A stretch of DNA of 64,000 nucleotides from Bacteroidales bacterium. GTDB lineage: Bacteria; Bacteroidota; Bacteroidia; Bacteroidales; P3. Both the position numbers and the translations under genes were made by a program. The notes below the pieces were generated by a model. That model worked only from the letters and a program-made list of their open reading frames with translations. It was not told where the DNA came from and searched no databases. The stretch covers positions 27,060 through 91,059 of the forward strand of contig JAFSYK010000064.1 of assembly GCA_017449975.1 (NCBI GenBank), written 5' to 3'. Below are positions 1 to 64,000 of this stretch, piece by piece; within the stretch, counting starts at the first letter, position 1; the number at the start of each line of letters is the position of its first letter.

Positions 1-1392
1 GACCTCACCCAGCTGATGGCAGGGGAGAAGGGGTGGACCGTCGACATGAAAGGTTTTGAGAAAGGTCTGCAGGAGCAGAAGGAGCGCAGCCGCGGTGCCG
101 CCAAGGTGGAGAACGACGACTGGCAGGAGCTGATGCCCGGTGTCGAACAGGAGTTCATCGGTTACGACGCCCTCGAGGCCGAGGTGAAGATTGCCCGCTA
201 CCGTCATGTGAAAGCCAAAGACAAAGAATTCTACCAGCTGGTTTTCGACCGCACACCGTTCTACGGCGAGAGCGGTGGACAGGTGGGTGACACCGGAAAA
301 TTGAGAGTTGAGAATTTAGAATTGAGAATTATCAATACCAAAAAAGAAAATGGTTTGATTGTCCATATTGTTGACGCAAATGATTTTGAGCAGTTTACCT
401 CTCGACTCTCAACTCTCAACGCTCAACTCTCAATTTCTGTGGATGCCGACCGTCGTCAGGCTATCGCCTGCAACCACTCGGCTACCCATCTGATGCACTA
501 CGCTCTGCGTCAGGTGCTGGGTGAGCACGTGGAACAGAAAGGTTCCAGCGTCGACGCCGAGCGTCTGCGTTTTGACTTCAGCCATTTCGCCAAACTCAGC
601 CACGAGGAAATTCGTGAGGTGGAGCGTCGGGTGAACCGCATGATACGGCAGTGCCTGCCGTTGGAGGAACACCGCGAGATGCCCATTGCCGAAGCCCAGA
701 AACTGGGCGCAATGGCCCTCTTCGGAGAGAAATACGGCGACCGTGTGCGTGTGGTGAAATATGGTTCCAGTGTTGAGTTCTGTGGTGGTACGCATGTGCA
801 GAACACCGGTATGATTGGCTCCTTCCGCATCATTGGCGAGGGTGCCGTAGCCGCCGGTATGCGCCGCATCGAGGCCATCACGGCCCAGGCGGCCACCGAC
901 TTTACCGATCGGCAGCAGGACCAGCTTGCCGCTTTGACCGACCTGTTCAAAGGTGCCAAAGACCTCGGTGTCGCTATCGCCAAACTGCAGGAAGAAAACA
1001 ACCAGATGAAGGCTGCCATCGAGCAGATGCAGAAGATGAAAGCAATGGAGGTGGCGCGCGGCTATGCCGCTCGTCTAGCCGAGAATGCTACCATCGTGGA
1101 GCGTATCGCCGACGATGTCAATACCCTCAAGGATGCCCTCATGGCGCTGCGCGCCGAGTGTCCCGATATGGCGATGGTGCTGGGCAGTGTCAAGGACGAC
1201 AAGCCCGCATTGCTCGTTGTGCTGGGTGAGAACCGTGTGGCGGCGGGTCTGAACGCCGGTCAGATGGTGCGCACCCTCGGCAAAGAGATTCAGGGTGGTG
1301 GCGGCGGACAGCCGGGCTTCGCCACGGCGGGCGGCAAGAATGCAGCCGGCCTGGACAACGCCCTGCAAGCAGCCAAAGAAATGCTGGGATAA
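1..1392 (+). CDS. alaS: alanine--tRNA ligase, C-terminal ~460 aa (5' end lies outside the window)
   Basis: Frame is open from nt 1. Carries the barrel motif TPFYGESGGQVGDTG, editing-site NHSATHLMHYAL and CGGTH, and C-terminal GGGGGQPGFATAGG. Confidence 0.95.
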   Translation, partial: DLTQLMAGEKGWTVDMKGFEKGLQEQKERSRGAAKVENDDWQELMPGVEQEFIGYDALEAEVKIARYRHVKAKDKEFYQLVFDRTPFYGESGGQVGDTGKLRVENLELRIINTKKENGLIVHIVDANDFEQFTSRLSTLNAQLSISVDADRRQAIACNHSATHLMHYALRQVLGEHVEQKGSSVDAERLRFDFSHFAKLSHEEIREVERRVNRMIRQCLPLEEHREMPIAEAQKLGAMALFGEKYGDRVRVVKYGSSVEFCGGTHVQNTGMIGSFRIIGEGAVAAGMRRIEAITAQAATDFTDRQQDQLAALTDLFKGAKDLGVAIAKLQEENNQMKAAIEQMQKMKAMEVARGYAARLAENATIVERIADDVNTLKDALMALRAECPDMAMVLGSVKDDKPALLVVLGENRVAAGLNAGQMVRTLGKEIQGGGGGQPGFATAGGKNAAGLDNALQAAKEMLG

Positions 1393-1404
1393 AAAATAGT
1401 AGAA

Positions 1405-1503
1405 GTTCTAGATTGTCTAGATCCTCTAGAAGTTCTAGATTGTCTAGATTTTCTAGATTTTCTAGAACTTCTAGTTTTTCTAGGGTATCTAGATTTTCTA
1501 AAT
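1405..1503. repeat. 11 tandem 9-bp units NNTCTAGAN between convergent alaS and tgt
   Basis: gttctagat tgtctagat cctctagaa gttctagat tgtctagat tttctagat tttctagaa cttctagtt tttctaggg tatctagat tttctaaat in exact 9-bp phase. The last unit overlaps the tgt stop codon. Confidence 0.9.
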
Positions 1504-2655
1504 TCTTCTCATCAGGTTCGGCAGCATCCGCTGTTTCCAGTTGGCGTAGGTGCCGGCGAGGATTTGTTTGCGGGCGGTGCGCACCAGCCACAGGTAGAAC
1601 CTGAGGTTGAGGATGGAACAAATCTGCAGTGCGAGAATCTCTTCGGCGCGCATCAGATGGTGCAGATAGGCGAGGGTGTAAGGTGTCGGGAATGTGCTGG
1701 TGGCGTCCTCCTCATTGTCGCATTCGCCATTTAGCGTGTCTACACAGTCGAAACAGGTCTCCCATTTCTTGTTTTTGATGTTGATGGTGCCGTGCGGGGT
1801 AAAGATCATGCCGTTGCGTCCGTTGCGGGTGGGCATCACACAGTCGAACATGTCCACGCCGCGCTCGATGGATTCCAACAGGTTGGCGGGGGTGCCCACG
1901 CCCATCAGGTAGCGTGGCTGGTCCTTGGGCAGGATATCGCAGCAGAGCGACACCATCTCGTACATCACCTCAGTGGGTTCGCCCACCGCCAGTCCGCCGA
2001 TGGCACAGCCCTCGGTGGCGCGCTCGGCAATGTATTCGGCGCTGCGACGCCGCAGGTCGGCATACTGGCAGCCCTGGACGATAGGGAAGAGGGCCTGGTG
2101 GTGTCCGTAGAGCGGTTCGGTGTTGTTGAACTGGGTGATGCAGCGATCCAGCCAGCGGTGTGTCAACTCCATGGATTTCTGTGCGTAGCGTCGGTCGGCA
2201 TCGCCGGGACAGCATTCGTCGAAAGCCATCATGATGTCGGCGCCGATGACGCGTTGGATGTCCATCACCCTTTCGGGTGTGAAGAGGTGCTTGGATCCGT
2301 CGATATGACTGCGGAAAGTGCAGCCTTCCTCCTTGATTTTTCGGTTGTCGGCCAGCGAGAAGACCTGAAATCCACCGCTGTCGGTGAGGATGGGACGCTC
2401 CCATCCGATGAAGCGGTGCAGTCCGCCGGCGGTGCGCAGGATGTCGAGGCCCGGACGCAGATAGAGGTGGTAGGTGTTGCCGAGGATGATGCGCGCGTCA
2501 ATGTCATTGCGCAGCTCATGTTGGTGGACGGCCTTCACGCTGCCCACGGTACCCACGGGCATGAAGATAGGAGTCGGTATGTCGCCGTGGTCGGTGTGGA
2601 GCACTCCGGCGCGTGCGCGACTGCCACGGTCAGTGGCTTGTAGTTCAAACGACAT
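1498..2655 (-). CDS. tgt: queuine tRNA-ribosyltransferase (tRNA-guanine transglycosylase)
   Basis: MSFELQ...TPIFMPVGTVGSVK, LTDSGGFQVFSL, YLMGVGTP and a C-terminal Cys cluster plus YLHHL. Start taken at the second ATG of the ORF. Confidence 0.93.
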   Translation of the reverse strand: MSFELQATDRGSRARAGVLHTDHGDIPTPIFMPVGTVGSVKAVHQHELRNDIDARIILGNTYHLYLRPGLDILRTAGGLHRFIGWERPILTDSGGFQVFSLADNRKIKEEGCTFRSHIDGSKHLFTPERVMDIQRVIGADIMMAFDECCPGDADRRYAQKSMELTHRWLDRCITQFNNTEPLYGHHQALFPIVQGCQYADLRRRSAEYIAERATEGCAIGGLAVGEPTEVMYEMVSLCCDILPKDQPRYLMGVGTPANLLESIERGVDMFDCVMPTRNGRNGMIFTPHGTINIKNKKWETCFDCVDTLNGECDNEEDATSTFPTPYTLAYLHHLMRAEEILALQICSILNLRFYLWLVRTARKQILAGTYANWKQRMLPNLMRRI

Positions 2656-2713
2656 GTGCAAAACACGTTGATAATTTCAACGCAAAATTACGACTTTTCT
2701 ACAAAATGAGGTC

Positions 2714-2721
2714 TAACTTTG
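2714..2721 (+). promoter_or_regulatory. Bacteroidota -7 box TAACTTTG upstream of the GT2 gene
   Basis: Matches the TAnnTTTG consensus, about 45 nt before the ATG at 2768. Confidence 0.5.
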
Positions 2722-2767
2722 CATCTTGGTTAATTATATATTAGGAACTAATAATTTTAAAGGCGAT

Positions 2768-3916
2768 ATGTCTTTTGAAATACACACTGATCCTCTGACG
2801 ATAGCTTTGTTGGCAGCGTTGGCTGTCTCGTTTATTGTCTTGTGCATCTACTATGGCGTGGTGTTCATGCGTATGGGCCGTTACCGCCGGAAGGAGGACG
2901 ACGGCCAGTCGTCGTTGCCGCCGGTGTCGGTTATTCTGACGGTGCACAATGATGCCGAATGGCTGAAGGAGAATCTACCCTATCTGCTCGAACAGGACTA
3001 CCCGCGCTACGAGGTGGTGGTGGTGGACTTTGTCTCAACAGACGAGACGCAGTTCATCTTGCAACTCTGCGCGGAGCATTACGACCGACTCAAAATCGTG
3101 CGTTTCCGTCAGGATGTCAACCTTTACAGCGGCAAGAAATACCCGCTCTCCATCGGCATCCAGTCGGCCAAAAACGACCACATACTCTTCTGTGAACCCG
3201 ATTGTGTGCCGAAGGATTTCAACTGGATTCGCTGCATGATGCGTGGCTATAACAACGACAATACGCAGATTGTGTTGGGTTTCTGTGGCATCCGTCAGAA
3301 AAAATCGTTGTTCAACTGGCTGCAGGTCTACGACAACTTGATCTATTCGCTCCGCTACCTGTCGGCGGGATTGATGGGTCGCCCTTATACGGGTTGTTCG
3401 CGCAACCTCTCGTATCGCCGTTCGTTTTTTTTCGCCAACGGCGCTTTCTACAGCCACCTCTCTTTTGCCGAGGGTGCCGACGATATCTTTGTCAACCAGC
3501 ATGCCACGCGTCGCAACACGCAGGTGATCTTCGATCCCGAGTCGTATACGCTGACTGATGCGAAGCGCACCTTTAAGGATTGGTACCGTATCCGTCGCGA
3601 GCGCACGGCTACGCGTCGCTTCTATTCTTTCCTGCAAAAGATGCAACTGCTGTGCTATCCGTTGATGGTCGCCCTCTTCTATGCGGCGGGTGTCACCTTG
3701 GCGGTGCTGCAACTTTTCCCCTGGCAGATTTTGTTGGCGGTGCTGGTGCTGAAATGGGCATGGCAGATCCTGACCATGAGTTTTGCCACCAAGCGTTTCG
3801 ATGTGAGGATACTGCATTGGTTCTCGCCCATTTTTGAAATTTATTTTTTAATTGCAAATACTTTTTCCACACTTACGCCGTTATCCTTAAAGAGTAAACG
3901 TTCAAAAGGGGCATAA
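2768..3916 (+). CDS. family 2 glycosyltransferase with N- and C-terminal TM segments
   Basis: PPVSVILTVHNDAEWL...YEVVVVDFVSTDET...FCEPDC (DxD-like) and hydrophobic termini. ATG at 2768 preferred over the TTG at 2726. Confidence 0.8.
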   Translation: MSFEIHTDPLTIALLAALAVSFIVLCIYYGVVFMRMGRYRRKEDDGQSSLPPVSVILTVHNDAEWLKENLPYLLEQDYPRYEVVVVDFVSTDETQFILQLCAEHYDRLKIVRFRQDVNLYSGKKYPLSIGIQSAKNDHILFCEPDCVPKDFNWIRCMMRGYNNDNTQIVLGFCGIRQKKSLFNWLQVYDNLIYSLRYLSAGLMGRPYTGCSRNLSYRRSFFFANGAFYSHLSFAEGADDIFVNQHATRRNTQVIFDPESYTLTDAKRTFKDWYRIRRERTATRRFYSFLQKMQLLCYPLMVALFYAAGVTLAVLQLFPWQILLAVLVLKWAWQILTMSFATKRFDVRILHWFSPIFEIYFLIANTFSTLTPLSLKSKRSKGA

Positions 3917-4524
3917 TGTCGATGGAACAACTGACATCAGAAAAAGCACGGCGCGACTATCAACTTGTATGTGCGGCACGCGATCAAGGTGACCAGCGTG
4001 CCTATGCCAATTTGATGCAGCTGTATCGCACACCGTTGTATATGATGTTGCTGAAGATGACGAACAGTCCCACCGAGGCTGACGATCTGACCATCGAGAC
4101 TTTTGGCAAGGCTTTCTGCTCGCTGCACCTCTATTCTCCCACCCATGCGTTCAGCACATGGCTCTTCTCCATCGCCTCCAACAACTGTATCGACCACATC
4201 CGTCGTCACCGCATGCAGACGGTGCCGCTGTCGGACATCACCACGCGGGGTGAGGACGAGAACTACGAGTACCCGATGCCGGCCGACGCACCTACGCCGG
4301 AAGAGGAGTTGATGACGGCGCAGCGCGCGCGGATGCTGCGTGAGTTGGTGGCGCAACTCAAGCCCCATTATCGCAAGATTGTGGAGATGCGCTATTTCGA
4401 CGAACTCTCCTATGAGGAAATAGCCGAGAAGCTCTCCCTGCCTATGGGCACGGTCAAGGTGCAGCTGCTTCGTGCCCGCAACCTGTTAGCTGCCACCCTG
4501 CGAGAAAAAAAGAACATGTTTTGA
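3916..4524 (+). CDS. RNA polymerase sigma-70 family factor (ECF-like)
   Basis: Region 2 FSTWLFSIASNNCIDHIRR and region 4 LSYEEIAEKLSLPMGTVKVQLLRAR. The ATG overlaps the upstream stop (TAATG). Confidence 0.85.
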   Translation: MSMEQLTSEKARRDYQLVCAARDQGDQRAYANLMQLYRTPLYMMLLKMTNSPTEADDLTIETFGKAFCSLHLYSPTHAFSTWLFSIASNNCIDHIRRHRMQTVPLSDITTRGEDENYEYPMPADAPTPEEELMTAQRARMLRELVAQLKPHYRKIVEMRYFDELSYEEIAEKLSLPMGTVKVQLLRARNLLAATLREKKNMF

Positions 4525-4577
4525 TTAGTAACCCATAACCTTTTCCAATAGTGAAAGAGCCTCCCCCGTCCCAATCC

Positions 4578-5468
4578 ATGTTTTCCTTTGCAACCCTTTC
4601 GGTTGCCGTGTTTATCTTGTCCTCTTTTTTCTTTCCTATCGCCGCGCGTTCGCAAAATGAATCGTTGGGTCTGGCGTTGTCTATCGACGCCGGTATGCTG
4701 ATGCCCAACGCCAAGCAGTCCTGTTTCTACGACGGTCGCCCCGGTCGTCCCAACACCATCGGTCGGGTGCTGTATAGCCAGGCCTATGGCACCGATATCT
4801 GGCAGAACCTGAAAAACGGCGGCTACATCACTGACGCTGTGGGCAATTACAACAACCTGCAGGTGGACGAGTGGCCCACCATGTATTATAAAAATGCTTT
4901 CCAGCTGGGTATCGGCCTGCGCTACGGCCTTGGCGGCGGTTGGGGCTGGTTGGCACGGCTCGACTACTCCCGTCTTACGGCGGCAGGCGAATGGCTGCTG
5001 AGCAGCACTAACGGCACCGGCATCATCAGCAACCAAGGACGCTATGTCCGTTGCGGTATGGTGGGCGTTGAGAACCGCATCATGATTGATTTGGGCGTGA
5101 CCAAGCAGTTTTTCTTCGACGAAAACTGGGCGTTGGGTGTCGAGGCAGGTGTCAACTTCAACAACACCAAGGTGAAGGAACACAAGATGGAGATTGCCGG
5201 CACCTATTATAGTATACTCGACATCTGGGACGGCGCTTCGCCCTACAGTGGCATCGGCACCTACGAGTATGTCAACCAGGGTGGTCTCGGCTATGGTGGC
5301 TTCGGCACACTGGCTGTCAGCTATGTTATTCCGGGCTATGGCTCGCTCGACGTGGGTTATTCGTGCTACTACACGCAGACCCATTTCCCCGGCTTCAACG
5401 ACGACGACGCCTTTGCGCCGCAGCACTTCATCTTCGTCCGCGCCGTAATGTATAATTTCTTGTTCTGA
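4578..5468 (+). CDS. hypothetical secreted / outer-membrane protein
   Basis: Signal-peptide-like MFSFATLSVAVFILSSFFFPIAARSQ, Gly/Tyr-rich alternating sequence, C-terminal aromatic residue. Confidence 0.5.
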   Translation: MFSFATLSVAVFILSSFFFPIAARSQNESLGLALSIDAGMLMPNAKQSCFYDGRPGRPNTIGRVLYSQAYGTDIWQNLKNGGYITDAVGNYNNLQVDEWPTMYYKNAFQLGIGLRYGLGGGWGWLARLDYSRLTAAGEWLLSSTNGTGIISNQGRYVRCGMVGVENRIMIDLGVTKQFFFDENWALGVEAGVNFNNTKVKEHKMEIAGTYYSILDIWDGASPYSGIGTYEYVNQGGLGYGGFGTLAVSYVIPGYGSLDVGYSCYYTQTHFPGFNDDDAFAPQHFIFVRAVMYNFLF

Positions 5469-5475
5469 TTAAACC

Positions 5476-5650
5476 GCAATTTGGTCCAATTAGCCCAATA
5501 AGACTAATTGGTCCAATTAGCCCAATTAGACCAATTAGCCCAATTAGCCCAATAAGACCAATTAGACCAATTAGACCAATAACTATCAACCCTCCAACCC
5601 TTAAACTCTTAAACCCTCAATAACCCATAACCAATAACCCTTAAACCTTA
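5476..5650. repeat. tandem degenerate 8-9-mers (CCAATTAG / CCCAATAAG), then CCCTTAAAC / AACCCATAACCAATAACCC words
   Basis: Read directly: ccaattag cccaataag actaattg gtccaattag cccaattag accaattag cccaattag cccaataag accaattag accaattag accaataac. Confidence 0.9.
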
Positions 5651-5657
5651 CATCCCC

Positions 5658-6185
5658 TTGATAACCTTGATTTCCCTGGCCGATTCGGGCCATACACATT
5701 ATGCGCGCGACCTGTTTGAGTCCGCATTCCCTGAAGAAGAGCGACCACCGTTTGACGAAATGGTGCGTCGCGACAATCCGCTCTTCCATTTTCTCTTGGT
5801 CCACAACGAAGATGAACCGATAGGATTGCTGACCTATTGGGATTTCGACGACTTCGTTTATGTGGAACATTTTGCCATCGACGAGGAGATGCGTGACCAG
5901 GGCTTTGGCAAAGCCGCCTTCCTCAATTTCTTGTCGCAGCAGCACAAGCAGGTGCTCTTCGAGGTGGAGCTGCCCCACGACGAGGAGTCGGAACACCGCA
6001 TCGAGTTCTACAGCAGCATGGGTCTCTGTCAAAATCCGCAGGATTATATTCAGCCGTCCTATCGCGACCCGCAACATCTGGCCATTCCGATGCTCATTAT
6101 GTCGAAATACGAACTCGACGACGACGCCTTCGACGAGATGCGCGACACCCTCTATCGCGAGGTCTATCATCGCACTGCGTCTTGA
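5658..6185 (+). CDS. GNAT family N-acetyltransferase
   Basis: FAIDEEMRDQGFGKAAF acetyl-CoA motif A. TTG start, so the start position is uncertain. Confidence 0.6.
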   Translation: MITLISLADSGHTHYARDLFESAFPEEERPPFDEMVRRDNPLFHFLLVHNEDEPIGLLTYWDFDDFVYVEHFAIDEEMRDQGFGKAAFLNFLSQQHKQVLFEVELPHDEESEHRIEFYSSMGLCQNPQDYIQPSYRDPQHLAIPMLIMSKYELDDDAFDEMRDTLYREVYHRTAS

Positions 6186-6426
6186 TAATAAACACCGTGT
6201 GTGGTAGATAACATACCCTGCCTAAAAAAAATCGCTCTTGTTCAACAAATGACTGATTTTTCCACAGCATCAAAGATGCTGACTCTCAATAACCCCAGAA
6301 AAACTAAGTGCAGTCTGGGGTAAAAAAAGAACTCAGTATCAGCGTCTCGGAGAGATGCACTCTCAAAATAATTAGTCTTTTGTGGTATAAGAGCCAAAAA
6401 AATTTGGAGGGTATTGAAAAAGTTTG

Positions 6427-6434
6427 TATCTTTG
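6427..6434 (+). promoter_or_regulatory. -7 box TATCTTTG for tRNA-Arg
   Basis: TAnnTTTG motif 27 nt upstream of the tRNA 5' end. Confidence 0.6.
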
Positions 6435-6460
6435 CATCCGATTTCAAGAGAAGAAATCAT

Positions 6461-6534
6461 GGCTCCTTAGCTCAACTGAATAGAGCATCTGACTACGGAT
6501 CAGAAGGTTGCAGGTTTGAATCCTGCAGGAGTCA
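6461..6534 (+). tRNA. tRNA-Arg (anticodon ACG)
   Basis: Cloverleaf read by eye: acceptor GGCTCCT/AGGAGTC, anticodon stem TCTGA/TCAGA with loop CTACGGA, T-loop GTTTGAATC. No encoded CCA. Confidence 0.9.
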
Positions 6535-6539
6535 CTAAA

Positions 6540-6575
6540 AGGGGAACAATGAAAATTGTTCTCCTTTTTTTATTT
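6540..6575 (+). terminator. rho-independent terminator after tRNA-Arg
   Basis: ggggaacaat gaaa attgttctcc hairpin followed by a T run. Confidence 0.7.
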
Positions 6576-6666
6576 CACTGAATAATTGTACTTTTGTACG
6601 TTGATATGTAATATGTCTGGCGCTATAGTCGAGTTATTGATAACAATCTAAAAAAACATAATACTT

Positions 6667-7215
6667 ATGAAAAAGACTGTTTTGTTTTTTACGACAGCGA
6701 TGCTGCTGAGTATGGGATTATGGTCCTGTGGTAAAGATAGTGACAACAGATCTTCCTCCACTGGAGGCAACAGTGGCGGTGACAATCCCGGAACGTCCAC
6801 AGTCGAATGGGTCGATTTGGGACTGTCCAGTGGCACTATCTGGAAAACCACAAATGAAGGTCCTGAAAATCCTTCTCATTCTTCTGATTTTTATTCCTAC
6901 TATCGGGCTACAACCGAGTTTGGAGACAGCCTTCCAAGCAGGGAGCAGTATGAGGAACTTGTCAACGAGTGTGATTGGTCGTGGACTGGAGAGGGGTATA
7001 GTGTGGTTGGCCCGAATGGAGACTCCATCTATTTTCCCGCTGCGGGCTGGTACGATGTCCATGGAGGTCATTATACTGGCGAGGGCTTTTACTGGTCGTC
7101 TACACCTGAAGGTGATGAGTTTTCGTGGGCCCTTCGCTTCGGTCGAACCTTTCATCATGTGGCATGGTATTATTATATTTGCTACGGTTCCGTCCGACTG
7201 GTCCAAAACCCATAA
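6667..7215 (+). CDS. lipoprotein with DUF1566/FISUMP-like (C-type-lectin-fold) domain
   Basis: Lipobox LSMGLWSCG, VDLGLSSGTIW, LPSREQYEEL, GYSVVGPNGDSIYFPAAGWY, GFYWSST, SVRLV. Paralog of 54185..54655. Confidence 0.75.
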   Translation: MKKTVLFFTTAMLLSMGLWSCGKDSDNRSSSTGGNSGGDNPGTSTVEWVDLGLSSGTIWKTTNEGPENPSHSSDFYSYYRATTEFGDSLPSREQYEELVNECDWSWTGEGYSVVGPNGDSIYFPAAGWYDVHGGHYTGEGFYWSSTPEGDEFSWALRFGRTFHHVAWYYYICYGSVRLVQNP

Positions 7216-7332
7216 TTACGTTTTCAAGAGCGACAGGCAAAAGATTTACCTGTACATCCGAAACGACCATTCCCGAAATGGCTGTTTCGGATGTGGCTAT
7301 TTATTAAGGTTGCCAAATTCGAAAAAAAATTG

Positions 7333-7340
7333 TATCTTTG
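7333..7340 (+). promoter_or_regulatory. -7 box TATCTTTG
   Basis: TAnnTTTG motif about 50 nt upstream of the ATG at 7391. Confidence 0.5.
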
Positions 7341-7390
7341 CCTTTTCAAAACTGAACTCAATATTTGTTTAATTTAAATCAATTATTATT

Positions 7391-8464
7391 ATGCAACCCA
7401 AAGGTAATAAGTACGGTACCCACCGTGTCATCGAACCCAAAGGCGTGCTGCCCCAGCCCGCTAACAAGTTGGACAACAACATGGATGTTCTCTACGACAA
7501 TGAGATTCTCATCGACGTGCAGACCCTAAACATCGACTCCGCCAGTTTCACCGATATCCACAACTACGCCAAGGAGCAGGCCGGTGCCGGCGCCTCGGAG
7601 GAGAAGGTGATGGAAGAGGTGAAGAAAGAGATGTTCCTCAATGTGGAACTCCAGGGCAAGCACCGCAACCGTCGTACCGGTTCGGGTGGTATGCTGCTCG
7701 GCAAGGTGGAGAAGATCGGTGACGCCCTGAAGGGCAAGATCGACCTGAAAGAGGGCGACCGTATCGCTACCCTCGTCAGCCTTTCGCTGACCCCGCTGCG
7801 TATCGATGAGATTATCGCCATCCGTCCTGATGTCGACCAGGTCGACATCAAGGGTAAGGCTATCCTCTTCGAGAGCGGTATCTATGCCAAGATTCCTACT
7901 GACATGCCCGAGAAGCTCGCCCTGAGTGCCCTCGACGTGGCTGGTGCTCCCGCCCAGACTGCCAAGCTGTGCCAGTATGGCCAGACGGTCGTCATCCTCG
8001 GTGCCGGCGGCAAGAGCGGTATGCTCTGCTGCTACGAGGCCAAGAAGCGCGTCGGTGTGACGGGTACGGTGATCGGTATCGCCAACAGCCCCAAGAGCAC
8101 CCAGCGTATCAAGGATCTCGGTTTCTGCGACATCGTGGAGAGTGCCGCCGGCATGACCCCTGTCCAGGTTTATGAACTCGTCGAGCGTCTCACCAACGGT
8201 AAGATGGCTGATGTGACCATCAATTGCGTCAATGTGCCCGACCAGGAGATGACCGCTGTGTTGATCACCAAGGACGACGGTATTGTCTATTTCTTCAGCA
8301 TGGCTACCAGCTTCACCAAGGCCAGCCTCGGTGCCGAGGGTATCGGCAGCGACGTGAACATGATCATGGGCAACGGCTACACCAAGGGTCACGCCGAGTT
8401 CACGCTGCAGGAGCTCCGCGAGAGCCCGAAGCTGCGCAAGATCTTCGAAGAACTCTATGCTTAA
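7391..8464 (+). CDS. kdd: L-erythro-3,5-diaminohexanoate dehydrogenase-like NAD(P) dehydrogenase
   Basis: N-terminus KYGTHRVIEPKGVLPQPANKLDN...NEILIDVQTLNIDSASF resembles my recollection of Kdd proteins. Rossmann motif VVILGAGGKSG. Confidence 0.6.
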   Translation: MQPKGNKYGTHRVIEPKGVLPQPANKLDNNMDVLYDNEILIDVQTLNIDSASFTDIHNYAKEQAGAGASEEKVMEEVKKEMFLNVELQGKHRNRRTGSGGMLLGKVEKIGDALKGKIDLKEGDRIATLVSLSLTPLRIDEIIAIRPDVDQVDIKGKAILFESGIYAKIPTDMPEKLALSALDVAGAPAQTAKLCQYGQTVVILGAGGKSGMLCCYEAKKRVGVTGTVIGIANSPKSTQRIKDLGFCDIVESAAGMTPVQVYELVERLTNGKMADVTINCVNVPDQEMTAVLITKDDGIVYFFSMATSFTKASLGAEGIGSDVNMIMGNGYTKGHAEFTLQELRESPKLRKIFEELYA

Positions 8465-8512
8465 GGTCAGAAGGGTCTGACATGTCCGACATGTCGTACC
8501 CAATACCAACAA

Positions 8513-8540
8513 CCTGTCGGAGGGGAGACCTTCCGACAGG
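8513..8540 (+). terminator. hairpin after the kdd-like gene
   Basis: cctgtcgga ... tccgacagg 9-bp stem followed by ttctattctc. Confidence 0.5.
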
Positions 8541-8565
8541 TTCTATTCTCAATAAATCGGCAATC

Positions 8566-8622
8566 CCGCACTAACGCATTTACGCATTCCCACAATAACA
8601 CATTAACGCACTAACGCATTCC
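8566..8622. repeat. TAACGCA(T/C)T word repeats
   Basis: cgcactaacgcatttacgcattcccacaataacacattaacgcactaacgcattcccc. The same words recur at 18238-18268. Confidence 0.8.
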
Positions 8623-8625
8623 CCT

Positions 8626-9570
8626 ATGATCTCACTCGTTATCCCTGTCTACAACCGTCCCGATGAAATTGTTGAGCTGTTGGAAAGCATTTCCCAGCAG
8701 GGCGACACCGATTTTGAAGTGATAGTGGTGGAGGATGGCTCGACACGCACCTGCAAGGAGGAGATTGCACCGTTTGCCGACAAGTTCAAGTTGCAGTATT
8801 TCTTCAAGGAGAATTCAGGTCCGGGTCCCAGTCGCAACTACGGCGTGCAACATGCGTCGGGCGACTATGTCATTGTGCTCGATTCCGACTGCATCTTGCC
8901 GGCCGATTACATGCGTGTCGTTCGACAGCATTTGGATAACGAACAGATCGATGCTTTCGGTGGCCCCGACAAGGCGCATGCTTCGTTTACCACGCTGCAG
9001 AAAGCTATCAACTATTCCATGACTTCGTTTCTCACCACGGGTGGCATCCGCGGCGGCATGAAGAATGTCAACAAGTTCCATCCGCGTAGTTTCAATATGG
9101 GTGTGCGTACCGAGGTGTGGAACAAGCTCGGCGGCTTCTCCCAGATGCGCTATGGCGAAGACATCGATTTCAGTATCCGTCTCAAAGAGGCAGGCTATAA
9201 GGTTGTGTTGATGCCGGATGCCTGGGTGTGGCACAAGCGACGCAACACGCTCAAGAGTTTCTTCAACCAGGTGTTCCATTTCGGACAGGCACGTATCTGC
9301 CTCTATCGCCTTCATCCCGACACGCTGAAGTTGGTACACCTGTTCCCGTCGGCTTTCGTGGTGGGCGTTGTTCTGCTGTTGCTGGCGGCTCCGTTTACCT
9401 ATGCACTCTCGCTGATTCCGATTGTCTTATTGGCTCTGCTTCTTTTCCTTGACTCGTTGCGTTTGAACAAGAGCTTCAAGGTGGCAGCCCTCTCCATCGT
9501 CACCGCTTTCACGCAGCAGTTCGGCTACGGACTGGGCTTCCTGCGGGAAATGGTCAGGGGCAAGAAATAA
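8626..9570 (+). CDS. family 2 glycosyltransferase with C-terminal TM segments
   Basis: ISLVIPVYNRPDEI, EVIVVEDGS, VLDSDC, GEDIDFSIRL. Confidence 0.85.
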   Translation: MISLVIPVYNRPDEIVELLESISQQGDTDFEVIVVEDGSTRTCKEEIAPFADKFKLQYFFKENSGPGPSRNYGVQHASGDYVIVLDSDCILPADYMRVVRQHLDNEQIDAFGGPDKAHASFTTLQKAINYSMTSFLTTGGIRGGMKNVNKFHPRSFNMGVRTEVWNKLGGFSQMRYGEDIDFSIRLKEAGYKVVLMPDAWVWHKRRNTLKSFFNQVFHFGQARICLYRLHPDTLKLVHLFPSAFVVGVVLLLLAAPFTYALSLIPIVLLALLLFLDSLRLNKSFKVAALSIVTAFTQQFGYGLGFLREMVRGKK

Positions 9571-9579
9571 AAAGTTTTC

Positions 9580-9780
9580 TTAGGGGTTGTCGGGTGCGTC
9601 GAGGTACTCCAAGGAGTTGATGACAGAGACCTCGGTGGCTTCGGCAATGGCGTCGTCATAGCCGGTCAGTGCGGCAAAGGGGGCGAACTGTGCTGCGCGT
9701 TGCCACATCGACATAGGTTTGTGACGTGTCGACACATGGTGGGGTAGTTGGATAATATCGTCGTAATTGTCGGCGTTCAT
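9580..9780 (-). CDS. YolD-like small protein (Y-family polymerase accessory)
   Basis: HKPMSMWQRAAQFAPFAALTGYDDAI matches the YolD-like core. Its ATG overlaps the polymerase stop codon by 4 nt (ATGA). Confidence 0.55.
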   Translation of the reverse strand: MNADNYDDIIQLPHHVSTRHKPMSMWQRAAQFAPFAALTGYDDAIAEATEVSVINSLEYLDAPDNP

Positions 9781-11285
9781 GCTTTGTGTCCTCCTATCTG
9801 TTTGTTGCGTTCGCGCGCGGTGGCGCCCTCCTCGAAATTAACGCCTTTCAGAATGGCGTTCTTGCCAAATTTCTTCTTGATGTGCAGCAGGCTCTGCTGC
9901 ATGGCGTGCTCGCGTTTCCGTTCCTGCTGTTCTGTCTCGCGCTGCTGTTGCTGCTGCTCCTTGTCGACAAACAGGTCTAACTGTATTGTCGGCTGCCGCT
10001 CGGCCTCCGACTCGTCGACCACATGGTTGGTGGCGATGGTCAGCCTGCGCACCAGCAGGTTGGGGTTGACGATGCGGTCGTACAGGTCGGTCAGCGCCGC
10101 CACGATGCGTCGCGACGATGAGGTGGGGGTGCCTAGGTTGGCGGTGCTGTGTGCCGCTTTGGGGACAGCCCGACCATAATAATCGAGTGCGACAGACCCT
10201 TTTATATTCTTTCGTTTGCTGTTGTCTTTCAGGTTTTGTGCGTCGTAGTTGACCGTCAGCACCAACTGGTCGGCCACCAACCGTTTGTCCACCAGGCTCA
10301 GCGCCACCGTGTCGCCCATCTCCTGCAGCACGATGCGGGCTTTCTCGGCAGGGTAGGGCTCGCTCAGCACTTGGCTGGTGCTCAACGAATGGTTCTCGGG
10401 TTCATAACGCTTGATCCAGTCGATGGTGCAGGGTTCCCAGCCCCAGGCATGGTCGATGAGCAGCTCGGCATTGATGCCGAAAAGCTTGTATAGCAGCTCC
10501 TCGTTGTGAATCGAGCAGCGGGCAATCTGTCCCATCGTGTGGATGCCCTGCTTCTCCAATCGTTGCACAATGCCGTGCCCCACCCGCCAGAAATCGCTGA
10601 GTGGCTGGTGGCTCCAGAGCTGTTGGCGGTACGACATCTCGTCCAGCTCGGCAATACGCACACCGTCTTTGTCGGGCTGTACGTGCTTGGCCACGATGTC
10701 CATCGCCACCTTGCAGAGGTAGAGGTTGGTGCCGATGCCTGCAGTGGCGGTGATGCCGGTCTGTTGCAGCACGTCGGACACCATGCGGCGGGCCAGCTCG
10801 TGGGCTGTAATCTTATAGCTGGATAGGTAGTTCGTCACATCCATAAAGACCTCGTCGATGCTGTAGACATGGATGTCGTCGGCCGACACATACTTGCGGT
10901 AGATGTCGAAAATCTTGCAGCTATAATCCATATAATAGGCCATGCGGGGCGTGGCTACCAGGTAATCTACCTCCCAGTCGGGATGCTCCGCCAGTTCGGT
11001 GGCGGAGGTGGATTTGCGCAGGAAGCGCTGTTCGGGCAGCCGGTCCAGTCGGCGACGGTTGACGTTGCGGATCTGCTGCACCACCTCGAAAAGGCGTGCC
11101 CGGCCGCCGATGCCGTAGGCTTTGAGCGAAGGGGACACCGCCAGACAGATGGTTTTCTCGGTGCGGCTGGCGTCGGCCACCACCAGATGTGTGGTCAGCG
11201 GGTCCAAGCCGCGTTCCACGCACTCCACAGAGGCATAGAAACTCTTCAGGTCGATGGCGATATATTGTCGTTGCCGGGTACTCAT
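9777..11285 (-). CDS. Y-family (DinB/UmuC/UvrX-like) translesion DNA polymerase
   Basis: YIAIDLKSFYASVECVERGLDP, SIDEVFMDVT, palm/fingers layout. Start taken at MSTRQRQ (11285). Confidence 0.85.
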   Translation of the reverse strand: MSTRQRQYIAIDLKSFYASVECVERGLDPLTTHLVVADASRTEKTICLAVSPSLKAYGIGGRARLFEVVQQIRNVNRRRLDRLPEQRFLRKSTSATELAEHPDWEVDYLVATPRMAYYMDYSCKIFDIYRKYVSADDIHVYSIDEVFMDVTNYLSSYKITAHELARRMVSDVLQQTGITATAGIGTNLYLCKVAMDIVAKHVQPDKDGVRIAELDEMSYRQQLWSHQPLSDFWRVGHGIVQRLEKQGIHTMGQIARCSIHNEELLYKLFGINAELLIDHAWGWEPCTIDWIKRYEPENHSLSTSQVLSEPYPAEKARIVLQEMGDTVALSLVDKRLVADQLVLTVNYDAQNLKDNSKRKNIKGSVALDYYGRAVPKAAHSTANLGTPTSSSRRIVAALTDLYDRIVNPNLLVRRLTIATNHVVDESEAERQPTIQLDLFVDKEQQQQQRETEQQERKREHAMQQSLLHIKKKFGKNAILKGVNFEEGATARERNKQIGGHKA

Positions 11286-11340
11286 CGCTATGCAAATATA
11301 CAAAAAAAACAATAGTCGTTGGCCGTTAAACAATAGCTGG

Positions 11341-11390
11341 TTGATTTTAGTTTTTAGTTTTCAGTTTTTAGATTTTAGTTTTTAGTTTTT
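11341..11390. repeat. TTTTAG(T) word array
   Basis: ttgattttagtttttagttttcagtttttagattttagtttttagtttttt between divergent polymerase and dnaB. Confidence 0.85.
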
Positions 11391-11394
11391 TGTG

Positions 11395-11402
11395 TACCTT
11401 TG
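11395..11402 (+). promoter_or_regulatory. -7 box TACCTTTG upstream of dnaB
   Basis: TAnnTTTG motif. It lies only 6 nt before the ATG at 11408, so the true start may be the ATG at 11450. Confidence 0.45.
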
Positions 11403-11407
11403 CATCT

Positions 11408-12946
11408 ATGGAAGTCATTTCGCGCCCATCTTCAAAACGCAAAGAACGAATGTCCTATGAGGCTGCTTTCAGCCTCAACGGCAAGACTCCGCCACAGGCT
11501 ACCGAACTGGAGGAGTCGGTGCTGGGTGCGCTCATGCTGGATCAGAACGCACTGAACAACACAATCGAAATACTGCACCCCGAATATTTCTACAAGCCTG
11601 AGCACCAGGCGGTGTTCAACGCCATATTCCACCTGTTTGAGGCTTCGCAGCCGGTGGATATGCTCACCGTTATCGAGCGACTCCGTCTCGACGGTACGCT
11701 GGAGGCGGCGGGCGGTGCCTATTATGTCTCGCAGCTCACCAACCATGTGGTCAGTGCCGCCCATATCGAGTACCATGCCCATGTGCTGAGTGAGAAGTTT
11801 TTCCAGCGTGAGCTGATACGCATCTGCACCGAGGTCATCACCGACGCCTACGACGAGAGCAGCGACATCATCTCGTTGCTCGATAGTACCGAGCAGCGGC
11901 TGATGGACATCAACGACCGCAATTTCCGCAGCGACTACCGCACCATGGACTCGCTGGTCTACGAGGCGGTGCAGGAAATCAAGAAAGTGCAGGAGAGCGA
12001 CAGCGAGTGTGTCGGTATTCCCACGGGATTCAAGGAACTCGACCGCATCACGGCCGGTTTCCAGCCCGGCACGCTCATCATCTTGGCTGCCCGTCCCGCT
12101 ATGGGTAAGACGGCCCTCGCACTGACCATGGCCCGCAACATGGCGGTGGATTTCCAGAAACCGGTGGCGTTCTTCTCCCTTGAGATGACCGGCATCGAGT
12201 TGGTCAAACGTCTTATTTCCAGCGAGACGGAGATTTCCGGCGACAAGCTGAAAAAAGGCGGCTTGGCAGCCTGGGAACAGGAGATACTCGCTTCGCGTAC
12301 GCAGATACTCAACGACGCCCCCATCTATATCGATGACACGCCGGGATTGTCCATCTTCGAGCTGCGTGCCAAATGTCGTCGACTCAAACAGAAGTACGAC
12401 ATCCAGATGGTCTTCATCGACTATCTGCAGCTGATGAATGGCGGCGGCGACGCGTCGCGCAACGGCAACCGTGAGCAGGAGATCAGTTCCATCTCCCGAC
12501 AGTTGAAGTCATTGTCCAAGGAGTTGAATATCCCCATCCTCGCCATGGCGCAGTTGAGTCGTGCCGTGGAGACCCGTGGCGGTGACAAGAAACCTATTCT
12601 GAGCGACTTGCGTGAATCTGGCGCTATCGAGCAGGATGCTGATATCGTCTCCTTCATCTACCGTCCGGAATACTACGGCTTTACCGAACCCGACGAAAAG
12701 GGACCCACCAGAGGCATGGCGGATGTGATTATTGCAAAACACAGAAGTGGCTCTGTCGGTACGGTACGACTGAAGTTTACCCCCAATTTCGCCCGCTTCG
12801 AGAATGTCGAACAGGTCACCGTCAACGAATACGGCATGGGCATCCCCGCCAACGAGCAATTCGACCAAGGTGCGCCCACCATCACCGTCGACTCCCGCAT
12901 CAACGAGAACGACAATTTCCCGGTGGATGACGAACCAGGTTATTAA
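11408..12946 (+). CDS. dnaB: replicative DNA helicase
   Basis: EESVLGALMLD N-domain, Walker A AARPAMGKTALAL, Walker B FIDYLQLM, SRQLKSLSKELNIPILAMAQLSR, IIAKHRSG. Alternative start at 11450. Confidence 0.95.
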   Translation: MEVISRPSSKRKERMSYEAAFSLNGKTPPQATELEESVLGALMLDQNALNNTIEILHPEYFYKPEHQAVFNAIFHLFEASQPVDMLTVIERLRLDGTLEAAGGAYYVSQLTNHVVSAAHIEYHAHVLSEKFFQRELIRICTEVITDAYDESSDIISLLDSTEQRLMDINDRNFRSDYRTMDSLVYEAVQEIKKVQESDSECVGIPTGFKELDRITAGFQPGTLIILAARPAMGKTALALTMARNMAVDFQKPVAFFSLEMTGIELVKRLISSETEISGDKLKKGGLAAWEQEILASRTQILNDAPIYIDDTPGLSIFELRAKCRRLKQKYDIQMVFIDYLQLMNGGGDASRNGNREQEISSISRQLKSLSKELNIPILAMAQLSRAVETRGGDKKPILSDLRESGAIEQDADIVSFIYRPEYYGFTEPDEKGPTRGMADVIIAKHRSGSVGTVRLKFTPNFARFENVEQVTVNEYGMGIPANEQFDQGAPTITVDSRINENDNFPVDDEPGY

Positions 12947-12971
12947 TGAATAATAATTAAAACAATATACT

Positions 12972-14009
12972 ATGGAAAAGAAAGATTTACTTAAAGAAAC
13001 AGTCAAACACATCGACATTAAGAAATACGACTCGACCGAGCTTATCGACGCCATGCGTTCGATGTCGTTCACCTCGCGCGACACTGCCCGTGCTGCCGAC
13101 ATCCTCACCATGATGTGCCGTGAGCACAACTGCACCAACATCCTCACCGTGGCGGGTTCCACCTCGGCGGCTGGCTGTATGCAGGTGTATGTCGACATGG
13201 TGCGCAGCAAGATGGTCGACGTGGTGGTCGCTACCGGTGCCACTATCATCGACATGGATCTCTTCGAGGCCCTCGGTTTCAAGCATTATATTGGCACCAA
13301 GGAGAACGTCATCCCCGACACCACGCTGCGTGAGCTCTATATCGACCGCATCTACGACACCTTCATCGACGAAGAGGAGCTACAGGTGTGCGACAACACC
13401 ACCTACAAGCTGGCCAACCAGCTGGAGGCGCGTCCCTACAGCTCGCGCGAGTTCCTCTATGAGCTGGGCAAATGGCTGCATGAGGGCAACAGCGTGAAGA
13501 AAGACAGCCTCATCCAGACCTGCTACGAGTGCGGCGTGCCTATCTTTGTGCCTGCTTTCAGCGACAGCTCCGCCGGTTTCGGTATCGGCAAGCACCAGTG
13601 GGAGCGCGCCCAAAAGGGTGAGAAGTACCTCTCCATCGACTCGGTGTGTGATTTCGTTGAGCTGACCAAGATCAAGATGGCGGCCCCCGAGACCGGCCTC
13701 TTCATGGTGGGTGGTGGCAGCCCCAAGAACTTTGCACAGGACACCGTGGTCTGTGCCGAGATTCTGGGTCACGAAGTGCCGATGCACAAATATGCCGTTC
13801 AGATTACCGTGGCCGACGCCCGCGACGGCGCCTGCTCGTCGTCCACGCTGCTCGAAGCTGGCAGCTGGGGCAAGGTGAGCGAAGAGCTGCAGCAGATGGT
13901 CTACGCCGAGGGTACCACCGTTATCCCCGCCATCGTCTCCTACGTCTATCACAACAACAGTTGGAAAGACCGCGAATACAAGAACTGGCAGAAGATTTTC
14001 GAGAAGTAA
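12972..14009 (+). CDS. deoxyhypusine synthase family protein
   Basis: GSTSAAGCMQVYVDMVRSKMVDVVVATGATIIDMD, FMVGGGSPKNF, AVQITVADARDG. Confidence 0.8.
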   Translation: MEKKDLLKETVKHIDIKKYDSTELIDAMRSMSFTSRDTARAADILTMMCREHNCTNILTVAGSTSAAGCMQVYVDMVRSKMVDVVVATGATIIDMDLFEALGFKHYIGTKENVIPDTTLRELYIDRIYDTFIDEEELQVCDNTTYKLANQLEARPYSSREFLYELGKWLHEGNSVKKDSLIQTCYECGVPIFVPAFSDSSAGFGIGKHQWERAQKGEKYLSIDSVCDFVELTKIKMAAPETGLFMVGGGSPKNFAQDTVVCAEILGHEVPMHKYAVQITVADARDGACSSSTLLEAGSWGKVSEELQQMVYAEGTTVIPAIVSYVYHNNSWKDREYKNWQKIFEK

Positions 14010-14025
14010 TTAAGGTTTTCAAGCA

Positions 14026-15306
14026 ATGACCGACTCCATCCTGGAGCTTATCCACCGTGAGGTGGTGCTCGCCACCGGTTGCACCGAACCCGGCGCTGTG
14101 GCTTTGGCGGTGGCCAAAGCCACGGAGACCCTGGGTGAGGAGCCGCAGACCGTGCAGCTGTCACTCAGCAAGAATGTTTTCAAGAACGCTATGGGTGTCG
14201 GCATCCCCGGCACCGGCATGATAGGCCTGCCCATTGCTGTGGCTATGGCGGTGACGTCGGGCGACTCCAAGCGTCAACTCGATATTCTCAATATCGGTGC
14301 GGAACAGATAGCGACGGCCAAACAGTGGCTGGCCCAACATGCTGCCGATATCGACATCAAGGTCAGCGACACCGACGACAAACTCTATATTGAATGTCGT
14401 TGCGCGGCTGGCGACAACCATGCCCGGGCGGTGATCTGCGGTCGTCACACCCATTTTGTTGCCATCGAGCACAACGGCGTGCCGTTGCTGAAAGACAATG
14501 TGTCTATGGCGCAGTCGGACCACGCCGCCACTGAGTCTTTCTGCATTCAGTCCTTTGCGCAGGTCTACGATTTTGCGCTCCACACAGACTTGGAACGACT
14601 TGAGTTCATCAACGAGGCGGTCGACTACAATCAGGCGGCATCGGTCGAGGGTCTCAAAGGCTATGGTCTCTACGCGGGCCGAATCCTGATGGACAATGCG
14701 GCGGGCGATATCGTCCACACTGTTGTTGCCAACACTGTGGCGGCATCCGACGCCCGTATGGATGGCTGTACGCTGCCGGTATACAGCAACAGCGGTAGCG
14801 GCAACCAGGGTATTGCCTGCACCTTGCCAGTCTATCACTACGGTAAGCTGAAAGGCTGCACGCACGAGCAAATCACACGTGCCCTCATCCTGTCGCATCT
14901 CACCTCTATCTATGTGAAATACGGCATCGGACGCCTGTCGGCGCTCTGCGGCATCGTCAACGCCTCCATCGGTGTGACGGCGGGCCTGGTCTATCTGCAG
15001 GGAGGCTCCTATAAGCAGATGTCCTACGCCATCAAGAACCTGATCAACACCATCGCCGGCATGGTGTGCGACGGCGCCAAGCCCAGTTGCGCACTGAAAA
15101 TGGCCACCGGTCTCTATTCCGCCTTTGTGTCGGCCGAGTTGGCTTGCCACAACCACGTTGTCGAGGAGACCGACGGCCTCAGCGAGGACGACATCGACAA
15201 CTCCATCCGCAACTTGGGTCGACTGGGCCACGACGGCATGAACGAGACCGACGATGTGGTGCTGGACATCATGACGCACAAGCAGTTGAAGTCTTGTACG
15301 AATTGA
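14026..15306 (+). CDS. UPF0597 / L-cysteine desulfidase (serine dehydratase alpha-like) family protein
   Basis: TGCTEPGAVALAVAKA, SGSGNQG, CDGAKPSCALK. Confidence 0.75.
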   Translation: MTDSILELIHREVVLATGCTEPGAVALAVAKATETLGEEPQTVQLSLSKNVFKNAMGVGIPGTGMIGLPIAVAMAVTSGDSKRQLDILNIGAEQIATAKQWLAQHAADIDIKVSDTDDKLYIECRCAAGDNHARAVICGRHTHFVAIEHNGVPLLKDNVSMAQSDHAATESFCIQSFAQVYDFALHTDLERLEFINEAVDYNQAASVEGLKGYGLYAGRILMDNAAGDIVHTVVANTVAASDARMDGCTLPVYSNSGSGNQGIACTLPVYHYGKLKGCTHEQITRALILSHLTSIYVKYGIGRLSALCGIVNASIGVTAGLVYLQGGSYKQMSYAIKNLINTIAGMVCDGAKPSCALKMATGLYSAFVSAELACHNHVVEETDGLSEDDIDNSIRNLGRLGHDGMNETDDVVLDIMTHKQLKSCTN

Positions 15307-15360
15307 TGTGACTCATACCTTGTAAAAGAATAATATCGCAATTATTCTAACGGAAAAACC

Positions 15361-15400
15361 TTCGGGCGGCGTTGTGCAGCAATGTACAAAGCCGCCCGAA
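15361..15400 (+). terminator. hairpin downstream of 14026..15306
   Basis: ttcgggcggc ... gccgcccgaa, a 10-bp stem. Confidence 0.5.
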
Positions 15401-15474
15401 ATGGTTTCTAATTACTAAATTTTTTCTGTTAATAAATAATGGGGTGCTTCGATGGCGCACCAAGGAAAATCATA

Positions 15475-15482
15475 TAACTTTG
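15475..15482 (+). promoter_or_regulatory. -7 box TAACTTTG
   Basis: TAnnTTTG motif 30 nt upstream of the ATG at 15512. Confidence 0.55.
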
Positions 15483-15511
15483 CAACAACTAAAAAACCAA
15501 AATTGTGCATC

Positions 15512-15868
15512 ATGGATTTTAAAGAAAACAGAAAAGAGGAGTTGTACTCACAGGCTATTCCCGCAGGCAAGCGTCGCTATTTCTTCGATGTGAAAGAGAC
15601 CAAAGGCGGCGACAAATTTGTGGTGATTACCGAGAGCCGTAAAATATTCGACAACAACACGGGTGAGTTCTATTACGATAAGAACAAGATGTTCCTCTAT
15701 AAAGAAGATTTCAACAAATTCCGTCAGGGCCTCGATAATGCGCTTTCGTTTATCGAGACGGGTATCGTTCCGCCGCCGGTAGTGGTGGAGGAAGAATATC
15801 GTCCCCGCACCGAGGAGTTTAATCTGGACGGTTCTGCCGCTCTTGACGACATCAATTTCAAAATCTGA
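15512..15868 (+). CDS. PUR-alpha-like (DUF3276) nucleic-acid-binding protein
   Basis: [27 protein letters not shown] repeat core. Start chosen downstream of the -7 box. Confidence 0.65.
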
Positions 15869-15870
15869 CA

Positions 15871-16644
15871 ATGTCCAAAATTATCGCTATCGCCAACCAA
15901 AAGGGTGGGGTAGGCAAGACCACCACCGCCACCAACCTGAGTGCGGCGTTGGCAGTGCTTGAATACAAAGTGCTGCTCATCGATGCCGACCCGCAGGCCA
16001 ACGCCACGTCGGGTATGGGCATCGACCCCGACTCGCTGGAGAAGAGTGCCTACGAATGCTTGCTGGGACAGGCTGCCGCTGCCGACTGTATTGTCGACAC
16101 CGCACTGCCCAATCTCTCGGTGCTGCCCACTCGCATCGACCTTGTCGGTGCCGAGCTGGAGCTGGTCGGCGAGAAAAACCGCGAATACTATATGCAGCGG
16201 GCGCTGGAACCGGTGAAAGACCAGTATGATTTCATCATCATCGACTGTTCGCCTTCGCTGGGTCTGATTACCGTCAACGCGCTCACCGCAGCCAACACGG
16301 TCATCATCCCCATCCAGAGCGAGTATTTCGCACTGGAAGGTCTCGGCAAACTGCTCAACACCGTCCGCATCGTGCAGACGCGTCTCAACCCGCAACTCAC
16401 CATCGAGGGTCTGCTCATCACCATGTACGACTCCCGTCTGCGGTTGGCGCGCCAGGTGGTGGAGGATGTCCGCACCCACTTCAAGCATCTGGTGTTCGAC
16501 ACACTGATTTGTCGCAACACCAAGCTTGCCGAAGCCCCCAGCTACGGCAAGCCGATTATCCTTTATGATGCCACCAGCCTGGGTTCGTTGAACTATATGA
16601 ACCTGGCCAACGAAATTGTCAAACGCAACAAGCTGAAGAAATAA
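15871..16644 (+). CDS. parA: chromosome partitioning ATPase ParA/Soj
   Basis: [16 protein letters not shown] deviant Walker [11 protein letters not shown]. Confidence 0.95.
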
Positions 16645-17540
16645 TGTCCGCGAAGAAGAGTAGTCCCCTGAAAGGACGTGGCCTGTCGGCCATCCTGGGC
16701 GCATCCGTCGACATCGAGACGATACAAGGTGCCGCCGACGTTACGGCATCCATCACCTCGCTGCCTATCGACAAGATTGTTGTCAACCCCTTCCAGCCTC
16801 GCAAGGAGTTTAGTCAAGAGGCGCTCGACGAGTTGGCACAGTCTATCCGACAGCAAGGCATCATCACACCGGTCACGGTGCGTCTGATGCCCGACAACAC
16901 CTACCAGCTTATCGCCGGCGAGCGCCGTTTCCGTGCTGCCCAGCTGGCGGGCTTGAAAGAGATCCCGGGCTATGTCCGCATCGCTACCGACGGTCAGATG
17001 ATGGAGATGGCGCTGGTGGAGAACATCCAGCGTGAAAACCTGAACGCCATGGAGATTGCACTCTCCTATAATGCCTTGTTGGAGGAATGCCAGCTGACCC
17101 ACGAGCAACTCAGCGAGCGGGTGGGCAAGAGCCGTGCGACCATCACCAACTACCTGCGTCTGCTCAACCTGCCGGCCGAGACACAGCTGGCGCTGAGCGA
17201 CGGTCGAATCAGCATGGCGCATGCACGCGCGCTGGTCAATGTCGACGATTTGGACCAGCACCTCGCGCTGTTGCATGAGATTATCGAGCGACAGCTCTCT
17301 GTGCATCAGCTCGAGCAGCGCATCCAGAATCTGCGTACCGAGCAGAAGCCCATCGTTGCACACAAGACCGAGGCATTGCCATCCACCCATCAGGAGGGTC
17401 GCAACGCCCTTCGCAAATACCTTCAGTCGGAGGTGGAAATCCGCCGCTCCCGTCGCGGGAAAGGAACAATCACCATCCAGTTCAACACCGACTCCGACTT
17501 TGCTCGCATCCTCGCGCTGCTCCAGAATGCGAAAAAGTAA
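16644..17540 (+). CDS. parB: chromosome partitioning protein ParB/Spo0J
   Basis: NPFQPRKEF, LIAGERRFRAA, ENIQRENLN, HTH region. Start overlaps the parA stop. Confidence 0.95.
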   Translation: MSAKKSSPLKGRGLSAILGASVDIETIQGAADVTASITSLPIDKIVVNPFQPRKEFSQEALDELAQSIRQQGIITPVTVRLMPDNTYQLIAGERRFRAAQLAGLKEIPGYVRIATDGQMMEMALVENIQRENLNAMEIALSYNALLEECQLTHEQLSERVGKSRATITNYLRLLNLPAETQLALSDGRISMAHARALVNVDDLDQHLALLHEIIERQLSVHQLEQRIQNLRTEQKPIVAHKTEALPSTHQEGRNALRKYLQSEVEIRRSRRGKGTITIQFNTDSDFARILALLQNAKK

Positions 17541-17570
17541 AAACATTTTGGCCTGAAAAGGACGTATTGT

Positions 17571-17607
17571 CGTATCAATATCTCAACGTATCAACATCTC
17601 AACGTAT
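17571..17607. repeat. tandem 16-mer CGTATCAA(T/C)ATCTCAA x2.3
   Basis: cgtatcaatatctcaa cgtatcaacatctcaa cgtat immediately upstream of the ATG at 17606. Confidence 0.85.
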
Positions 17608-18208
17608 GCGGCGGCAATGGATAGTGACTCTCGCCTTCGTTGTGCTAATGGTTGGCAGTCGTGTTGTCGCTGCCCAAGAGCATCCGACGGTTGTCACCCT
17701 TGTCACCCCCGACAGCGTACAGCCACAACCCATCGCCAATACCCTGTCGGAAGAGATGCACTCCCCCCGCAAAGCGCTCTTCCTCTCATTTCTGCCAGGT
17801 GCCGGACAGGTCTACAACGGTCAGGCGTGGAAGGTGCCTATCATCTATGGCGGATTTGCCGCGGCAGGCTATTTTATCTATTACAACTACAATAAGATGG
17901 TTGATTTCCGCGACGAGTACCTGTGGCGAATCAAAGGTGGCGAACCGCAGCTGGAAGGTTACACCAACTATCCCGACAACAGCATCTACAACTACTATCA
18001 GTCCTATAACCAAAGCTTTCAGTTGGCCATCATTTTCTCTGTCATCATCTACAGCCTCAATCTGGTCGATGCTTTCGTTTATGGACACCTCTACGAATTT
18101 CAAATCAACGACGACATCTCCATGTCGCTGCACCCCAACGTGCAGCCCCTCCCATTGGGCACCTCTTCCTTCCCGATGACATCCCTCTCCTGCACCTTCA
18201 CCTTTTAA
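17606..18208 (+). CDS. DUF5683-like membrane protein
   Basis: LSFLPGAGQVYNGQAWKVPIIYGGFAAAGYFIYYN. Conserved position after parAB in Bacteroidota. Confidence 0.6.
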   Translation: MRRQWIVTLAFVVLMVGSRVVAAQEHPTVVTLVTPDSVQPQPIANTLSEEMHSPRKALFLSFLPGAGQVYNGQAWKVPIIYGGFAAAGYFIYYNYNKMVDFRDEYLWRIKGGEPQLEGYTNYPDNSIYNYYQSYNQSFQLAIIFSVIIYSLNLVDAFVYGHLYEFQINDDISMSLHPNVQPLPLGTSSFPMTSLSCTFTF

Positions 18209-18268
18209 ACTAAAAGGTAAAAGCTAAAAACTAAAACATTAACGCACTAACACATTAACGCATTTATT
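18209..18268. repeat. AAAGGTAAAAGCTAAAAACTAAAA word plus TAACGCA words
   Basis: aaactaaaaggtaaaagctaaaaactaaaacattaacgcactaacacattaacgcattt. Confidence 0.8.
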
Positions 18269-18273
18269 ATATC

Positions 18274-18984
18274 ATGTTCAACATTCTTTTAGCCATTCAA
18301 TCTGACATGTCGGCGGTGCAAACGGTGGCTGACACCATGATGAGCGCTGCTGCTCCTGAGAAAATTACCTTCTGGTCGTTGGCCTTGAAAGGTGGTTGGA
18401 TTATGGGCTTGCTGGCCCTTATGCTCATCCTTGCTTTGTATATCTCCATTGAGCGCTATCTGACGCTACGTACCGCCATGCGGGAAGAGCTCGACAACAA
18501 CTTTATGAATAGCATTCGCAACTGCATTCATACCGACGATATCGACAAAGCCCGCTCGTTGGCCAAGCAGACCGATACGCCCATTGGTCGTATGATCAGC
18601 AAAGGTCTGTCGCGTCTCGGTCGTCCGCTCACCGACATCCAGGCAGCCATCGAGAACGAGGGCCAGCTGGAGGTGGCACGTATGGAGAAAGGTATCTCGC
18701 TGGTGGCCACAGTGGCCTCGTTGGGACCCATGCTGGGTTTCTTGGGCACCGTCACCGGTATGGTCACCGCTTTCCAGGATATGGCGCACGCCGGCAACAA
18801 TATCGACATCTCCATTCTGGCTACCGGTATCTATGAGGCTATGGTCACCACGATTGGCGGTCTCATTGTCGGTATCATCGCCTACTTCCTTCACAACCTG
18901 CTGGTGACCCGTATCAACAAGGTTGTCTTCACACTGGAAGCCCGTGCCACTGAGTTTATGGATCTCTTACACGAACCCGCATGA
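18274..18984 (+). CDS. exbB: MotA/TolQ/ExbB proton channel protein
   Basis: Three TM segments and SLGPMLGFLGTVTGM signature. Confidence 0.85.
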   Translation: MFNILLAIQSDMSAVQTVADTMMSAAAPEKITFWSLALKGGWIMGLLALMLILALYISIERYLTLRTAMREELDNNFMNSIRNCIHTDDIDKARSLAKQTDTPIGRMISKGLSRLGRPLTDIQAAIENEGQLEVARMEKGISLVATVASLGPMLGFLGTVTGMVTAFQDMAHAGNNIDISILATGIYEAMVTTIGGLIVGIIAYFLHNLLVTRINKVVFTLEARATEFMDLLHEPA

Positions 18985-19394
18985 TCAAGCAACACAATCA
19001 CATACGTCCCGAGTCGTCGACATCCTCCATGTCGGACCTGGTGTTCTTGTTGTTGATTTTCTTCATGATCACCTCCACGCTCATCAGCCCCAACGCGGTG
19101 AAGCTGTTGTTGCCCGAGAGCAACAGCAAGACCATGGCCAAACAGAACGTGACGGTGTACATCGACGAAAACCACAACTTCTATGTTGGCGAAACGGCAG
19201 TCGACCCGTCACAGCTGCAAGGCGACATCGCCGCCGGTATCGAGAGTGGCATCACCGATGCCTGCGTGGTGTTGCGTGCCGACAAAACAGTGGAGGTGCA
19301 GTACATTGTCACCGTCATCGATGCGGTCAACGCCATCAACGACGCCAATGGAACCAAACACAAAGTCATTCTGGCCACTGCACCGAAGAAATAA
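18981..19394 (+). CDS. exbD: biopolymer transporter ExbD/TolR
   Basis: SSMSDLVFLLLIFFMITS TM segment, periplasmic domain, ATGA overlap with exbB. Confidence 0.85.
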   Translation: MIKQHNHIRPESSTSSMSDLVFLLLIFFMITSTLISPNAVKLLLPESNSKTMAKQNVTVYIDENHNFYVGETAVDPSQLQGDIAAGIESGITDACVVLRADKTVEVQYIVTVIDAVNAINDANGTKHKVILATAPKK

Positions 19395-19423
19395 GTTGAG
19401 AGTTAAGAAATGACACGATACCG

Positions 19424-19464
19424 ACATTTGTCTTAACTACTTAACTACTGTTTACTTAACTACT
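19424..19464. repeat. 41-nt dispersed repeat, copy 1
   Basis: acatttgtcttaactacttaactactgtttacttaactact. Near-identical (2 mismatches) to 59186..59226. Confidence 0.9.
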
Positions 19465-19479
19465 AAAGTAATAGTATTA

Positions 19480-20208
19480 ATGACCAGTAAAATCATATCG
19501 GCCTGTATTACTGCCTTCATCATGCTGATGCTGCTACTCATCAGCTTGATTATTGGCTACTATCCGCCTGATCCTCCCATTCCTGAGGAGGGTGTCGAGG
19601 TGGCGATGGGCTTCGACGAGGATGGCCTGGGCGAGAGTGCCGCTTCGGCGGCGTCGCCCCAACAGCAGCCTTCTGCTGCCGCCTCCGACCATTCGTCCCA
19701 ACACACGGAGGAGTCGGTGGCACTGGACAACAGCAGCAAAGGTCGCACCACCAATCCCAACACCGTCAACAAGAATAAGGCCGAGCAGAAGGAGGCCATC
19801 AACTCCAAGGCCCTCTATCCTGGCCGCAAGAACAACACTGCCGGTGGTCAGGGGCAGGGCGATAGCCAAGGCCACGGCCAGCAGGGCAGCCCCAACGGCA
19901 ACAGTACCTCGACCAACTACCACGGGAAGGGTGGCAATGGGACATACGATCTGGCAGGTCGCAGCAGTGTTTCGCTGCCGTTGCCATCGAAGGACTTTAC
20001 CCGCGAAGGAAAGATTGTTGTTAAAATATGGGTCGACCAGCAAGGCAAGGTCACCAAGACTGAGGCTCCGCAGCAAGGTTCCACCATCACCGATGTGACG
20101 ATGGTCCGACAGGCCGAGCAGGCGGCACGCCGTTCGCTGTTCAACGCCGACCCCAACGCCGCGGTCATCCAGACAGGCACCATTACCTATGTCTTCCGAA
20201 AGCAATAA
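19480..20208 (+). CDS. TonB-family energy transducer (TM anchor, Pro/Gly/Gln-rich linker, TonB-C domain)
   Basis: N-terminal TM segment, low-complexity linker, C-terminal GKIVVKIWVDQQGKVTK...ITYVF. Confidence 0.7.
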   Translation: MTSKIISACITAFIMLMLLLISLIIGYYPPDPPIPEEGVEVAMGFDEDGLGESAASAASPQQQPSAAASDHSSQHTEESVALDNSSKGRTTNPNTVNKNKAEQKEAINSKALYPGRKNNTAGGQGQGDSQGHGQQGSPNGNSTSTNYHGKGGNGTYDLAGRSSVSLPLPSKDFTREGKIVVKIWVDQQGKVTKTEAPQQGSTITDVTMVRQAEQAARRSLFNADPNAAVIQTGTITYVFRKQ

Positions 20209-20575
20209 CCGTATCGACAAATACCTGTGGGCGGTACGTCTATTCAAGACCCGTTCGCTGGCGTCGGAAGCCTGTCGTGCCGGTCGTGTCAAGATGAACG
20301 ACCAGGTGTTGAAAGCATCGCACGAGGTGAAGGTGGGTGAGGTCTATTCCATTGCGGTTGACCACATTCACAAGACCATCCAAGTCAAAGCCCTTCTATC
20401 CAACCGTGTCGGCGCACAGCTGGTGGAGAACTACATGGCCGATTTGACCCCCGAGGAGGAATACTCCCGCCAGTCGTCCATCCGTCAAGGCGGCTTCGAG
20501 ATACGCGACCGCGGTGTGGGACGTCCCACCAAACGCGACCGTCGTGAGATAGATAGATTAAAAATTGATTTTTAA
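20189..20575 (+). CDS. S4-domain RNA-binding protein (Hsp15-like)
   Basis: RIDKYLWAVRLFKTRSLASEACRAGRVKMN. Confidence 0.8.
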   Translation: MSSESNNRIDKYLWAVRLFKTRSLASEACRAGRVKMNDQVLKASHEVKVGEVYSIAVDHIHKTIQVKALLSNRVGAQLVENYMADLTPEEEYSRQSSIRQGGFEIRDRGVGRPTKRDRREIDRLKIDF

Positions 20576-20629
20576 CATTTTTACTGCAATAATAATATTA
20601 TATCGCGTACTAATCAATCGTAACAGACA

Positions 20630-21172
20630 TTGGAAGACGAAGAATTGATACAGGAAGTTTTGAACGGAAACACACGCTTATATGCACAGATTGTGGATCG
20701 TTACCAGCAGGTGGTGGCCAATCTGTGCTATAAGCTCTGCGGCAACAAGGTGGATGTGGAAGAGGTGACACAGCAGGTGTTTTGCTCCCTCTACACGGCG
20801 CTGCCCCGCTTCCGTTTTCAATCCAAGCTCAGCACCTTCATCTACCGCATCACCGTCAATGTCGTCAGCAAGCAGCTTAAGTTGCAACGTCGTGCAGTGC
20901 CTCAGTCGCAGCTGCCCAATCTGCCCGACCAGGGGCACAACGACACTGCGGAACAACAGATTGTGCGTGGTGAGCGCGACGCAATGCTGCACCGCTGCAT
21001 CAACCAGTTGAAACCTGAACAGCGCACCGCGCTGGTGCTCTACAGTTTCGACGAGTTCAGCTACAAAGAGATTGCCGACATTATGCAGGTGTCACTGGCC
21101 AAGGTGGAGACACTCATCTTCCGTGCCCGCAAGAATTTGAAAGTAATGATTGAGAATAATAATTGGAAATGA
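20630..21172 (+). CDS. ECF-type RNA polymerase sigma factor
   Basis: Region 2 FIYRITVNVV and region 4 FSYKEIADIMQVSLAKVETLIFRARKNL. TTG start. Confidence 0.85.
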   Translation: MEDEELIQEVLNGNTRLYAQIVDRYQQVVANLCYKLCGNKVDVEEVTQQVFCSLYTALPRFRFQSKLSTFIYRITVNVVSKQLKLQRRAVPQSQLPNLPDQGHNDTAEQQIVRGERDAMLHRCINQLKPEQRTALVLYSFDEFSYKEIADIMQVSLAKVETLIFRARKNLKVMIENNNWK

Positions 21173-21495
21173 ACCAGAAACCTACAGTAGAAGAAGCCAT
21201 TGCGTTGATGGGCCGCACCACCTACGACCGTCCTGTCAATGTTACCGATGCCGTGATGCAGCAGGTGGAGCGCCAGCCGTTGCTGGTGCCGCGGAAACAT
21301 CCCCTGTGGCAACGTTGGACGGTGGCCGCTAGTGTTGCGGTGCTGCTCAGTGCCGGCACGGTGGCGTTCTTTACCTCCAAGCCATCCGACTCCAGCATCG
21401 ATGCCATCTTCACTGATGTCTACGAATACAGCTATAATACCGACGACGCCACCATCTGCGACGAAATGGCGATGGCCAGTTTCTGGTCCGAATAA
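21163..21495 (+). CDS. putative anti-sigma factor (single TM segment)
   Basis: Overlaps the sigma gene stop. One TM segment, WTVAASVAVLLSAGTVAFF. Confidence 0.45.
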   Translation: MEMNQKPTVEEAIALMGRTTYDRPVNVTDAVMQQVERQPLLVPRKHPLWQRWTVAASVAVLLSAGTVAFFTSKPSDSSIDAIFTDVYEYSYNTDDATICDEMAMASFWSE

Positions 21496-21546
21496 AAAAG
21501 ATTACAAAGGATTAACGAATTACCAAATTCCCAAATTCCCAAATAC

Positions 21547-22068
21547 ATGAAAAGAATACTCTCTGTCCTCCTGTTAAGTCTGGCCATTGCCAGCCCGGTT
21601 GTCCTTCGTGCCGACGACCATCCTCATAAGCAGAAGAAATGTCCGCCCGATGTGGCCAGCATAGTGACCGACCTCTCTGCGGCGCAGAAGAAGAAAATTG
21701 AACAAATCAGCAAAGAGGGTAAGGAACGCATCAATCAACTGGAAGGATTGCAGCGTCAGGTACGCGATAGCATCCGCATGTATATGGACAAATACGAGGA
21801 CAACAGCAAGATTCTTTATCCGCTGTTCGATCGTGAAGGAAAGATAGAGACCGATATCAATAAGGAAAAGTATCGCATCAAGACTGCTATCAATAAAATA
21901 TTGACGCCTGACCAGCACAAGCAGCTGGTGGAGCATTTCCGGAAAACGCACAAACATGAGAAATGCGACAAGGCGTGCGACAAGAAATTAGATAAAGGTA
22001 TGCGTGTAATAGACCAGAAGATGCCGGCTAAAAAGAGCGCCAAGCAGCAGCCTTCGGTCAAGCAATAA
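21547..22068 (+). CDS. periplasmic Spy/CpxP-like protein
   Basis: Signal peptide, helical Lys/Gln-rich sequence, LTPDQHKQL (LTxxQ) motif. Confidence 0.5.
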   Translation: MKRILSVLLLSLAIASPVVLRADDHPHKQKKCPPDVASIVTDLSAAQKKKIEQISKEGKERINQLEGLQRQVRDSIRMYMDKYEDNSKILYPLFDREGKIETDINKEKYRIKTAINKILTPDQHKQLVEHFRKTHKHEKCDKACDKKLDKGMRVIDQKMPAKKSAKQQPSVKQ

Positions 22069-22090
22069 CGTTTATGTTATACGATAGAAC

Positions 22091-22130
22091 ACGGCCGCGG
22101 CATCATCGATGCCGCGGCCGTGTGTTTTCT
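22091..22130. terminator. bidirectional terminator between convergent genes
   Basis: acggccgcggcat catcg atgccgcggccgt, a 13-bp GC stem followed by gtgttttct. Confidence 0.8.
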
Positions 22131-22131
22131 C

Positions 22132-23136
22132 TTAAATGAAAAACAGACAAACGCCGCAAACGCTTATCATGGCGCCGATGACCTCACGGGTTGTCACCTT
22201 CTGGTGGAAAAGCCAGACGGAAGGTGCGATGATGAGTATGGGGGTGAGGGCGAAGAGTGTCTGCGCAATGCCTGTGCCGGTGTATTGCGTGGCGAGGAGC
22301 GACAGACTGACACCGACAAAGGGGCCGAACACCGTGGAGCCCAGTGCGCACCACATCGCTTTGCGGTCGCCGACGGCGTGGTGGAGTTGCTTGGCCCAGT
22401 CGCGGTGCGTCAGCATCAGCAGTGCCATAAATCCCACAAGACCCAGGATGGCGCGGATGAAGGTGGCGGCAAAGGGTACGCTCAGATACAGCGGCATGGG
22501 GATCCATGCACCACTGGCGGCAGCCGAAGCGTCAACCCCGGCGGCTTGCAGCGCGGCATCGTAGTGTACCAGTCCGTTCTTGCTCAGCACCAGACCCACA
22601 CCCTGACAGAGGCCTGCCATCACGGCGAAGAAGATTCCGCGAGGTGGTAGCGTGAGCTTGGGTGTTTTTCGTTCGTTCTCGTTTGCATTCTGTTCACTTT
22701 CGTTCACTCCTTTGGACAGGATAGAGAGGCAGATGCCCGACAGGGTGACCACCATGCCTACGATGGCGAGGGGCTTCATCTGCTCGCCCAGCAGCAGGCG
22801 ACCGGTGATGGCGGCGGCAGGGGCGGAGAGTGTCATGAAAAGCTGGCCGAAGCGTGACCCGATGATGATGTAACCCTTCATTAGGCAGTAGTCACCGATG
22901 ACATAGCCCACCAGACTCGACGCCAGCATCCACTTCCATGTTTCGCCGTCGGCATAGCGCGGCCAGGGCACACCCATCACGAGGAATAGCGTGACAGCAA
23001 GCAGCAGCAGTGACATCGTCATGCGCATGATGTTGAACGGCAGCGACCCCATATGCTTGGATCCGACCTCCGCCAGCAAAGCCGTGGCCGTCCACATCAC
23101 CGCCACCAATAAAGCAATAAACTCACCGAGAAACAT
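22132..23136 (-). CDS. DMT (EamA-like) family transporter
   Basis: About 10 TM segments arranged as two EamA-like halves. Confidence 0.8.
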   Translation of the reverse strand: MFLGEFIALLVAVMWTATALLAEVGSKHMGSLPFNIMRMTMSLLLLAVTLFLVMGVPWPRYADGETWKWMLASSLVGYVIGDYCLMKGYIIIGSRFGQLFMTLSAPAAAITGRLLLGEQMKPLAIVGMVVTLSGICLSILSKGVNESEQNANENERKTPKLTLPPRGIFFAVMAGLCQGVGLVLSKNGLVHYDAALQAAGVDASAAASGAWIPMPLYLSVPFAATFIRAILGLVGFMALLMLTHRDWAKQLHHAVGDRKAMWCALGSTVFGPFVGVSLSLLATQYTGTGIAQTLFALTPILIIAPSVWLFHQKVTTREVIGAMISVCGVCLFFI

Positions 23137-23266
23137 AGAAGAATATGGTAATTCGTTAATTTGTTAATACCTGTTGTGCGTCCTATTGGTTAGCAAACTT
23201 TTTGTTTCAGTTGATTATGTAATAATATCCAGAATAAATTTGCAACTTCGATTGTTTTATCGTTGG

Positions 23267-24556
23267 CTATAGTACCGCTTCTATAGCATATAGCGGATAG
23301 TTGGTCATCCATGACTGTTCGCGGTATGGTGCCATTGAGAAACGAACACCGTGCAATCCTTGGTTGGCTTCTATAAACATACGGAGGCTTTTAGATTGGA
23401 GATTGTCTTCAGCCTTCACCTCAATGGGAATAATCTTGCCGTCGTGTTGCATTAGAAAATCAATTTCTCCTCTGGAGTTGTCAGCCGACCAATAGTAGAT
23501 GCTGTTTTCTTTCGACAACTTTAATTGTTGGAATACATATTGTTCTGTCAAAGCTCCCCTGTAGTCGGAGAATAGTGTGCTTTCGGAGAGCAATGCGTTT
23601 GTAGAGAGTCCGCACATGGAAGCGAGCAGGCCCACATCAAGTAGGAACACTTTGAAGGCGGCAAAGTCCTCGTAGGCCGAAAGGGGCATCTGTCCTTTTT
23701 TCGCTCGGTTCACCTTGTATAGCAGACCCGCATCTCGCAACCATTCTATGGCCAGTTCGAAATTCTTGGCACGTGCACCTGCTTTGATAAATCCATAGAT
23801 GAATTTCTTGTTCTCTTTGGATAGCTGACCGCTGACACTGTTCCACACCATGCGCAGGCGAGGTACCTCTTCAATAGGAGCATGTTTTGAAAAGTCGCGG
23901 TCATACGAATCGAGTATTGCTTGTTGGAGCCGTCGAACCTCTTTCAGATCACCGTTGTCGGCAAACGATTGTACCACCTCGGGCATGCCACCAACATAAT
24001 AGTATTGACGCAGGAGCGATTCTAGTCTGGATGCCACGGTCTGTGTTGCATCCCATTGTTGCATCCTTAGGGGTTCCAAAAGATGTTCCTGCCCCATGGC
24101 GTCGACGAACTCAAAGAACGATAACGGGTAAAGATTTATGAAGTCCACTTTTCCTACAGGGAAACTGTCGTGTTGATGCGAAGCTATGCCCAGCAGCGAC
24201 CCTGCGGCCATGACGGGCAGGTGTGGCATTTTCTCGCAGAAATATTTCAGTGCGGTAATGCCGCGTGGTGCCTCTTGGATTTCGTCAAGTATGAGCAGTG
24301 TCTCATCCTCCACCTGCTTTCCAGTGGCCAGATATATCTCAAAAAGGATTCGTTTCATGTCGAAATCCTTCTCGAACAGTGACCTGAGGGCGGGGGTCTC
24401 CTCAAAATTGATATAGATATATTGGGGAAATGCCTCTTCGGCGAAAGTCTTCATAAGCCAAGTCTTTCCCACCTGTCTGGCTCCTTGTATCACGAGAGGT
24501 TTCCGTTTTTTACGCTGCTTCCAGTCGTATAGTTCTTCGATTTTTTGTCGTATCAT
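23267..24556 (-). CDS. ATPase of the AAA_14/DUF4143 family
   Basis: VIQGARQVGKTWL Walker A, LILDEIQ Walker B, C-terminal EIDFLM...IPIEVK restriction-endonuclease-like module. ATG at 24556. Confidence 0.85.
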   Translation of the reverse strand: MIRQKIEELYDWKQRKKRKPLVIQGARQVGKTWLMKTFAEEAFPQYIYINFEETPALRSLFEKDFDMKRILFEIYLATGKQVEDETLLILDEIQEAPRGITALKYFCEKMPHLPVMAAGSLLGIASHQHDSFPVGKVDFINLYPLSFFEFVDAMGQEHLLEPLRMQQWDATQTVASRLESLLRQYYYVGGMPEVVQSFADNGDLKEVRRLQQAILDSYDRDFSKHAPIEEVPRLRMVWNSVSGQLSKENKKFIYGFIKAGARAKNFELAIEWLRDAGLLYKVNRAKKGQMPLSAYEDFAAFKVFLLDVGLLASMCGLSTNALLSESTLFSDYRGALTEQYVFQQLKLSKENSIYYWSADNSRGEIDFLMQHDGKIIPIEVKAEDNLQSKSLRMFIEANQGLHGVRFSMAPYREQSWMTNYPLYAIEAVL

Positions 24557-24586
24557 GCTCTTATTGCCCTCCTTATTTATTCGCTG

Positions 24587-24594
24587 CAAAAATA
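24587..24594 (-). promoter_or_regulatory. -7 box TATTTTTG for the DUF4143 ATPase gene
   Basis: Reverse complement of caaaaata. Confidence 0.5.
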
Positions 24595-24606
24595 CGATTT
24601 ATTCTC

Positions 24607-24694
24607 AAAACTCCGACAGAAAAGTGTATTTTTCACACAAAAACTCCGACTAAAAAGTGTATTGTATATACAAAAACTCCGACTAAAAAGTGTA
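24607..24694. repeat. three direct repeats AAAACTCCGAC(A/T)(G/A)AAAAGTGTA with 33-bp spacing
   Basis: Copies at 24607-24628, 24639-24661 and 24672-24694, immediately upstream of the -7 box. Confidence 0.9.
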
Positions 24695-24857
24695 AATTCA
24701 GATAGAAAGGTGACTTTCCCTAAAAAAGGTTGAAAGAATTGGGAAGGTTAAACTAAATGGGTTTACATAGTTGAGACCCTATCCCTAAACTGGTTTACAC
24801 CATCACAGTTTAGGTTTACATCTTTCGAGCGGCACGAGCCGCTGCCTTGGCAGTACC

Positions 24858-25166
24858 TCACTGCCAAGGAGAAGCAGCGGGCTTGAGAGAAAGTATCCTT
24901 TCAGGACGGGACGCTGAGTGTGAAAATAAAACCGTCACAAAGGATATTCGCACGACGTTATCCACTAATGTATTGTAAAAGTCAGTTGAAATAGGGGCAT
25001 CCTCGTTTGACAAGAAGGTTCTCCAGCCCTCCTCAATGAATGATTTGGCCTTTTGTGGCAACTCTTTTCCTTCATACACCATTGCCAGGTGCTGATATGC
25101 TAAAATTGTTTGATACGTCCAGTCTATTGCGCTGTATTCAACCATAGACCGGCGGCAAATATCCAA
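24858..25166 (-). CDS. hypothetical protein, possibly a TPR-like fragment
   Basis: ORF has only a TTG start. ILAYQHLAMVYEGKELPQKAKSFIEEG is TPR-like. Weak support. Confidence 0.3.
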   Translation of the reverse strand: MDICRRSMVEYSAIDWTYQTILAYQHLAMVYEGKELPQKAKSFIEEGWRTFLSNEDAPISTDFYNTLVDNVVRISFVTVLFSHSASRPERILSLKPAASPWQ

Positions 25167-25236
25167 TCGTTCGCTAAAACTCTTCTCTGCATCGTCATAC
25201 TTTATTCTGTCGCCACAGAAGGGTTAGCGTTTTTTT

Positions 25237-25965
25237 TCATTGATTACAGAGACTTAGTGCATAACGGAGCTTCTCCTGTTCGCTTTTGTCTACATTCTTC
25301 TTCAAAGGTTCAAGCAGGCGTTTGGCTTTTTCAGGGTCTCGTTTTATGCCATAAGACCCCTTTGCATAGATATACCCCAGTGTATATGTCGCCTCCCAGT
25401 TGCCATTCTCCGAAGCCTTCGTCAGCCATTCAATGCCAGTATTTATTTCGTGTGTAACATGACTTACATCGATATTAAGCATACCCAGCCGATACTGGGC
25501 AGCTGCCACGCAAGTCGCTCCGTCCAGTGCTAGTGTATTCCATAACTCGTCAGAATATATAGGGCCAAGCATCCTCTTGAACCTGTCTTCGTCGTATTCG
25601 TGTTGGACGGTATTAAGATAGCTCATGTATGCCAATAATCTGTCTCGCATTTCGGAGCAATTCTCATAGCATAATCCCAATGCAAGCCACGAAGCAGTGC
25701 AACCAAGTTCAACACAACTGTGTAGATAGAGCGTTGCTTTGAAACCAGTACTATAGAATCCTATGGCATGATATGCCAGTATAAATCCTTGTTTGGCTGA
25801 TTCTTCAAACCAGTGCATTGCCGTCTCTTTGTCTTTTCCCACAAGGTGGTATCCATATTCGAATTGGCAGAGTGCATCCCCATTCTCGGCACCCTCCTTA
25901 AGTAGTTTGACCTTTTCCTCTTCCGAAGCTTGCTCGTATTTTGTCCAATCTATATTGTTTTCCAT
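25237..25965 (-). CDS. Sel1-like repeat protein
   Basis: Repeated modules of the form GDALCQFEYGYHL...AMHWFEESAKQG and NWEATYTLGYIYAKG...KAKRLLEP. Confidence 0.7.
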   Translation of the reverse strand: MENNIDWTKYEQASEEEKVKLLKEGAENGDALCQFEYGYHLVGKDKETAMHWFEESAKQGFILAYHAIGFYSTGFKATLYLHSCVELGCTASWLALGLCYENCSEMRDRLLAYMSYLNTVQHEYDEDRFKRMLGPIYSDELWNTLALDGATCVAAAQYRLGMLNIDVSHVTHEINTGIEWLTKASENGNWEATYTLGYIYAKGSYGIKRDPEKAKRLLEPLKKNVDKSEQEKLRYALSLCNQ

Positions 25966-25974
25966 ATAGTTTCT

Positions 25975-26865
25975 TTATTTTGATTCGAATGATGAATTGT
26001 GCATTTTGAACAGGTTGTAGTACGACCTCATGTTTTCAAGTTCATACCATTTTGCCGTTTGTACTGGTGTGGCATCAAGGTTGTATATCAATGCGTCAGG
26101 CAATGAGAGCAAGAAAGGTGAGTGGGTGGCAATGACAAGCTGGCAACGTCCTCTATGAGCAAGGCTGTATAGCTCGTGAGCCAGCACTTGTTGGGTTTCT
26201 GCCGATAGACTGTTCTCCGGCTCGTCTAACAAGACTAGAGACTCCTCTTCTATCTGTTCAACAAAGTACTTGAAGCCAGACTCGCCATTGCTCATTTCCG
26301 CATGTTTGCGATAATCCATAGTGCGTTTGATAAATTTTGACATAGTGAGAGACTTGGGAACGTGCTCCATTGCAAAATACTGTTGCGACACGTCTTCTAT
26401 CTGTACGTCCTTTTCAAGATTGCGCTGCCTAGTGGCAAGTATGTTATTGAAAACATCATCGCTGACAATTATCTTACCCCTGCGTATGGCTGATGGTGCA
26501 ATATACTGGTCGGTCAACTCATAGCCACCGTTACCCTGGCAGTAACTCTCAAAGAAAGGGCTGGTATTGAACAATGATAGTCTTTGCAGTTTCAGTTTTT
26601 GAGCAATAACATTCAGTATCGTAGTCTTGCCCGAAGCATTGCCACCATAGAATATGGTAATATCACCAAAGTCGATATGGGTGAAATAACGGTTGTAGAA
26701 AGTATTCCAAGGGTACCAACTTTGGTGAATTGTTCTGCTGTCAAAATCTAACTGAAAGTATATGTCAGGAATATCTTTGGGGATACCCTCTGGGTGTTTG
26801 GGTGGGGTAAAATAGTAGTCCACCCATGTATCCTTTGGCAGATTAAAAGATTTCAAATATACCAT
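25975..26865 (-). CDS. ABC-type (AAA_21-like) ATPase without a fused effector
   Basis: Walker A FYGGNASGKTT, Walker B/D-loop LVLLDEPENSLS, H-loop IATHSPFLL. ATG at 26865. Confidence 0.8.
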   Translation of the reverse strand: MVYLKSFNLPKDTWVDYYFTPPKHPEGIPKDIPDIYFQLDFDSRTIHQSWYPWNTFYNRYFTHIDFGDITIFYGGNASGKTTILNVIAQKLKLQRLSLFNTSPFFESYCQGNGGYELTDQYIAPSAIRRGKIIVSDDVFNNILATRQRNLEKDVQIEDVSQQYFAMEHVPKSLTMSKFIKRTMDYRKHAEMSNGESGFKYFVEQIEEESLVLLDEPENSLSAETQQVLAHELYSLAHRGRCQLVIATHSPFLLSLPDALIYNLDATPVQTAKWYELENMRSYYNLFKMHNSSFESK

Positions 26866-26877
26866 TACTTTTTTTTG

Positions 26878-26931
26878 CAAAGGTACACCTAATATAACCT
26901 CGATCAGAGATTATAGACAATTATAGAAAAA
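26878..26931 (-). promoter_or_regulatory. promoter module: TTTTTCTATAATTGTCTATAATC, 23-nt spacer, TACCTTTG
   Basis: Reverse complement read directly. The same architecture occurs at 32459-32513, and a weaker version at 31794-31849. Confidence 0.6.
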
Positions 26932-26945
26932 GTACCTTCTATTTA

Positions 26946-27404
26946 CTACGGCTCCCTATTATTGTCAGCAAGCCATTCCACGTATGCAATTACTTCGCCG
27001 ACAGTTGGTGATACCATTGCATGGGTTTCATTATCCGAGTCGTCATCTTCCGACTCTTCGTCTTGAACAGCTACGTTCTCATCGTCCTCCTCAACCCCAT
27101 AATAGTCATTTGCCACATCTTGTTCTGTGAGGAAAAGGTTTTCAACTTCAATAAAAATATCCAGCTCTTCTTCGAGCTTCATAATAAACTCGACTATATC
27201 CATTCCATCCATCCCCACTTCATCGTTAAGTCGATCAGTGAGAATATTGCCATCCCAGCCATCCAACTCTTTCAGCAGTCGTTTCACCACCTTTGCAGTT
27301 TCGGACTCGGAAGTTTTTTCTGTTGGTACTACTACACCCAGTTTAGATAGATATTCGCCCAAACTACCAACGCCATCGACGAATACTTCTTCTTTCATGT
27401 TCAT
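26946..27404 (-). CDS. acidic ACP-like protein lacking the phosphopantetheine serine
   Basis: DEVGMDGMDIVEFIMKLEEELDIFI aligns with the ACP motif DLGxDSLDxVELVMxLEEEF but has Gly in place of Ser. Also carries a long Asp/Glu insert. Confidence 0.5.
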   Translation of the reverse strand: MNMKEEVFVDGVGSLGEYLSKLGVVVPTEKTSESETAKVVKRLLKELDGWDGNILTDRLNDEVGMDGMDIVEFIMKLEEELDIFIEVENLFLTEQDVANDYYGVEEDDENVAVQDEESEDDDSDNETHAMVSPTVGEVIAYVEWLADNNREP

Positions 27405-27406
27405 TG

Positions 27407-27715
27407 TTATTTGTACTTTACTTTAATTACGGTTTCCTCTTTTGAACCCACCATTGTCGTAATCTCAACCCCATCCATTGGAATTTTCATATCAAGACCT
27501 TTCGTATTATTCAGAGTTATTTCCATCTCATCTACGTTGTTTTCTTTCCCTTGCTTGATCAGTTTCTCTGCAATTCTTGCCTGTTCTTTTGAACTATCTG
27601 AGCTCAGGATTTTTTCAACGACTTTTACTGCAAGATCAGCAAAAGGGTTGACACTAGTCAACACTTCTTTAGCCACCTTAAGGCCTTCTATTGTTGTTAA
27701 ATTATAGTGTTTCAT
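27407..27715 (-). CDS. hypothetical protein (102 aa)
   Basis: ORF is tightly packed, 2 nt from the next gene. No recognisable motif. Confidence 0.5.
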   Translation of the reverse strand: MKHYNLTTIEGLKVAKEVLTSVNPFADLAVKVVEKILSSDSSKEQARIAEKLIKQGKENNVDEMEITLNNTKGLDMKIPMDGVEITTMVGSKEETVIKVKYK

Positions 27716-27753
27716 GGTTGATTTTTTTTGTGATTAATATCTTCACGATGGCA

Positions 27754-29187
27754 TCAAAAATATTTTTCTATTTCTTTTGTTCGTTCTTCGGTTATTCCTA
27801 ACATATCGCGGAGACGATTGAGCAAACGGCGTTCCTTGTCGGATACTTGGTCGTTTTCACATGCCTCACGGTAGGCTTCGAGATACTCTTTTTCTTTGGA
27901 TTTCATAGAAGCATTTCCCTCTTCTGCTTGATTCTCTAATTCTTTTTCTTTAAGTTTCTTAACGATTTTTTTCTTTATTCTTTCGTTTTCCTCGTTTTTA
28001 AGACGTTCTTTTGATTCTTTCTTTTGAACAAGAGCATTCTTTAACAATTCAATTGTAAAAACTGCATTTGCTCCATGCTTTTGAGCTTCTGCCAACAGCA
28101 TTGACTGTATGGCAGTTTTTATTTCTCTTCCAGACAGACCATCTATCAAGTCACTAATTGCAAGATAATCTTCTTTTGAGAATTCTTTGTCTACAGGAAG
28201 TTTCTCTGGAATCATTGTTTCTAGTATTGCAGCACGTGCTTCTCTGTTTGGCAACTCAAATCTGATATGATTCAGTATTCTAGACTCAAATGCTCTGTCA
28301 AAATTCGTCACCAGATTTGTGGCGAATAGTACTACTCCAGTAAACTCTTCTAAATAAATAAGCATTTGGCTTCGTAGAGAGTTCAATGCCTGATCAGACC
28401 CCGTACTGACATTCTCAATACGTTTGCCTAAGAAAGAATCCGCTTCATCAAAAAACATTACAGCATCCGTTTCTTTTGCTGTTTCAAATGCTTTCTTCAA
28501 ATTTTTAGCGGCTTCTCCCACGTATTTTGATTCAATGTCAGCATAATTCAACGCCAACAATGGACGACCAAGTTCCGATGCAATTGCATGAGCACACATA
28601 CTTTTACCTGTCCCCGGTCCACCATAAAAATTCAAAATGCTCCTCGGATAGGGTTCAATCTTACCAAATCCCCAGTCTTCATATATTAACTTCTTGTTTT
28701 TTATTATTGATAAGGCAGTTAATATTTCCTCTTTTACAGAGTCGGAAATGATTAACTGGGAGAAGGTGTATCGTGGTTGAATTGGAATAAATGAAATGGA
28801 ATCTTTATTCTGTTCTTGTGGCTGTTCTTCATTATGTGGAGTCATGTGTTCTTGCTTTTTTATTTGAAAGGAGATTGCTATTTTCAACCGACTTTTATTA
28901 ATGAACGATGATATACTAATAGAGGATAGTTCATTTTTTAATTCTTCAATGAAAGAGTAGGATTTAGGAATTTCAAAATCAGCATTGGAAATAATGAATA
29001 CTTCAGAATCATCTAGTCCCCAGTATTCTTCAAGAGTATATCCAACAGAAAGCGACAAATGCTGGTATTCTTTTCTGTTTACCAACTGTCGAATCTTTTT
29101 TGAGCACTTCTCAACCTCTGCCGATAAAGCATCTTTTTGTTCAGATGTCAGTTGATGCTCTTTGTAGTTATATTCTATTGAAGCCAT
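27754..29187 (-). CDS. classical AAA+ ATPase (CDC48/FtsH-type module) with unique N-domain and coiled-coil C-tail
   Basis: Walker A GGPGTGKS, Walker B MFFDEADS, SRH-like ATNLVTNFDRAFESR. Confidence 0.9.
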   Translation of the reverse strand: MASIEYNYKEHQLTSEQKDALSAEVEKCSKKIRQLVNRKEYQHLSLSVGYTLEEYWGLDDSEVFIISNADFEIPKSYSFIEELKNELSSISISSFINKSRLKIAISFQIKKQEHMTPHNEEQPQEQNKDSISFIPIQPRYTFSQLIISDSVKEEILTALSIIKNKKLIYEDWGFGKIEPYPRSILNFYGGPGTGKSMCAHAIASELGRPLLALNYADIESKYVGEAAKNLKKAFETAKETDAVMFFDEADSFLGKRIENVSTGSDQALNSLRSQMLIYLEEFTGVVLFATNLVTNFDRAFESRILNHIRFELPNREARAAILETMIPEKLPVDKEFSKEDYLAISDLIDGLSGREIKTAIQSMLLAEAQKHGANAVFTIELLKNALVQKKESKERLKNEENERIKKKIVKKLKEKELENQAEEGNASMKSKEKEYLEAYREACENDQVSDKERRLLNRLRDMLGITEERTKEIEKYF

Positions 29188-29835
29188 CTAACAATATATG
29201 ATTTGACCTTTGTAAATATCTGAAGAGACCCCTTCTGATGAAGTTATTTCTTCTTTTGCAATCATCACATTATTGTTCCCGAAAATACCGACATTGACGG
29301 CATTCTTTTTCTTTTCCAATATTTGTATCTTCAATGCTTCAGGGCACTTTGTCTGTACACTGTTTTTAATTGAGAAAATATCAATGATAACATTGATAAT
29401 GTCCTTGAAAAATTGTTTTACTTCTTTCTCTAGCTCTTTCGCAGCTCGTTCTATGTTTTTTCGGGCAGCCCTTGTAGCTCTTTCAACTTTAGTAGTCAAC
29501 CATACTACAATAAACGCGATAAGACTGGCTAAAAGAAAAAATATCCAAAAAATGCATGTGAGATATTTTTCATCACCATATCTCCATACCGCCATTATAA
29601 AAGCCGCCCACACAAACGTCCAAAAAATGTATGATATTACGCTGCCACTTTCCTCCTCAATGATTAAATAGCCACCCATAATGGCAAAAAGAGAGAATGT
29701 TATAGCCCTAACAACAGATGGATAAAATACGGGTATTAGATAATTTCCAAAAATGAGTACCGAAATCCATAGGACTAGCGACGCCAGTCCTATAAATCCC
29801 AATATGCCACTCGGTTCTATTTTTTTTACTCCCAT
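29188..29835 (-). CDS. polytopic (about 4 TM) membrane protein with cytoplasmic tail
   Basis: Four hydrophobic segments. The stop codon abuts the ATPase start codon with 0-nt gap. Confidence 0.7.
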   Translation of the reverse strand: MGVKKIEPSGILGFIGLASLVLWISVLIFGNYLIPVFYPSVVRAITFSLFAIMGGYLIIEEESGSVISYIFWTFVWAAFIMAVWRYGDEKYLTCIFWIFFLLASLIAFIVVWLTTKVERATRAARKNIERAAKELEKEVKQFFKDIINVIIDIFSIKNSVQTKCPEALKIQILEKKKNAVNVGIFGNNNVMIAKEEITSSEGVSSDIYKGQIIYC

Positions 29836-29865
29836 TGTGTTTTGTTGTTTTTTTTGAAAAACTGC

Positions 29866-30261
29866 CTATGAAAGTACAATTAATTCTTCATTGCCAAATA
29901 CTTCTTTTATGCGTTCGTCAAGTTCCTTCACATACAGTATTTGTCCATGGGTTACCTTTTCATCAACCTCATTATAAACCCCTAAAACGATGGTTAAATA
30001 ACCCACTTTTCCTTCGGGGAAGCGTTTGTGGGTCTTTTTGACAAACTGTCCCATTGCTCCGTCTCTTGCAATAAATGGGACATCACTTCCTTTTTTCAGG
30101 TTTTTTGACTTAAAATAAGCCACTACATCGTTGAAATCAAGTGTTCCATCTATCACTTTAACGTTACTTGTCAGGAATTGACCAACTGACTTCTTTTTGT
30201 AACTATAATACGCAGCACCACCTATGGCTGCAATTCCAAGAATGATTGTTATTGTTTTCAT
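29866..30261 (-). CDS. paralog family member C (N-terminal TM anchor)
   Basis: C-terminal module VPFIA...VGYLTIVLGVYNEVDEKVT...FGNEELIVLS shared with 30267..30602 and 30611..31036. Confidence 0.6.
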   Translation of the reverse strand: MKTITIILGIAAIGGAAYYSYKKKSVGQFLTSNVKVIDGTLDFNDVVAYFKSKNLKKGSDVPFIARDGAMGQFVKKTHKRFPEGKVGYLTIVLGVYNEVDEKVTHGQILYVKELDERIKEVFGNEELIVLS

Positions 30262-30266
30262 GTTAA

Positions 30267-30602
30267 TTAACTCAATACTACTAATTCTTCTTGACCCAAA
30301 ACATTTCTGGTTTGGGCATCCAGACTGTCAGCCTCCACATATTCGGCAAATGTAATCTCATCGCTTACTTCATTGTATACGCCCTCAAATATTCCGACTT
30401 TTTTCACTGGTGCTGTCTTTAGTGCGTTTTTAAATGCCTCTTTGTTGGCAACAAAAGGAATGTCCTGACCTTGCGTTAATCCAAGAGACTTGAACCTCGC
30501 TACTACTTCTTTTGCAAAGTTCAGAATACCATTGATTACACGGCGAATAATATTCTTTATGTATTCAAACGCCTTTTTGATTAGTTCTAGTAATTTGTCC
30601 AT
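30267..30602 (-). CDS. paralog family member B
   Basis: IPFVA...VGIFEGVYNEVSDEIT...LGQEELVVLS. Confidence 0.6.
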   Translation of the reverse strand: MDKLLELIKKAFEYIKNIIRRVINGILNFAKEVVARFKSLGLTQGQDIPFVANKEAFKNALKTAPVKKVGIFEGVYNEVSDEITFAEYVEADSLDAQTRNVLGQEELVVLS

Positions 30603-30610
30603 AGAATTGG

Positions 30611-31036
30611 TTATTGAAGGATTATTAAATCGGTTTCACCAAATAGTTCTTCTACTTCTTTGCTCAAAGAATCTGCTTGGATTATGACGTACTTGTTAAT
30701 TGTTTCGTCAAGAAGTTCTCTGTCCTTACAATTCGCCAAATAGACAAAGCATTTACCATCTTTTTCAGCACGAAAAACCACAAATCCATTTGCACCAGAT
30801 ACAATGTTTTTCCTTGCCACTTGCAATAGTTCTGGCATGGTTAACGAGTCTACAGCCATAGCTGTTGTCGATTTTGAGGACAAAATATCCTTCGCAAACT
30901 TCTTAATTGTGGGAATCATTCCCTTTTTGATTTTTGGAAGAACTTCATCGATTTTCTTTTTTACAGTATCGAGTAATTCCTCATGCAATAGAGTTCTGAT
31001 GTAATCCATTGCACTTTCTAATACTTCTTCGTACAT
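30611..31036 (-). CDS. paralog family member A (more diverged)
   Basis: Ends in SLSKEVEELFGETDLIILQ, with the same C-terminal layout as the two downstream genes. Confidence 0.55.
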   Translation of the reverse strand: MYEEVLESAMDYIRTLLHEELLDTVKKKIDEVLPKIKKGMIPTIKKFAKDILSSKSTTAMAVDSLTMPELLQVARKNIVSGANGFVVFRAEKDGKCFVYLANCKDRELLDETINKYVIIQADSLSKEVEELFGETDLIILQ

Positions 31037-31069
31037 ATTATTGGGTTTTAGATGATTAGTTATTGCTTT

Positions 31070-31522
31070 TTAACGTAATGCATTTATTGCTTCTGCTATA
31101 GCATTGACTATAGCATTCTTTTGATTTTGAAGTTTTTTAGAATTGTTTGGAAAGAAAAATGAGGAAGGAATGTTTATTTTGGTATTTTGGGTATTTTGGA
31201 TTATTTCTAAATCTGAATTATTTGAAGAGATGTCTTGTATTTCTGTTGATTCTATGTAACATATAGATCCATTTTGGTGATAATACAAACCCTTGTTTGT
31301 TAACACGATTCCCTTCTGCTTACGATAATTCACAATAAAATAATTCAAAAGTTTTTTTCTGACTTTTTTATTTGGATTAGCCTCAATTAGGTCATCATAT
31401 CCAGGACTCCAAATGAGCCGAATTTTTTCATCAGGAGGGATTCCATATTCTGATTGAATTTTTCCAATTCCCATTTTAGAAATGTTGAAATTGGATTGAC
31501 TGATTATTACTTCTTTATTCAT
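31070..31522 (-). CDS. hypothetical protein (150 aa)
   Basis: ATG at 31522 preferred over the TTG at 31552. No confident motif. Confidence 0.5.
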   Translation of the reverse strand: MNKEVIISQSNFNISKMGIGKIQSEYGIPPDEKIRLIWSPGYDDLIEANPNKKVRKKLLNYFIVNYRKQKGIVLTNKGLYYHQNGSICYIESTEIQDISSNNSDLEIIQNTQNTKINIPSSFFFPNNSKKLQNQKNAIVNAIAEAINALR

Positions 31523-31544
31523 TATATATAATGTGATAGTTAAT

Positions 31545-31763
31545 TTATCCAATTCTTTGAACGTCCAAATATGCCATACTTAATGCGCCAGCCCTGCGGA
31601 TGTCGATGCCATAGATACGCATGAATGCATCGGCGACGGCTTGACCTCCGTTAGTGGTGACGGGGTTGGTGATGCTGTTGGTTACGACATCTACGCTCAT
31701 TCCCTTCTCTACGCGGATGCCACTGGTGAGCTTGCTGCTCTTGATGGTTACTCTGTATACCAT
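31545..31763 (-). CDS. small hypothetical protein (72 aa)
   Basis: MVYRVTIKSSKLTSGIRVEKGMSVDVV...GGQAVADAFMRIYGIDIRRAGAL. First gene downstream of the leader. Confidence 0.5.
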   Translation of the reverse strand: MVYRVTIKSSKLTSGIRVEKGMSVDVVTNSITNPVTTNGGQAVADAFMRIYGIDIRRAGALSMAYLDVQRIG

Positions 31764-31860
31764 AGTTTTATTTTTATAAGGTTTGTATTTTTGCAATATT
31801 ACTGATTCTTTGGTGCTCTTACCCCGATTATAGACAATTATAGTAAAAATCACACCTGTA

Positions 31861-32180
31861 CGGCAGGGTGGGGTGGTGCTCCTTTTTTCGCCCTTGAGTT
31901 CTCAGTAGGGCGGTTATTTATAAATACAAGGAAAGCATAGAACTCGTGTTGTCGTTTCTACGAACTGTGGGCATCGCCAAACGCCTCTCCCGAATAGAAA
32001 CTGAGAACCCTGTCCTATGCTTTACGCTATGTAGAGGCATAAAGCCAATACATACACGAAAAAGCAAAAGGCATCGTACCAGTGTCCTCAGGATGAAATT
32101 TGGCGAATTTACAGCTCGGACCGTACAAATGCTTTCCGCAATTGTTCGACGTACTCTCGTCGATTGTGGTTGCAAATATA
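31861..32180 (-). ncRNA. promoter (-7 box TATATTTG at 32173-32180) plus structured leader, copy A
   Basis: Reverse complement aligns along its length with 38187..38480. Shared blocks include CGACGAGAG, GTCGAACAAT, AAGCATTTGTA, TTCGCCAAATTT, GATGCCTTTTGCTTT, GGCGTTTGGCGATGCC and GAGTTCTATGCTTT. Confidence 0.5.
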
Positions 32181-32225
32181 ACATTTTTTTCTGGTATGAT
32201 GCCTTATTGGGTAAGGTATATGGTA

Positions 32226-32432
32226 TTATTTAAAGAATAGTTTGGCAATCCGGATTTCTATGGGGAACCATAGCAGCACATAGAGAATCCACCACCAGAA
32301 TGATATGCTGTCTCCGGCCGATATCATGTGGAAGGTTTTGATTGTGCAACTCACAACCGCCACAATGTATAGCAATAATAGTAGTATTATGCCAGTGAGG
32401 ATGCCACCAGTGCCTTCAGTGTTGTCTTCCAT
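32226..32432 (-). CDS. small two-TM membrane protein (68 aa)
   Basis: Two hydrophobic segments. Its own promoter module lies at 32459-32513. Confidence 0.35.
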   Translation of the reverse strand: MEDNTEGTGGILTGIILLLLLYIVAVVSCTIKTFHMISAGDSISFWWWILYVLLWFPIEIRIAKLFFK

Positions 32433-32458
32433 GTCAGTGCGTTTTATTGAGACGCCTG

Positions 32459-32513
32459 CAAAGGTACACCGATTGCCGTTGGCTTATGCCAATTATAGGC
32501 AATTATAGAAAAA
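32459..32513 (-). promoter_or_regulatory. promoter module: TTTTTCTATAATTGCCTATAAT, spacer, GGTGTACCTTTGCA
   Basis: Same architecture, and an identical 13-nt GGTGTACCTTTGC, as at 26878-26931. Confidence 0.55.
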
Positions 32514-32517
32514 AAAA

Positions 32518-33795
32518 CTACAACATGTCGGGCAGGGTGGGGTAGAGCTGGTGCAGGAGCAGCTTGAATTCGTAAGCGGCACTCTTGGCATAGCCACTGT
32601 CACGGTCTTTGACCCATTGCGGGCCGAAGAAGAATTGGCGCATTTTTCTGTAGGATCCCCTTTCGGTGAGACATCGGATGAGGTAGATGAGTTCGTATGA
32701 TTTGCCGTTCCGGCCTTTCCATTCAATGGGTACAATGCGCTCGGGGCGCATCTTGGACGAGAAACGGTAGGCGAACATCTGTTTCACCTGATTGTTGTTG
32801 TCGATATAGCCGTGCGCTGCCAAGGCGTTGATCAGCTCTGCAAAGCGTTCGGCTCCGTTTTTCACCACCTCGTATCGCAGGTTGAAGCAGTCGTCGCTGT
32901 TGGTCGATTCGTTTTTCAGCGAGAAATAGTCGGGCGGAAGGCTGAAGTCGTCTCCGTCTACTTCAACGGTCTGCAGCTGCGCTTTGGCTTCCGGCCTGCT
33001 CAGTATGGATTCGATGATTTTCCGTTCGCGAGGCTTGTAGTCTGTTATGTCGTCGGTGTAGAAGCTGCAGAGCCACAGGAATGTGTTTTGTGTGTTTTCG
33101 TATTGGGCGCGGTAGTAGGCTTTTACATCAGCATTGTACTCGTATTCGTTCCCGTATTCTTGGTTCAGGAGTTGCGTGCCTATCTGCGACATATTCTCTA
33201 TAGAGCGCAGCATCATTTGCCCTTCTTTGTTTACGTCGTTGGTATTGGTGGTGGCTATCGCATCCATGGCGGTAAAGAGCTCCTCAAGCGGCAGAGAGAA
33301 AACAGAAGAGGTGTCAGGCCACACAAGGCTGCAAAGTGCGCTGATTGCCCTTAAACCGCATGGTTTGTTGTGCAGCAGCGTGACAAACGCTTCTTTGTCG
33401 TTGCGGGCATAGCTGTCTTGCAGCTGGTTGAGGGTGGCGGAGTCGGCATCGATGGTGCCAATAAACTCTTTTGCCGAGTAGGGTTCCAGTGAGAGAAGGG
33501 TGTGGTAGATTTCTTCGGGTGATAGCGAGGTTTCTTGCTCTTTGGCCTCATCCAGAATTTCCTGCCACCATTCATGTATCATCCGGTTGTTGTTGATGAA
33601 CGAGAGTACGCGATGCAGGGGTGCGACGACGTTCATGATCAGTGCCTGCGATTCGCGGAAAATGGGTTCCAGCTCTGGATTCTCTTGGTCGGCCAACACT
33701 TCGGCCAGTACCTCATCGGGCAGGTGGTATTCACTTGCCTTCTCCAGACCCTTGTAGTATTGTTTCATCCGTTCCGCTTTGGAAATGTAGTTCAT
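32518..33795 (-). CDS. hypothetical protein (425 aa)
   Basis: Long ORF with ATG start. The -7 box TACATTTG lies at 33877-33884 on the minus strand. No recognisable motif. Confidence 0.7.
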   Translation of the reverse strand: MNYISKAERMKQYYKGLEKASEYHLPDEVLAEVLADQENPELEPIFRESQALIMNVVAPLHRVLSFINNNRMIHEWWQEILDEAKEQETSLSPEEIYHTLLSLEPYSAKEFIGTIDADSATLNQLQDSYARNDKEAFVTLLHNKPCGLRAISALCSLVWPDTSSVFSLPLEELFTAMDAIATTNTNDVNKEGQMMLRSIENMSQIGTQLLNQEYGNEYEYNADVKAYYRAQYENTQNTFLWLCSFYTDDITDYKPRERKIIESILSRPEAKAQLQTVEVDGDDFSLPPDYFSLKNESTNSDDCFNLRYEVVKNGAERFAELINALAAHGYIDNNNQVKQMFAYRFSSKMRPERIVPIEWKGRNGKSYELIYLIRCLTERGSYRKMRQFFFGPQWVKDRDSGYAKSAAYEFKLLLHQLYPTLPDML

Positions 33796-33924
33796 TTGTA
33801 ATAGTTTTAGAACGAGAGTGTTTGAAAGCGCTTCCGGATTTTACTCAGTGCATTGAGTAAATTATGACCAATGGTGCAAATGTACGAATTATTATTCAAC
33901 TGAAACTGGCGAGAGGTTTGGGTA

Positions 33925-33955
33925 AAAATAGAAAGCCTCCCTTTTGGGGAGGCTT
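33925..33955 (-). terminator. terminator after tRNA-Glu
   Basis: aagcctccc / gggaggctt stem, followed on the minus strand by tctattttta. Confidence 0.65.
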
Positions 33956-34031
33956 GGTACCGCATATCAGAGTCGAACTGATGATCTTCTGCGTGAGAGG
34001 CAGATGTCCTGGACCACTAGACGAATGCGGC
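33955..34031 (-). tRNA. tRNA-Glu (anticodon CTC), CCA encoded
   Basis: Reverse complement is GCCGCATTCGTCTAGTGGTCCAGGACATCTGCCTCTCACGCAGAAGATCATCAGTTCGACTCTGATATGCGGTACCA. All four stems pair, and the D-arm TTCGTCTAG.GG.CCAGGACA is typical of tRNA-Glu. Confidence 0.85.
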
Positions 34032-34054
34032 AGTTCTTTGTTTGAAAGCGATTG

Positions 34055-34062
34055 CAAAGATA
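34055..34062 (-). promoter_or_regulatory. -7 box TATCTTTG for tRNA-Glu
   Basis: Reverse complement of caaagata, 24 nt upstream of the tRNA 5' end. Confidence 0.55.
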
Positions 34063-34074
34063 CGAAGATTTTTT

Positions 34075-34112
34075 GATATGGGAAAAATATTTGCAAATAT
34101 TTTTCCCATATC
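34075..34112. repeat. perfect 38-bp palindrome (19+19, no loop)
   Basis: gatatgggaaaaatatttg caaatatttttcccatatc, between the yebC 3' end and the tRNA-Glu promoter. Confidence 0.95.
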
Positions 34113-34217
34113 ATTGATTTGTATGAATTTATTGTTTTCTACCGATTGCTGTTCCAGTGTATTATCCTTGGAGAAGGTGCCTCCAAAGGCAACGGCACGT
34201 TCCGCCATTGTCGGAAC

Positions 34218-34928
34218 TTATGCCATGTTGTGAAACACGTTGACCACGTCGTCGTCGTTCTCCAGACGCTCGATAAGGGCGTTGACGTCCTCCTGTTCGG
34301 CTTCGCTGAGCTCACGCATGGAGAGCGGGATGCGCTCGAATTTGAAGGATTTGATCTCAAGCCCGTTGTCCTCGAGGTATTTGGAGATGGGACCGTAGTT
34401 CTTGAAATCGGCGTAGATCATAATTTCGTCCTCGTCGCGGAACACCTCGTCGATGTCGTAGTCGATGAGGCTAAGCTCCAGCTCGTCCATGTCGATGCCT
34501 TCCTTGTAGGCGACGACGAAGCTGCACTTGCGTTCGAAGAGGAAGTCGTTCATACCCATGGTGCCCAACTCGCCCTTGCCGCGCACGAAGGCGGCGCGCA
34601 CGTTGGCAACGGTGCGGGTGGGGTTGTCGGTGGCAGTCTCCACCACGATGGCGATACCGTGGGGACCTTTGCCGTCGTAGACCACCTCTTTGTAGGCGCT
34701 GGTGTCCTTGTCGGTGGCACGTTTGATGGCGCGTTCGACGTTCTCTTTGGGCATGCTCTCACTCTTGGCGGTGGCCATGAGGAGTCGCAGACGGAGGTTG
34801 CTCGACGGGTCGGGACCGCCGGCGATGACGGCCATCTCGATTTCTTTTCCAATCTTGGTGAAGGTGCGGGCCATGTGTCCCCACCGTTTCAGTTTTCTCG
34901 CTTTGCGGTATTCAAATGCGCGTCCCAT
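34218..34928 (-). CDS. yebC: YebC/PmpR family DNA-binding regulator
   Basis: MGRAFEYRKARKLKRWGHMARTFTKIGKEI and full-length YebC layout. Confidence 0.9.
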   Translation of the reverse strand: MGRAFEYRKARKLKRWGHMARTFTKIGKEIEMAVIAGGPDPSSNLRLRLLMATAKSESMPKENVERAIKRATDKDTSAYKEVVYDGKGPHGIAIVVETATDNPTRTVANVRAAFVRGKGELGTMGMNDFLFERKCSFVVAYKEGIDMDELELSLIDYDIDEVFRDEDEIMIYADFKNYGPISKYLEDNGLEIKSFKFERIPLSMRELSEAEQEDVNALIERLENDDDVVNVFHNMA

Positions 34929-34940
34929 TGTTTGAAGGTT

Positions 34941-34966
34941 AAAGGTAAAAACTAAAAACTAAAAAG
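34941..34966. repeat. AAAGGTAAAAACTAAAAACTAAAAAG word (left arm flanking the four-helix-bundle gene)
   Basis: Identical 26-mer at 62498-62523. Inverted, imperfect copy at 35357-35384. Confidence 0.9.
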
Positions 34967-34994
34967 TTTTTGCTTTTACATGTTAATTATTATT

Positions 34995-35357
34995 TTACTG
35001 TTTGTTGCTGTTTGACTTGATTGTTTTTATCGATGATAGAAGCAAGGCAATCATTTCTCCCGAGTCTTCATAGATGGATGAGTATTCTTTCTCTGCAATG
35101 ATTTCTGAGTTATATAATAGTTCAATCCAATATTGAGTTTCTTCGGCTTCTTTTAATGCAATGCTTAGTTTGTTGATAAAATCTGCTTCGCTCTGTGCAA
35201 AACGGCCCTCCCGAATATTGGCCCCAATACTTGTTCCGCTGCGAAGCAATTGTTTGCTAATAACGTATTCTTTCTTTTCTTCGGATAGGTATTTGTAGAA
35301 TTTCACACATCGTACTGCAAAAGCCATACTTTTGGAATACAATAGACTATCCTTCAT
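34995..35357 (-). CDS. four-helix-bundle protein (23S rRNA intervening-sequence protein family)
   Basis: LLRSGTSIGANIREG and ALKEAEETQYWIELL hallmarks. AT-rich relative to its neighbours. Confidence 0.8.
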   Translation of the reverse strand: MKDSLLYSKSMAFAVRCVKFYKYLSEEKKEYVISKQLLRSGTSIGANIREGRFAQSEADFINKLSIALKEAEETQYWIELLYNSEIIAEKEYSSIYEDSGEMIALLLSSIKTIKSNSNKQ

Positions 35358-35388
35358 TTTAGTTTTTAGTTTTTAGCTTTTACTTTTT

Positions 35389-37122
35389 TCAATTCTCAAT
35401 TCTCGATTCTAAATATTTGACGCAGTCCTCGAAGGTGGGGAAGGTGTGGTCTTCGGGAATGACGCCGGGGATGACGTTCATGGTCTTGAGCATGTACATG
35501 GGCTGCGGCTGGATGATGGTCATCAGCACGGTGATGCCGCGCGACTGGAGGTCTTTGATGGCTGTCTCCATGGCGTAGAGGCCCGACTGGTCCATGAAGC
35601 TGACGAGCTTCATACGGATGATGACCACCTTGGCGTGGTCGGGCACGTCGTTCATCACCTCTTGGAAGCGGGTGATGGATCCGAAGAAGATGGGGCCGTT
35701 GAGACGCTGCACGTAGATGTGTTTCAACATCTCTTCGGTGAGGCCGCCCTCGTCGTGCCAGGGCACGCTCTTGTCGAAATTGGCTTCGCCCGGGTGGGGA
35801 AGTCCGCGCCGCATGTTGTCGTCGGTCATCGACGATGAGCTGTATCCGCCCTCCACCAGGTCGCTGGCGCGTTTCATGAAGAGCACGCAGGCGATGACCA
35901 TGCCGATGCCCACAGCGGTCAGCAGGTCGACAAAGACGGTGACGAGGAACACCACAACCAGCACCACGGCGTCGGCACGCGGTATCTTGAACAGGTCGCG
36001 GAAGCCCTTGATGTCAATGATGCCCACGCCCACGGTGAGCAGGATGCCGGCGAGGACCGACAGCGGCACGTATTTGACGATGCTGCCCAGCCCCAGCATG
36101 ATAGCCAGCAGGAAGAGGGCATGCACCATGCCGCTGAGCTGGGTGCGGCCACCGCTTTTGACATTGACGACGGTACGCATGGTGGCGCCGGCTCCGGGGA
36201 GTCCGCAGAAGAGGCCCGCCACGGCGTTGCCGATACCTTGACCGATGAGCTCGCGGTTGCTGTTGTGCTTGGTTTTGGTGATATTGTCGGCTACCACGGA
36301 GGTGAGTAGTGTGTCGATGCTGCCGAGACCGGCAAGAGTGAGGCCGGGGATGATGGCGGCCATGATGATCTCACCCCAGTTGGTGATGCCAGCAAAGTCG
36401 ACATTGTCGTTGGCAAAGAACGGCATGGGCAGACCTGACGGTATCTCGCCGATGATGGCAAAGCTGCCCTCGGGCAGGAAGAGCGACACCACGGTCATGA
36501 CGATGAGTGCTACCAAGGTCGAGGGCACCTTCTTGGTAATCAGGGGGAAGAGATAGATGATGGCGATGGTGCCGAGTCCCAGAATCAGCGCCATGGCGTT
36601 GATGGAACTGAAGGCGGCGGGGATGCCTGCCAGCTGTTCGACCATCGAACCCTTGCCCGACTGACCCACCAGCGGGTAGAGCTGCTGCAGGATGATGATG
36701 ACGCCGATACCGCTCATGAAGCCGCTGAGGACAGGGTAGGGGATGTAGCGTACATACTTGCCTATCTTGATGATGCCGAATAGTATCTGGAATAGTCCGC
36801 AGAAGATGGCGGCGAGGGACATGGAGAGGAACACGGTGGAGAGGCTGCCGCCCGGAGCACTGATGGCGCCGGCTACCAGTGTGGCGGTGATAACCGTCAT
36901 AGGTCCCGTGGGACCGCTAATCTGGCTGTGGGTACCACCGAACAGGGCGGCAAAGAAACCGAGGAGTGTGGCACCGGTGAGACCAACGTAGGCACCGAAC
37001 GAGGCACCGCCTTCGACGGCGCCGAAAGCTTGGATGCCGAATGCCAGCGCCAACGGCAGGGCGACGATACCGGCTGTCACGCCGCCAAAGATGTCTCCTT
37101 TGAGATTTTTAGTAAGATTCAT
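35389..37122 (-). CDS. SulP family anion transporter with C-terminal STAS domain
   Basis: DIFGGVTAGIVALPLALAFG, multiple TM segments, STAS-like tail with VVIIRMKLVSFMDQSG. Confidence 0.9.
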   Translation of the reverse strand: MNLTKNLKGDIFGGVTAGIVALPLALAFGIQAFGAVEGGASFGAYVGLTGATLLGFFAALFGGTHSQISGPTGPMTVITATLVAGAISAPGGSLSTVFLSMSLAAIFCGLFQILFGIIKIGKYVRYIPYPVLSGFMSGIGVIIILQQLYPLVGQSGKGSMVEQLAGIPAAFSSINAMALILGLGTIAIIYLFPLITKKVPSTLVALIVMTVVSLFLPEGSFAIIGEIPSGLPMPFFANDNVDFAGITNWGEIIMAAIIPGLTLAGLGSIDTLLTSVVADNITKTKHNSNRELIGQGIGNAVAGLFCGLPGAGATMRTVVNVKSGGRTQLSGMVHALFLLAIMLGLGSIVKYVPLSVLAGILLTVGVGIIDIKGFRDLFKIPRADAVVLVVVFLVTVFVDLLTAVGIGMVIACVLFMKRASDLVEGGYSSSSMTDDNMRRGLPHPGEANFDKSVPWHDEGGLTEEMLKHIYVQRLNGPIFFGSITRFQEVMNDVPDHAKVVIIRMKLVSFMDQSGLYAMETAIKDLQSRGITVLMTIIQPQPMYMLKTMNVIPGVIPEDHTFPTFEDCVKYLESRIEN

Positions 37123-37133
37123 ATTGGTGATGA

Positions 37134-37233
37134 TTTGTCTAATTTGTCTAATTAGTCTAATTAGTCTAATTAGTCTAATTGGTCTTATATATGGTAAAGG
37201 TTACTTTTTAGTTTTTAGTTTTTACTTTTTAGT
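37134..37233. repeat. GTCTAATTA word array followed by TTTTTAG words
   Basis: tttgtctaatttgtctaattagtctaattagtctaattagtctaattggtcttat ... ggttactttttagtttttagtttttactttttagttt. The last word runs into the truA stop region. Confidence 0.85.
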
Positions 37234-38055
37234 TTCCCAAGGGTATTCCACCTTTGTCAGAAAGAGTCCTTGGGCGGGCATGCTGACGCCGGCGGCACAA
37301 CGGTCTTTGCGCTCAACGATTTCGCGGAGTCCGTCGATGGAGAGTTTGCCGCGTCCCACATCGAGCAGGGTGCCGGTGACGCTGCGCACCATGTTGCGCA
37401 GGAATCGGTTGCTGCGGATGGTGAAAACCCACTCGTCTCCCACCTCATCCCAATGAGCTTCGCTCAGATGGCAGATGTTGGTCTTGACCTGTGTGTGCAG
37501 CTTGGCGAAACTGGTGAAGTCGTCGTACTCCATCAGCACCTGTGCCGCCTCGTTCATGCGGTCGATGTCGGGCTTGAAGAAGATGCGGCAGTAGAGTCCC
37601 TGGCGGAACGGCAGCCGTCGGTCGGAGACGTGGTACTGGTAGGTGCGTGCCACCGCGTCGAAACGGGCGTGGGCGTTGTCAGCCACAGAAAAGATACTGT
37701 ATATGGCGATGTCGCCTGGCAGATAGGAGTTCAGTTTGAAGGTGAGCAGGTCGGTGTCGAGGATATTTGTGGATTTAGAAGTAGGCTTAGTAGTCTTTTC
37801 TTCGTCACAACTCGACTCCCCCTCTATAGCCTCATTCTGCTGGCTGTTTTTGCTTGGATAGTCGAAGTGGGCGTAGAAGTCGCTGGCGTGGACACCCGTG
37901 TCCGTGCGTCCGCATCCCACCACCGCTGTCGGCTGCCGCAGCAGCGTCGTCAGTGCCTGTTCCAGCGTCAGCTGCACGGTGGGCAAGTTGGGCTGTGTCT
38001 GCCAGCCGCAATAGTTGCCGCCGTGATAAGCCAGATGGATGAAATAGCGCGACAT
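37222..38055 (-). CDS. truA: tRNA pseudouridine(38-40) synthase
   Basis: YHGGNYCGWQ, GCGRTDTGVHA catalytic Asp motif, RFLRNMVR. Contains a 30-aa AT-rich insert. Confidence 0.9.
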   Translation of the reverse strand: MSRYFIHLAYHGGNYCGWQTQPNLPTVQLTLEQALTTLLRQPTAVVGCGRTDTGVHASDFYAHFDYPSKNSQQNEAIEGESSCDEEKTTKPTSKSTNILDTDLLTFKLNSYLPGDIAIYSIFSVADNAHARFDAVARTYQYHVSDRRLPFRQGLYCRIFFKPDIDRMNEAAQVLMEYDDFTSFAKLHTQVKTNICHLSEAHWDEVGDEWVFTIRSNRFLRNMVRSVTGTLLDVGRGKLSIDGLREIVERKDRCAAGVSMPAQGLFLTKVEYPWETKK

Positions 38056-38186
38056 CAGGAAATAGCGAATTCGAAATAAATTGCAAAAATACGCATTTTT
38101 ATACTTCTATGCGATATCAAATCAGCGTAACATCGTTCTCTCAAAGATTCTTATCCGATAATGTGTTAGTATAAAAAATAAATGTG

Positions 38187-38480
38187 TATCTTTGCGCATC
38201 GTTTCGACGAGAGAAAGTCGAACAATGCGAAGAAAAGCATTTGTATTGGTCCGCTCTTTAAAGTTCGCCAAATTTTAACCAAAGGACAACGATACTGATG
38301 CCTTTTGCTTTGGTCTATGTATTGGTATCATTCCACTACATAACGAAGCATAGGATAAGGTTCAAGTTAGTTTTACTTTGGGAAGGCGTTTGGCGATGCC
38401 TAAAGAGCGTAGAACAAACAACTGAGTTCTATGCTTTTTTTATTTAGTATAACGCCGACCACCGGGAACTCGGGTCGGCA
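38187..38480 (+). ncRNA. promoter (-7 box TATCTTTG at 38187-38194) plus structured leader, copy B
   Basis: Homologous to the reverse complement of 31861..32180. Terminal helix GAAAAGCAT/ATGCTTTTT and 3' hairpin GCCGACC/GGTCGGC both carry compensatory differences relative to copy A. Confidence 0.5.
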
Positions 38481-38510
38481 TGAAATAAATAATACCGACG
38501 AAAGAATGGT

Positions 38511-38996
38511 ATGAAAAGAATCATTGTTTCACTAATAGGTGTGGTAATGCTCTTTATATCCTGTAAGAGTGATTTAGACGGAGCAATTCATTCTGCTGTC
38601 AGAGACGGTGTAATATCTTCTGAAGAATGGAATGAAATTGTAAGAGAAGCCACATCGAATCAAATATTTATTGACGAAAATGGGATTTTTTCTACCAGTT
38701 TGTTACAGGATTATATCAGGGAATATGTGGTAAATAACATGCGTGGAGTTAATGATATTCAGTTTTCCGAGGATATTGTTTTAACACCTGCTCCAGATTC
38801 ATCAAAATCAGTTGAATGTATATTCAAGTTTTTCCTTGAGCGTAGTGGAAGTATGATTCCCTATGATGAGAGACATACTTCTGGACAGTTTAAGAGCGCT
38901 ATTACGGGCTTATTGAATTCTGTGCCCAATAATACAATCCAGTTCATTACGGGGTGTACTCTCAAATCATCTGCAATGACAAAAGGTAGCAAGTGA
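38511..38996 (+). CDS. lipoprotein ending in a truncated vWA-like MIDAS segment (possible gene remnant)
   Basis: Lipobox MLFISCKSD. FKFFLERSGSMIPYD resembles the vWA beta1-DxSxS motif, but only about 55 aa follow it. Confidence 0.45.
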   Translation: MKRIIVSLIGVVMLFISCKSDLDGAIHSAVRDGVISSEEWNEIVREATSNQIFIDENGIFSTSLLQDYIREYVVNNMRGVNDIQFSEDIVLTPAPDSSKSVECIFKFFLERSGSMIPYDERHTSGQFKSAITGLLNSVPNNTIQFITGCTLKSSAMTKGSK

Positions 38997-39096
38997 ATAC
39001 CAATCTGGAGTGGAATCGTTAACTAAAGCGCGCTAGCATTTATGCTTAGTGTAAATGAATAAAAATTTTTAATATCAACTTATAAATTAATAAAAT

Positions 39097-39279
39097 ATGA
39101 TTGGAAGAATTATTGGGATAATTGTTAGCGTTGGTCTAATAATTGCCGGCCTCAGTGGCGAATTTGTGTTAAAGGGGACTGATAGCAGTATGGCATTAGT
39201 AATATTCGGTGTTGTATTACTAATATACGATGTATATAAATTATTGAAGGAAAAGAAGAAGGAAGAAGACGGGGACTGA
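39097..39279 (+). CDS. small two-TM membrane protein (60 aa)
   Basis: Two hydrophobic helices and a KKKEEDGD tail. Confidence 0.4.
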   Translation: MIGRIIGIIVSVGLIIAGLSGEFVLKGTDSSMALVIFGVVLLIYDVYKLLKEKKKEEDGD

Positions 39280-39356
39280 TAAGACTGATAAAGATGTATT
39301 TGTGTTTAGTTTTGTGCGGTTGCAAACTATTTTAGTTTTATTTTATTTATTCAACG

Positions 39357-42300
39357 ATGATTTCACTTATTGCTAATTCGGGTATTCAATTACACACGGT
39401 CCCCCTTCATATTGACTTTGAAGAAAGAGACCAAAACCTACTATTTCATGAGTGGTTTGATGATACACTGGTTCAATTCAATCTGGAACTTGCCACTCAG
39501 TTGAAGAACAATAAAGTTGCAATAAAAAGAAGTCAGCTTGAATCTATCGACTTTGTTGATCCCGTAAGTGGAGAACTAAAAGTTGAAGAAGGTGAGGTGT
39601 TGACGATTCCTAACTTGACTGTATTGCATCAGGGAGAAGTAAGGAGCAGTGATGAATTGTTTTACATGAATGGTGGCGACCGTCATAGCAAATTGCATAG
39701 ATTTGTCAATCAATGGATTATGGTTCCTTATTTTGAGTTGGATTCAATGGGCGAACTGAAGTTGGGACCATATAACTGGTGTCGATGCAAAGTTATTCCC
39801 AAAGAGTTGACTGATACATATTTGGATGGAGTCCTTCTGCTGTCATTTGATACTCATGCAACATATGGCGAGGCTGATCCGCATTCGGAGTGTCCTGTGT
39901 TCGAGAGTGATTCAGAGATGGACAAGACATTTTCATTTTGCACTCAACCGGCAATGACGCTTGATTTTTGTTCAGGTGATAACACTTGGGTCCGTGACGC
40001 TCTAATGGAATTAGTACACAACGTGAGCGATATGGATGACATTCGTACAGATATAGCCAGAGGTGAACATAAGTACGACTTCTTAGCTACCTATATATGG
40101 CTAATGGATTATATATCAAAGCATGCAGAAGTGCCAGAGGTACGACTCATACGTGATAGAGGCGTTAGCAACATTCCTGTAGAGATGATAATTGATATTG
40201 GCAATTCAAGAACTGCAGCAATACTTTATGAGGACGATTTTTCAAAGGTCGAACCGTTATCTTTACAGAATTTTGACAATCCTGTTGACTCAGATGGTCT
40301 GCTAAATAAAGCCGATGAGTCGTTTGATATGAGAGTGGCTTTTAAGAAGGTTGACTTTGGCTATAATATGATAGGTAGCCAGCAGTTCGTTTGGCCAAGT
40401 ATGGTACGATTAGGGTCGGAGGCCCGTCAGCTAACCTATCGTACTTCTAATCTGGCAGAAGGGGATGAGATGTTCTCGACATATTCTAGCCCCAAGAGAT
40501 ACCTTTGGGATAACAAACGGCGCAAAGAAGAGTGGAGGTGTGTGTGTGACGAAAATGGGGAAAACGAACGTCCAGAAATACCGGGTATAAGTAATTTCTT
40601 TGCTGATGATGGGAAATTGGATTCTGACGAGTTGGGATACGGATTCCACTATTCCAGAAAAACACTGATGACATTGGCATTTATTGAAATATTGGCACAA
40701 ACAAATGTGCAAATTAATAGTTATGAATACCGAAGCCATCGAGGAAAACCTAGTACTGGACGATTCTTAGACAAGGTGATTCTTACTTGTCCAACTGGCA
40801 TGTCAAAAGTGGAGCAGCAAGCCTTGCATGATTGTTTGGGGGATGCGTTATATGTCCTTGGTAAATTCTATCACAACTATGATGAATCATATGATCCAAA
40901 TGAAGTAGCAATAGAGCCAAATCTGAAGCGTGATAATGAAGATGGCCAATGGATCTATGATGAGGCGACGTGTTCCCAATTTGTGTTTTTGTATGGTTTG
41001 TTAACGGAAACCTATCAAAACTGTTCAGGCGAGTTGTTCAAGATATACGGAAGCAAGCGAGATGGTAAAGATAGTATTGTAATCGGCTCATTGGATATCG
41101 GAGCCGGAACTAGCGACATTATGGTATGCCGCTATGACTATAATGGAACTACAAATCCTTCGCAAATGAAACCCATTCCGCTGTTTTGGGATAGTTTCGA
41201 CATTGCAGGCGATGATATGTTGCAAGTCCTCATCTCCAACGTATTACTTCAAGGAAAAGATGGATTGCTCGAAAAGGAACTTATAAATAGGGGAGAAGAC
41301 GAAGAAAATGTGCGGGCAAAAATGTTTGATTTCTTTGGAAAAGACCAGATAACACATAGTTTTATTGACAAAAATCTCCGCCGCGACTTCAACCTCCAAG
41401 TACTGGTCCCAATAATGTATGAGTTCTTGAAACTCCATACTGACGGTGAAGGAGCAAGAGACGTGACATATTCCAACGTATTTTGTTCATCTGTTTCAAG
41501 TACAGCCGTATTGGAAAAATTCAAAAGCGTTTTTGGATTTGATTTGAATGAAATGGTATGGCATTATGACAGGGAAATTCTATCACGTCACATTGCTGCC
41601 AGTATGGATGAGAGGCTGTTGCAAAAAGTTGCTGGCGTTATGGCGGGATATGGTTGTGATTTGGTTTTATTGTCTGGCCGTCCCACGTCACTTGATCCAA
41701 TTCGAGAGGCGTTTCTTAGTCACGCCCCAGTACGTACTCCAGACCGTCTCATATGTTTAAACAAATATGAAATTGGTGACTGGTATCCATTTATCGACAA
41801 AGCCCATCGCCGAATAAATAACTCTAAAAGTGTTGTTCCTATTGGTGCAATGATTGGATACCTTGCATCTAATGCAGGTGGGATGAATGGTTTCTCATTG
41901 GACTTAAGCGAACTGTCACGCCTGTTAAAGCCAACGACAAATTATTTTCTAAAAAATGATGCAAAAGTAAAGGTTAATCCATCGTTTATGATTCCCGACA
42001 AACGAACAGGTGAGATGGAAGTTACATCTTTCCCAGTATATATAGGAAGTAGACAATACGATCTGGGAATATATCCTGTAAGACCATTTTACGTTCTCGA
42101 TGTCGACAGAGACAGTATTGCTGATAAGATTAAAACACACGATGCGATTTTGAATGAACATCAAATACAGCGTCAGACCGAACAAAAAGTCGCGAACTTA
42201 TTACAAGGCATTCCTTTTACCGTCACATTCTCAAGAGATGATAAAGAGGATTGTGAGACTTTGGAAATAGAGTCTATAAGGAATGCATCAAAAGAAGACC

Positions 42301-42398
42301 TGTCTACTGACGATTTCTCATTAAGTATACAGAGTCTCAATGATCCGGATTGTTATTGGCTGGATTCCGGAGTTTTCGAAATAAATCGTGCAAAATAA
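39357..42398 (+). CDS. SrfB-like Hsp70/actin-fold ATPase (1013 aa)
   Basis: Phosphate-1 IIDIGNSRTAAIL, phosphate-2 GSLDIGAGTSDIMV, adenosine motif LLSGRPTSLDPIREAF. ISLIANSGIQ and SSPKRYLWD resemble my recollection of the SrfB family (PF07520), and the size matches. Confidence 0.75.
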   Translation: MISLIANSGIQLHTVPLHIDFEERDQNLLFHEWFDDTLVQFNLELATQLKNNKVAIKRSQLESIDFVDPVSGELKVEEGEVLTIPNLTVLHQGEVRSSDELFYMNGGDRHSKLHRFVNQWIMVPYFELDSMGELKLGPYNWCRCKVIPKELTDTYLDGVLLLSFDTHATYGEADPHSECPVFESDSEMDKTFSFCTQPAMTLDFCSGDNTWVRDALMELVHNVSDMDDIRTDIARGEHKYDFLATYIWLMDYISKHAEVPEVRLIRDRGVSNIPVEMIIDIGNSRTAAILYEDDFSKVEPLSLQNFDNPVDSDGLLNKADESFDMRVAFKKVDFGYNMIGSQQFVWPSMVRLGSEARQLTYRTSNLAEGDEMFSTYSSPKRYLWDNKRRKEEWRCVCDENGENERPEIPGISNFFADDGKLDSDELGYGFHYSRKTLMTLAFIEILAQTNVQINSYEYRSHRGKPSTGRFLDKVILTCPTGMSKVEQQALHDCLGDALYVLGKFYHNYDESYDPNEVAIEPNLKRDNEDGQWIYDEATCSQFVFLYGLLTETYQNCSGELFKIYGSKRDGKDSIVIGSLDIGAGTSDIMVCRYDYNGTTNPSQMKPIPLFWDSFDIAGDDMLQVLISNVLLQGKDGLLEKELINRGEDEENVRAKMFDFFGKDQITHSFIDKNLRRDFNLQVLVPIMYEFLKLHTDGEGARDVTYSNVFCSSVSSTAVLEKFKSVFGFDLNEMVWHYDREILSRHIAASMDERLLQKVAGVMAGYGCDLVLLSGRPTSLDPIREAFLSHAPVRTPDRLICLNKYEIGDWYPFIDKAHRRINNSKSVVPIGAMIGYLASNAGGMNGFSLDLSELSRLLKPTTNYFLKNDAKVKVNPSFMIPDKRTGEMEVTSFPVYIGSRQYDLGIYPVRPFYVLDVDRDSIADKIKTHDAILNEHQIQRQTEQKVANLLQGIPFTVTFSRDDKEDCETLEIESIRNASKEDLSTDDFSLSIQSLNDPDCYWLDSGVFEINRAK

Positions 42399-42416
42399 TA
42401 ATCTAAAAACCGGACA

Positions 42417-45224
42417 ATGAAAGATAAGATTAAAAATACAATAAAAGCCATTAATGAGGCCCGAACTTGGGAGGTCAATGTCGACGAGAGTAAACGTTAC
42501 TCATGGAGAAAGAAATTGACAGACATTCAAAGGCAGCTGACCGATATAAGTTATGCACTCGAGGAAAATTGCTCTGTAGCAGCATTCGGTGAAAGCCAGA
42601 TGGGGAAATCGTACCTTGTGAGCGCCATGTTATCTGAGCCAGGCGTGCCTTTTTGTGTACAAGGTGGGGACAAGTCATACAATTTTATTGATGAAATTAA
42701 CCCAAGTGCTCCTAATAGTTCAGTGGAAGCAACTGGTGTTGTGACTCGTTTTACATCTGCACTACAATCTTCCGATAAAACACCAAAAGGTTGGTTAAGG
42801 GTACGTATGCTTACAATACCAGATATTGTATTAGTATTGGCAGAGGCTTATTACAATCAAGTAATCAGACATATCAGAAACGGGGACGACCTGAAGAGTG
42901 AAATAGAATCTCGAATTAAAAGCTGCCGTATCGCGACTAATGCAAATCCCTTGTTGACTGCGGTAGATATTGCCACCATTGAAGATTATTTACGGACCAC
43001 TTCAACAATAGGCGTTAATTGTGAGAATGTTCTCTCGACAAACCTTTTTCAATTTCTTTTACAAAATGTAGGCAATATCAGTAATGATGATACTCTTGCA
43101 CTTTTGAAACTAATATGGAATAACAATCTGGATATTAACCGATTGTTCGATGATTTGATGAAGTATTACAGGGAGTTGGGATTCCAATCATTCAACTATG
43201 TTGATTTCAAATCTGTCATTCGAAAACATGGAAGTCTTTTGGATGTCGCCAGACTCGATGAAATGTATAGTGACCCTGAGGCAGTAAGTGCGTTTTATGA
43301 GCCTCAAGCATCCGTCAAACTCAGTCCGGACGGTGTGGCTCACACGCTGCCCAAGTCTTTTCTAAGTGCGTTGACTGCCGAACTGTGCTTTGTTGTGGAT
43401 AAGCAAGGGACGAATGCAAATCGCTCATTTATGGACTATCTTGATATTCTCGATTTTCCAGGGCTTCGACCCAAACAAAGCAAAAATGAGGACGATCTTT
43501 CTGTTGGGAAAAGTATTGCAATCGTGTTTCGTCGTGGTAAAGTTACATATCTGTTTAATAAATACTCTCATACCAAACGTATCAGTTCTTTGCTGTTCTG
43601 CCACAACAATAATCAAAGTACTGAATGCACGATGGGACCTGTGTTATCTGAATGGGTGAGCACAAATGTTGGACGTAGTTTCAGTGATCGCAAGTCTTTT
43701 ATTGAAAATACGCAAGCTTCACCTTTGATGGTTGTTAGTACTTGGTTTAATCGAGACCTGGATTATAATAATGAGGCACGTGATGCCGATTTAGGAGAGC
43801 GATGGAATAGGCGTTTTAAAATAGTGCTTTCTAAAGAGGTTTTGCAGTCAATAGACAAACCAGACCACTGGTTTAACAGTTGGACTAGTAGCGGGACTCC
43901 CTTTAAATGCATTTTTATGTTGCGTGACTTTAAATTTTCCAAAGGAATTTTTAGAGGCTATAACCCAGATTTAAATCAACAGGAAACAGAAGCTATAGAG
44001 AATGATAGATTTCCTGACTATCTTGCACAACTGAAAAGATCTTTTACTACAAATAAATTTGTAAGGAACCACTTCGAGAATCCAGAGAGACATTGGGATG
44101 CAGCAGCCTCGCCTGCATGCGATGGCACAATAACAATTATTGAACATCTTAACAGCCTTGCTCCCAGGGTGAACGGGGCAAGATTGCAAAAATTCAATAA
44201 CGACTATAATCTGCTTGTGGAGGAATTGCGTTCTCTTTTATTGAGCGAATATCACGACGATGATCCTGCCGAGCAGACTCGTAAAGCAAAAAAAGAAGCG
44301 GGAAGAGTCATTGTTGGTATAGATCGTCAGTGTGGTAATAACCCTTATTTTTGGAGTAGAATGATGGAGTCGATGATGATTCCAGAAAGAATTGTCAGAG
44401 AAGCAGTGTTTGGTCACATCAAAGGTAATGAGTTAAGTAAGCCATTGTCAAAACCTGAAAGTGAGATATTCATGGCAGCAGGATTGGACACCGAAGCCTC
44501 TTACGACGATAACCTATCAAGATTGTGTGACTATTTGGGGGCTGATGATAAGAAGGAGTGTGAAGAAATATTAAAAGACATAGACCCGGATATAGACATT
44601 GACAAACTTCTCGAGCAAAACAAAATGGTGGAAAGCACTGCCGAACAACTATTGATATCTATAGAGAAAATTTGGCAGACTGACTTTTTAAGCGTGAAAG
44701 TGGCAGGAGGCAGTGGTATGCCAGATGTAAATACAATTGTTGCAAAGCTTGTTGCATTATATCGCGAGTTGGATGTACACAAAGTATTGGTTCGAGAGAT
44801 TCAACATTTGATGGACTCAATCATTCAAAACAAGCAGGTTGGTATTGTCGCAAGTTGGCTGACGATGTCACTCAACAAATTCGTGGGTGAGTTTGGATAT
44901 GGCTATATTGATGAATCAACTATGCGCAGTATTGCCAAGAAAAACGAGGACTTCAAGTTGAATATTGATTTTGATATGTTGAATTATACAGATCAAGGTT
45001 ATGGAATAGACTTGTTAAAACAGATGGATGAGGTTCAACATAGTTTGGAACAAGAAGGGTTTACGGCAAAAGTACGAGAACAACAGAAACTGTTGCCACA
45101 GTATCGTAGTCGTTGGCAGTGGCAGAACCGGATGAGAGCGGCATTTGCTGTTGTCAGTGGTTTGAGAGATTATAACATAGAAGCCAACAATGAGATAAAA
45201 CGAATTATTGACTCCATAAATTAG
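42417..45224 (+). CDS. SrfC-like dynamin-type P-loop GTPase (935 aa)
   Basis: G1 AAFGESQMGKSYLVS (compare dynamin GxxSxGKS), EATGVVTRF (G2 Thr), LDILDFPGL (DxPG G3). Size and position after the SrfB-like gene match srfC. Confidence 0.65.
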   Translation: MKDKIKNTIKAINEARTWEVNVDESKRYSWRKKLTDIQRQLTDISYALEENCSVAAFGESQMGKSYLVSAMLSEPGVPFCVQGGDKSYNFIDEINPSAPNSSVEATGVVTRFTSALQSSDKTPKGWLRVRMLTIPDIVLVLAEAYYNQVIRHIRNGDDLKSEIESRIKSCRIATNANPLLTAVDIATIEDYLRTTSTIGVNCENVLSTNLFQFLLQNVGNISNDDTLALLKLIWNNNLDINRLFDDLMKYYRELGFQSFNYVDFKSVIRKHGSLLDVARLDEMYSDPEAVSAFYEPQASVKLSPDGVAHTLPKSFLSALTAELCFVVDKQGTNANRSFMDYLDILDFPGLRPKQSKNEDDLSVGKSIAIVFRRGKVTYLFNKYSHTKRISSLLFCHNNNQSTECTMGPVLSEWVSTNVGRSFSDRKSFIENTQASPLMVVSTWFNRDLDYNNEARDADLGERWNRRFKIVLSKEVLQSIDKPDHWFNSWTSSGTPFKCIFMLRDFKFSKGIFRGYNPDLNQQETEAIENDRFPDYLAQLKRSFTTNKFVRNHFENPERHWDAAASPACDGTITIIEHLNSLAPRVNGARLQKFNNDYNLLVEELRSLLLSEYHDDDPAEQTRKAKKEAGRVIVGIDRQCGNNPYFWSRMMESMMIPERIVREAVFGHIKGNELSKPLSKPESEIFMAAGLDTEASYDDNLSRLCDYLGADDKKECEEILKDIDPDIDIDKLLEQNKMVESTAEQLLISIEKIWQTDFLSVKVAGGSGMPDVNTIVAKLVALYRELDVHKVLVREIQHLMDSIIQNKQVGIVASWLTMSLNKFVGEFGYGYIDESTMRSIAKKNEDFKLNIDFDMLNYTDQGYGIDLLKQMDEVQHSLEQEGFTAKVREQQKLLPQYRSRWQWQNRMRAAFAVVSGLRDYNIEANNEIKRIIDSIN

Positions 45225-45231
45225 CTCTATT

Positions 45232-46941
45232 ATGCCTACGGTAAAAAATAAAAGAAAGATTTGCGAGACAAGTCTGTCTGACTTTAGTATAGAACAGGTT
45301 TCAGGAGTCCCGTTCTATAGCCGTTATCGTGAGATTGAAAGCGTATTCAAAAAACTTGTTCCGGATGTGGACTTTTCCATTAGCTTTGCGCAGCCTTATG
45401 AGAATAAGGCTAAGCGTGTAATAGAATGGTTCTACATCCCGGGGAAGGAATCTCCATCTCGACTATCTGAATTGGCCGATTCCGATACGGATAGTTATTC
45501 AGATGCGAATTCAAAGAGAGCAAAAATTGTTGAAGCCATTAACAAGGCAATTAATAACGCAGGTGATGTGGAACGTAAATTCCTCAATGCGGCGTTATCG
45601 GGCATTGGGTCGGTCGAGTCGGACAACACAACATATTTTTACGATGGCCAAGTCCTGTTTGGCGTTTGGGGTATGCGGGCAAAATCCGGTCGTAAAATAG
45701 AAGATGTAATACGTGAAGATGTATTGGATCATCGAGTTTTTACTATCCGCTACAAGTTGGATGGTGAGGGTAGTCTTTCTTTCTCGTCCGTTGGAAGAAA
45801 GTTTGGCCATAAACTCACCCCATCCGATGTTCCACAAGTTACCCCTTCACATGGGTGGTCTTTTGTAAGATGGGAACCTGAAATCCCGCAGGGATGGTCA
45901 GTTGAAAATGATAAGATTTTTACAGCAGTCTGTGAGTTTGATAATAATTTACCTGATGGAAGTGGAGTTGATAATAATCCCACGCCTCCGGACGGACCAA
46001 TAAAAGACGAGCAACCTGGTTCATCCGGTGCAGATGAGGAAGACAAATTCCATGTCCAGTTTATCAGCGAGAATCATGGAACAATATCTGGGTGTGCGGA
46101 TTATTGGAAGATGGCTGGAGAGTGTGTGAATAGTAATGAAGTTCCGTTAGTGATGCCGGAAGAGGGATATGAGTTTCTTGGATGGGATTGCGAACCGGAT
46201 GGGTATGCAGTAAATGCAGATACTGTTTTTACGGCAAGGATTGGAAAAATAAATTGTAAAGTACGTTTTCTAGAAGGCAATCATGGCAAGTTAAAAGGGA
46301 AGACTGAATATGACAAAAAGTATTTGGAACGAATACAATCAAATGAAATTCCTAATGTGGAAGCGGATGATGGTTGTCGATTCGTCGGCTGGGACAAGGA
46401 ACCCAATGGTTTCGAAGTAAAGGATGACACCACATTCGTTGCACAATATCAAGAAAAAGAAACTGATTCATGGTGGCATAGATTTTGGGGACTAGGGTCA
46501 GGCTGTTTAAGTTGGTTGCTAGCTCTGTTATTATTGGGATTGATTGGACTCTTTCTTTGGTACTTGTTTGGAAACCACAATCTGAACTTCTGTGGGTGCA
46601 ACTGCGAGGAAGACATATCCTCCATTTATCCAGAAACTCCCAAAGAATTTGATTGTAATTCCACACAAAAAAGTGGTGATGACGCTGGATATCTTGGATA
46701 CATAGATATGCACCAAGATTCGGGTACTTTCCATTTTCATTATGATACTTACTCTCGACGTGATAGTATTGTTATTTATGACGGTAAAGGAATAAGTGGA
46801 AGGGTCATATTCCGTTATGGCGGAGGAACGGAATCCATTAAAGATGCAAATGTCGAGTTTCATAACCGTTATATAACAGTCAAGGTGCGGGCAATAGATG
46901 ATGGAACCTGTTGGGATTTTAGGGTTGATTGTCCGGATTAA
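45232..46941 (+). CDS. single-pass membrane protein with three InlB-B (Listeria-Bacteroides) repeats and a Cys-rich C-terminal domain
   Basis: Repeats GWSFVRWEP...DKIFTAVC, GYEFLGWDCEPDGYAVNADTVFTA and GCRFVGWDKEPNGFEVKDDTTFVA. TM segment LSWLLALLLLGLIGLFLWYLF, then CGCNC. Confidence 0.6.
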   Translation: MPTVKNKRKICETSLSDFSIEQVSGVPFYSRYREIESVFKKLVPDVDFSISFAQPYENKAKRVIEWFYIPGKESPSRLSELADSDTDSYSDANSKRAKIVEAINKAINNAGDVERKFLNAALSGIGSVESDNTTYFYDGQVLFGVWGMRAKSGRKIEDVIREDVLDHRVFTIRYKLDGEGSLSFSSVGRKFGHKLTPSDVPQVTPSHGWSFVRWEPEIPQGWSVENDKIFTAVCEFDNNLPDGSGVDNNPTPPDGPIKDEQPGSSGADEEDKFHVQFISENHGTISGCADYWKMAGECVNSNEVPLVMPEEGYEFLGWDCEPDGYAVNADTVFTARIGKINCKVRFLEGNHGKLKGKTEYDKKYLERIQSNEIPNVEADDGCRFVGWDKEPNGFEVKDDTTFVAQYQEKETDSWWHRFWGLGSGCLSWLLALLLLGLIGLFLWYLFGNHNLNFCGCNCEEDISSIYPETPKEFDCNSTQKSGDDAGYLGYIDMHQDSGTFHFHYDTYSRRDSIVIYDGKGISGRVIFRYGGGTESIKDANVEFHNRYITVKVRAIDDGTCWDFRVDCPD

Positions 46942-46963
46942 TTAAAATTGGTTATTAGAAGAA

Positions 46964-47872
46964 ATGGATAGTAATAATCGAAATAAAAATAGAATTTTCA
47001 GTTTGCTGCTAAAAATACTGGCAGCAATCGCGATGCTGCTACTAATAATTTGCTTTGTAAAAACTTGTCAGAACTGTAAGCAGCAACAGATACGCACCCT
47101 TGTTATCCAGCGTACGGGTTACCTGCCAGAGAATGAACCGTGGGATCTCATTCCCAAAGAGAATCCACCATATCGTGATGAGTATCTTGACAGTCTCCCC
47201 GACTCAGTATCTTTAGAACACCTTTTCCCTCCCATTGGTGACCAGGGAGTTAAGGGGACGTGTGTGGCGTGGGCTGTCGGTTATAATCTTGTAACAGCGC
47301 TTTTTGCGCAAGATAATAAATGGACAATTGACGAGTTGTCCGATCCACAAAATCAGATTTCACCGGCAGACCTGTGGCTTGGTATACCTGCTGGCAAAAA
47401 ACAAAAACCGTGTGGCTTCACTGATTTTTGGAGTGCATTTGACGTGCTGATTTCAAAAGGCGCAGCAAGTATGAAACGTGTGCCATATTCCAATATGGGT
47501 AGTACATGCAAGGGTGGTTTCATCGGCGATACGAATAATAGAATTGCTGGTTTCAATCGGATTGTTTCTGACGGTGAATTGCCAAGTGTGAAACAACTCA
47601 AGGGATATCTTGCAGACACAATACCTTTAGCCTTTTCTGCTATGGTGGGTTTTGTATTTTCAAGCTGGAGTGGTGATGGGGTTTTCAACTCGCCTGATAA
47701 TGGAATGACAAGTGGACATGCCATGGTGATTTCTGGATATGACGATTCAAAGCACGCATTTCGTATTAGAAACTCGTGGGGTACTGCATGGGGTGATGAA
47801 GGAAGCGCTTGGGTGGACTACGATTTCTTTATTAATAGTTTTTGCAAGGAAGTTTTCAAGGCCAATAATTAA
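46964..47872 (+). CDS. membrane-anchored papain-like (C1 family) cysteine peptidase
   Basis: N-terminal TM segment, GDQGVKGTCVAWAVG (Gln/Cys), SGHAMVISGYDD (His), RIRNSWGTAWGDEG (Asn/Trp). Confidence 0.75.
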   Translation: MDSNNRNKNRIFSLLLKILAAIAMLLLIICFVKTCQNCKQQQIRTLVIQRTGYLPENEPWDLIPKENPPYRDEYLDSLPDSVSLEHLFPPIGDQGVKGTCVAWAVGYNLVTALFAQDNKWTIDELSDPQNQISPADLWLGIPAGKKQKPCGFTDFWSAFDVLISKGAASMKRVPYSNMGSTCKGGFIGDTNNRIAGFNRIVSDGELPSVKQLKGYLADTIPLAFSAMVGFVFSSWSGDGVFNSPDNGMTSGHAMVISGYDDSKHAFRIRNSWGTAWGDEGSAWVDYDFFINSFCKEVFKANN

Positions 47873-47883
47873 TACAATTAAAT

Positions 47884-48720
47884 ATGAGAAAATTCAATCT
47901 AAACTGGGGTGTAGTGTTGGCAGCAGTAGTGTTGCTGGGGTATTCCTACATCTCTTTCCTTGGTATGCTTTACAAGGTTGACGGGGTTTTATGGAAGGCG
48001 GTATTATTCGCCATTGGTGTGATAGCCGCGGTGTCAATTTGTGTGTATGTAATGGTTAGTGCGAAGGTTACCAAGAGTAAAGAAGCTGGAGTTATTGGGC
48101 AGATAGTCTTTGGCATAATTATTCTTGCGACATTTCTTGTTTCAGGAAGCCCATTTACCAGTTTTCTTAAGGTGGCAGGTAGTAAAAACGCCATCGAGAC
48201 TGGAATTAACAATGTGAAAACCTCTGCGTATAGCCTTGATGAGGAATACAATAAGTACGCTTTGGAGCGAGTTCAAAAGTATGGAAATACTTTTGCGGTA
48301 GCAGATGGTGATCTGAAAGTTCAGAGTCTTAAGAGAAGACTTAGTCCCGATTCGATTAATACAGTGCAACAACTGCGTCGCGATTGGGTGGCGCAAATAG
48401 GTGATATGAGTATTTGGAATGTGAAATTGCCTCAGAATCTGAAATATATGCAGCAATGCGTGGGAAATTGGACGGAAAATTACACCTTGATTTCAGATAA
48501 AATATATGAAAGCGAACATGCCTCCGCATTTTCATACAATGAATTTGACACATCATTAAATTTATTAATGGATAGTTTCAAAAAAGCTGGTTATTCTTTT
48601 TGGGCTGTACTGGTGGCTATCTTCTCTGCTTTTGTGATGATGATTCCATATTGGTTGGCAGTTCCCACTTCAACCAGAAAAACTCATGGGGTGACTTATG
48701 TTAAACAAGTAAATCGTTAG
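47884..48720 (+). CDS. membrane protein (3 N-terminal TM segments, soluble loop, C-terminal TM segment)
   Basis: Hydrophobicity pattern only. Confidence 0.6.
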   Translation: MRKFNLNWGVVLAAVVLLGYSYISFLGMLYKVDGVLWKAVLFAIGVIAAVSICVYVMVSAKVTKSKEAGVIGQIVFGIIILATFLVSGSPFTSFLKVAGSKNAIETGINNVKTSAYSLDEEYNKYALERVQKYGNTFAVADGDLKVQSLKRRLSPDSINTVQQLRRDWVAQIGDMSIWNVKLPQNLKYMQQCVGNWTENYTLISDKIYESEHASAFSYNEFDTSLNLLMDSFKKAGYSFWAVLVAIFSAFVMMIPYWLAVPTSTRKTHGVTYVKQVNR

Positions 48721-48723
48721 TCA

Positions 48724-50424
48724 ATGGATAAGAATAAAATACTGGAGGCCTGGAAGTCTCTTCCTATCAATAATTTGATGAATTTCATCCTAAAAGGTGA
48801 GATTACATTGGGGGAACTTGAAAAAAGCATATCCGGGGATAAAGATACAAAAAGCCGAGATAGAATCGACGAGTTGAAGAAGTTGCTTCAAAGCAAAGAA
48901 AAAGAAATGCGAGAAAAGGCAATGGATGAGGATACTGTGGCGGCATATCGGTCTTATCTTGATTTTTTTGGTGATAATGGGTCAAGCTCGGAGGAGTTTT
49001 ATCAACTTCTGCAACAGAAAGACACGGAAATGTGGCGACAGGTGAAAAGTAATCCGACGGTGGATGGAATTAAGACTTACCAAGATACTTTTCCGAGCGG
49101 GCTTTTTATCAAAGAGTGTTTTGAATTGGCGGAGGATTTGCCATGGTATCAAACAAAGGCGCAGAATACTATTGCTGCATACGAAATATATAAAAAAAAA
49201 TACCCAGGCAAACATGTTGAAGATATTAATCGCGCGATAGAACAAATTGTTGATGAACAGGATTGGGATACGGCGTGTAAAAATGGCACGACACAAGCCT
49301 ACCAAGACTATCTTAGTAAGCATCCAGATGGTTTGCACAATAGTGAGGCATTAGAACGGATTAATAATCGATCTGGACGTGATTTATTTCTCGACGAGCT
49401 GAGAAAGGATGTTAATAAGTTCCCAGTAAAAGGAGATCAGTGGGAAGAAGGTATTATAGAAAAAATTGAAAACAATGTCGCATCATGGGACGACTTAAGA
49501 TCTATCTTTACGGCTCAGCAAATCGATGCAATACGTAATTATCAGGCACCAAATCAGTTGCCGTTAGTGCAAGATTTTGAAAAATTACCTCGGGGTTATA
49601 CGGAAGTATATTTTTGGGGAACGCGAGGAACGGGTAAAACATGTGCAATCGGTGCGACAATTGGATACCTTCGCAATGTTCGAAAAAGCATTAATCCATT
49701 GACTTGTCCGGGCGAGCGATATCTTCATCAATTAGAGAATTTGTTCCGTAATAATGGCAATGTTTGCTCGCTTCCTCCAGGAACTGTTAATGGAAACCTT
49801 CCTGCGATGGCTTTCAGTTTTAAGGACAAAAGGAACGCTGATCACAAGACTATGTTAATTGATGTGGCAGGAGAGGTTTTTGCAGGTATCTTCAAGGCAG
49901 AACATGGCGTTCCTATTGCACCAGATGAAGAAAATGCCATTAACCATCTAAAACAATGTTTAAATGATAAATACAATAACAAAATTCATTTTTTCATTGT
50001 CGAGTATGGCAATGATGATATGTTATATATAGATGGTTATGGTGAAGTGACGAAGTCTCAGGTTATGCAGAGTTTAGCTGGATATTTTGCAAAAGAGAAA
50101 TTGTTTACACGGTCTTCTGTTTCTATGAATATTTTGGTTACAAAATGTGACAAGATAAAGGATGGAGATAGAATGGAACGTGTGCAGGAATATATTGAGA
50201 ATTCACATTGGGGAGCAGTTGTAAATGGCATAAACGACATATCAGAACATGCACGTTGCGGTGGAACCAATGTAATGGGTTTTTCAATTGGAAATGTTTT
50301 TGCGCAAGATTTGTGTATCTTCCGACCGGATGATGCTGAGGGCATTGTCTCTGAGATTGAAGAACGTACACATGGGGTTAAAGACACATGGTTTAGTCGT
50401 TTAATTGATTTTTTTAGAAACTAG
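48724..50424 (+). CDS. GTPase with four N-terminal YxxYLxxxP repeats
   Basis: Repeats AAYRSYLDFFGDNG, IKTYQDTFPSG, IAAYEIYKKKYPGKH and TQAYQDYLSKHPDG. G1 FWGTRGTGKT, G3 LIDVAGE, G4 LVTKCDK. Confidence 0.65.
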   Translation: MDKNKILEAWKSLPINNLMNFILKGEITLGELEKSISGDKDTKSRDRIDELKKLLQSKEKEMREKAMDEDTVAAYRSYLDFFGDNGSSSEEFYQLLQQKDTEMWRQVKSNPTVDGIKTYQDTFPSGLFIKECFELAEDLPWYQTKAQNTIAAYEIYKKKYPGKHVEDINRAIEQIVDEQDWDTACKNGTTQAYQDYLSKHPDGLHNSEALERINNRSGRDLFLDELRKDVNKFPVKGDQWEEGIIEKIENNVASWDDLRSIFTAQQIDAIRNYQAPNQLPLVQDFEKLPRGYTEVYFWGTRGTGKTCAIGATIGYLRNVRKSINPLTCPGERYLHQLENLFRNNGNVCSLPPGTVNGNLPAMAFSFKDKRNADHKTMLIDVAGEVFAGIFKAEHGVPIAPDEENAINHLKQCLNDKYNNKIHFFIVEYGNDDMLYIDGYGEVTKSQVMQSLAGYFAKEKLFTRSSVSMNILVTKCDKIKDGDRMERVQEYIENSHWGAVVNGINDISEHARCGGTNVMGFSIGNVFAQDLCIFRPDDAEGIVSEIEERTHGVKDTWFSRLIDFFRN

Positions 50425-50430
50425 TTGATT

Positions 50431-52305
50431 ATGAATAAATTTTCTTTGTCTGTTGCTTTTAAAGGGCAACTATATAAAAATGATGCATTGTCTACCAATT
50501 ATGTGTTTCCGCAGACCAACACAGAATGGGCTTTGCTGTTGGGTTCGGATCCGAGGAAATTGATAGCAGACCTTAATATCAATGGGGATTACTGTTGCTA
50601 TACCATCAAAATAGTAGAAAGTGGAATAGTGTACGCTTATCGTAGAGTTCGGCCTGGAAGAAGTGGTAGTAATTGTGCGATGGTGATGCTTTTGGCTGGT
50701 GGCCCTGCCCGTGATGGGAAAAAATTGACTGAAAAAATGCATGAGCTATTGACTTATGCGATGTCCCTATCGTCTTCCGAACAGATTGATAAAGATTTTT
50801 TGGGTGAGAAACTATCCAGTTGCGACGATTTGTTCAATTGGCAAAGACAACCCAATTTTAAAGAGAATCCGGAGAAAGTTGTCTTAAATGAGGCATTCAG
50901 AGAATACAAGACCGAGGAGGATCTTTTTAGAATATTGGAAAATCCATATCAACCAGCTTATAATAATTTTAGTTGTATACATATTATTCCGGCAGAGGCT
51001 AATACAATCCCAGCTAGCAATAGCAATATTCAACAAATAACAATCGGTTTAGAACCTATTTATTTCTTTGCTTTTCCTCAAGGCGTTGAAGAGGAATCCG
51101 GTAAGAAATACATAGGCAAAAGTGAGGTTTTTAAACTTATTTATAAACGTAATGGATATAAGCCTTTTTCGACAGATTATTTGAGGGCGGCAGCTGATTC
51201 TCGATACTATAGTGTGGACAATGACACAATTAAGGTTAAAACGGCTGAAGATGCAAGAATTAAATTCAGCAGATCGTTGGTTTTTTATGTTTCAGATGAG
51301 AGGGATAATAATATTGACAAGTTCCTTTTTCGAATTAAAGAGATAAGCAATAATAGATGGATGCAGTGGTTGGTTGGTGGCAGAACGTATGAGTGGTTGC
51401 CAGGGAAGGATGGCAAGATGGAAGTTCCCCTTGAGGACGGTCAATATGAGTATCATATAAAAGTAGAGGGGTATGGAGAAAAGAAGGGCCAGATTGATAC
51501 ACTAAACAATACCAATAATATAATTAACGTTAGGTTAAAAGCAGAGAGTGACGAGCAAGAAATGTATCTTGTGCCGGCCTTTTATAAGCGGGACAAGAAT
51601 TCGAATGCAGGAATTGGAAAGGTTACGGTCGGCTACTCAAAGAATAATGTTTTCTTCAAGAAGTATGGTAAGTATTTTGGAAAGCATGTTTCGAAATTGC
51701 CTGTTTTTTATGTGATGCATAAGAATCCCAAGCGAATTATGTATTTTACGTGTATACTTTCTTTGTTAATTGGCTTTGGAATGGGGCTAATAATTAAATC
51801 ACAATCAAAAATAGAGGAAAATAATGCTGCACCCGTAGATACGACTCGCAATGATAGTGTGAAAGTTACAGAAGTTTCAGAAGTAATTGTTGGAGTTGAC
51901 GCTTTGGAGTCGGAGGATGAAAAATATTTATCTGAAAATAATGTTTGGGAGAAGTCAAAATTGAAATCTCAGAAGTATAAGGATTTCTTTGATGTTTTTA
52001 CATACTTGGCTGCTTCAGATTGGAGTAATAATGAATGTAATGTGATTAAATTAGATACGCTTAATGAAATCGATAGCTGCTATTCTCATATTAACAATCA
52101 AATATGGATATCAATCCGGAAAAAAATTTTTGAAAAGGATAGGAATAGCTGCATGGAGATAAGAGATAATATAATAAAACAGATGAAGGAAAATAGGAAT
52201 TTTGTTGACATAAGTAAACTGGAGTCGCCCAATGGTACTTCTTCAAATACACAGCGCTCTGCAGAGAGTATTAAAAAATTACCAGAGGGAACTAAACAAC
52301 GTTAA
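50431..52305 (+). CDS. large single-pass membrane protein (about 440 aa N-terminal, TM segment, about 160 aa C-terminal)
   Basis: ATG 6 nt after the upstream stop. TM segment IMYFTCILSLLIGFGMGLII. No recognisable motif. Confidence 0.6.
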   Translation: MNKFSLSVAFKGQLYKNDALSTNYVFPQTNTEWALLLGSDPRKLIADLNINGDYCCYTIKIVESGIVYAYRRVRPGRSGSNCAMVMLLAGGPARDGKKLTEKMHELLTYAMSLSSSEQIDKDFLGEKLSSCDDLFNWQRQPNFKENPEKVVLNEAFREYKTEEDLFRILENPYQPAYNNFSCIHIIPAEANTIPASNSNIQQITIGLEPIYFFAFPQGVEEESGKKYIGKSEVFKLIYKRNGYKPFSTDYLRAAADSRYYSVDNDTIKVKTAEDARIKFSRSLVFYVSDERDNNIDKFLFRIKEISNNRWMQWLVGGRTYEWLPGKDGKMEVPLEDGQYEYHIKVEGYGEKKGQIDTLNNTNNIINVRLKAESDEQEMYLVPAFYKRDKNSNAGIGKVTVGYSKNNVFFKKYGKYFGKHVSKLPVFYVMHKNPKRIMYFTCILSLLIGFGMGLIIKSQSKIEENNAAPVDTTRNDSVKVTEVSEVIVGVDALESEDEKYLSENNVWEKSKLKSQKYKDFFDVFTYLAASDWSNNECNVIKLDTLNEIDSCYSHINNQIWISIRKKIFEKDRNSCMEIRDNIIKQMKENRNFVDISKLESPNGTSSNTQRSAESIKKLPEGTKQR

Positions 52306-52359
52306 TATTATATTTATCTGTTGCTAATTTGCTATGTCTATTATTAAGTACTTTATTTT

Positions 52360-64000: not shown

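Follow-up and report, generated by a model that had tools for sequence, protein, structure and literature searches.

Results and Discussion

An AT-rich island of eleven minus-strand genes

Do the eleven closely spaced minus-strand genes of this locus form a single system, and what role may be assigned to the AAA+ ATPase and the small proteins encoded next to it? The window analysed here is a 64,000 nt stretch of contig JAFSYK010000064.1 (GCA_017449975.1, positions 27,060-91,059), and all coordinates are given in window numbering. All eleven ORFs across 25237-31763 were confirmed at the coordinates claimed in the first-pass annotation. The tight packing described there for the first nine genes is seen in the ORF coordinates as well (gaps of 0-38 nt). 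These nine genes probably correspond to one predicted transcript, and the genes of the ABC-type ATPase and the Sel1-repeat protein to a second. All frames are intact across the cassette.

The GC content is 0.35-0.38 between 27 and 32 kb and 0.42-0.43 between 25 and 27 kb, compared to 0.51-0.58 in the core flanks; for the eleven-gene stretch it amounts to 35-42%, in a genome of approximately 55%. The island is bordered by genes for an EamA transporter and a DUF4143 ATPase on one side and by tRNA-Glu and yebC on the other. No integrase was found at the island, the tRNA 3' end has no second copy in the window, and no toxin, nuclease or protease is present. We assign a probability of about 0.5 to the overall reading that this is a horizontally acquired, AT-rich mosaic island carrying an undescribed five-gene membrane AAA+ core which acts as proposed below.

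A conserved core of five genes

Judged by sequence and gene order, PAR1-PAR2-PAR3-MOD-AAA+ is a conserved, undescribed unit, found with unchanged gene order in many gut Bacteroidales. By means of a PAR2 peptide pattern, 22 core loci were found in species-representative genomes, in addition to eight metagenome loci (L001, L005, L034, L051, L053, L055, L057 and L083). In all 22 genome loci, three PAR genes stand ahead of a MOD gene, almost always directly adjacent to it, and 21 of these loci have an orthologue of the AAA+ gene (43-56% identity); the remaining one ends at a contig end. L005 and L051 are exceptions, with the third PAR gene located in a different place. The median gaps between successive core genes are 7, 13.5, 12 and 11 nt. 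The notion that the first nine genes form one evolutionary unit has thus to be given up, as only these five are syntenic elsewhere; the presence of DUF6140, p160, p102 and the ACP-like gene varies, or they shift position.

These other four, DUF6140, p160 (150/160 aa), p102 and the serine-less ACP-like protein, are movable accessories. The first gene (31545..31763, minus strand; 72 aa from its ATG) is a real small protein as annotated, but not one without a family: it matches DUF6140 in Pfam (PF19637, E 1.9e-34; 117.9 bits at a cut-off of 27). This accessory "operon head" has a single copy in the genome. Of 401 genomes examined in the order, 14 contain it; in seven of the 22 loci it precedes the core and in two it follows, and elsewhere it heads unrelated cargo. 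It travels with p425 (32518..33795, minus strand; 425 aa), a "head" gene which lies outside the range covered by the earlier annotation and precedes DUF6140 in related islands. Its homologues (41-52% identity) are found directly upstream of DUF6140 in loci L047, L057 and L058, and its divergence of about 50% far exceeds that of the adjoining 96%-identical block. The p425 protein itself matches nothing in Pfam, NCBIfam, PADLOC or PDB sequences.

The accessory p160 (31070..31552, minus strand) lies outside the core and has no Pfam match. Its true start is probably the ATG at 31522, giving 150 aa, as in the 93%-identical homologue. It is confined to the closest relatives (93% identity), and a 27%-identical homologue is placed after the AAA+ gene in L057. 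The orphan p102 (27407..27715, minus strand) has no family match in the domain and defence library searches and no homologue in any fetched locus; an unrelated 264-aa gene occupies its place in L047. The ACP-like protein (ACP152; 26946..27404, minus strand) shows an ACP fold with an acidic insert and lacks the phosphopantetheine serine. Its PP-binding match is weak (21.8 bits, cut-off 20.8), and GMDGMD is found instead of GxDSLD, the serine of DSL being replaced by Gly. In L047 a copy with 87% identity has a Sel1 protein as its neighbour, and in L037 a TPR-PP-binding fusion lies beside DUF6140; the ACP-like protein is an accessory tied to TPR/Sel1 partners.

A mosaic of independently assorting cassettes

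Downstream of the ACP-like gene, the ABC-type ATPase (301 aa; 25975..26880, minus strand) is followed by its partner, the Sel1-repeat protein (242 aa; 25237..25965, minus strand; Sel1 E 1.8e-15). Pfam places the former in AAA_21/AAA_15 and shows no nuclease or other extra domain, as had been stated before; its PADLOC matches are PtuA (E 7e-17) and AriA (E 2e-16). Homologues of the ATPase with 86% (L057), 81% (L058) and 48% (L060) identity each adjoin a Sel1 protein, and those behind the ABC genes of L057 and L058 are 54% and 45% identical to ours. Moreover, the two parts occur as fusion proteins, ATPase-Sel1 (P0193) and ATPase-TPR (P0266). On this sequence evidence, ABC + Sel1 is a separate two-gene module. 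The proposal that it forms a unit of its own with its own promoter-like module gains from its occurrence as fusions and without the AAA+ cassette.

A promoter-like word, defined by alignment of three upstream regions, reads CTATAATTGCCTATAAT and has three matches in the window (0.03 expected), all at cassette junctions on the minus strand. Copy 1 (26910..26926) lies upstream of the ABC ATPase and marks the limit of the ABC + Sel1 module on its 5' side; in L057 as well as L058 the blastn block begins nearby, at 26932, and the same word precedes the ABC gene in L058. Copy 2 (31827..31843) is located upstream of DUF6140, at the 5' boundary of the 96.5%-identical block, and the blastn blocks of L047-L050, L057 and L058 all start close to it, at 31848-31874. 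Copy 3 (32492..32508), followed by a TAnnTTTG box, is found inside a segment of about 640 bp that is inserted relative to L047. A 68-aa membrane ORF lies downstream of this copy at 32226-32432.

Over 31849-27941 the DNA matches L047-L050 at 96.5% identity, and beyond this the match breaks off; in L047, the break at 27941 falls inside the 3' end of the AAA+ gene. The ACP-like block (27412-26869) shows 88.7% DNA identity, and p102 and the ABC gene are replaced by unrelated genes in L047. In L058, p425-like, DUF6140, ABC and Sel1 genes occupy the same yebC-adjacent site without the AAA+ cassette. Hence the island is assembled from at least three independently assorting cassettes, namely the head (p425 + DUF6140), the five-gene core and ABC + Sel1, and the loose accessory genes p160, p102 and serine-less ACP-like sit between them.

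All eleven genes might instead constitute one defence system, a nine-gene operon with a dedicated ABC ATPase and a Sel1 sensor. The genes are indeed co-oriented and closely spaced, L057 has p425, DUF6140, core, p160-like, ABC and Sel1 in one row, and a word common to three units could mean one regulon. We nevertheless consider this very unlikely: ABC + Sel1 occurs without the AAA+ cassette not only in L058 but also in L060, none of the 22 genome loci carrying the core holds a homologue of ABC301, Sel242, ACP152, p160, p102 or p425, and both the breaks of DNA identity at cassette borders and the gene replacements in L047 speak against it.

Four small proteins and their probable shared module

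PAR1 (141 aa; 30611..31036, minus strand) is a soluble, diverged paralogue (A1 profile E 2.9e-21) and the first core gene in 30 loci. PAR2 (111 aa; 30267..30602, minus strand) consists of an N-terminal helix and an alpha/beta module ending in LGQEELVVLS; it has 44 homologues and is covered by alignments A1 and A3. The AF2 model of PAR2 (pLDDT 85.2, pTM 0.78) has no Foldseek match with E < 0.01 in PDB or BFVD. In this model the C-terminal strand packs into the sheet, and its conservation may therefore be structural rather than that of a recognition tag. PAR3 (131 aa; 29866..30261, minus strand; A1 profile E 4.1e-29) carries an N-terminal membrane helix in front of the PAR module, and such a hydrophobic helix is found in almost all orthologues. 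The KKK stretch after the helix suggests, by the positive-inside rule, that the module is cytoplasmic.

MOD (TM215, 215 aa; 29188..29835, minus strand) here has four TM segments, counted as hydrophobic segments by hydropathy, after which come a charged helix and, conserved in alignment A2, a C-terminal module some 60 aa long. Elsewhere MOD is a single-pass protein of 88-145 aa, and nearly all orthologues start with a hydrophobic helix. Comparison of MOD with PAR by hhalign yields E 0.0012 at a probability of 19%, and some proteins match both profiles; the C-terminal module of MOD may thus be a fourth, distant member of the PAR family. At least two of the four small core proteins are predicted to be membrane-anchored. 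The stop codon of the 4-TM gene (29188-29190) directly adjoins the AAA+ start codon (29185-29187), as reported earlier. The membrane-ATPase pairing deduced from it recurs over the 30 loci, in 29 of which MOD lies directly before the AAA+ gene, usually a few bases apart (median 11 nt).

The AAA+ ATPase

The AAA+ ATPase (477 aa; 27754..29187, minus strand) belongs to the classical clade (Pfam AAA PF00004, E 5.8e-26). It begins with a variable alpha/beta N-domain (1-110) and a disordered linker, which are followed by the AAA module and a C-terminal tail specific to the lineage (~440-477). Among 120 homologues, conservation reaches at least 95% in Walker A (GGPGTGKS), the pore loop (KYVGE), Walker B (FFDEAD) and the second region of homology (ATNLVTNFDRAFESR), and it is very low over the N-terminal residues 1-130. 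The annotation of intact Walker A, Walker B and second region of homology is thereby borne out by both Pfam and the homologues; together with the KYVG pore loop, these motifs indicate that the protein is probably an unfoldase. In the AF2 model the N-domain (pLDDT 81) has a beta-alpha-beta-beta-alpha-beta order, and it has no Foldseek match. The best PDB sequence matches of the ATPase are VAT, p97 and Cdc48.

Membership in the IetAS system was considered and rejected: NCBIfam IteA is matched with 95 bits (E 5e-27) at a cut-off of 510, and a protease partner is absent. The earlier statement that no described system matches is sustained, since the PADLOC and NCBIfam IetA/IteA matches remain far below the family cut-off.

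A related mode of action, on the other hand, would make the core an IetAS-like toxin-antitoxin or abortive infection cassette, in which PAR3 and MOD are membrane-toxic, the AAA+ protein continuously extracts or unfolds them, and phage interference releases the toxicity. IetA is the best defence-library match of the ATPase (PADLOC E 2.5e-31), it reportedly serves as antitoxin to the IetS protease (PMC13069673), and two membrane-anchored partner genes lie immediately upstream of our ATPase gene. The cassette is also mobile, AT-rich and sporadic. WYL-WCX regulators, HipA or Fic are neighbours in some loci. Weak signs of a conflict-like context in general are these neighbours and DUF1016, a Ser/Thr kinase gene that adjoins the core in L053, L055 and L083 and is some 6 kb distant in L005, and the DUF4143 ATPase adjacent to our island, which is the PADLOC candidate PDC-S01 (E 1e-174). 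In a census of 132 neighbouring genes, however, housekeeping functions prevail and surround most loci, only WYL (3), Pkinase (2) and AAA_14 (2) recur as conflict-type families, and no IetS-type protease was seen here or among these neighbours. Added to the low IteA score and the absence of the cassette from collections of phage, IMG/VR and plasmid sequences, in which defence cassettes often occur, this leaves an IetAS-like role doubtful, and a defence role for the region in general is weakly indicated.

Horizontal transfer and selection

The horizontal origin proposed at first sight from the AT-rich composition is in good agreement with the sporadic distribution. AAA+ orthologues occur in four out of 401 genomes of the order (~1% of species), and the GC content of the core is below that of its flanks in 21 of 24 loci. 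The flanking housekeeping DNA of L047 shares 77-82% identity with this genome, as against 96.5% for the 3.9-kb cassette block, which indicates a recent transfer of this block.

Are the genes then simply what is left of a prophage, plasmid or integrative element, or cargo carried by one, without a function in the cell? The base composition, the position of the island next to tRNA-Glu, an rve transposase upstream in L047, and matches of the ATPase to phrog_3757 (E 2.4e-50) and, within the AAA module at ~40% identity, to two phage records would fit. Yet no relative of PAR2 was found in 50,697 phage records, 2.9 million IMG/VR contigs and 72,556 plasmids, and neither an integrase nor a repeated tRNA 3' end accompanies the island. 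The intact frames, together with gene order and tight spacing kept over 43-97% protein identity, argue for purifying selection and make mere cargo highly improbable.

A proposed mode of action

In the reading we prefer, deduced from domain type and gene order, MOD and PAR3 would be anchored in the cytoplasmic membrane by their N-terminal helices, and their modules would lie on the cytoplasmic side. Joined by soluble PAR1 and PAR2, they would form a hetero-oligomer based on a single alpha/beta module common to all four, in which the conserved last strand is the protein C-terminus. The AAA+ ATPase, presumably a hexamer, would be recruited to this assembly through its fast-evolving N-domain; its gene comes right after MOD, and the MOD stop codon often abuts or overlaps its start codon. 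ATP-driven threading via the KYVG pore loops might then disassemble, extract or reset the small proteins. The role of the core would most likely be a membrane-level stress or conflict function, and the ATPase might hold the small membrane proteins in check or activate them, as IetA restrains IetS; both suggestions are guesses.

The same parts could serve envelope maintenance or membrane remodelling, analogous but not homologous to ESCRT-III/Vps4 or PspA: small paralogues would assemble into polymers at the inner membrane, from which the ATPase would recycle them, for stress tolerance and not phage conflict. Vps4, CdvC and Cdc48 are among the best matches of this classical-clade ATPase, several small paralogous partners are present, at least two with a predicted membrane anchor, the loci lie amid housekeeping genes, and dynamin-like or membrane-associated genes recur near DUF6140 and in the window. 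We regard this as unlikely, given that the N-domain is an alpha/beta sandwich and not an MIT three-helix bundle, the partners are alpha/beta proteins and not helical hairpins, without Snf7 or PspA match, and so rare and recently transferred a cassette is unusual for a maintenance function.

Comparison with known systems

As in PARIS (AriA/AriB) and Septu (PtuA/PtuB), the ABC ATPase is of the AAA_15/AAA_21 family and part of a two-gene module. Its partner, however, is a Sel1-repeat protein, sometimes fused, and not a Toprim/DUF4435 protein or HNH nuclease, and the ATPase reaches 24.6 bits with NCBIfam PtuA at a cut-off of 500.

With Vps4/CdvC and ESCRT-III of the eukaryotic ESCRT and archaeal Cdv systems, the core shares a classical-clade AAA+ protein with an aromatic pore loop and small paralogous proteins encoded beside the ATPase and expected at the membrane. 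In contrast to these, the N-domain is a beta-alpha-beta-beta-alpha-beta sandwich instead of an MIT domain, the alpha/beta partners lack Snf7 or PspA similarity, the ATPase scores 86 bits against the NCBIfam CdvC cut-off of 650, and the cassette is a rare mobile element and not a core function. The membrane-tethered AAA+ extractases and proteases, Msp1/ATAD1 and FtsH with HflK/C, likewise place a classical AAA+ ring with small membrane partners at the cytoplasmic membrane face. Here, the anchor would be supplied in trans by the separate genes MOD and PAR3, and the protease domain and SPFH partner of FtsH with HflK/C are missing.

IetAS, composed of the AAA+ protein IetA and the subtilisin-like protease IetS, is a plasmid-stabilisation toxin-antitoxin and anti-phage system. 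The core differs from it by the absence of the IetS protease, by another N-domain of the ATPase, and by four small partners of a new family, at least two of which are predicted to be membrane-anchored. What both have in common is a classical-type AAA+ protein, with IetA as best match, which is encoded in a small mobile operon and paired with a partner that the ATPase may restrain.

Synteny of a five-gene core

The AAA+ protein encoded in the window has many relatives in public collections, with lengths of 430-450 aa and identities of 45-60%. In each context retrieved, the ATPase gene is preceded by one for a protein of ~90 aa, which aligns with the last ~60 residues of the 215-aa four-transmembrane protein of the window; we named this family MOD. 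Upstream of MOD there are normally three genes, of approximately 140, 112 and 132 aa, paralogues of the 141-, 111- and 131-aa proteins of the window (PAR1, PAR2 and PAR3). Two related loci, L005 and L051, carry the third PAR gene after MOD or after the ATPase instead. A scan with a peptide pattern derived from the PAR2 alignment, using one genome per species, returned 22 loci from Prevotella merdae, Segatella, Onthomorpha, Paludibacteraceae and other Bacteroidales. All 22 show the order PAR-PAR-PAR-MOD, and 21 also show the ATPase, the last one ending at a contig end. Over 30 loci, the core genes are separated by median gaps of 7, 13.5, 12 and 11 nt.

The first-pass annotation had read nine adjacent genes as one operon and had asked whether they are syntenic elsewhere. 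For PAR1-3, MOD and the ATPase they are, since their order recurs across loci, but the nine-gene unit is not upheld: DUF6140, p160, p102 and the ACP-like gene vary. The pairing of a membrane protein with the ATPase, which the annotation had suggested, is supported. We conclude that the PAR-MOD-AAA+ core is a real AAA+ partner system without earlier description and with a new small-protein fold. Our literature search, which extended to IetA variants and to Vps4-like and Cdc48-like operons of bacteria, yielded no description of the five-gene cassette and no paper with a mention of DUF6140.

Three records with related loci (L069, L075 and L082; 'cleanbin' isolates) are titled Bifidobacteriaceae, Clostridiales and Eggerthellaceae. 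Each contains 2-24 Por_Secre_tail domains of the type IX secretion system (T9SS), and because such sorting domains are typical of Bacteroidota, the taxonomic labels or the binning of these records are doubtful.

Locus layout and composition

Eleven co-oriented minus-strand ORFs occupy 31763-25237 and were recovered with the exact coordinates proposed from the sequence. The same holds for the tight packing of the first nine genes (intergenic distances of 0-38 nt) and for the abutment of the stop codon of the 215-aa membrane protein and the ATG of the AAA+ gene (29188/29187). GC content is 0.35-0.38 at 27-32 kb and 0.42-0.43 at 25-27 kb, compared to 0.51-0.58 in the surrounding core-genome genes. 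The low-GC tract spans ~23.2 to 33.9 kb, bordered by an EamA transporter gene (22132-23136) on one side and by tRNA-Glu (33955-34031) with yebC on the other. The window stems from a 2.3-Mb metagenome-assembled genome of 103 contigs, and the relatives of its genes found in the searches are Bacteroidales throughout. A 'tRNA-???' called by ARAGORN at 27126-27218 was treated as a false positive, being located inside the ACP-like gene and lacking Rfam support.

The eleven genes are flanked by a DUF4143/AAA_14 ATPase gene (23267-24589), which matches the PADLOC candidate PDC-S01 (E = 1e-174) and has three 33-bp direct repeats immediately upstream (24607-24705). An ATPase of this type also flanks the cassette in L005 and L053. 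Between the Sel1 and DUF4143 ATPase genes lies a minus-strand ORF of 102 aa (24858-25166) without family match, which may be the remnant of a repeat protein.

The AAA+ ATPase

The ATPase matches the classical AAA family (PF00004, E = 5.8e-26). Assignment to the classical clade was based on Walker A GxxGxGK[ST], Walker B hhhhDE, an aromatic-hydrophobic-Gly pore loop 1, and a second region of homology that includes a sensor-1 Asn and an Arg finger. The motifs GGPGTGKS, KYVGE (pore loop 1), FFDEAD and ATNLVTNFDRAFESR are each at least 95% conserved among 120 homologues, and a single Arg of the usual pair is evident. By sequence, the closest solved relatives are VAT, p97 and Cdc48. Motifs, Pfam and PDB sequence matches are all in agreement with the classical AAA+ module with intact motifs described initially, and such a motif set is the signature of a substrate-threading unfoldase, as which the protein is predicted to act.

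Residues 1-130 are poorly conserved. The AlphaFold2 model of this N-domain (pLDDT 81) places strands at residues 4-7, 44-54, 63-67 and 99-109 and helices at 15-36 and 76-89, a beta-alpha-beta-beta-alpha-beta topology that is followed by a disordered polar linker. Foldseek gave no PDB match to the model with E below 0.3. An hhalign comparison with the PAR family returned a probability of 0.3%, and the N-domain was therefore no longer considered a fifth PAR paralogue. The C-terminal 36 residues of the ATPase in the window are a lineage-specific addition. The tail DQVSDKERRLLNRLRDMLGITEERTKEIEKYF (27754-27900, residues ~430-477) resembles a motif that occurs twice in a 360-aa 4Fe-4S protein of another retrieved locus (L030:8721-9803), adjoined by two DUF6140 genes.

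The PAR and MOD proteins

The model of PAR2 (pLDDT 85, pTM 0.78) consists of a five-stranded sheet and four helices; its last strand is the nearly invariant C-terminus ...LG-E-LVVL-x. Foldseek searches with this model against PDB and BFVD returned nothing under E 0.01. A PAR profile, run against 1.84 billion cluster representatives, retrieved 365 proteins, of which 183 reach an E-value of 1e-10 or lower, and in almost all of the best 150 of these 365 the PAR module ends at the protein's own C-terminus. The PAR/partner family comprises ~365 sequence clusters and has no Pfam entry.

Across 30 loci, PAR3 and MOD almost always carry an N-terminal hydrophobic helix, and positive residues come after the anchor helices of the small proteins. 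An AFK...K-VGIF...(D/E)I motif is common to MOD and PAR, and some proteins match both profiles. On these two grounds MOD is probably a fourth, abbreviated PAR paralogue; a direct hhalign comparison of PAR and MOD is suggestive only.

Accessory genes

The first gene of the run encodes DUF6140 (PF19637, E = 1.9e-34; 117.9 bits, above the Pfam gathering threshold of 27). Among the 22 loci it lies upstream of the core in seven and downstream in two, while the rest are without it; conversely, an ATPase orthologue adjoins it in only one of 14 DUF6140-carrying genomes of the order. Elsewhere, DUF6140 heads an Mrr-type nuclease, three dynamin-like GTPases, a bacterial-PH protein with a 537-aa protein, or a TPR protein with a phosphopantetheine-binding (PP-binding) domain. 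It may be a regulator or the marker of a cassette-exchange site. Unannotated genes of 370-550 aa often precede DUF6140 in the loci retrieved for it (L029-L042, L058, L060). In the window, just outside the interval considered initially, p425 (32518-33795) encodes a 425-aa protein whose homologues (41-52% identity) precede DUF6140 in L047, L057 and L058; family, PADLOC and PDB-sequence searches with p425 gave no match.

The remaining accessory genes have a narrower distribution. p160 is confined to the closest relatives, with a 27%-identical homologue located after the ATPase in L057, and p102 has no homologue anywhere searched. The ACP-like gene has an 87%-identical copy in L047, beside a different Sel1 protein. 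Its product matches PF00550 marginally (21.8 bits, cut-off 20.8) and over residues 39-91 only; with the ACP models of NCBIfam it reaches 19-20 bits, where the cut-offs are 66-106. The phosphopantetheine Ser of the DSL motif is replaced by Gly (GMDGMD in the window, GMDGLD in L047); it is kept as GADSLD in the TPR-PP-binding fusion of L037. This fusion (L037:8566-10062), a TPR protein joined to a canonical Ser-containing PP-binding domain, adjoins DUF6140. Both the window (26946-27404 and 25237-25965) and L047 encode the serine-less ACP-fold protein beside a Sel1 protein. These arrangements suggest that ACP-fold proteins are functionally linked to TPR/Sel1 proteins.

The ABC-type ATPase and Sel1 unit

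A separate second unit, made up of an ABC-type ATPase gene and a Sel1 gene, had been proposed as well. The 301-aa ATPase (ABC301) is of the AAA_21/AAA_15 type without an extra domain, and the domain search finds Sel1 repeats in the 242-aa protein. The pair recurs in three loci: in L057 together with the core, in L058 without the core at the same yebC-adjacent site, and in L060, where a 540-aa Sel1 protein is encoded upstream of the ABC gene. Fusion proteins also occur, one ATPase-Sel1 (P0193) and one ATPase-TPR (P0266). Since the pair recurs, also without the core, and is found as fusions, the second unit is real and independent of the core.

Mosaic borders and horizontal transfer

In blastn comparisons, L047-L050 match the window with 96.5% identity over 31849-27941, where the match breaks off near the 3' end of the ATPase gene but still within it; a second block, at 27412-26869, has 88.7% identity. 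The ABC-Sel1 blocks of L057 and L058 share their start at 26932, and all DUF6140 blocks start within 31848-31874. A promoter-like word, CTATAATTG(T/C)CTATAAT (short form CTATAATTGYCTATAAT), occurs three times in the window, at 26910, 31827 and 32492, always on the minus strand, where 0.03 copies are expected. A TAnnTTTG box follows ~25-30 nt past each copy, and the word also precedes the ABC gene in L058. Because the blastn block borders coincide with the three copies, we read the word as a promoter or operator that the cassettes share and at which they would be swapped.

The RNase R flank of L047 is 77-82% identical to the copy in the window genome, compared to 96.5% for the cassette; this contrast is direct evidence of recent horizontal transfer. 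An ATPase orthologue is present in 4 of 401 genomes of the order, and core GC lies below flank GC in 21 of 24 loci, both of which fit a mobile cassette. The horizontal origin proposed initially is thus supported by identity contrast, GC content and distribution alike.

The model of a classical tRNA-targeted integrative island was rejected: the genes scanned at 22.1-35.4 kb contain no integrase domain, and the last 26 nt of tRNA-Glu (its 3' end) are present a single time in the window, even with up to three mismatches allowed, so that an att-like repeat is absent. A phage origin of the small proteins was likewise rejected, PAR2 having no match in phage, IMG/VR or plasmid collections; two phage records match the AAA module at ~40% identity, in its generic AAA part only.

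The ~640 bp between p425 and the DUF6140 promoter word (32493-31849) are absent from L047-L050. This segment carries a 68-aa ORF with two transmembrane helices, and at 31861-32180 the upstream region of the srf operon (38187-38480) recurs in inverted form, with 75-77% complementarity. It may represent a mobile leader or promoter element. As a whole, the locus illustrates how accessory islands of Bacteroidales are assembled: cassettes would be swapped at the promoter-like word, and operons with unrelated cargo recurrently have DUF6140 as their 'head' gene.

Proposed mechanism and role

The core is a conserved set of closely spaced genes: two of the small proteins carry an N-terminal anchor, two paralogues are soluble, and the N-domain of the classical AAA+ ATPase evolves fast. 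In our proposal, the small proteins would assemble into a hetero-oligomer at the inner membrane, on its cytoplasmic side, the ATPase would dock on this assembly via its N-domain, and ATP-driven threading would dismantle, extract or reset the small proteins.

For the biological role we favour, weakly, a membrane-level conflict or stress function. In favour of it are the mobile nature of the cassette, the match of the ATPase to the defence protein IetA, nearby Ser/Thr kinases, and conflict-type neighbours in some loci (PDC-S01 in the window, a WYL-WCX regulator, HipA, Fic, DUF1016). Kinases adjoin the core in L053 (4116-5501), L055 (10198-11643) and L083, and one lies ~6 kb off in L005 (1-821). 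In L083 (3670-7936) genes for a kinase, a vWA protein and a PP2C phosphatase lie downstream of the core in its own orientation; next come a gene for a 311-aa protein with a C-terminal PAR module and two DUF6140 genes, an arrangement that may be a phospho-regulated variant. The kinase-vWA-PP2C triad resembles TerY-P; we do not regard it as a described defence system, as vWA and PP2C have no PADLOC match and the kinase hits generic models only (PD-T4-6, mad6). This result weakens the case for a conflict role, as do the Pfam census of 132 neighbour genes, which are mostly housekeeping, and the lack of an effector enzyme among the genes of the locus.

A bolder reading is that the cassette is a membrane-anchored AAA+ machine of a type not recognised before: four paralogues of a new alpha/beta fold would assemble on the inner membrane and be loaded, reset or dismantled by a dedicated unfoldase, with a change of membrane integrity in abortive infection or another conflict as the output. 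We give this roughly one chance in four. With paralogues tethered to the membrane, a dedicated AAA+ unfoldase would bring a new class of partners into AAA+ biology; if the conflict reading is true, a phylum of clinical and agricultural importance would also have a new membrane-acting immune module. The conserved, recently exchanged cassette is carried by Bacteroidales of gut and rumen (Prevotella, Segatella, Onthomorpha, Paludibacteraceae), and its sole recognisable part is a protein-unfolding motor.

Comparison with known systems

The initial statement that the cassette matches nothing nameable stands, as PADLOC, NCBIfam and the literature yield no described system for it. The second unit touches PARIS and Septu: its 301-aa ATPase may belong to the AriA/PtuA family (PADLOC PtuA, E = 7.3e-17; AriA, E = 1.9e-16; mostly C-terminal signature and Walker B), but scores 24.6 bits against the NCBIfam PtuA cut-off of 500. 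The defining nuclease partner is lacking; neither an AriB Toprim/DUF4435 nor a PtuB HNH protein was found, and the downstream gene encodes the Sel1-repeat protein.

For the core ATPase, the nearest match in the defence libraries is IetA (PADLOC, E = 2.5e-31, with a model that has no curated cut-off). IetA acts as antitoxin of the protease IetS (PMC13069673). Here, NCBIfam NF042959 (IteA_antiphage) gives 95 bits against a cut-off of 510. No peptidase domain of the subtilisin-like IetS type, or any other, occurs in the genes scanned at 22.1-35.4 kb, and peptidase families are not among the recurrent families of the 132 neighbour genes. Judged from sequence, the ATPase is not an IetAS member, though by analogy it may work in an IetA-like way.

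Vps4/CdvC shares clade and pore loop with the window ATPase. It differs in its N-terminal MIT three-helix bundle, where the window ATPase has an alpha/beta N-domain, and in its partners: none of the small proteins matches the helical-hairpin families Snf7 or PspA in Pfam, and PAR2 is modelled as alpha/beta with five strands. The window ATPase is therefore no member of the Vps4/CdvC-ESCRT-III type. By analogy, an unfoldase working on several small paralogues at a membrane, as in ESCRT, would nevertheless be the closest functional picture. If the bolder reading given above is true, the cassette embodies a new effector principle that is a variant of neither IetAS nor ESCRT.

Follow-up and report, generated by a model that had tools for sequence, protein, structure and literature searches.

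The sequence upstream of an accessory operon in the 64,000-nucleotide stretch of DNA analysed here (the window) is a member of a large family of structured 5′ leader RNAs of Bacteroidales, which was found neither in Rfam 15 nor in the literature searched. The window encodes two copies of this leader. Copy A, on the minus strand, precedes the operon of block 1, and copy B, on the plus strand, precedes that of block 2. On the minus strand, the segment following the copy A promoter box aligned with positions 38187-38490 of the plus strand. The two copies showed 78% identity over 243 nt in a blastn comparison (E = 9e-43), a similarity that far exceeds chance and of which a repeat search alone recovered just a 52-nt core. 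The covariance model of the family (R1) matched copy A over model positions 1-297 (E = 9e-68). The alignment and the model scores bear out the claim of the first-pass annotation that two unrelated accessory operons have a promoter and a structured leader in common, and the coordinates that it gave were all correct. The two loci and the segment separating them contain the following features:

32173-32180, minus strand: −7 promoter box of copy A, TATATTTG, of the Bacteroidetes TAnnTTTG type
31880-32169, minus strand: copy A leader RNA, full-length match to R1, 237 bits
31545-31763, minus strand: first gene behind copy A, 72 aa, DUF6140 (Pfam E = 2e-34)
32226-32432, minus strand: 68-aa ORF, separating copy A from tRNA-Glu
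32518-33795, minus strand: 425-aa ORF, between copy A and tRNA-Glu
33955-34031: tRNA-Glu(CTC), in the segment separating copies A and B
38187-38194, plus strand: −7 box of copy B, TATCTTTG
38198-38487, plus strand: copy B leader, 271 bits
38454-38479, plus strand: hairpin D of copy B
38511-38996, plus strand: first gene behind copy B, 161 aa, 31 nt downstream of copy B

In the copy B operon, genes for SrfB and SrfC come after the 161-aa gene. At copy A, 125 nt separate hairpin D from the start codon of the DUF6140 gene. The core segment had been described as carrying tRNA-Glu, yebC, SulP and truA. All of these are present, together with a gene for a 23S-IVS protein and the 68-aa and 425-aa minus-strand ORFs, neither of which had been listed. 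Copy B lacks equivalents of two further ORFs predicted over copy A (31918..32184 and 31946..32233), as had been noted, and these ORFs overlie RNA with compensatory substitutions in its helices.

A pattern scan of public genomes (19-base pattern) followed by nhmmer yielded 70 distinct copies of the leader, and R1 was built from 68 copies. The carriers of the 70 copies were nearly all metagenome-assembled genomes labelled “Bacteroidales bacterium” from rumen or horse gut, and one was named Candidatus Colimorpha. By blastn, copies were present in 13 of 24 relatives from the genus. R1 detected six copies in the source genome, and 104 of 121 genus genomes carried one to eleven copies each. The first-pass annotation had proposed common regulation of the two operons, and the presence of the same leader ahead of many other operons makes such regulation plausible. 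Within the order, full-length but diverged copies were found in 52 of 301 genomes, corresponding to 41 of the 209 Bacteroidales genera sampled. Outside Bacteroidales, 300 genomes across the class gave a handful of weak, mostly partial R1 matches. Where the 19-base pattern matched non-Bacteroidales genomes, model scoring showed the matches to be due to chance.

At its gathering thresholds, Rfam 15 recognized two tRNAs in the window and nothing else. A permissive Rfam 15 scan of positions 31700-32300 (E up to 10) returned one chance match of 33 nt to the L31 leader (19.7 bits against a cut-off of 33). No match to the leader was found by blastn in plasmid and phage collections. No description of the element was found in the literature on FopS, in that on BspA/LRR RNA motifs, or in large motif-discovery surveys.

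The source genome contains four other copies. The third copy (contig C39:2038-2369 in G000; loci L003, L004 and L156) is damaged. About 50 nt are inserted between the 5′ strands of helices T and R, and similarity to the family breaks off within the T 3′ strand. In the 500 nt or so behind it no ORF begins, and the copy has probably decayed. Three further, diverged copies (C78:1697-1989, C62:8458-8746 and C50:9779-10064; L157-L159) form a subfamily in which T is GCGUGAGA:CUCAUGC. They have one D-loop specificity each (ACCUC, AACCUC and ACCCUC), and one of them precedes a lipoprotein with an Lcl_C domain. In a different genome with a complete chromosome (G324, one contig of 4.2 Mb), two identical distant copies (L201 and L202) lie 1.3 Mb apart on opposite strands, and no ORF of at least 50 aa starts near them. 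These two copies may be part of a larger duplicated segment.

The leader has its own promoter. A TAnnTTTG box is located 2-8 nt (mostly 3-4 nt) ahead of model position 1 in 66 of 67 genus copies. Conservation across the genus extends further, over roughly the 50 nt preceding the −7 box (32195-32235, minus strand, in copy A). Within this region, at about −50 to −30, is a short inverted repeat that covaries (CCTTA...TAAGG or CTTT...AAAG). It could be bound by a transcription factor, or it could be where an upstream hairpin ends. The element acts as RNA on one strand according to two observations: the antisense strand scored about 24 bits against 271 for the sense strand, and G-U pairs occupy fixed columns (GU in 60 of 68 copies at 202:288 and UG in 58 of 68 at 55:125). 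The short ORFs over the element were not conserved, and no conserved leader peptide was found.

These features bear on the alternative that the element works at the DNA level, as an invertible promoter, a cassette-swapping recombination site or a mobile promoter cassette, with DNA inverted repeats mistaken for helices. Surface proteins and type I methylases are typical phase-variable cargo in Bacteroides. Both occur among the extremely diverse genes downstream of the leaders, and the element does contain many inverted repeats. However, all copies have one orientation relative to the gene, the complementary segments do not include the promoter, and neither a conserved recombinase nor any other conserved neighbouring gene accompanies it, so that it does not look like an inverton. 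Moreover, the frequent G-U pairs are possible on one strand only, and the paired segments are hypervariable, such that no single recombinase could recognize them. We regard a DNA-level function as extremely improbable.

The leader has a fixed position ahead of genes, and this position, like the strand, the promoter and the helices of the family, is directly supported. In 66 of 68 genus copies, an ORF on the same strand starts within 150 nt. The first genes in the genus vary widely, and 34 of the 68 are singletons. Pfam domains found among them were BspA-type LRR (six cases), FHA (three) and DUF6140 (two), as well as HsdM, SPFH, kinase and dynamin-like domains in one case each. In the order set, which comprises 54 distinct sequences left out of model building, 34 of 44 first genes had signal-peptide-like N-termini as called by a crude hydrophobicity rule, against a background of 25% among long ORFs of the source genome (p = 3e-13). 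BspA-type LRR and T9SS sorting domains were encoded by eight and four of these 44 genes, respectively. No conserved upstream neighbour or partner gene of the copies was found. Anti-phage defence was considered as a common theme and rejected, with PADLOC matches in one or two of 62 first genes. The gene context of diverse exported proteins indicates no metabolite, and no ligand or protein partner is indicated.

Specialized NusG paralogs act on long operon leaders in Bacteroides, and a factor of the NusG/UpxY type, comparable to RfaH or LoaP, had been put forward as a possible shared regulator of the two operons. The source genome does encode one NusG paralog besides the housekeeping NusG. Several observations speak against this proposal: no NusG-domain gene heads any leader-associated operon (62 + 44 first genes), the gene contexts are not capsule loci, and across the genus the number of NusG genes varies independently of the RNA. 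Thus, two NusG genes but no copy of the RNA occur in G005, and the RNA occurs in G011 and G012, where no NusG match was obtained. Recognition by such a paralog is thus very improbable. A processive antitermination RNA, comparable to HK022 put or Bacillus EAR, would instead bind RNA polymerase and render it resistant to terminators across long, foreign, AT-rich operons. This function would suit a single conserved element ahead of unrelated genes, in particular one that opens long accessory operons, as it does in block 1 and in the srf-like block 2. On the other hand, many copies precede single genes, a terminator-like T/U tract lies inside the element itself, its size of about 290 nt is several times that of put or EAR, and it has no similarity to EAR or to any Rfam family. 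We consider antitermination improbable.

The secondary structure of copy A, listed in 5′ to 3′ order of the RNA, consists of a 5′ hairpin, two domains and a hairpin between them:

32146-32163, minus strand: P1, the 5′ hairpin (TCGACG/CGTCGA); all four pairs change on both sides
32071-32136, minus strand: Domain I, with helices V and W, an internal loop containing X5′ and Y5′, and hairpin hp1
Within Domain I: helix V, GCATTTGTAC:GTACGATGC, covarying in variant subfamilies
Within Domain I: helix W, GTCC:GGAC, covarying in the genus and order sets
32096-32110, minus strand: hairpin hp1, loop TCGCCAA, covarying in the genus and order sets
32111-32118 with 31961-31968, minus strand: helix X, X5′ CGAGCTGT paired with X3′ ACAGTTCG
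32087-32092 with 31989-31994, minus strand: helix Y, Y5′ CCTGAG paired with Y3′ TTCGGG
32028-32054, minus strand: middle hairpin M (TATGTA...TACATA), closed by helix N
31935-32020, minus strand: Domain II, with closing helix T, helix R, an internal loop containing Y3′ and X3′, and hairpin hp2
32013-32020 with 31935-31942, minus strand: helix T, GCATAGGA paired with TTCTATGC
31995-32001 with 31954-31960, minus strand: helix R; all nine R pairs covary
31969-31986, minus strand: hairpin hp2, loop GTTTGGCGAT; one hp2 pair covaries

The M domain is short or absent in many distant members. Helix T covaries between subfamilies, which have GCAUAGGA:UUCUAUGC, the above-mentioned GCGUGAGA pairing or GCGUGGGA:UCCCACGC. 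Covariation was evaluated over the model pairs in the two sets of copies. In the genus set (68 pairs), 86.7% of cells were paired, compared with 77.8% in shuffled and 37-46% in slid controls, and 452 cells showed double changes, compared with 194 after shuffling. In the order set, 88.4% of cells were paired (72.1% shuffled, 41-55% slid) and 422 showed double changes (148 shuffled), with changes on both sides in W, hp1, R and hp2. None of 500 shuffles reached the observed values in either set.

Domains I and II are joined by three covarying inter-domain helices, X, Y and K. For X and Y we used an alignment-free test, in which the duplex energy with a copy's own partner strand was compared with that of partners from other copies. 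In the genus set, X gave −13.2 kcal/mol with its own and −6.6 kcal/mol with foreign partners (p = 5e-39), and Y gave −12.6 and −9.0 kcal/mol (p = 8e-20). In the order set, where the X and Y helices lie outside the model, the corresponding values were −7.5 and −0.7 kcal/mol for X (p = 7e-35) and −7.8 and −1.6 kcal/mol for Y (p = 9e-30). Cross-controls of this test were not significant in the genus or the order set. The sequence of the X and Y loop strands is nearly free, and their length is fixed at 8/9/9/9 nt in most copies. The third helix, K, is a 7-bp loop-loop helix between the hp1 loop (UCGCCAA as RNA) and the hp2 loop (GUUUGGCGAU), paired as UCGCCAA:UUGGCGA. Its compensatory variants include CGGC:GCCG, CCGCC:GGCGG, GCCAG:CUGGC, UCACC:GGUGA and GCCC:GGGC. 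Two other pairings were tried and rejected. Pairing Z, between the A-rich stretch before V and the U tract as predicted in a minimum-free-energy “rod” fold, is broken by a subfamily with GCC before the U tract, and pairing P2 is not conserved outside the genus.

Helices X and Y cross V/W and R/T. Either all the helices coexist, or the RNA alternates between two folds. If all coexist, the RNA would form two four-way junctions (W-X-R-Y and X-hp1-Y-hp2) that are linked by X and Y and capped by K. We favour coexistence because the strand lengths are fixed and because hp1 and hp2 covary, neither of which a simple rod needs. Energies of the nested folds showed no consistent preference (mean difference −1.8 kcal/mol, sd 10 kcal/mol), a comparison that is uninformative if the fold is pseudoknotted.

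The 3′ end of the leader combines helix T with two further elements:

31920-31934, minus strand: U-rich tract directly after T, TTTCCTTGTATTTAT in copy A and TTTTTTT in copy B; position conserved
31889-31912, minus strand: hairpin D, whose loop GAGAACTC (31896-31903) pairs with CGAGTTC (31940-31946)

Across subfamilies T is always followed by a U/C-rich tract, and helix T with a U-rich tract is present in nearly all copies. The tract is weak in copy A and its relatives (UUUCCUUG), and T encloses a structured insert of about 85 nt. Helix T and the U tract resemble an intrinsic terminator, suggesting that transcription may end there. Hairpin D lies about 20 nt beyond the U tract and is followed by an A-rich stretch and then the start codon. 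The distance from the end of the D-loop pairing to the ATG has a median of 26 nt and is usually about 10-40 nt. The D loop targets a segment of 6-8 nt that begins just ahead of the T 3′ strand and extends into it. In copy A, this target, CGAGTTC, overlaps the inner three nucleotides of the strand. The pairing is specific to each copy (−7.1 kcal/mol for cognate against −5.3 kcal/mol for non-cognate partners, p = 2e-17), and there are more than 20 compensatory variants, for example GAGUUC:GAACUC, AAGUUCCC:GGGAACUU, ACCCUC:GAGGGU and UGUUUC:GAAACA. In 90 of 101 copies, the D-loop pairing engages the T 3′ strand at its three innermost nucleotides, for which the T 5′ strand is an alternative partner in 86 of 99 copies. 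The D loop and T thus compete for three base pairs, and these mutually exclusive pairings are conserved in about 90% of copies.

With somewhat better than even confidence, we interpret the leader as a cis-acting expression gate that operates on termination, translation or both. The Bacteroidetes promoter would drive an RNA of about 290 nt. When T is fully formed, transcription would tend to stop at the U tract, which would serve as a conditional terminator. In transcripts that read through, the D loop would capture the T strand as a pseudoknot, and this capture would couple the fold of the leader to the translation-start region. Termination, the switch and its trigger are what we infer here from sequence comparison. 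Since D is located downstream of the U tract, it can have no co-transcriptional influence on the termination decision. Should all helices form together, only the 3-nt overlap between T and D would be left as evidence for a switch. The functionally very mixed downstream genes in the genus count against a gate.

The same 3′ end could belong to a stand-alone small RNA. In this case, the functional product would be an RNA of about 245 nt with its 3′ end at the U tract, and it would act in trans: its T 3′ strand might base-pair with the loops of D hairpins in mRNAs transcribed from its own or a sister locus, or the RNA might bind or titrate a protein. The downstream gene would then be a target or a bystander. 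The leader's own promoter and terminator-like end are what such an RNA would have, and its elaborate, compact fold recalls protein-binding or catalytic RNAs. The terminated RNA also contains a segment to which the D loop is complementary, in variants specific to the locus, and a few copies have no nearby ORF. However, with a same-strand ORF so close behind nearly every genus copy there is no space for a separate promoter. The tight spacing between T and D (interquartile range 37-43 nt) suits an intramolecular pseudoknot, and partner-specific covariation within a locus is most simply explained in cis. We therefore consider a trans-acting RNA unlikely and retain the cis-acting gate as the preferred reading.

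The leader can be compared with several known systems. In the cobalamin riboswitch, the sensor domain makes a kissing loop with a downstream regulatory hairpin beside the start codon. Like the terminator-bearing leaders of riboswitches and attenuators, and the cobalamin class especially, the present leader lies in the 5′ UTR on the strand of the gene and has a covarying, sensor-like fold with four-way junctions, a loop-loop contact and mutually exclusive pairings. As in cobalamin-type leaders, a closing helix is followed by a U tract, and a hairpin near the start codon pairs back in conflict with another helix. Unlike riboswitches, it has no Rfam match and no B12 box, and what follows it is not one metabolic pathway but accessory operons and unrelated genes for exported or surface proteins. 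We know of no riboswitch in which two domains are zipped by hypervariable internal-loop helices. The repeated GCRU/AYGC words of the leader permit successive alternative pairings, with a terminator-like helix as the last, as in trp-type attenuators (1:2/2:3/3:4), but the family has no conserved leader peptide, and the competing segment P2 is limited to the genus.

As with the leaders of UpxY (Bacteroides capsule loci), RfaH-ops and LoaP, one leader type heads several long accessory operons per genome. The present operons, however, have no upxY-like first gene, and the RNA is much larger and more intricate. HK022 putL/putR and Bacillus EAR are likewise cis RNAs that start long operons; they differ from the leader in size, fold and sequence, and the leader contains an internal terminator-like element and often precedes single genes. 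The FopS RNAs of Bacteroides are trans-acting seed RNAs of 65-70 nt that target the start regions of susC (PMC11697453). The leader shares with FopS and GibS the presence of multiple copies, canonical Bacteroides promoters and a link to the outer surface. Descriptions of length and architecture set it apart, since these sRNAs measure about 65-145 nt and have a conserved 5′ seed, whereas the leader is about 290 nt long and fixed in cis (PMC11697453).

Copy A differs from other members of the family in the sequence that follows it:

31794-31849, minus strand: island-specific promoter-like module between hairpin D and the DUF6140 gene, outside the RNA family

The first-pass annotation had described this additional module of copy A, and it is real. 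It contains a 17-nt word, CTATAATTGYCTATAAT, that occurs exactly three times in the genome, always in block 1 and on the minus strand (26910-26926, 31827-31843 and 32492-32508), ahead of an ABC-ATPase gene, the DUF6140 gene and the 68-aa gene. The word repeats CTATAAT in direct orientation and is followed after about 30 nt by a −7-like box; it looks like the operator of an island-specific regulator. What had been taken for a duplicated gene end beside copy A proved to be the third copy of this module. In two other genomes, the DUF6140 gene starts 13 nt past the end of the family-model match, and the copy A module therefore looks like a later insertion. Given its 125-nt spacer with a promoter-like module of its own, the block 1 operon may be partly uncoupled from the copy A leader.

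The suspicion that the 425-aa ORF is an integrase at tRNA-Glu was dropped, as it had no Pfam or PHROG match. In a different genome, a homolog of this ORF lies about 1.5 kb ahead of a further locus that combines leader and DUF6140 gene (L079). Therefore, the 425-aa ORF may belong to the block-1 island, which would then begin at tRNA-Glu. At L079 and at L130, the main copy is preceded on the same strand by a second, weak family match (about 44-45 bits, nhmmer) at a distance of about 370 nt, such that tandem leaders stand ahead of a DUF6140 gene.

The outward-facing arrangement of the two copies around the core genes had been taken as meaningful, and a common ancestry of the two insertions had been raised as a possibility. 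Neither idea was supported. Among 14 relatives, no leader lay less than 1.5 kb from truA. A tree of 68 copies placed copy A as sister to a copy from another genome (support 98/92) and copy B within a separate clade of 35 members. These results suggest that the islands acquired members of the family independently, and the layout is, judging from the tree and the relatives, incidental. The family thus explains the common upstream sequence of two unrelated accessory operons and has no bearing on a common origin of the islands.

Bacteroidales dominate gut and rumen communities, and their surface proteins shape interactions with hosts, phages and diet. To our knowledge, little is known of RNA-based control in this order. 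A tentative and rather doubtful extension of the gate is that the leaders form a new class of large effector-sensing RNA switches confined to Bacteroidales, in which a double four-way-junction fold, zipped by hypervariable helices and held by a kissing loop, would read one common cellular or envelope signal. This would place the variable surface and secreted proteome (BspA-like adhesins and T9SS cargo) and newly acquired operons in one RNA regulon. The fold itself is unusual, with two domains and three inter-domain helices of fixed length and free sequence, and a size of about 300 nt with abundant covariation makes the RNA a good target for cryo-EM and ligand searches. With up to eleven copies per genome and an occurrence in a fifth of the sampled genera, the family would be a major unstudied regulatory element of Bacteroidales, and its position ahead of adhesin-like and secreted proteins adds to its importance.

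Follow-up and report, generated by a model that had tools for sequence, protein, structure and literature searches.

A large folded RNA family centred on Bacteroidales, predicted to form mRNA leaders with two competing folds

The segment at 38187-38480 of the window (the whole 64,000-nt stretch of Bacteroidales DNA that was analysed) is one copy, here called copy B, of a large folded RNA family of about 285 nt that is absent from Rfam and centred on Bacteroidales. Judged from its sequence and position, it is a predicted 5' untranslated leader of an mRNA. Structure modelling indicates that the leader can fold in two competing ways, and because two competing folds are possible, the element probably decides whether the gene behind it is expressed. 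Our reading, with a probability of about 0.5, is that it acts as a conformational switch whose logic comes nearest to that of a zipper-type transcription attenuator. The preliminary description had proposed an RNA element rather than protein-coding or DNA-only conservation, and the comparisons described here support that proposal.

All of the features named in the preliminary description are present where it had placed them, in copy B and in a second copy in the window, copy A. The parts of copy B, including those defined since, are as follows.

38187..38194, plus strand: promoter -7 box TATCTTTG, of the Bacteroidota TAnnTTTG type
38202..38222, plus strand: 5' hairpin H0 (TTTCGAC...GTCGAAC), from MFE folds, at the 5' end of the predicted transcript
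38232-38240 with 38431-38439, plus strand: terminal helix, GAAAAGCAT with ATGCTTTTT, confirmed by sequence
38233..38240, plus strand: segment A, AAAAGCAT, the 5' strand of closing helix P1, pairing with 38431-38438
38252..38260, plus strand: 5' strand of P2, CGCTCTTTA, pairing with 38401-38409
38265..38272, plus strand: 5' strand of P3, TCGCCAAA, pairing with TTTGGCGA at 38389-38396
38279..38287, plus strand: 5' strand of P4, CCAAAGGAC, pairing with 38370-38382
38297..38308, plus strand: segment I', GATGCCTTTTGC, the 5' strand of the apical helix, pairing with I in the rod
38316..38342, plus strand: apical hairpin (TATGTA...TACATA), the variable tip of the rod, where helices 10 and 12-13 covary
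38348..38356, plus strand: segment I, GCATAGGAT, whose partner is I' (in the rod) or S3 (in a terminator-like stem)
38385..38400, plus strand: local hairpin GGCG-TTTGGCGA-TGCC, whose loop is the 3' strand of P3
38424..38434, plus strand: segment S3, made of X (GAGTTCT) and ATGC, the partner-switching strand
38431..38441, plus strand: 3' strand of P1, ATGCTTTT, running into the U-run
38454..38479, plus strand: 3' hairpin GCCGACC/GGTCGGC, whose loop carries X', GGAACTCG (38465-38472)
38480..38513, plus strand: A-rich spacer and the ATG (38511) of a lipoprotein gene (ORF 38511-38996)

The corresponding parts of copy A lie on the other strand.

31888..32180, minus strand: the whole unit, scored by covariance model R1 at 229 bits over 31888-32172
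32173-32180, minus strand: -7 box TATATTTG
32146-32163, minus strand: H0
32129-32137, minus strand: segment A, GGAAAGCAT
32099-32106, minus strand: 5' strand of P3, TCGCCAAA
32012-32020, minus strand: segment I, GCATAGGAC
31970-31985, minus strand: local hairpin
31930-31945, minus strand: X and the 3' strand of P1, GAGTTCTATGCTTTCC
31889-31912, minus strand: 3' hairpin CGCCCT/AGGGCG, carrying X' AGAACTC (31896-31902) in a loop similar to that of copy B
31545..31763, minus strand: first gene behind copy A, a 72-aa DUF6140 protein (Pfam PF19637, E 1.9e-34)

The two copies are homologous, with 78–80% identity over about 250 nt. The terminal helix GGAAAGCAT/ATGCTTTCC and the hairpin CGCCCT/AGGGCG, which had been given as the copy A counterparts of the copy B helices, are present as claimed. 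The short upstream frame at 38225-38278 had been called unconserved, and copy A indeed has no ATG at the matching place. The two units are inverted about a 6-kb core segment. The lipoprotein gene behind copy B opens a SrfB/SrfC operon (SrfB and SrfC identified by Pfam), and the DUF6140 gene behind copy A opens an operon of small proteins and an AAA ATPase.

The stability of the fold is well separated from that of shuffled sequence. Copy B folds at -98 kcal/mol against -68 ± 4.7 for dinucleotide shuffles (z -6.4), copy A has a z of -5.8 by the same comparison, and for each copy 0 of 200 shuffles matched the native fold. The compensatory base changes first pointed out between the two copies are part of a family-wide covariation. 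In a genus alignment of 36 copies, 87.4% of the cells pair, against 31–44% with slid partners, and there are 195 double-change cells against 75 in shuffles (0 of 500). An order alignment of 54 copies gives 90.7% against 34–43%, with 67 of its 82 pairs changing on both sides and 661 such cells against 199 in shuffles (0 of 500), figures that are somewhat favoured because this alignment was fitted to the model. Applied to the raw MAFFT alignment, RNAalifold recovered only fragments of a structure, and a consensus voted from per-sequence pair probabilities was used instead. The collection now exceeds 130 non-redundant homologues, found by covariance-model search of this and related genomes (model R1) among other routes, and covariation is seen in every main helix. 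The functional strand is the promoter-sense one, since a good many of the conserved G:U pairs would become C·A if the opposite strand were transcribed.

The -7 box and its distance are kept in 36 of 36 genus copies and in most distant copies. H0, present as a 5' terminal hairpin in nearly all copies, changes on both sides at 5 of 5 pairs (helix 1), as do 9 of 9 pairs of P2 (helix 3) and 7 of 7 pairs of P4 (helix 5). When each copy's own duplex is ranked against non-cognate ones, P2 falls in the top 10% in 96% of 135 copies and P4 in 88% of copies. At one pair of P1, A:U is found 31 times and G:C 21 times, and the outermost pair appears as AU, GU or GC. The long-range TCGCCAAA/TTTGGCGA pairing that the preliminary description had found in both copies is P3. 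Its 5' strand is nearly invariant across the order, and the rare changes are compensated, as UCGCCAG/CUGGCGA in loci L158 and L185, as CCGCC/GGCGG in L159, and as UCGGCAAA/UUUGCCGA in copy F of this genome. The stem of the 3' hairpin covaries as well (helix 12 in the genus alignment, helix 16 in the order alignment), and the apical hairpin differs widely in length and sequence across the order. A side hairpin, P1a (UAGAAC/GUUCUA), was considered for the family core and rejected; it is kept in the genus and missing from distant copies.

In the family, the 3' segment S3 has the form X plus AYGC and two sets of covarying partners. With the 5' strand and a downstream loop as partners it gives a long rod with a pseudoknot. 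The rod consists of P2, P3, P4 and the apical helix I':I, closed by P1 (AAAAGCRU with AYGCUUUU). X, a run of 7-9 nt that immediately precedes the P1 3' strand, pairs with the loop X' 26-45 nt downstream and so makes an H-type pseudoknot. With an internal GCRURGG as partner, S3 instead gives a mostly G+C-rich stem of 8-9 bp with the U-run directly after it. X can pair with X', X plus AYGC with I, and AYGCUUUU with A, and because X:X', I:S3 and A:S3 overlap, these pairings are mutually exclusive. Segment I' resembles S3.

Cognate X:X' duplexes average -10.1 kcal/mol against -6.5 for non-cognate ones and rank in the top 10% in 43 of 64 copies, with variants such as GUUCCCC/GGGGAAC, GUGCUCUC/GAGAGUGU and CGGAGUCCA/UGGACUCCG; X' is wholly missing in about 8 of the 64. 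The I:S3 duplex averages 8.6 bp and -12.5 kcal/mol over 117 copies. The preliminary description had suggested it for copy B as an alternative pairing of the 3' CTATGCTTT with the internal GCATAG, and across the family it covaries, through the compensatory types GCAUAGGA/UUCUAUGC, GCGUGGG/CCCACGC, GCGUGAG/CUCAUGC, GCGCGGG/CCCGCGC and GCGUAGGG/CCCUACGC. The 8 nt after AYGC contain at least 5 U in 109 of the 117 copies and at least 6 in 97. The local hairpin has its own covarying Y:R pair (C:G 34, U:A 24, U:G 4 and C:A 0 in one count; CG 33, UA 17, UG 3 and one other in the order alignment), and since its loop is the P3 3' strand, it must either compete with P3 or form a strained pseudoknot with it. 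Full-length MFE folds pair I with I' in 108 of 117 copies. In MFE folds of partial transcripts, I' is instead the predicted first partner of A, in 93 of 117 copies, a pairing on which covariation is uninformative because A is nearly invariant.

The I:S3 stem with its U-run looks like a terminator, and from the sequence we infer termination at the U-run. Several features qualify this. Intrinsic terminators do not usually enclose as much as the roughly 70-90 nt found within this stem, and a simple terminator scan leaves the stem uncalled. The alternative state is less stable than the rod by about 15 kcal/mol. The other three pairings could also account for part of the I:S3 complementarity, in that I' is matched by both A and I, and A by both I' and S3. 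Three other ideas were discarded. A fully zipped two-hairpin state, with the 5' strands of P2 and P4 paired to each other and likewise the 3' strands, gained no support, since its cognate duplexes did not outrank non-cognate ones (11-13% in the top 10%), and A:I', I:S3 and the local hairpin were the only alternative helices left after the cognate tests. Some copies (GGAGG/CCUC) suggest that X' might serve as a Shine-Dalgarno sequence and X as its internal anti-SD, but the ATG is about 23-40 nt away from X', and GGGAAC-like versions predominate. A T-box-like element or tRNA 3'-end mimic, suggested by UGGC/GCCA in the invariant core, amounts to a resemblance only, and the gene context is unsuitable.

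No Rfam 15 family accounts for the element. When Rfam 15 was run on the 64-kb window, as had been proposed, only two tRNAs reached the gathering score, and no match overlapped copy A or copy B at E<=10. A 381-nt stretch searched alone gave only weak matches to rox2, Ysr209 and Fibrobacter-1, at 15-19 bits against thresholds of 55-78, and twenty distant loci of the family gave one tRNA and nothing else. The Rfam 15 families without a match include 6S, Bacteroidales-1, Bacteroides-1/-2, the riboswitches, HEARO, GOLLD, ROOL, raiA and OLE. A literature search by sequence words and topic, with subscription journals incompletely covered, found no description of the family.

The family is multicopy and widespread within the order. 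This genome has at least six copies and a mini variant. One of them, copy C, faces the 3' end of a convergent gene with no gene behind it; its 3' end is lost, and it looks decayed. By BLAST, 46 of 90 genomes of the genus carry the element, and model R1, scoring 4 candidates per genome, is positive in 39 of the 237 Bacteroidales genera sampled (58 of 401 genomes). A phylum-wide sample of 401 genomes has just 1-2 matches outside Bacteroidales, so that the family is nearly missing elsewhere in Bacteroidota. It is further found on at least 120 gut and rumen metagenome contigs, part of them from human gut, and on 11 IMG/VR contigs; nearly all of these are full-length R1 hits. BLAST against plasmid and phage collections gave no match to the element. 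A first pattern scan with TCGCCAAAN{18,32}GATGCCTTTT was too loose, returning mostly chance matches across all phyla, and only 5 of its loci (L023, L056, L067, L097 and L122) are true members.

The placement of the copies is that of a leader. In most of them the order along the DNA is a TAnnTTTG promoter directly upstream, the RNA, and then an ORF. The spacer from the RNA end to the start codon is 8-30 nt in 78 of 123 copies, most commonly 13-14 nt, and is 45% A. Counted from the 3' edge of the X' hairpin, the ATG follows at a distance of 12-20 nt in 56 of 123 copies, and A is enriched at positions -3 and -11 to -14. About a third of the copies lie further than 30 nt from the ORF that follows, among them copy A at 125 nt and copy B at 31 nt, and a few have no ORF within several hundred nt. 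The genes that follow are of many kinds. About 120 first ORFs fall into about 40 Pfam families per set of about 60, with BspA-type LRR the commonest at only about 11% and no SusC/SusD/TonB-type domains among the families listed. Besides BspA-type LRR adhesin-like proteins they include DUF6140 (the first gene behind 3 further metagenome copies), FHA/kinase modules, HTH proteins, lipoproteins, SrfB/C operons and other acquired operons. These genes have no common function and so give no hint of the signal. Many copies precede unrelated, often AT-rich acquired genes.

The attenuator reading would work as follows. A predicted housekeeping-type promoter starts the transcript, and during transcription A would pair first with I'. 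If A:I' persists, I would remain free to pair with the emerging S3, forming an intrinsic terminator that leaves the gene off, a state that would also include the local hairpin GGYG-UUUGGCGA-URCC. If I instead displaces A from I', the rod would zip up, A would capture AYGCUUUU, no terminator could form, and RNA polymerase would read through. X' would then lock X away. The likeliest contact for a triggering protein, RNA or ligand would be the nearly invariant core, UCGCCAAA and GGYGUUUGGCGAURCC, and the trigger would act at once on many unrelated surface, secreted and conflict-type genes. Because the rod is so much the more stable, the off state would need kinetics or a stabilising factor. The U-run may itself be part of a helix rather than a terminator tail, since it can also pair fully with the A-rich P1 5' strand. 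Finally, X' cannot affect termination because it is located after the U-run, and its conservation and its fixed distance from the ATG point at least equally to a role in translation or RNA stability.

The closest known system is cATT, a zipper-type transcriptional attenuator of the Bacillus subtilis plasmid pLS20 that was shown experimentally (Gonzalez-Alvarez et al., Nucleic Acids Res 2026, PMC13401043). Like the present RNA, cATT is an extended 5' leader built on a long imperfect stem-loop, and each has, ahead of the stem, a sequence complementary to the downstream terminator region (putative here), so that the stem can be zipped further into an antiterminator (PMC13401043). They share an early, weaker pairing of that upstream sequence that favours the terminator (here predicted), an extended rod as the default or most stable state, and a most conserved sequence suspected of recruiting a factor (PMC13401043). 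The rod of P2-P4 and the apical helix, closed by the covarying P1, is an imperfect stem-loop extendable by its flanks in the sense used for zippers. There is no sequence relation, and cATT belongs to Firmicutes plasmids, whereas the present RNA belongs to Bacteroidota and is known from sequence alone. The cATT terminator is a small local hairpin, while here the 5' strand of the putative terminator (I) lies inside the rod near its tip. Unlike cATT, this RNA would use a four-segment strand exchange (A:I' and I:S3 against I':I and A:S3), and it has in addition X', which covaries as a pseudoknot partner from beyond the U-run, and another hairpin, around UUUGGCGA, that competes. cATT heads one conjugation operon, before conAn1, whereas this RNA heads dozens of unrelated genes per lineage. 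Our reading by analogy is that the element works like a cATT-type zipper attenuator without being a member of that group.

Two other readings keep the element as a cis-acting leader. In one, possible but rather unlikely, the rod with its pseudoknot is the sole functional fold of the 5' untranslated region, set at a short fixed distance from the start codon as an element for translation or mRNA stability. It would protect the 5' end of the mRNA, or gate the SD-independent Bacteroidota ribosome at an A-rich landing site, either constitutively or in response to a factor that makes or breaks the X:X' contact. Such a role would suit the sharp peak of the A-rich spacer between X' hairpin and ATG at 13-14 nt, the strong covariation with X of an X' that is made after the U-run, the rod as by far the most stable fold, and the 5' terminal hairpin. 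It leaves unexplained the covariation of I:S3 and of the local GGYG/URCC hairpin, both incompatible with the rod, and also the U-run after S3; the roughly one third of copies far from their first ORF and those lacking X' count against it too. A true riboswitch would have the same two-state anatomy as the attenuator, with a small molecule bound by the invariant core as trigger, and we think it quite unlikely. Adhesin-like surface proteins, signalling proteins and accessory operons make up the controlled genes, and such a set would suit a global signal, for example a nucleotide second messenger. The c-di-GMP riboswitches likewise precede heterogeneous genes, many of them for surface and signalling proteins. 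An invariant core (UCGCCAAA, GGYGUUUGGCGAURCC and RAA) amid freely covarying helices, together with pseudoknots and mutually exclusive helices, would also be expected. However, the genes form no coherent set and point to no ligand, the conserved core is mostly Watson-Crick duplex with no obvious pocket, sequence is unconstrained over the apical two thirds of the RNA, and no known riboswitch model matches.

The remaining readings detach the element from the gene behind it. That the copies are independent small RNA genes, with a product of about 245 nt ending at the U-run and acting in trans, is very unlikely. On that account their place before genes would merely reflect units sitting at the edges of acquired DNA. 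Every copy does have its own promoter, with a helix and U-run at about 245 nt; copy C faces a convergent gene, a few copies have no ORF nearby, and multicopy paralogous small RNA families are known in Bacteroides, for example FopS (PMC11697453). Yet the order is always promoter, RNA and ORF with a tightly distributed spacer, X' belongs to the covarying structure although it lies beyond the U-run, and copy C, without its 3' end, seems to be a decayed unit. A DNA-level element, whether a mobile promoter cassette, a MITE-like repeat or a recombination site, is extremely improbable and already largely refuted by covariation. The many copies per genome before unrelated acquired genes, the inversion of copies A and B around the 6-kb core, and the copies on contigs classed as viral would be natural for such an element. 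Against it, two-sided changes keep the helices paired while their sequence drifts, the conserved G:U pairs mark a strand-specific structure, orientation relative to the gene is fixed and the ATG spacing tight, alignment finds no terminal inverted repeats or target duplications at the borders, and BLAST finds no match in the plasmid and phage collections.

Returning to the attenuator reading, looser likenesses to other RNAs can be placed beside that to cATT. Riboswitches and protein-dependent attenuators share the cis 5' leader, exclusive helices, stem with U-run, pseudoknot and invariant core; here there is no Rfam match, no common gene function, and there are multiple divergent copies per genome. 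FopS of Bacteroides thetaiotaomicron (PMC11697453) is also multicopy, paralogous, promoter-driven, non-coding and found beside variable accessory loci. By comparison of description and context only, the present RNA differs from it in being about 285 nt long, reaching the start codon and having no SusC/SusD-type genes behind it. FopS RNAs are reportedly far shorter, trans-acting and next to polysaccharide utilisation loci. In hok-type mRNAs, an early 5' hairpin unlike the final fold and a long-range 5'-3' closing helix are found, and refolding decides expression. Hok mRNAs encode a toxin, have an antisense partner and undergo 3' processing. The present element shows no such parts, and the likeness lies in the metastable fold and the 5'-3' fold-back. 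The element was also considered as a 6S RNA, which is a single-copy stand-alone rod with an open-promoter-like bubble at its centre, and this was rejected on its at least six copies here, its place before ORFs and the lack of an Rfam 6S match.

Bacteroidales are dominant in the human gut and rumen. To our knowledge, few cis-acting RNA regulators have been described in them, and, as far as we know, they lack the Shine-Dalgarno-based control common elsewhere. A 285-nt pseudoknotted, two-state, multicopy leader would be a major unrecognised control layer over surface display, and if its trigger is a small molecule or a dedicated protein, it would represent a new regulator class. If the element is constitutive, it would be a portable expression module for engineering Bacteroidales. 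The predicted switch helices are defined to the nucleotide and natural compensatory variants are at hand; since copies occur in human-gut metagenomes, a cultivable carrier is likely. A broader view, which we consider unlikely, is that these leaders form a Bacteroidales-wide post-initiation regulon, one RNA switch, placed ahead of dozens of unrelated operons for surface proteins, secreted proteins and conflict systems, that would sense a single global signal, perhaps a nucleotide messenger or else a dedicated RNA-binding factor, through the invariant UCGCCAAA / GGYGUUUGGCGAURCC core. If that is true, this would be a new class of riboswitch or ribo-regulator in a main human-gut phylum, and the accessory cell surface of gut and rumen Bacteroidales would be switched on and off together.

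Direct reading of the window at 37900-38800 (plus strand) and 31600-32500 (minus strand) found every feature of the preliminary description in place, both in the flagged leader (copy B, 38187-38480, plus strand) and in its homologue (copy A, 31888-32180, minus strand). Each begins at a -7 box, located by sequence reading:

38187-38194, plus strand: -7 box of copy B, TATCTTTG
32173-32180, minus strand: -7 box of copy A, TATATTTG

The terminal helix, said to differ between the copies while keeping its pairing, does so (GAAAAGCAT/ATGCTTTTT in copy B, GGAAAGCAT/ATGCTTTCC in copy A). The long-range TCGCCAAA/TTTGGCGA pairing is in both copies, and the 3' hairpins are GCCGACC/GGTCGGC with loop ACCGGGAACTCG in copy B and CGCCCT/AGGGCG with loop ACTGAGAACTCA in copy A. 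The copies share 80% column identity over ~290 nt (MAFFT) and 78% identity over 243 nt (BLAST). The single-strand fold of copy B is -98 kcal/mol versus -68 kcal/mol in dinucleotide shuffles (z -6.4), that of copy A gives z -5.8, and 0 of 200 shuffles reached the native energy of either.

The consensus structure, a vote over per-sequence pair probabilities, has a 5' hairpin, a long rod (P2, P3, P4 and an apical helix with its tip), a closing helix P1 and a 3' hairpin. In the genus alignment (MAFFT), 87.4% of the cells are paired versus 31-44% with slid partners, and 195 cells are changed on both sides versus 75 +/- 7 in shuffles. In an order-wide set of 54 copies, the alignment of which was fitted to the model and is somewhat in its favour, 90.7% of the cells are paired versus 34-43% with slid partners, and 67 of the 82 pairs show two-sided changes. 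An alignment-free test on 135 copies agrees with this covariation: ranked against non-cognate combinations, the cognate duplex is in the top 10% for P2 in 96% of copies and for P4 in 88%. AAGCRU, RAA-UCGCCAA, GGYGUUUGGCGAURCCU and CYAYGCUU are invariant across the order, while the apical two thirds are freely variable. Conserved G:U pairs occur at many positions. Read from the opposite strand they would become C·A, so that the promoter-sense strand must be the one that functions. The leaders are a real, strand-specific, structured RNA family.

The family has no match among those catalogued in Rfam 15. Over the whole window, the gathering score returned only two tRNAs, and at E<=10 nothing overlapped copy A or copy B. 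A 381-nt stretch searched by itself gave chance-level matches only, and twenty loci with distant homologues gave no family for the leader. A full-text literature search, by invariant sequence words and by topic, found no description of it. By BLAST with copy B, 46 of the 90 genomes from this genus carry 1-3 copies; the named carrier records are rumen Bacteroidales MAGs. When 401 Bacteroidales genomes were sampled with a covariance model (R1) made from 36 copies, 58 of them, and 39 of 237 genera, had full-length matches (25-61 bits); since only four candidates were scored per genome, the copy numbers are lower bounds. Outside the Bacteroidales, only one or two genomes in an even phylum sample match R1. 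The pattern TCGCCAAN{100,130}GYGTTTGGCGATRCC matches 11 IMG/VR contigs and at least 120 metagenome contigs, many of the latter labelled human gut or rumen, and nearly all pattern-matched contigs are also full-length R1 matches. In the source assembly, an nhmmer search of all contigs recovered both window copies, A and B, and the following elsewhere:

C78:1697-1979: copy D
C62, about 8479-8746, minus strand: copy E
C50:9779-10046: copy F
G000:C39 (L005:2046-2373), minus strand: copy C, 3' end lost
G000:C47:18254-18376, minus strand: short divergent variant, AAAAGCGU ... AUCGCCAAA ... GGGUUUUGGCGAACCU

Copy C has an extra insertion in its rod, lacks the 3' AYGC, U-run and X' (the segment in the 3' hairpin loop) along with its 3' end, and points toward the 3' end of a convergent 556-aa ORF; it is apparently a decayed copy that a later insertion has truncated. 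The C47 variant resembles partial matches (model positions 56-214) in other Bacteroidales genomes and could represent a mini subtype. Immediately upstream of the copy D promoter (G000:C78:1597-1654; L191:1401-1458) is a run of about eight TAAACCN heptamers. One metagenome contig (L321:10000-10879, minus strand) has two full-length leaders on the same strand only ~330 nt apart, which suggests a very short gene between them or a tandem leader.

A TAnnTTTG box precedes every copy. Of 123 non-redundant copies, 78 have a spacer of 8-30 nt, and 56 one of 12-20 nt, between the model end and the first ATG that opens an ORF of 40 aa or more; the mode is 13-14 nt. Adenine makes up 45% of this spacer, with enrichment at positions -3 and -11 to -14. 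The first ORFs are mutually unrelated, and the RNA is the 5' leader of many unrelated mRNAs. BspA-type LRR proteins are commonest (~14 of 120), DUF6140 (4), HTH (3), FHA (2) and SPFH (2) recur, and the remainder include sigma-70, ABC ATPase, PAS kinase, UbiA and trypsin-like proteins; many others, lipoproteins and signal-peptide proteins, have no Pfam match. Copy B leads a lipoprotein/SrfB/SrfC operon in the window, and copy A a DUF6140/small-protein/AAA ATPase operon.

Of all gene associations found, the most specific is with the ~72-aa DUF6140 protein, whose gene comes first after the leader both in the window (31545-31763, minus strand) and on unrelated contigs (L255, L206, L216). The interval from copy A to tRNA-Glu (32226-33795, minus strand) holds two ORFs, of 68 and 425 aa. 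A 54-57-aa protein without a Pfam match (MKKTVYNAPVVETLAVKVEAGMQTSG...YESDSWDTPSP) is the first gene behind three leaders on metagenome contigs (L257:10900-11061, L239:572-733, L279:2941-3111) and may be a small secreted or peptide-precursor-like product. Behind two genus copies (L130, L131), the first two ORFs encode a 182-aa membrane protein and a protein starting MSNHLIIGLGGTGGSVIREFRKRIYEEF, by eye what looks like a tubulin/FtsZ-type GTPase signature; these genes would be another conflict-system-like operon under the leader. On viral-classed IMG/VR contigs, one leader (L196:2806-12545) heads a seven-gene operon including a Sel1-repeat protein, an EF-Tu domain 2 protein and a HerA-like ATPase, and another (L195:527-5283) heads a BspA-type LRR gene adjoining an EcoRI-type methylase; among the few genes scanned near these two copies, Pfam found no phage structural genes.

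Several pairings add to the rod or compete with it. Segment X, the 7-9 nt that immediately precede the 3' strand of P1, is complementary to X', which lies 26-45 nt downstream in the 3' hairpin loop, and the two covary. The source genus has GAGUUCU/AGAACUC; elsewhere there are GUUCCCC/GGGGAAC, UUAGUCC/GGACUAA, GUGCUCUC/GAGAGUGU, UGCGUCUC/GGGACGCA, AUAUCCUC/GAGGAUGU and CGGAGUCCA/UGGACUCCG, and within the source genome ACCUC/GGAGGU (copy D), AACCUC/GAGGUU (copy E) and ACCCUC/GAGGGU (copy F). The cognate duplex averages -10.1 versus -6.5 kcal/mol for non-cognate ones and is in the top 10% for 43 of 64 copies. Together with P1, X:X' is an H-type pseudoknot. The flanks of UUUGGCGA form a local hairpin with stem GGYG/URCC, in which the Y:R pair is C:G in 34, U:A in 24, U:G in 4 and never C:A, and the order-wide alignment count agrees. 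P3 itself is UCGCCAAA:UUUGGCGA, backed by rare compensated changes such as UCGGCAAA/UUUGCCGA in copy F. Since the hairpin loop is a P3 strand, the two must either alternate or make a strained loop-strand pseudoknot.

The alternative 3' pairing suspected in the preliminary description proves to be that of S3 (the last 6 nt of X plus AYGC) with I, which forms the 3' side of the apical helix. The I:S3 duplex averages 8.6 bp and -12.5 kcal/mol over 117 copies, with compensated differences between types (GCGUGGG/CCCACGC, GCGUGAG/CUCAUGC, GCGCGGG/CCCGCGC, GCAUAGGA/UUCUAUGC, GCGUAGGG/CCCUACGC). It is incompatible with P1, with X:X' and with pairing of I to I', the 5' apical strand. The leader 3' segment has, then, two covarying, mutually exclusive partner sets. 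A U-run follows S3: in 109 of 117 copies, 5 or more of the next 8 nt are U. In minimum free energy folds of the partial transcript up to the start of I, segment A, the P1 5' strand, is bound to I' in 93 of the 117 copies; at full length, I':I forms in 108 of 117. Forcing I:S3 and the local hairpin into the fold costs ~15 kcal/mol relative to the rod. The test of cognate versus non-cognate duplexes gave no support to a fully zipped state with two hairpins.

We infer, with a probability of roughly 0.5, that the leader is a kinetic switch of the zipper-attenuator kind. Segment A would pair with I' first. If A:I' persists, I would pair with S3 beside the U-run and transcription would stop. If I instead captures I', the rod would zip, segment A would take AYGCUUUU and the polymerase would read through, after which X would be locked by X'. 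This reading has its weak points: the loop within the terminator-like stem is unusually large, the U-run may be nothing more than a strand of P1, and both X' and the fixed spacing speak for a function in RNA stability or at the start of translation.

A purely translational or stability element is possible, if on the unlikely side. A small-molecule trigger acting on the leader seems unlikely, and an independent small RNA, rather than a leader of the genes behind it, quite improbable. A DNA-level repeat, set beside the strand-specific G:U pairs, is hardly credible.

The zipper-attenuator reading has an experimental counterpart. The cATT attenuator of Bacillus subtilis plasmid pLS20, demonstrated in 2026 (PMC13401043), has the same logic as the switch proposed here; in sequence, host and gene context the two are unrelated.

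Follow-up and report, generated by a model that had tools for sequence, protein, structure and literature searches.

A mobile cassette in Bacteroidota, very probably a form of the srf locus, combines three cytoplasmic NTPases with a periplasm-facing membrane set

The low-GC island and its genes

We analysed a 64,000-nucleotide stretch of Bacteroidales DNA (the window) and found in its composition profile and in 200-nt GC steps an island of about 18.5 kb with a GC content of about 0.34-0.43 as against about 0.55 in the host. The cassette within it has a GC content of 0.38 against the host background of 0.55. The island begins sharply where truA (37222-38055) ends and extends to about 56.6 kb; flanking direct or inverted repeats (att-like) of at least 12 nt were not found at these borders. 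Nine co-directional genes, all intact, form an operon from 39357 to 54071 with intergenic gaps of 0-54 nt, in which the SrfA-like, c4 and c3 genes are tied to srfC by spacings of 0-22 nt. Membrane topology was predicted by hydropathy scan only, which placed a single transmembrane (TM) segment or four in five of the products and none in the three NTPases. The features are as follows.

38056..56600, no strand: low-GC island, comprising the cassette and non-conserved head and tail genes (composition profile)
38511-38996, upstream of srfB: 161-aa lipoprotein-like ORF
39097-39279, upstream of srfB: 60-aa two-TM peptide
39307..39314, + strand: TAGTTTTG, match to TAnnTTTG, the Bacteroidota -7 promoter motif (pattern search, weak evidence)
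39357..42398, + strand: srfB, 1013-aa ATPase of predicted Hsp70/actin fold (PF07520, invariant motifs, AF2 and Foldseek)
42417..45224, + strand: srfC, 935-aa P-loop NTPase with a predicted dynamin-like G domain and long helical stalk (PF10139, AF2 and Foldseek)
45232..46941, + strand: diverged srfA homologue by family-level HMM and hhalign, 569-aa predicted bitopic protein (p569), cluster c2
46964..47872, + strand: papain-family (C1) cysteine protease, 302 aa (PF00112, E 2.3e-11)
47884..48720, + strand: 278-aa polytopic membrane protein, cluster c4 (TM prediction; kept in 64 loci)
48724..50424, + strand: 566-aa cytoplasmic TPR plus TRAFAC-type GTPase, cluster c3 (motifs; kept in 66 loci)
50425..52305, + strand: second bitopic membrane protein, 626 aa (TM prediction, jackhmmer)
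52360..53223, + strand: 287-aa N-terminally anchored accessory protein (kept in the window subclade)
53250..54071, + strand: 273-aa protein with an N-terminal signal or anchor (last conserved cassette gene in the window subclade)

The srfB and srfC ORFs, 18 nt apart, lie exactly where a sequence-only reading of this DNA had put them. That reading also saw, in the upstream position expected for srfA, a truncated vWA-like lipoprotein and a 60-aa membrane peptide. Both ORFs exist, and the truncation is real: the 161-aa ORF corresponds to no more than the first third of a Prevotella lipoprotein of 513 aa, whose own neighbourhood carries no srf genes. The vWA label is not supported, since neither the 161-aa ORF nor its full-length Prevotella relative matches any vWA model. 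Nothing upstream of srfB is conserved in any relative among the 80 Bacteroidota loci compared.

Scans for sigma-70 promoters and for terminators did not rise above shuffled expectation, and an Rfam scan returned two tRNAs and nothing else. TAGTTTTG sits 43 nt 5' of the srfB ATG. Its motif occurs 54 times in the window against 40.6 expected and is not significant by itself; position alone is suggestive.

SrfB and SrfC

SrfB matches PF07520 with an E-value of 1.5e-168 and 563 bits (cut-off 27.1), residues 2-1007 covering positions 12-991 of the 992 in the profile. A beta-rich N-terminal domain of about 270 aa precedes the nucleotide-binding domain, which contains insertions, and a beta domain forms the C-terminal part; no TM segment and no signal peptide were predicted. 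The three Hsp70-fold motifs noted earlier, DIGNSRT (aa 280-286), DIGAGTSD (aa 580-587) and LLSGRPTS (aa 771-778), are indeed present, and in an alignment of 16 sequences of 45-100% identity the phosphate-1, phosphate-2 and adenosine motifs fall on invariant columns (D280-T286, D580-D587, L772-P776). The AF2 model (pLDDT 77, pTM 0.76) gave 218 PDB matches at E<=1e-3 in Foldseek, with DnaK, BiP and Hsp110 at the top (DnaK 7ko2_B, E 6.7e-14, probability 1.0). The model thus supports an Hsp70/actin-type (ASKHA) fold. A PDB sequence search with the SrfB and SrfC profiles found nothing meaningful, and for that reason the fold assignments of both proteins rest on AF2 models. With Hsp70/DnaK, SrfB shares the predicted nucleotide-binding domain with all three ASKHA phosphate/adenosine motifs, followed by a beta domain that aligns to full-length DnaK, BiP and Hsp110. 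It differs in an identity of only 9-14%, with no PDB relative detectable by sequence, in the extra 270-aa N-terminal beta domain and large insertions, and in having no DnaJ or GrpE partner gene nearby.

SrfC matches PF10139 (Virul_Fac) over residues 28-834 (E 1.5e-82, 279 bits, cut-off 28.1), so that the proposed membership of both proteins in the Srf families was borne out by HMM search. Its motifs GESQMGKS (aa 58-65) and DFPG (aa 346-349), likewise noted earlier, contain residues that are invariant in 42 sequences, proteobacterial ones included: G58, S60, Q61, G63, K64, S65, D346, P348 and G349. T106, at the place of the switch I Thr, is invariant as well. When the AF2 model (pLDDT 85, pTM 0.69) was searched with Foldseek, the top 23 matches were all dynamin-superfamily proteins, the best being BDLP 2j69 (E 5.1e-5, probability 1.0). 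Dynamin, Mgm1, LeoA, Mx/MxB, mitofusin, Fzo1 and Drp1 were also matched. The TM-scores of these matches are low (0.19-0.42). The model supports a dynamin-like fold, as the earlier reading had expected. At the expected G4 position SrfC has TWFNRD, and the family TKFNxD, which is not the canonical [NT]KxD. Because no canonical motif is evident, the earlier description of SrfC as a GTPase is not supported as proven, and we call it a P-loop NTPase of putative GTP specificity. Neither a TM segment nor a signal peptide was predicted. Among bacterial dynamin-like proteins (BDLP, DynA, LeoA/LeoBC, 'Eleos'), the predicted G domain and stalk of SrfC come nearest to BDLP, dynamin and LeoA, and a membrane-associated setting is common to all. 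SrfC differs from them in lacking a sequence-level match to dynamin families or to the PADLOC Eleos models, in having no paddle, TM region or evident canonical TKxD, and in being always paired with SrfB and a SrfA-like anchor.

A diverged SrfA and its protease

The sequence-only reading found no recognisable SrfA, having inspected only the upstream slot, which is not conserved in relatives. A diverged homologue lies directly downstream of srfC, and the gene order is B-C-A where srfABC has A-B-C. A gene of this cluster (c2) directly follows srfC in 70 loci. The NCBIfam model SrfA_fam (NF040486) matches 17 members out of 40 (best E 2.8e-17), while p569 itself has no NCBIfam match at E<=1, SrfA_fam included. 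An HMM of the c2 N-terminal domain, built with the window sequence left out, detects p569 with E 6e-77 and proteobacterial SrfA N-domains with E 2e-7 to 4e-3 (Z=1e5), and hhalign of the two N-domain families gives 97.1% probability (E 7.4e-11). On these profile comparisons p569 is a diverged SrfA, its N-domain being homologous to that of SrfA at the family level.

The protein begins with a predicted cytoplasmic domain resembling SrfA-N (aa 1-170), which is followed by three InlB-B-type repeats (about aa 170-414, PF18998), a TM segment (aa 424-442) and a predicted periplasmic domain of about 125 aa with six cysteines and no known family. The single hydropathy peak agrees with the bitopic architecture of SrfA; in Klebsiella SrfA the predicted peak lies at aa 208-226. 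The C-domain of SrfA has been described as lipocalin-like, with FLNGxW and four Cys (bioRxiv 10.64898/2026.09.18.752743). The C-terminal 124 aa of p569 proved to have no similarity to SrfA C-domains (phmmer, filters off), and the six-Cys domain recurs only in locus L039 and, weakly, in L061.

In 33 of 40 SrfA-like relatives an S8 protease follows the TM segment. It is missing in p569, which at 569 aa compares with a family median of 854 aa. The next gene encodes a C1 protease with an N-terminal signal-anchor TM segment (aa 14-32) and intact catalytic residues (Q94/C100/H252/N270), which are kept in five orthologues; the gene occupies the same place in loci L034, L039, L086, L088, L092 and L093. 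The C1 protease stands in, non-homologously, for the S8 domain fused to the SrfA-like protein in relatives. Since S8 is present in most relatives and is replaced by C1 in the window clade and in L034/L039, predicted periplasmic proteolysis is a recurrent component. A protease is not strictly required, as both S8 and C1 are missing from the sampled cassettes of L032 and L038. Exchange of modules is indicated by the C1 gene, which shows 52% identity between cassettes that share only 35% in SrfB.

The remaining cassette genes

The c4 protein has four predicted TM segments (6-24, 40-58, 68-86, 242-260) around a central soluble region of about 150 aa and no consistent Pfam family; its gene keeps its place between the SrfA-like gene and the c3 GTPase. 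The N-terminal part of the c3 protein contains BamD/YfiO-like TPR-type repeats, with weak PDB matches to BamD/CpoB, and its GTPase motifs are G1 GTRGTGKT (aa 299-306), G3 DVAGE (aa 380-384), which includes the Walker-B Glu, and G4 TKCD (aa 473-476). G299, G304, K305, G383, E384, K474 and D476 are invariant. No TM segment or signal peptide was predicted, and the window protein itself has no Pfam match. In its family (n=37), PF19993 is matched by 10 members (best 3.7e-6), PF19975 by five (best 7.6e-8) and YfiO by four, and we consider the GTPase to be, by its sequence, remotely DO-GTPase-like. A Walker-B Glu is typical of DO-GTPases in NTP-dependent conflict systems, and we counted it for a conflict role. 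The family comprises 677 clusters at 50% identity (E<=1e-30), and public records, including the NCBI record of the window copy, call the product 'hypothetical protein' where they name it at all. A paralogous relation to SrfC, to which hhalign gave a probability of 0.9%, was rejected.

In about 24 of 59 loci a sixth gene lies at most 80 nt after the c3 GTPase; its product is always bitopic and belongs to one of several unrelated families. In the window this second bitopic protein (624 aa if the alternative ATG at 50431 is used) has a predicted cytoplasmic N-domain of about 437 aa, a TM segment (438-456) and about 170 C-terminal aa outside the membrane. It was linked by jackhmmer to proteins of L003, L009, L011, L032 and L057; it has no Pfam family, and no match to a SrfA-N domain was found in it. 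The 287-aa protein has homologues in the same place in L092 (40% identity), L093 (56%) and L032, and a similar-sized gene was called there in L086 and L088. Homologues of the 273-aa protein stand in the same place in L092 (47%) and L093 (43%), beyond which the loci diverge.

Distribution, mobility and rates

The order srfB-srfC-c2-c4-c3 on one strand is found in 64-73 of 80 loci, 73 of which share the srfB-srfC adjacency, and this adjacent pair occurs in every complete locus. The conserved operon has at least five genes in general and nine in the window subclade, and the layout with a short SrfA and C1 recurs in at least six further contigs, with identities of 35-87%. Among Bacteroidota the locus is very common: at least 587 species-level genomes gave a match. 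Carriers span Bacteroidales, Chitinophagales, Cytophagales and Flavobacteriales, and are mostly rumen or gut commensals and free-living Bacteroidota.

The Bacteroidota srf operon is horizontally mobile. It is sporadic, its position varies even among related hosts, and its flanks differ among relatives at 77-85% identity. Integrases or an IS adjoin several copies, one Alloprevotella MAG has two different cassettes, and the Runella copy is plasmid-borne, beside BREX and restriction-modification genes. AbiE lies near the cassette in L092. A phage origin was considered and is unsupported, with srfB in 1 of 2.9 million viral contigs.

Against its relative in L088, the window cassette is 85% identical in SrfB, 86% in SrfC and 78% in c3, as compared with 58% in the SrfA-like protein, 57% in C1 and 38% in the second bitopic protein. 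The bitopic proteins are themselves uneven, with identities of 57-71% over the N-terminal 170-220 aa and of 21-48% over the remainder. Conservation is thus high in the cytoplasmic NTPases, while the parts that face the periplasm evolve fast. The dN of the NTPases is 0.09-0.15 with synonymous sites saturated, so that no numeric dN/dS is given; a dN this low beside saturated dS indicates purifying selection.

Comparison with known systems

The proteobacterial srfABC loci (Salmonella STM1593-1595; Xenorhabdus, Klebsiella and Cereibacter plasmid copies) share with the window SrfB at 25-29% identity over 70-89% of the query, SrfC at 19-20% with the same invariant P-loop and DxPG, and the SrfA N-domain (hhalign 97%). 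Also shared are a predicted bitopic SrfA with cytoplasmic N-domain, one TM segment and periplasmic C-domain, further bitopic membrane proteins, and extra conserved genes past srfC. The order differs, being A-B-C there and B-C-A in the window and the 70 loci, and so does the periplasmic end of SrfA, a lipocalin there and in Bacteroidota S8, or the six-Cys domain and separate C1 of the window. A 340-aa single-TM protein, a vWA protein, a Lol-like ABC pair and SUMF1 are proteobacterial partners absent from the window cassette; the last three occur in the plasmid loci of Klebsiella and Cereibacter, and no Pfam or NCBIfam match to them was found among the island genes. In their stead Bacteroidota have the 4-TM protein, the TPR plus DO-like GTPase and the second bitopic protein, and HMMs of c3 and c4 found nothing in the Klebsiella and Cereibacter loci. 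In proteobacteria, SrfA, SrfB and SrfC co-immunoprecipitate, and lysate cytotoxicity is reported for them (PMC6950479). SrfA is described as bitopic, and in the model its cytoplasmic N-domain is the platform on which SrfB and, after it, SrfC assemble (bioRxiv 10.64898/2026.09.18.752743). Further reports describe reduced swarming and FlhDC control (PMC4219756) and phage resistance after srfB knock-down in Serratia (PMC11797060).

The DO-GTPase (GAP1) conflict systems of Kaur, Burroughs, Iyer and Aravind 2020 (PMC7159879) have a TRAFAC GTPase with Walker-B Glu, and the c3 family matches PF19993/PF19975 weakly. They also resemble the cassette in associated TM proteins, in some cases an Hsp70-family protein, variable effector-like parts and occurrence in Bacteroidota. 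The srf cassette differs in having a single such GTPase, not a pair, and SrfB as its Hsp70-fold protein where those systems have a DnaK-like Hsp70 with GrpE; they lack SrfC and SrfA, and the paper names neither Srf proteins nor dynamins. GAP1 and GASH families were not matched by the window genes or by 21 sixth-gene products of relatives, and an FNIII component was not found in the cassette. IetAS-type defence likewise joins an NTPase to a subtilisin-family protease, as do the S8-bearing srf relatives, and the S8 domains of 17/40 SrfA-like relatives reach the NCBIfam IteS anti-phage peptidase model (best E 9.3e-11). The likeness is confined to the S8 domain, which scores higher against mycosin and other S8 models; S8 is missing from the window copy, and that of relatives lies past the TM segment and is thus predicted to be periplasmic.

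In PADLOC-DB v2 no significant match was found for ten island proteins, the first being the upstream 161-aa ORF and the last the 287-aa protein. The 144 flanking proteins of the 80 loci gave a handful of scattered PADLOC matches, together with NusG/UpxY-like genes and integrases (PADLOC, Pfam); with so few matches, an association with defence islands is not demonstrated. We counted against a conflict role the missing PADLOC match in the cassette, the few matches among flanking proteins, the single viral contig with srfB and the fact that the recorded proteobacterial phenotypes are not defence phenotypes.

Discussion

The identity and architecture of the cassette very probably make it the Bacteroidota form of the srf locus. 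It has three cytoplasmic NTPases (SrfB, SrfC and the TPR plus DO-like GTPase) and a periplasm-facing membrane set consisting of the SrfA-like protein, the C1 protease, the 4-TM protein, the second bitopic protein and two small anchored proteins. The explanation that we prefer overall, and hold tentatively at a little under an even chance, is a membrane-anchored NTPase machine with periplasmic proteolytic output that serves conflict or envelope surveillance. By analogy with the modelled and co-immunoprecipitated proteobacterial SrfABC, the conserved N-domain of the SrfA-like protein would hold first SrfB and then SrfC against the cytoplasmic membrane from within, and those periplasmic parts of both bitopic proteins that evolve fast may form a surface for sensing or target contact. 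ATP- and GTP-driven conformational work of SrfB and SrfC would be coupled across the membrane to a periplasmic protease, which would be the S8 domain fused to SrfA in most relatives and the separate C1 enzyme in the window; the DO-like GTPase with its 4-TM partner may gate this work, and local membrane remodelling is a possible further output. We regard this coupling of ATP/GTP to a protease as evenly balanced between right and wrong. SrfA, so understood, would be an exchangeable adaptor in the membrane, ending in most cases in a protease on the periplasmic side.

As the periplasmic parts diverge faster than the NTPases, the evolution of the cassette is conflict-like. A role in defence or conflict against phage or other envelope attackers, instead of that of a secreted toxin, is the likeliest biological role, though less likely than not. 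It is somewhat unlikely that the cassette represents an undescribed envelope-embedded immune class, in which the bitopic periplasmic domains would detect phage adsorption or injection, bacteriocin or T6SS attack, and the three NTPases would transduce the signal across the membrane so that the periplasmic protease is unleashed and/or the membrane is remodelled. If this is true, the 'SrfABC virulence factors' of proteobacteria would likewise be machines of this kind rather than toxins.

The machine could also be physiological and sense no enemy, acting in OMV formation and protease loading, membrane repair or surface remodelling, with SrfC resembling vesicle-associated bacterial dynamins and SrfB serving as chaperone for membrane clients; we judge this rather unlikely. 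LeoA-type dynamins are linked to vesicle-associated toxin release, and the SrfC model resembles both BDLP and LeoA. Vesicle export has been proposed for SrfABC in a 2026 preprint. In Salmonella, srf mutants have a swarming defect and FlhDC controls the operon, and the Serratia srfB knock-down alters phage susceptibility without loss of motility, which fits a surface change. That no defence model is matched in the cassette points the same way. However, the cassette is sporadic, low in GC and mobile, it varies in position among related hosts and is present in two divergent copies in some genomes, its periplasmic parts diverge much faster than the NTPases, and effector-like modules are swapped between cassettes, traits that are unlike housekeeping envelope machinery.

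A tripartite SrfABC toxin, exported as a complex to kill eukaryotic or other cells and provided in Bacteroidota with additional export helpers, seems to us very unlikely. The families are named 'virulence factor', and cytotoxicity, complex formation and cell entry have been published for SrfA, SrfB and SrfC of Xenorhabdus stockiae, but the toxicity data stem from E. coli lysates and transfection. SrfB, SrfC and c3 have no signal peptide or TM segment and keep nucleotide-binding sites typical of cytoplasmic enzymes; the SrfA-like protein is a predicted integral bitopic membrane protein, and among the conserved partners there are membrane proteins and a GTPase but no secretion system. The carriers, moreover, are mostly commensal and free-living Bacteroidota.

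The nucleotide-driven remodelling module proposed by the sequence-only reading is plausible as far as it goes, yet its two genes belong to an operon of five or more with membrane, protease and GTPase parts. In its strict form, a self-contained SrfB-SrfC pair with no SrfA and unrelated neighbours, it is highly improbable: the pair is adjacent wherever the locus is complete and p569 itself fails the SrfA_fam model, but against this stand the homologue of SrfA-N after srfC in 70 loci, c4 and c3 behind it in 64 and 66, and the close spacing that binds these genes to srfC. A decaying remnant that has lost S8, as the short p569 and the fragmentary upstream lipoprotein might suggest, has next to no probability, given nine intact ORFs, intact catalytic and nucleotide-binding residues, dN far below saturated dS, the same layout in other contigs and the position of the truncated gene outside the conserved cassette.

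For some 20 years SrfA, SrfB and SrfC have gone under the name of virulence factors or of a tripartite toxin. In the literature searched, the distribution of SrfABC is described for proteobacteria only, and the window and the 80 loci show that the locus is very common in Bacteroidota, where the conserved unit brings in a further GTPase family of hundreds of clusters. The question thereby shifts from a toxin acting on host cells to a membrane-anchored Hsp70/dynamin/GTPase machine at the bacterial envelope. Many carriers are gut or rumen Bacteroidales, and any role in resistance to phages or competitors would bear on the ecology of the microbiome.

Results

The SrfB/SrfC pair stands first in a low-GC island of about 18.5 kb (GC 0.34–0.43, against a host background of about 0.55), whose left edge is sharp, exactly where truA stops (38055), and whose right edge lies near 56.6 kb. 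From srfB to position 54071 every gene is on the + strand, with intergenic gaps of 0–54 nt. TM topology throughout is a prediction by hydropathy scan only.

Genes of the srf cassette in the window
39357-42398, +, SrfB, 1013 aa
42417-45224, +, SrfC, 935 aa
45232-46941, +, SrfA-like protein, 569 aa, one predicted TM
46964-47872, +, papain-family (C1) protease (PF00112), predicted TM anchor
47884-48720, +, protein with four predicted TM helices
48724-50424, +, soluble protein with GTPase motifs, 566 aa
50425-52305, +, second predicted single-TM protein
52360-53223, +, small protein, predicted anchor
53250-54071, +, small protein, predicted anchor

The first two ORFs, 18 nt apart, had been read from the sequence alone as SrfB-like and SrfC-like, and this assignment held. 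The nucleotide motifs are present in SrfB (aa 280-286, 580-587 and 771-778) and in SrfC (aa 58-65 and 346-349); SrfB matches Pfam PF07520 end to end (E 1.5e-168) and SrfC matches Virul_Fac/SrfC PF10139 (E 1.5e-82). The three SrfB motifs are invariant columns in an alignment of 16 sequences, and the P-loop, T106 and DxPG of SrfC are invariant in 42 sequences, the Klebsiella and Cereibacter copies among them. Bacteroidota SrfB and SrfC are already labelled by automatic annotation, so the family assignment itself is not new; the NCBI record of the window's MAG labels SrfC a "hypothetical protein".

Since sequence searches of the PDB detected no relatives of either family, both structures were predicted. 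The SrfB model (pLDDT 77, pTM 0.76) matched full-length DnaK, BiP and Hsp110 (best E 6.7e-14, probability 1.0), with 218 structure matches at E<=1e-3; compared with Hsp70, it has an additional predicted domain at the N-terminus, rich in beta structure and some 270 aa long. The top matches of the SrfC model (pLDDT 85, pTM 0.69) were confined to the dynamin superfamily: BDLP (E 5e-5), then dynamin, Mgm1, LeoA, MxB, Fzo1, mitofusin and Drp1. TM-scores against these were low (0.19–0.42), as expected from a long flexible stalk. Thus family matches were found for both proteins, and the predicted models agree with the Hsp70-type and dynamin-superfamily folds first proposed. SrfC shows no clear [NT]KxD motif of the canonical kind, and its designation as a GTPase therefore stays an assumption.

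No SrfA had been recognised from the sequence alone. We found instead that a diverged homologue sits downstream of srfC, at 45232-46941. An HMM of this family in related loci matches both the N-domain and the TM of a protein that is annotated on a Klebsiella plasmid as "SrfA family protein", and the NCBIfam model SrfA_fam matches 17 of 40 family members (best E 2.8e-17). With the window sequence left out, an HMM restricted to the first 230 residues recovers the window protein at E 6e-77; the same HMM (Z=1e5) finds proteobacterial SrfA N-domains at E 2e-7 to 4e-3. Profile-profile comparison of the two N-domains gave 97.1% probability (E 7.4e-11, 141 columns), with the motifs W[FY]xxxPG and VxxxWG[MF] aligned. 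The protein, with its predicted TM at aa 424-442, also matches the published SrfA layout of a cytoplasmic N-domain, one TM and a periplasmic C-domain (bioRxiv 10.64898/2026.09.18.752743). The window protein does not reach the SrfA_fam threshold, and its C-terminal domain has no similarity to the SrfA lipocalin, which we rejected as an identity for it. It is therefore classed here as a diverged homologue of SrfA, outside the SrfA family in the strict sense. At two related loci (L061, L081) the SrfA N-domain is a separate small ORF directly after srfC.

A one-genome-per-species scan with a SrfB alignment confirmed at least 587 loci. The best-scoring 80 of these, which are not a random sample, were analysed for synteny with our own ORF calls and clustering. 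Save for a few MAGs labelled as other taxa, all are Bacteroidota, with representatives in Bacteroidales, Chitinophagaceae, Saprospiraceae, Crocinitomicaceae, Algoriphagus and Fluviicola. Bacteroides muris NM69_E16B, Xylanibacter muris PMUR and Niastella yeongjuensis DSM 17621 are among the carriers in culture. Among these best 80 of at least 587 loci there is a rigid same-strand block: SrfB (79 loci), SrfC (73), then homologues of 45232-46941 (70), 47884-48720 (64) and 48724-50424 (66). Absent members fall mostly at contig ends. In one subclade a DUF805 protein stands between the last two genes of the block, and in about 24 of 59 loci a sixth gene follows, always encoding a bitopic protein, from several unrelated families. 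The window's subclade keeps nine genes, up to 54071; the final three island genes are not kept.

The two last genes of the block encode a GTPase-like and a membrane protein. The former combines an N-terminal BamD/YfiO-like repeat region with a C-terminal TRAFAC-type GTPase (invariant G299, G304, K305, G383, E384, K474 and D476). The DO-GTPase families PF19993 and PF19975 give weak matches to some members; those families, described from NTP-dependent conflict systems (PMC7159879), have the Walker-B Glu in common with this protein. No GAP1 partner was found beside it among the window genes or the sixth-gene products of relatives. Descent as a SrfC paralogue was considered and rejected. An exhaustive profile search placed 677 50%-identity clusters in the family at E<=1e-30; in a separate search of a named protein collection every source-named match was a "hypothetical protein", as is the 566-aa protein in the NCBI record of the window's MAG. 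For the predicted four-TM protein, a Pfam-type search found no family assignment.

The protease component varies. An S8 subtilisin domain with His and Ser motifs follows the TM in 33 of 40 SrfA-like proteins; the window's lineage lacks it and has a 6-Cys domain of about 125 aa, followed by the separate C1 protease gene. This protease has a signal-anchor, and Q94, C100, H252 and N270 are intact and conserved in five orthologues. The related loci L034 and L039, which sit elsewhere in the SrfB tree on another branch, share this layout; their C1 protease and that of the window are 52% identical, whereas SrfB and SrfC are 35% and 25% identical. The protease module has therefore moved between cassettes, and the values fit transfer of a unit made up of protease and short SrfA from one distant cassette to another. 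In coordinates, the proteases are L034 19496-20473 and L039 15967-16896 against window 46964-47872 (52%), the SrfA-like proteins being 25% identical; both loci carry the short SrfA-like gene duplicated in tandem (530 and 600 aa). The cassettes L032 and L038 contain no protease.

Between the window and its relative L088, identity is 85% for SrfB, 86% for SrfC, 78% for the DO-like GTPase and 69% for the four-TM protein, and falls to 58% for the SrfA-like protein, 57% for the protease and 38% for the second bitopic protein. In the two bitopic proteins the N-terminal 170–220 aa are 57–71% identical and the rest 21–48%. With synonymous sites saturated and dN at 0.09–0.15 for the NTPases, the cassette genes are under purifying selection and not decaying. 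In another relative, L086, SrfB is 78% and SrfC 53% identical to the window, which indicates recombination inside the cassette. Across L086 10001-15943 against window 39357-45224, SrfC and everything downstream are 39–57% identical; this drop after SrfB implies a mosaic cassette with a breakpoint near the srfB/srfC junction.

Upstream of srfB no genes are conserved, and relatives 77–85% identical have wholly different ones. Next to various copies lie integrases, an IS and NusG/UpxY-like genes. Directly upstream of srfB, about nine loci have a NusG/UpxY-like gene (~244 aa) and about six a tyrosine integrase (~400 aa); L018, L033, L046, L047, L049, L053, L066 and L079 are among the loci concerned, and the window has neither gene. 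By analogy with Bacteroides polysaccharide loci, the NusG-like gene suggests that the long operon has its own antitermination. In a related host (L093; YebC 91%, SulP 78% and truA 72% identical) a divergent cassette flanks the same YebC-SulP-truA block on its opposite side. The Alloprevotella MAG BRZ_LB__bin49 carries two cassettes of separate subfamilies (L006 and L068), with SrfB 51% and 32% identical to the window's.

At the island's right end, three low-GC genes (54173-56301, +; 160, 190 and 296 aa, two with an N-terminal signal or anchor) gave no family matches, and neither L092 nor L093 keeps them with its cassette. Past the last of them comes a terminator-like hairpin (56334-56355), and the border holds a 537-aa protein of host-like GC (56630-58243, +) with AAA-ATPase_like (PF09820) and PD-(D/E)XK (PF08011) domains; a 325-aa ORF overlapping it on the opposite strand (56606-57583) is probably spurious. 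Upstream of srfB lie a small ORF (39097-39279) and a 161-aa lipoprotein ORF (38511-38996), for which the suggested vWA character found no HMM support. The latter corresponds to the N-terminal third of a 513-aa lipoprotein of Prevotella sp. oral taxon 299 (32% identity), which is followed there (L090 3884-7430) by genes for a multi-TM protein of 147 aa and for a protein of 537 aa that weakly matches the tubulin/FtsZ family (PF13809, E 8.5e-5); the fragment may be what is left of another system, one that included a tubulin-like protein.

A second low-GC stretch (about 24000-33800, GC 0.36–0.44) adjoins tRNA-Glu (33955-34031, -) and looks like another acquired element. It encodes a Sel1-repeat protein (25237-25965), an AAA_21/AbiEii-type ATPase (25975-26880), an AAA ATPase (27754-29187) and a 425-aa ORF without a Pfam match (32518-33795). 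Within it, a 93-nt ARAGORN "tRNA-???" with a two-base anticodon (27126-27218, -), which Rfam at its gathering threshold does not confirm, is probably either spurious or a degenerate sequence that resembles a tRNA. The L093 cassette occupies this side of the YebC-SulP-truA block.

Discussion

Our analysis shows what the operon is, which genes make it up, how far it is conserved and that it is mobile. In the plasmid-borne operons of Klebsiella and Cereibacter the order is SrfA-N-carrying paralogues, SrfA, SrfB and SrfC, followed by a single-TM protein of 340 aa, a vWA protein, an ABC ATPase, a permease and SUMF1, in agreement with a 2026 preprint (bioRxiv 10.64898/2026.09.18.752743). Bacteroidota and proteobacteria share the three Srf proteins, several bitopic partners and a conserved gene set after srfC, but these gene sets are unrelated. 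The Xenorhabdus study (PMC6950479) places the srf operon in gamma-, alpha- and beta-proteobacteria only. In a search whose reach stopped short of most subscription-journal papers, we found none on the cassette of Bacteroidota, on a permuted SrfA with a fused protease, or on the GTPase that accompanies them.

What the cassette does has to be weighed. The main rival to a conflict or surveillance role is a routine envelope or vesicle function. PADLOC models matched none of the ten island proteins scanned, which counts against the conflict reading, and the phenotypes reported for proteobacterial srf genes, swarming (PMC4219756), lysate cytotoxicity (PMC6950479) and phage resistance on srfB knock-down (PMC11797060), are not defence phenotypes. 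The weakness of the flank evidence also counts against it. On the Runella sp. SP2 plasmid pSP2_1 (L084, 1-23156) a BREX-1 cluster (pglZ, brxL) and restriction genes immediately precede a Bacteroidota-form cassette, and L092 (15611-21698) has a NucA-type endonuclease and an AbiEi/AbiEii pair downstream; these links are anecdotal, and a survey of 144 flank proteins does not support a general pattern. A secreted toxin fits poorly, the NTPases being predicted to be cytoplasmic and SrfA an integral membrane protein.

We nevertheless favour a conflict or surveillance role, because the cassette is mobile and modular, with fast-evolving exposed parts around a conserved NTPase core. The SrfA-like N-domain would anchor SrfB and SrfC at the membrane, and the variable periplasmic domains may form a sensing or contact surface, with the DO-like GTPase and its four-TM partner as a possible switch. 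The nucleotide-driven remodelling module first envisaged would then become a machine whose nucleotide-driven work is linked to proteolysis in the periplasm and perhaps also to remodelling of the membrane.
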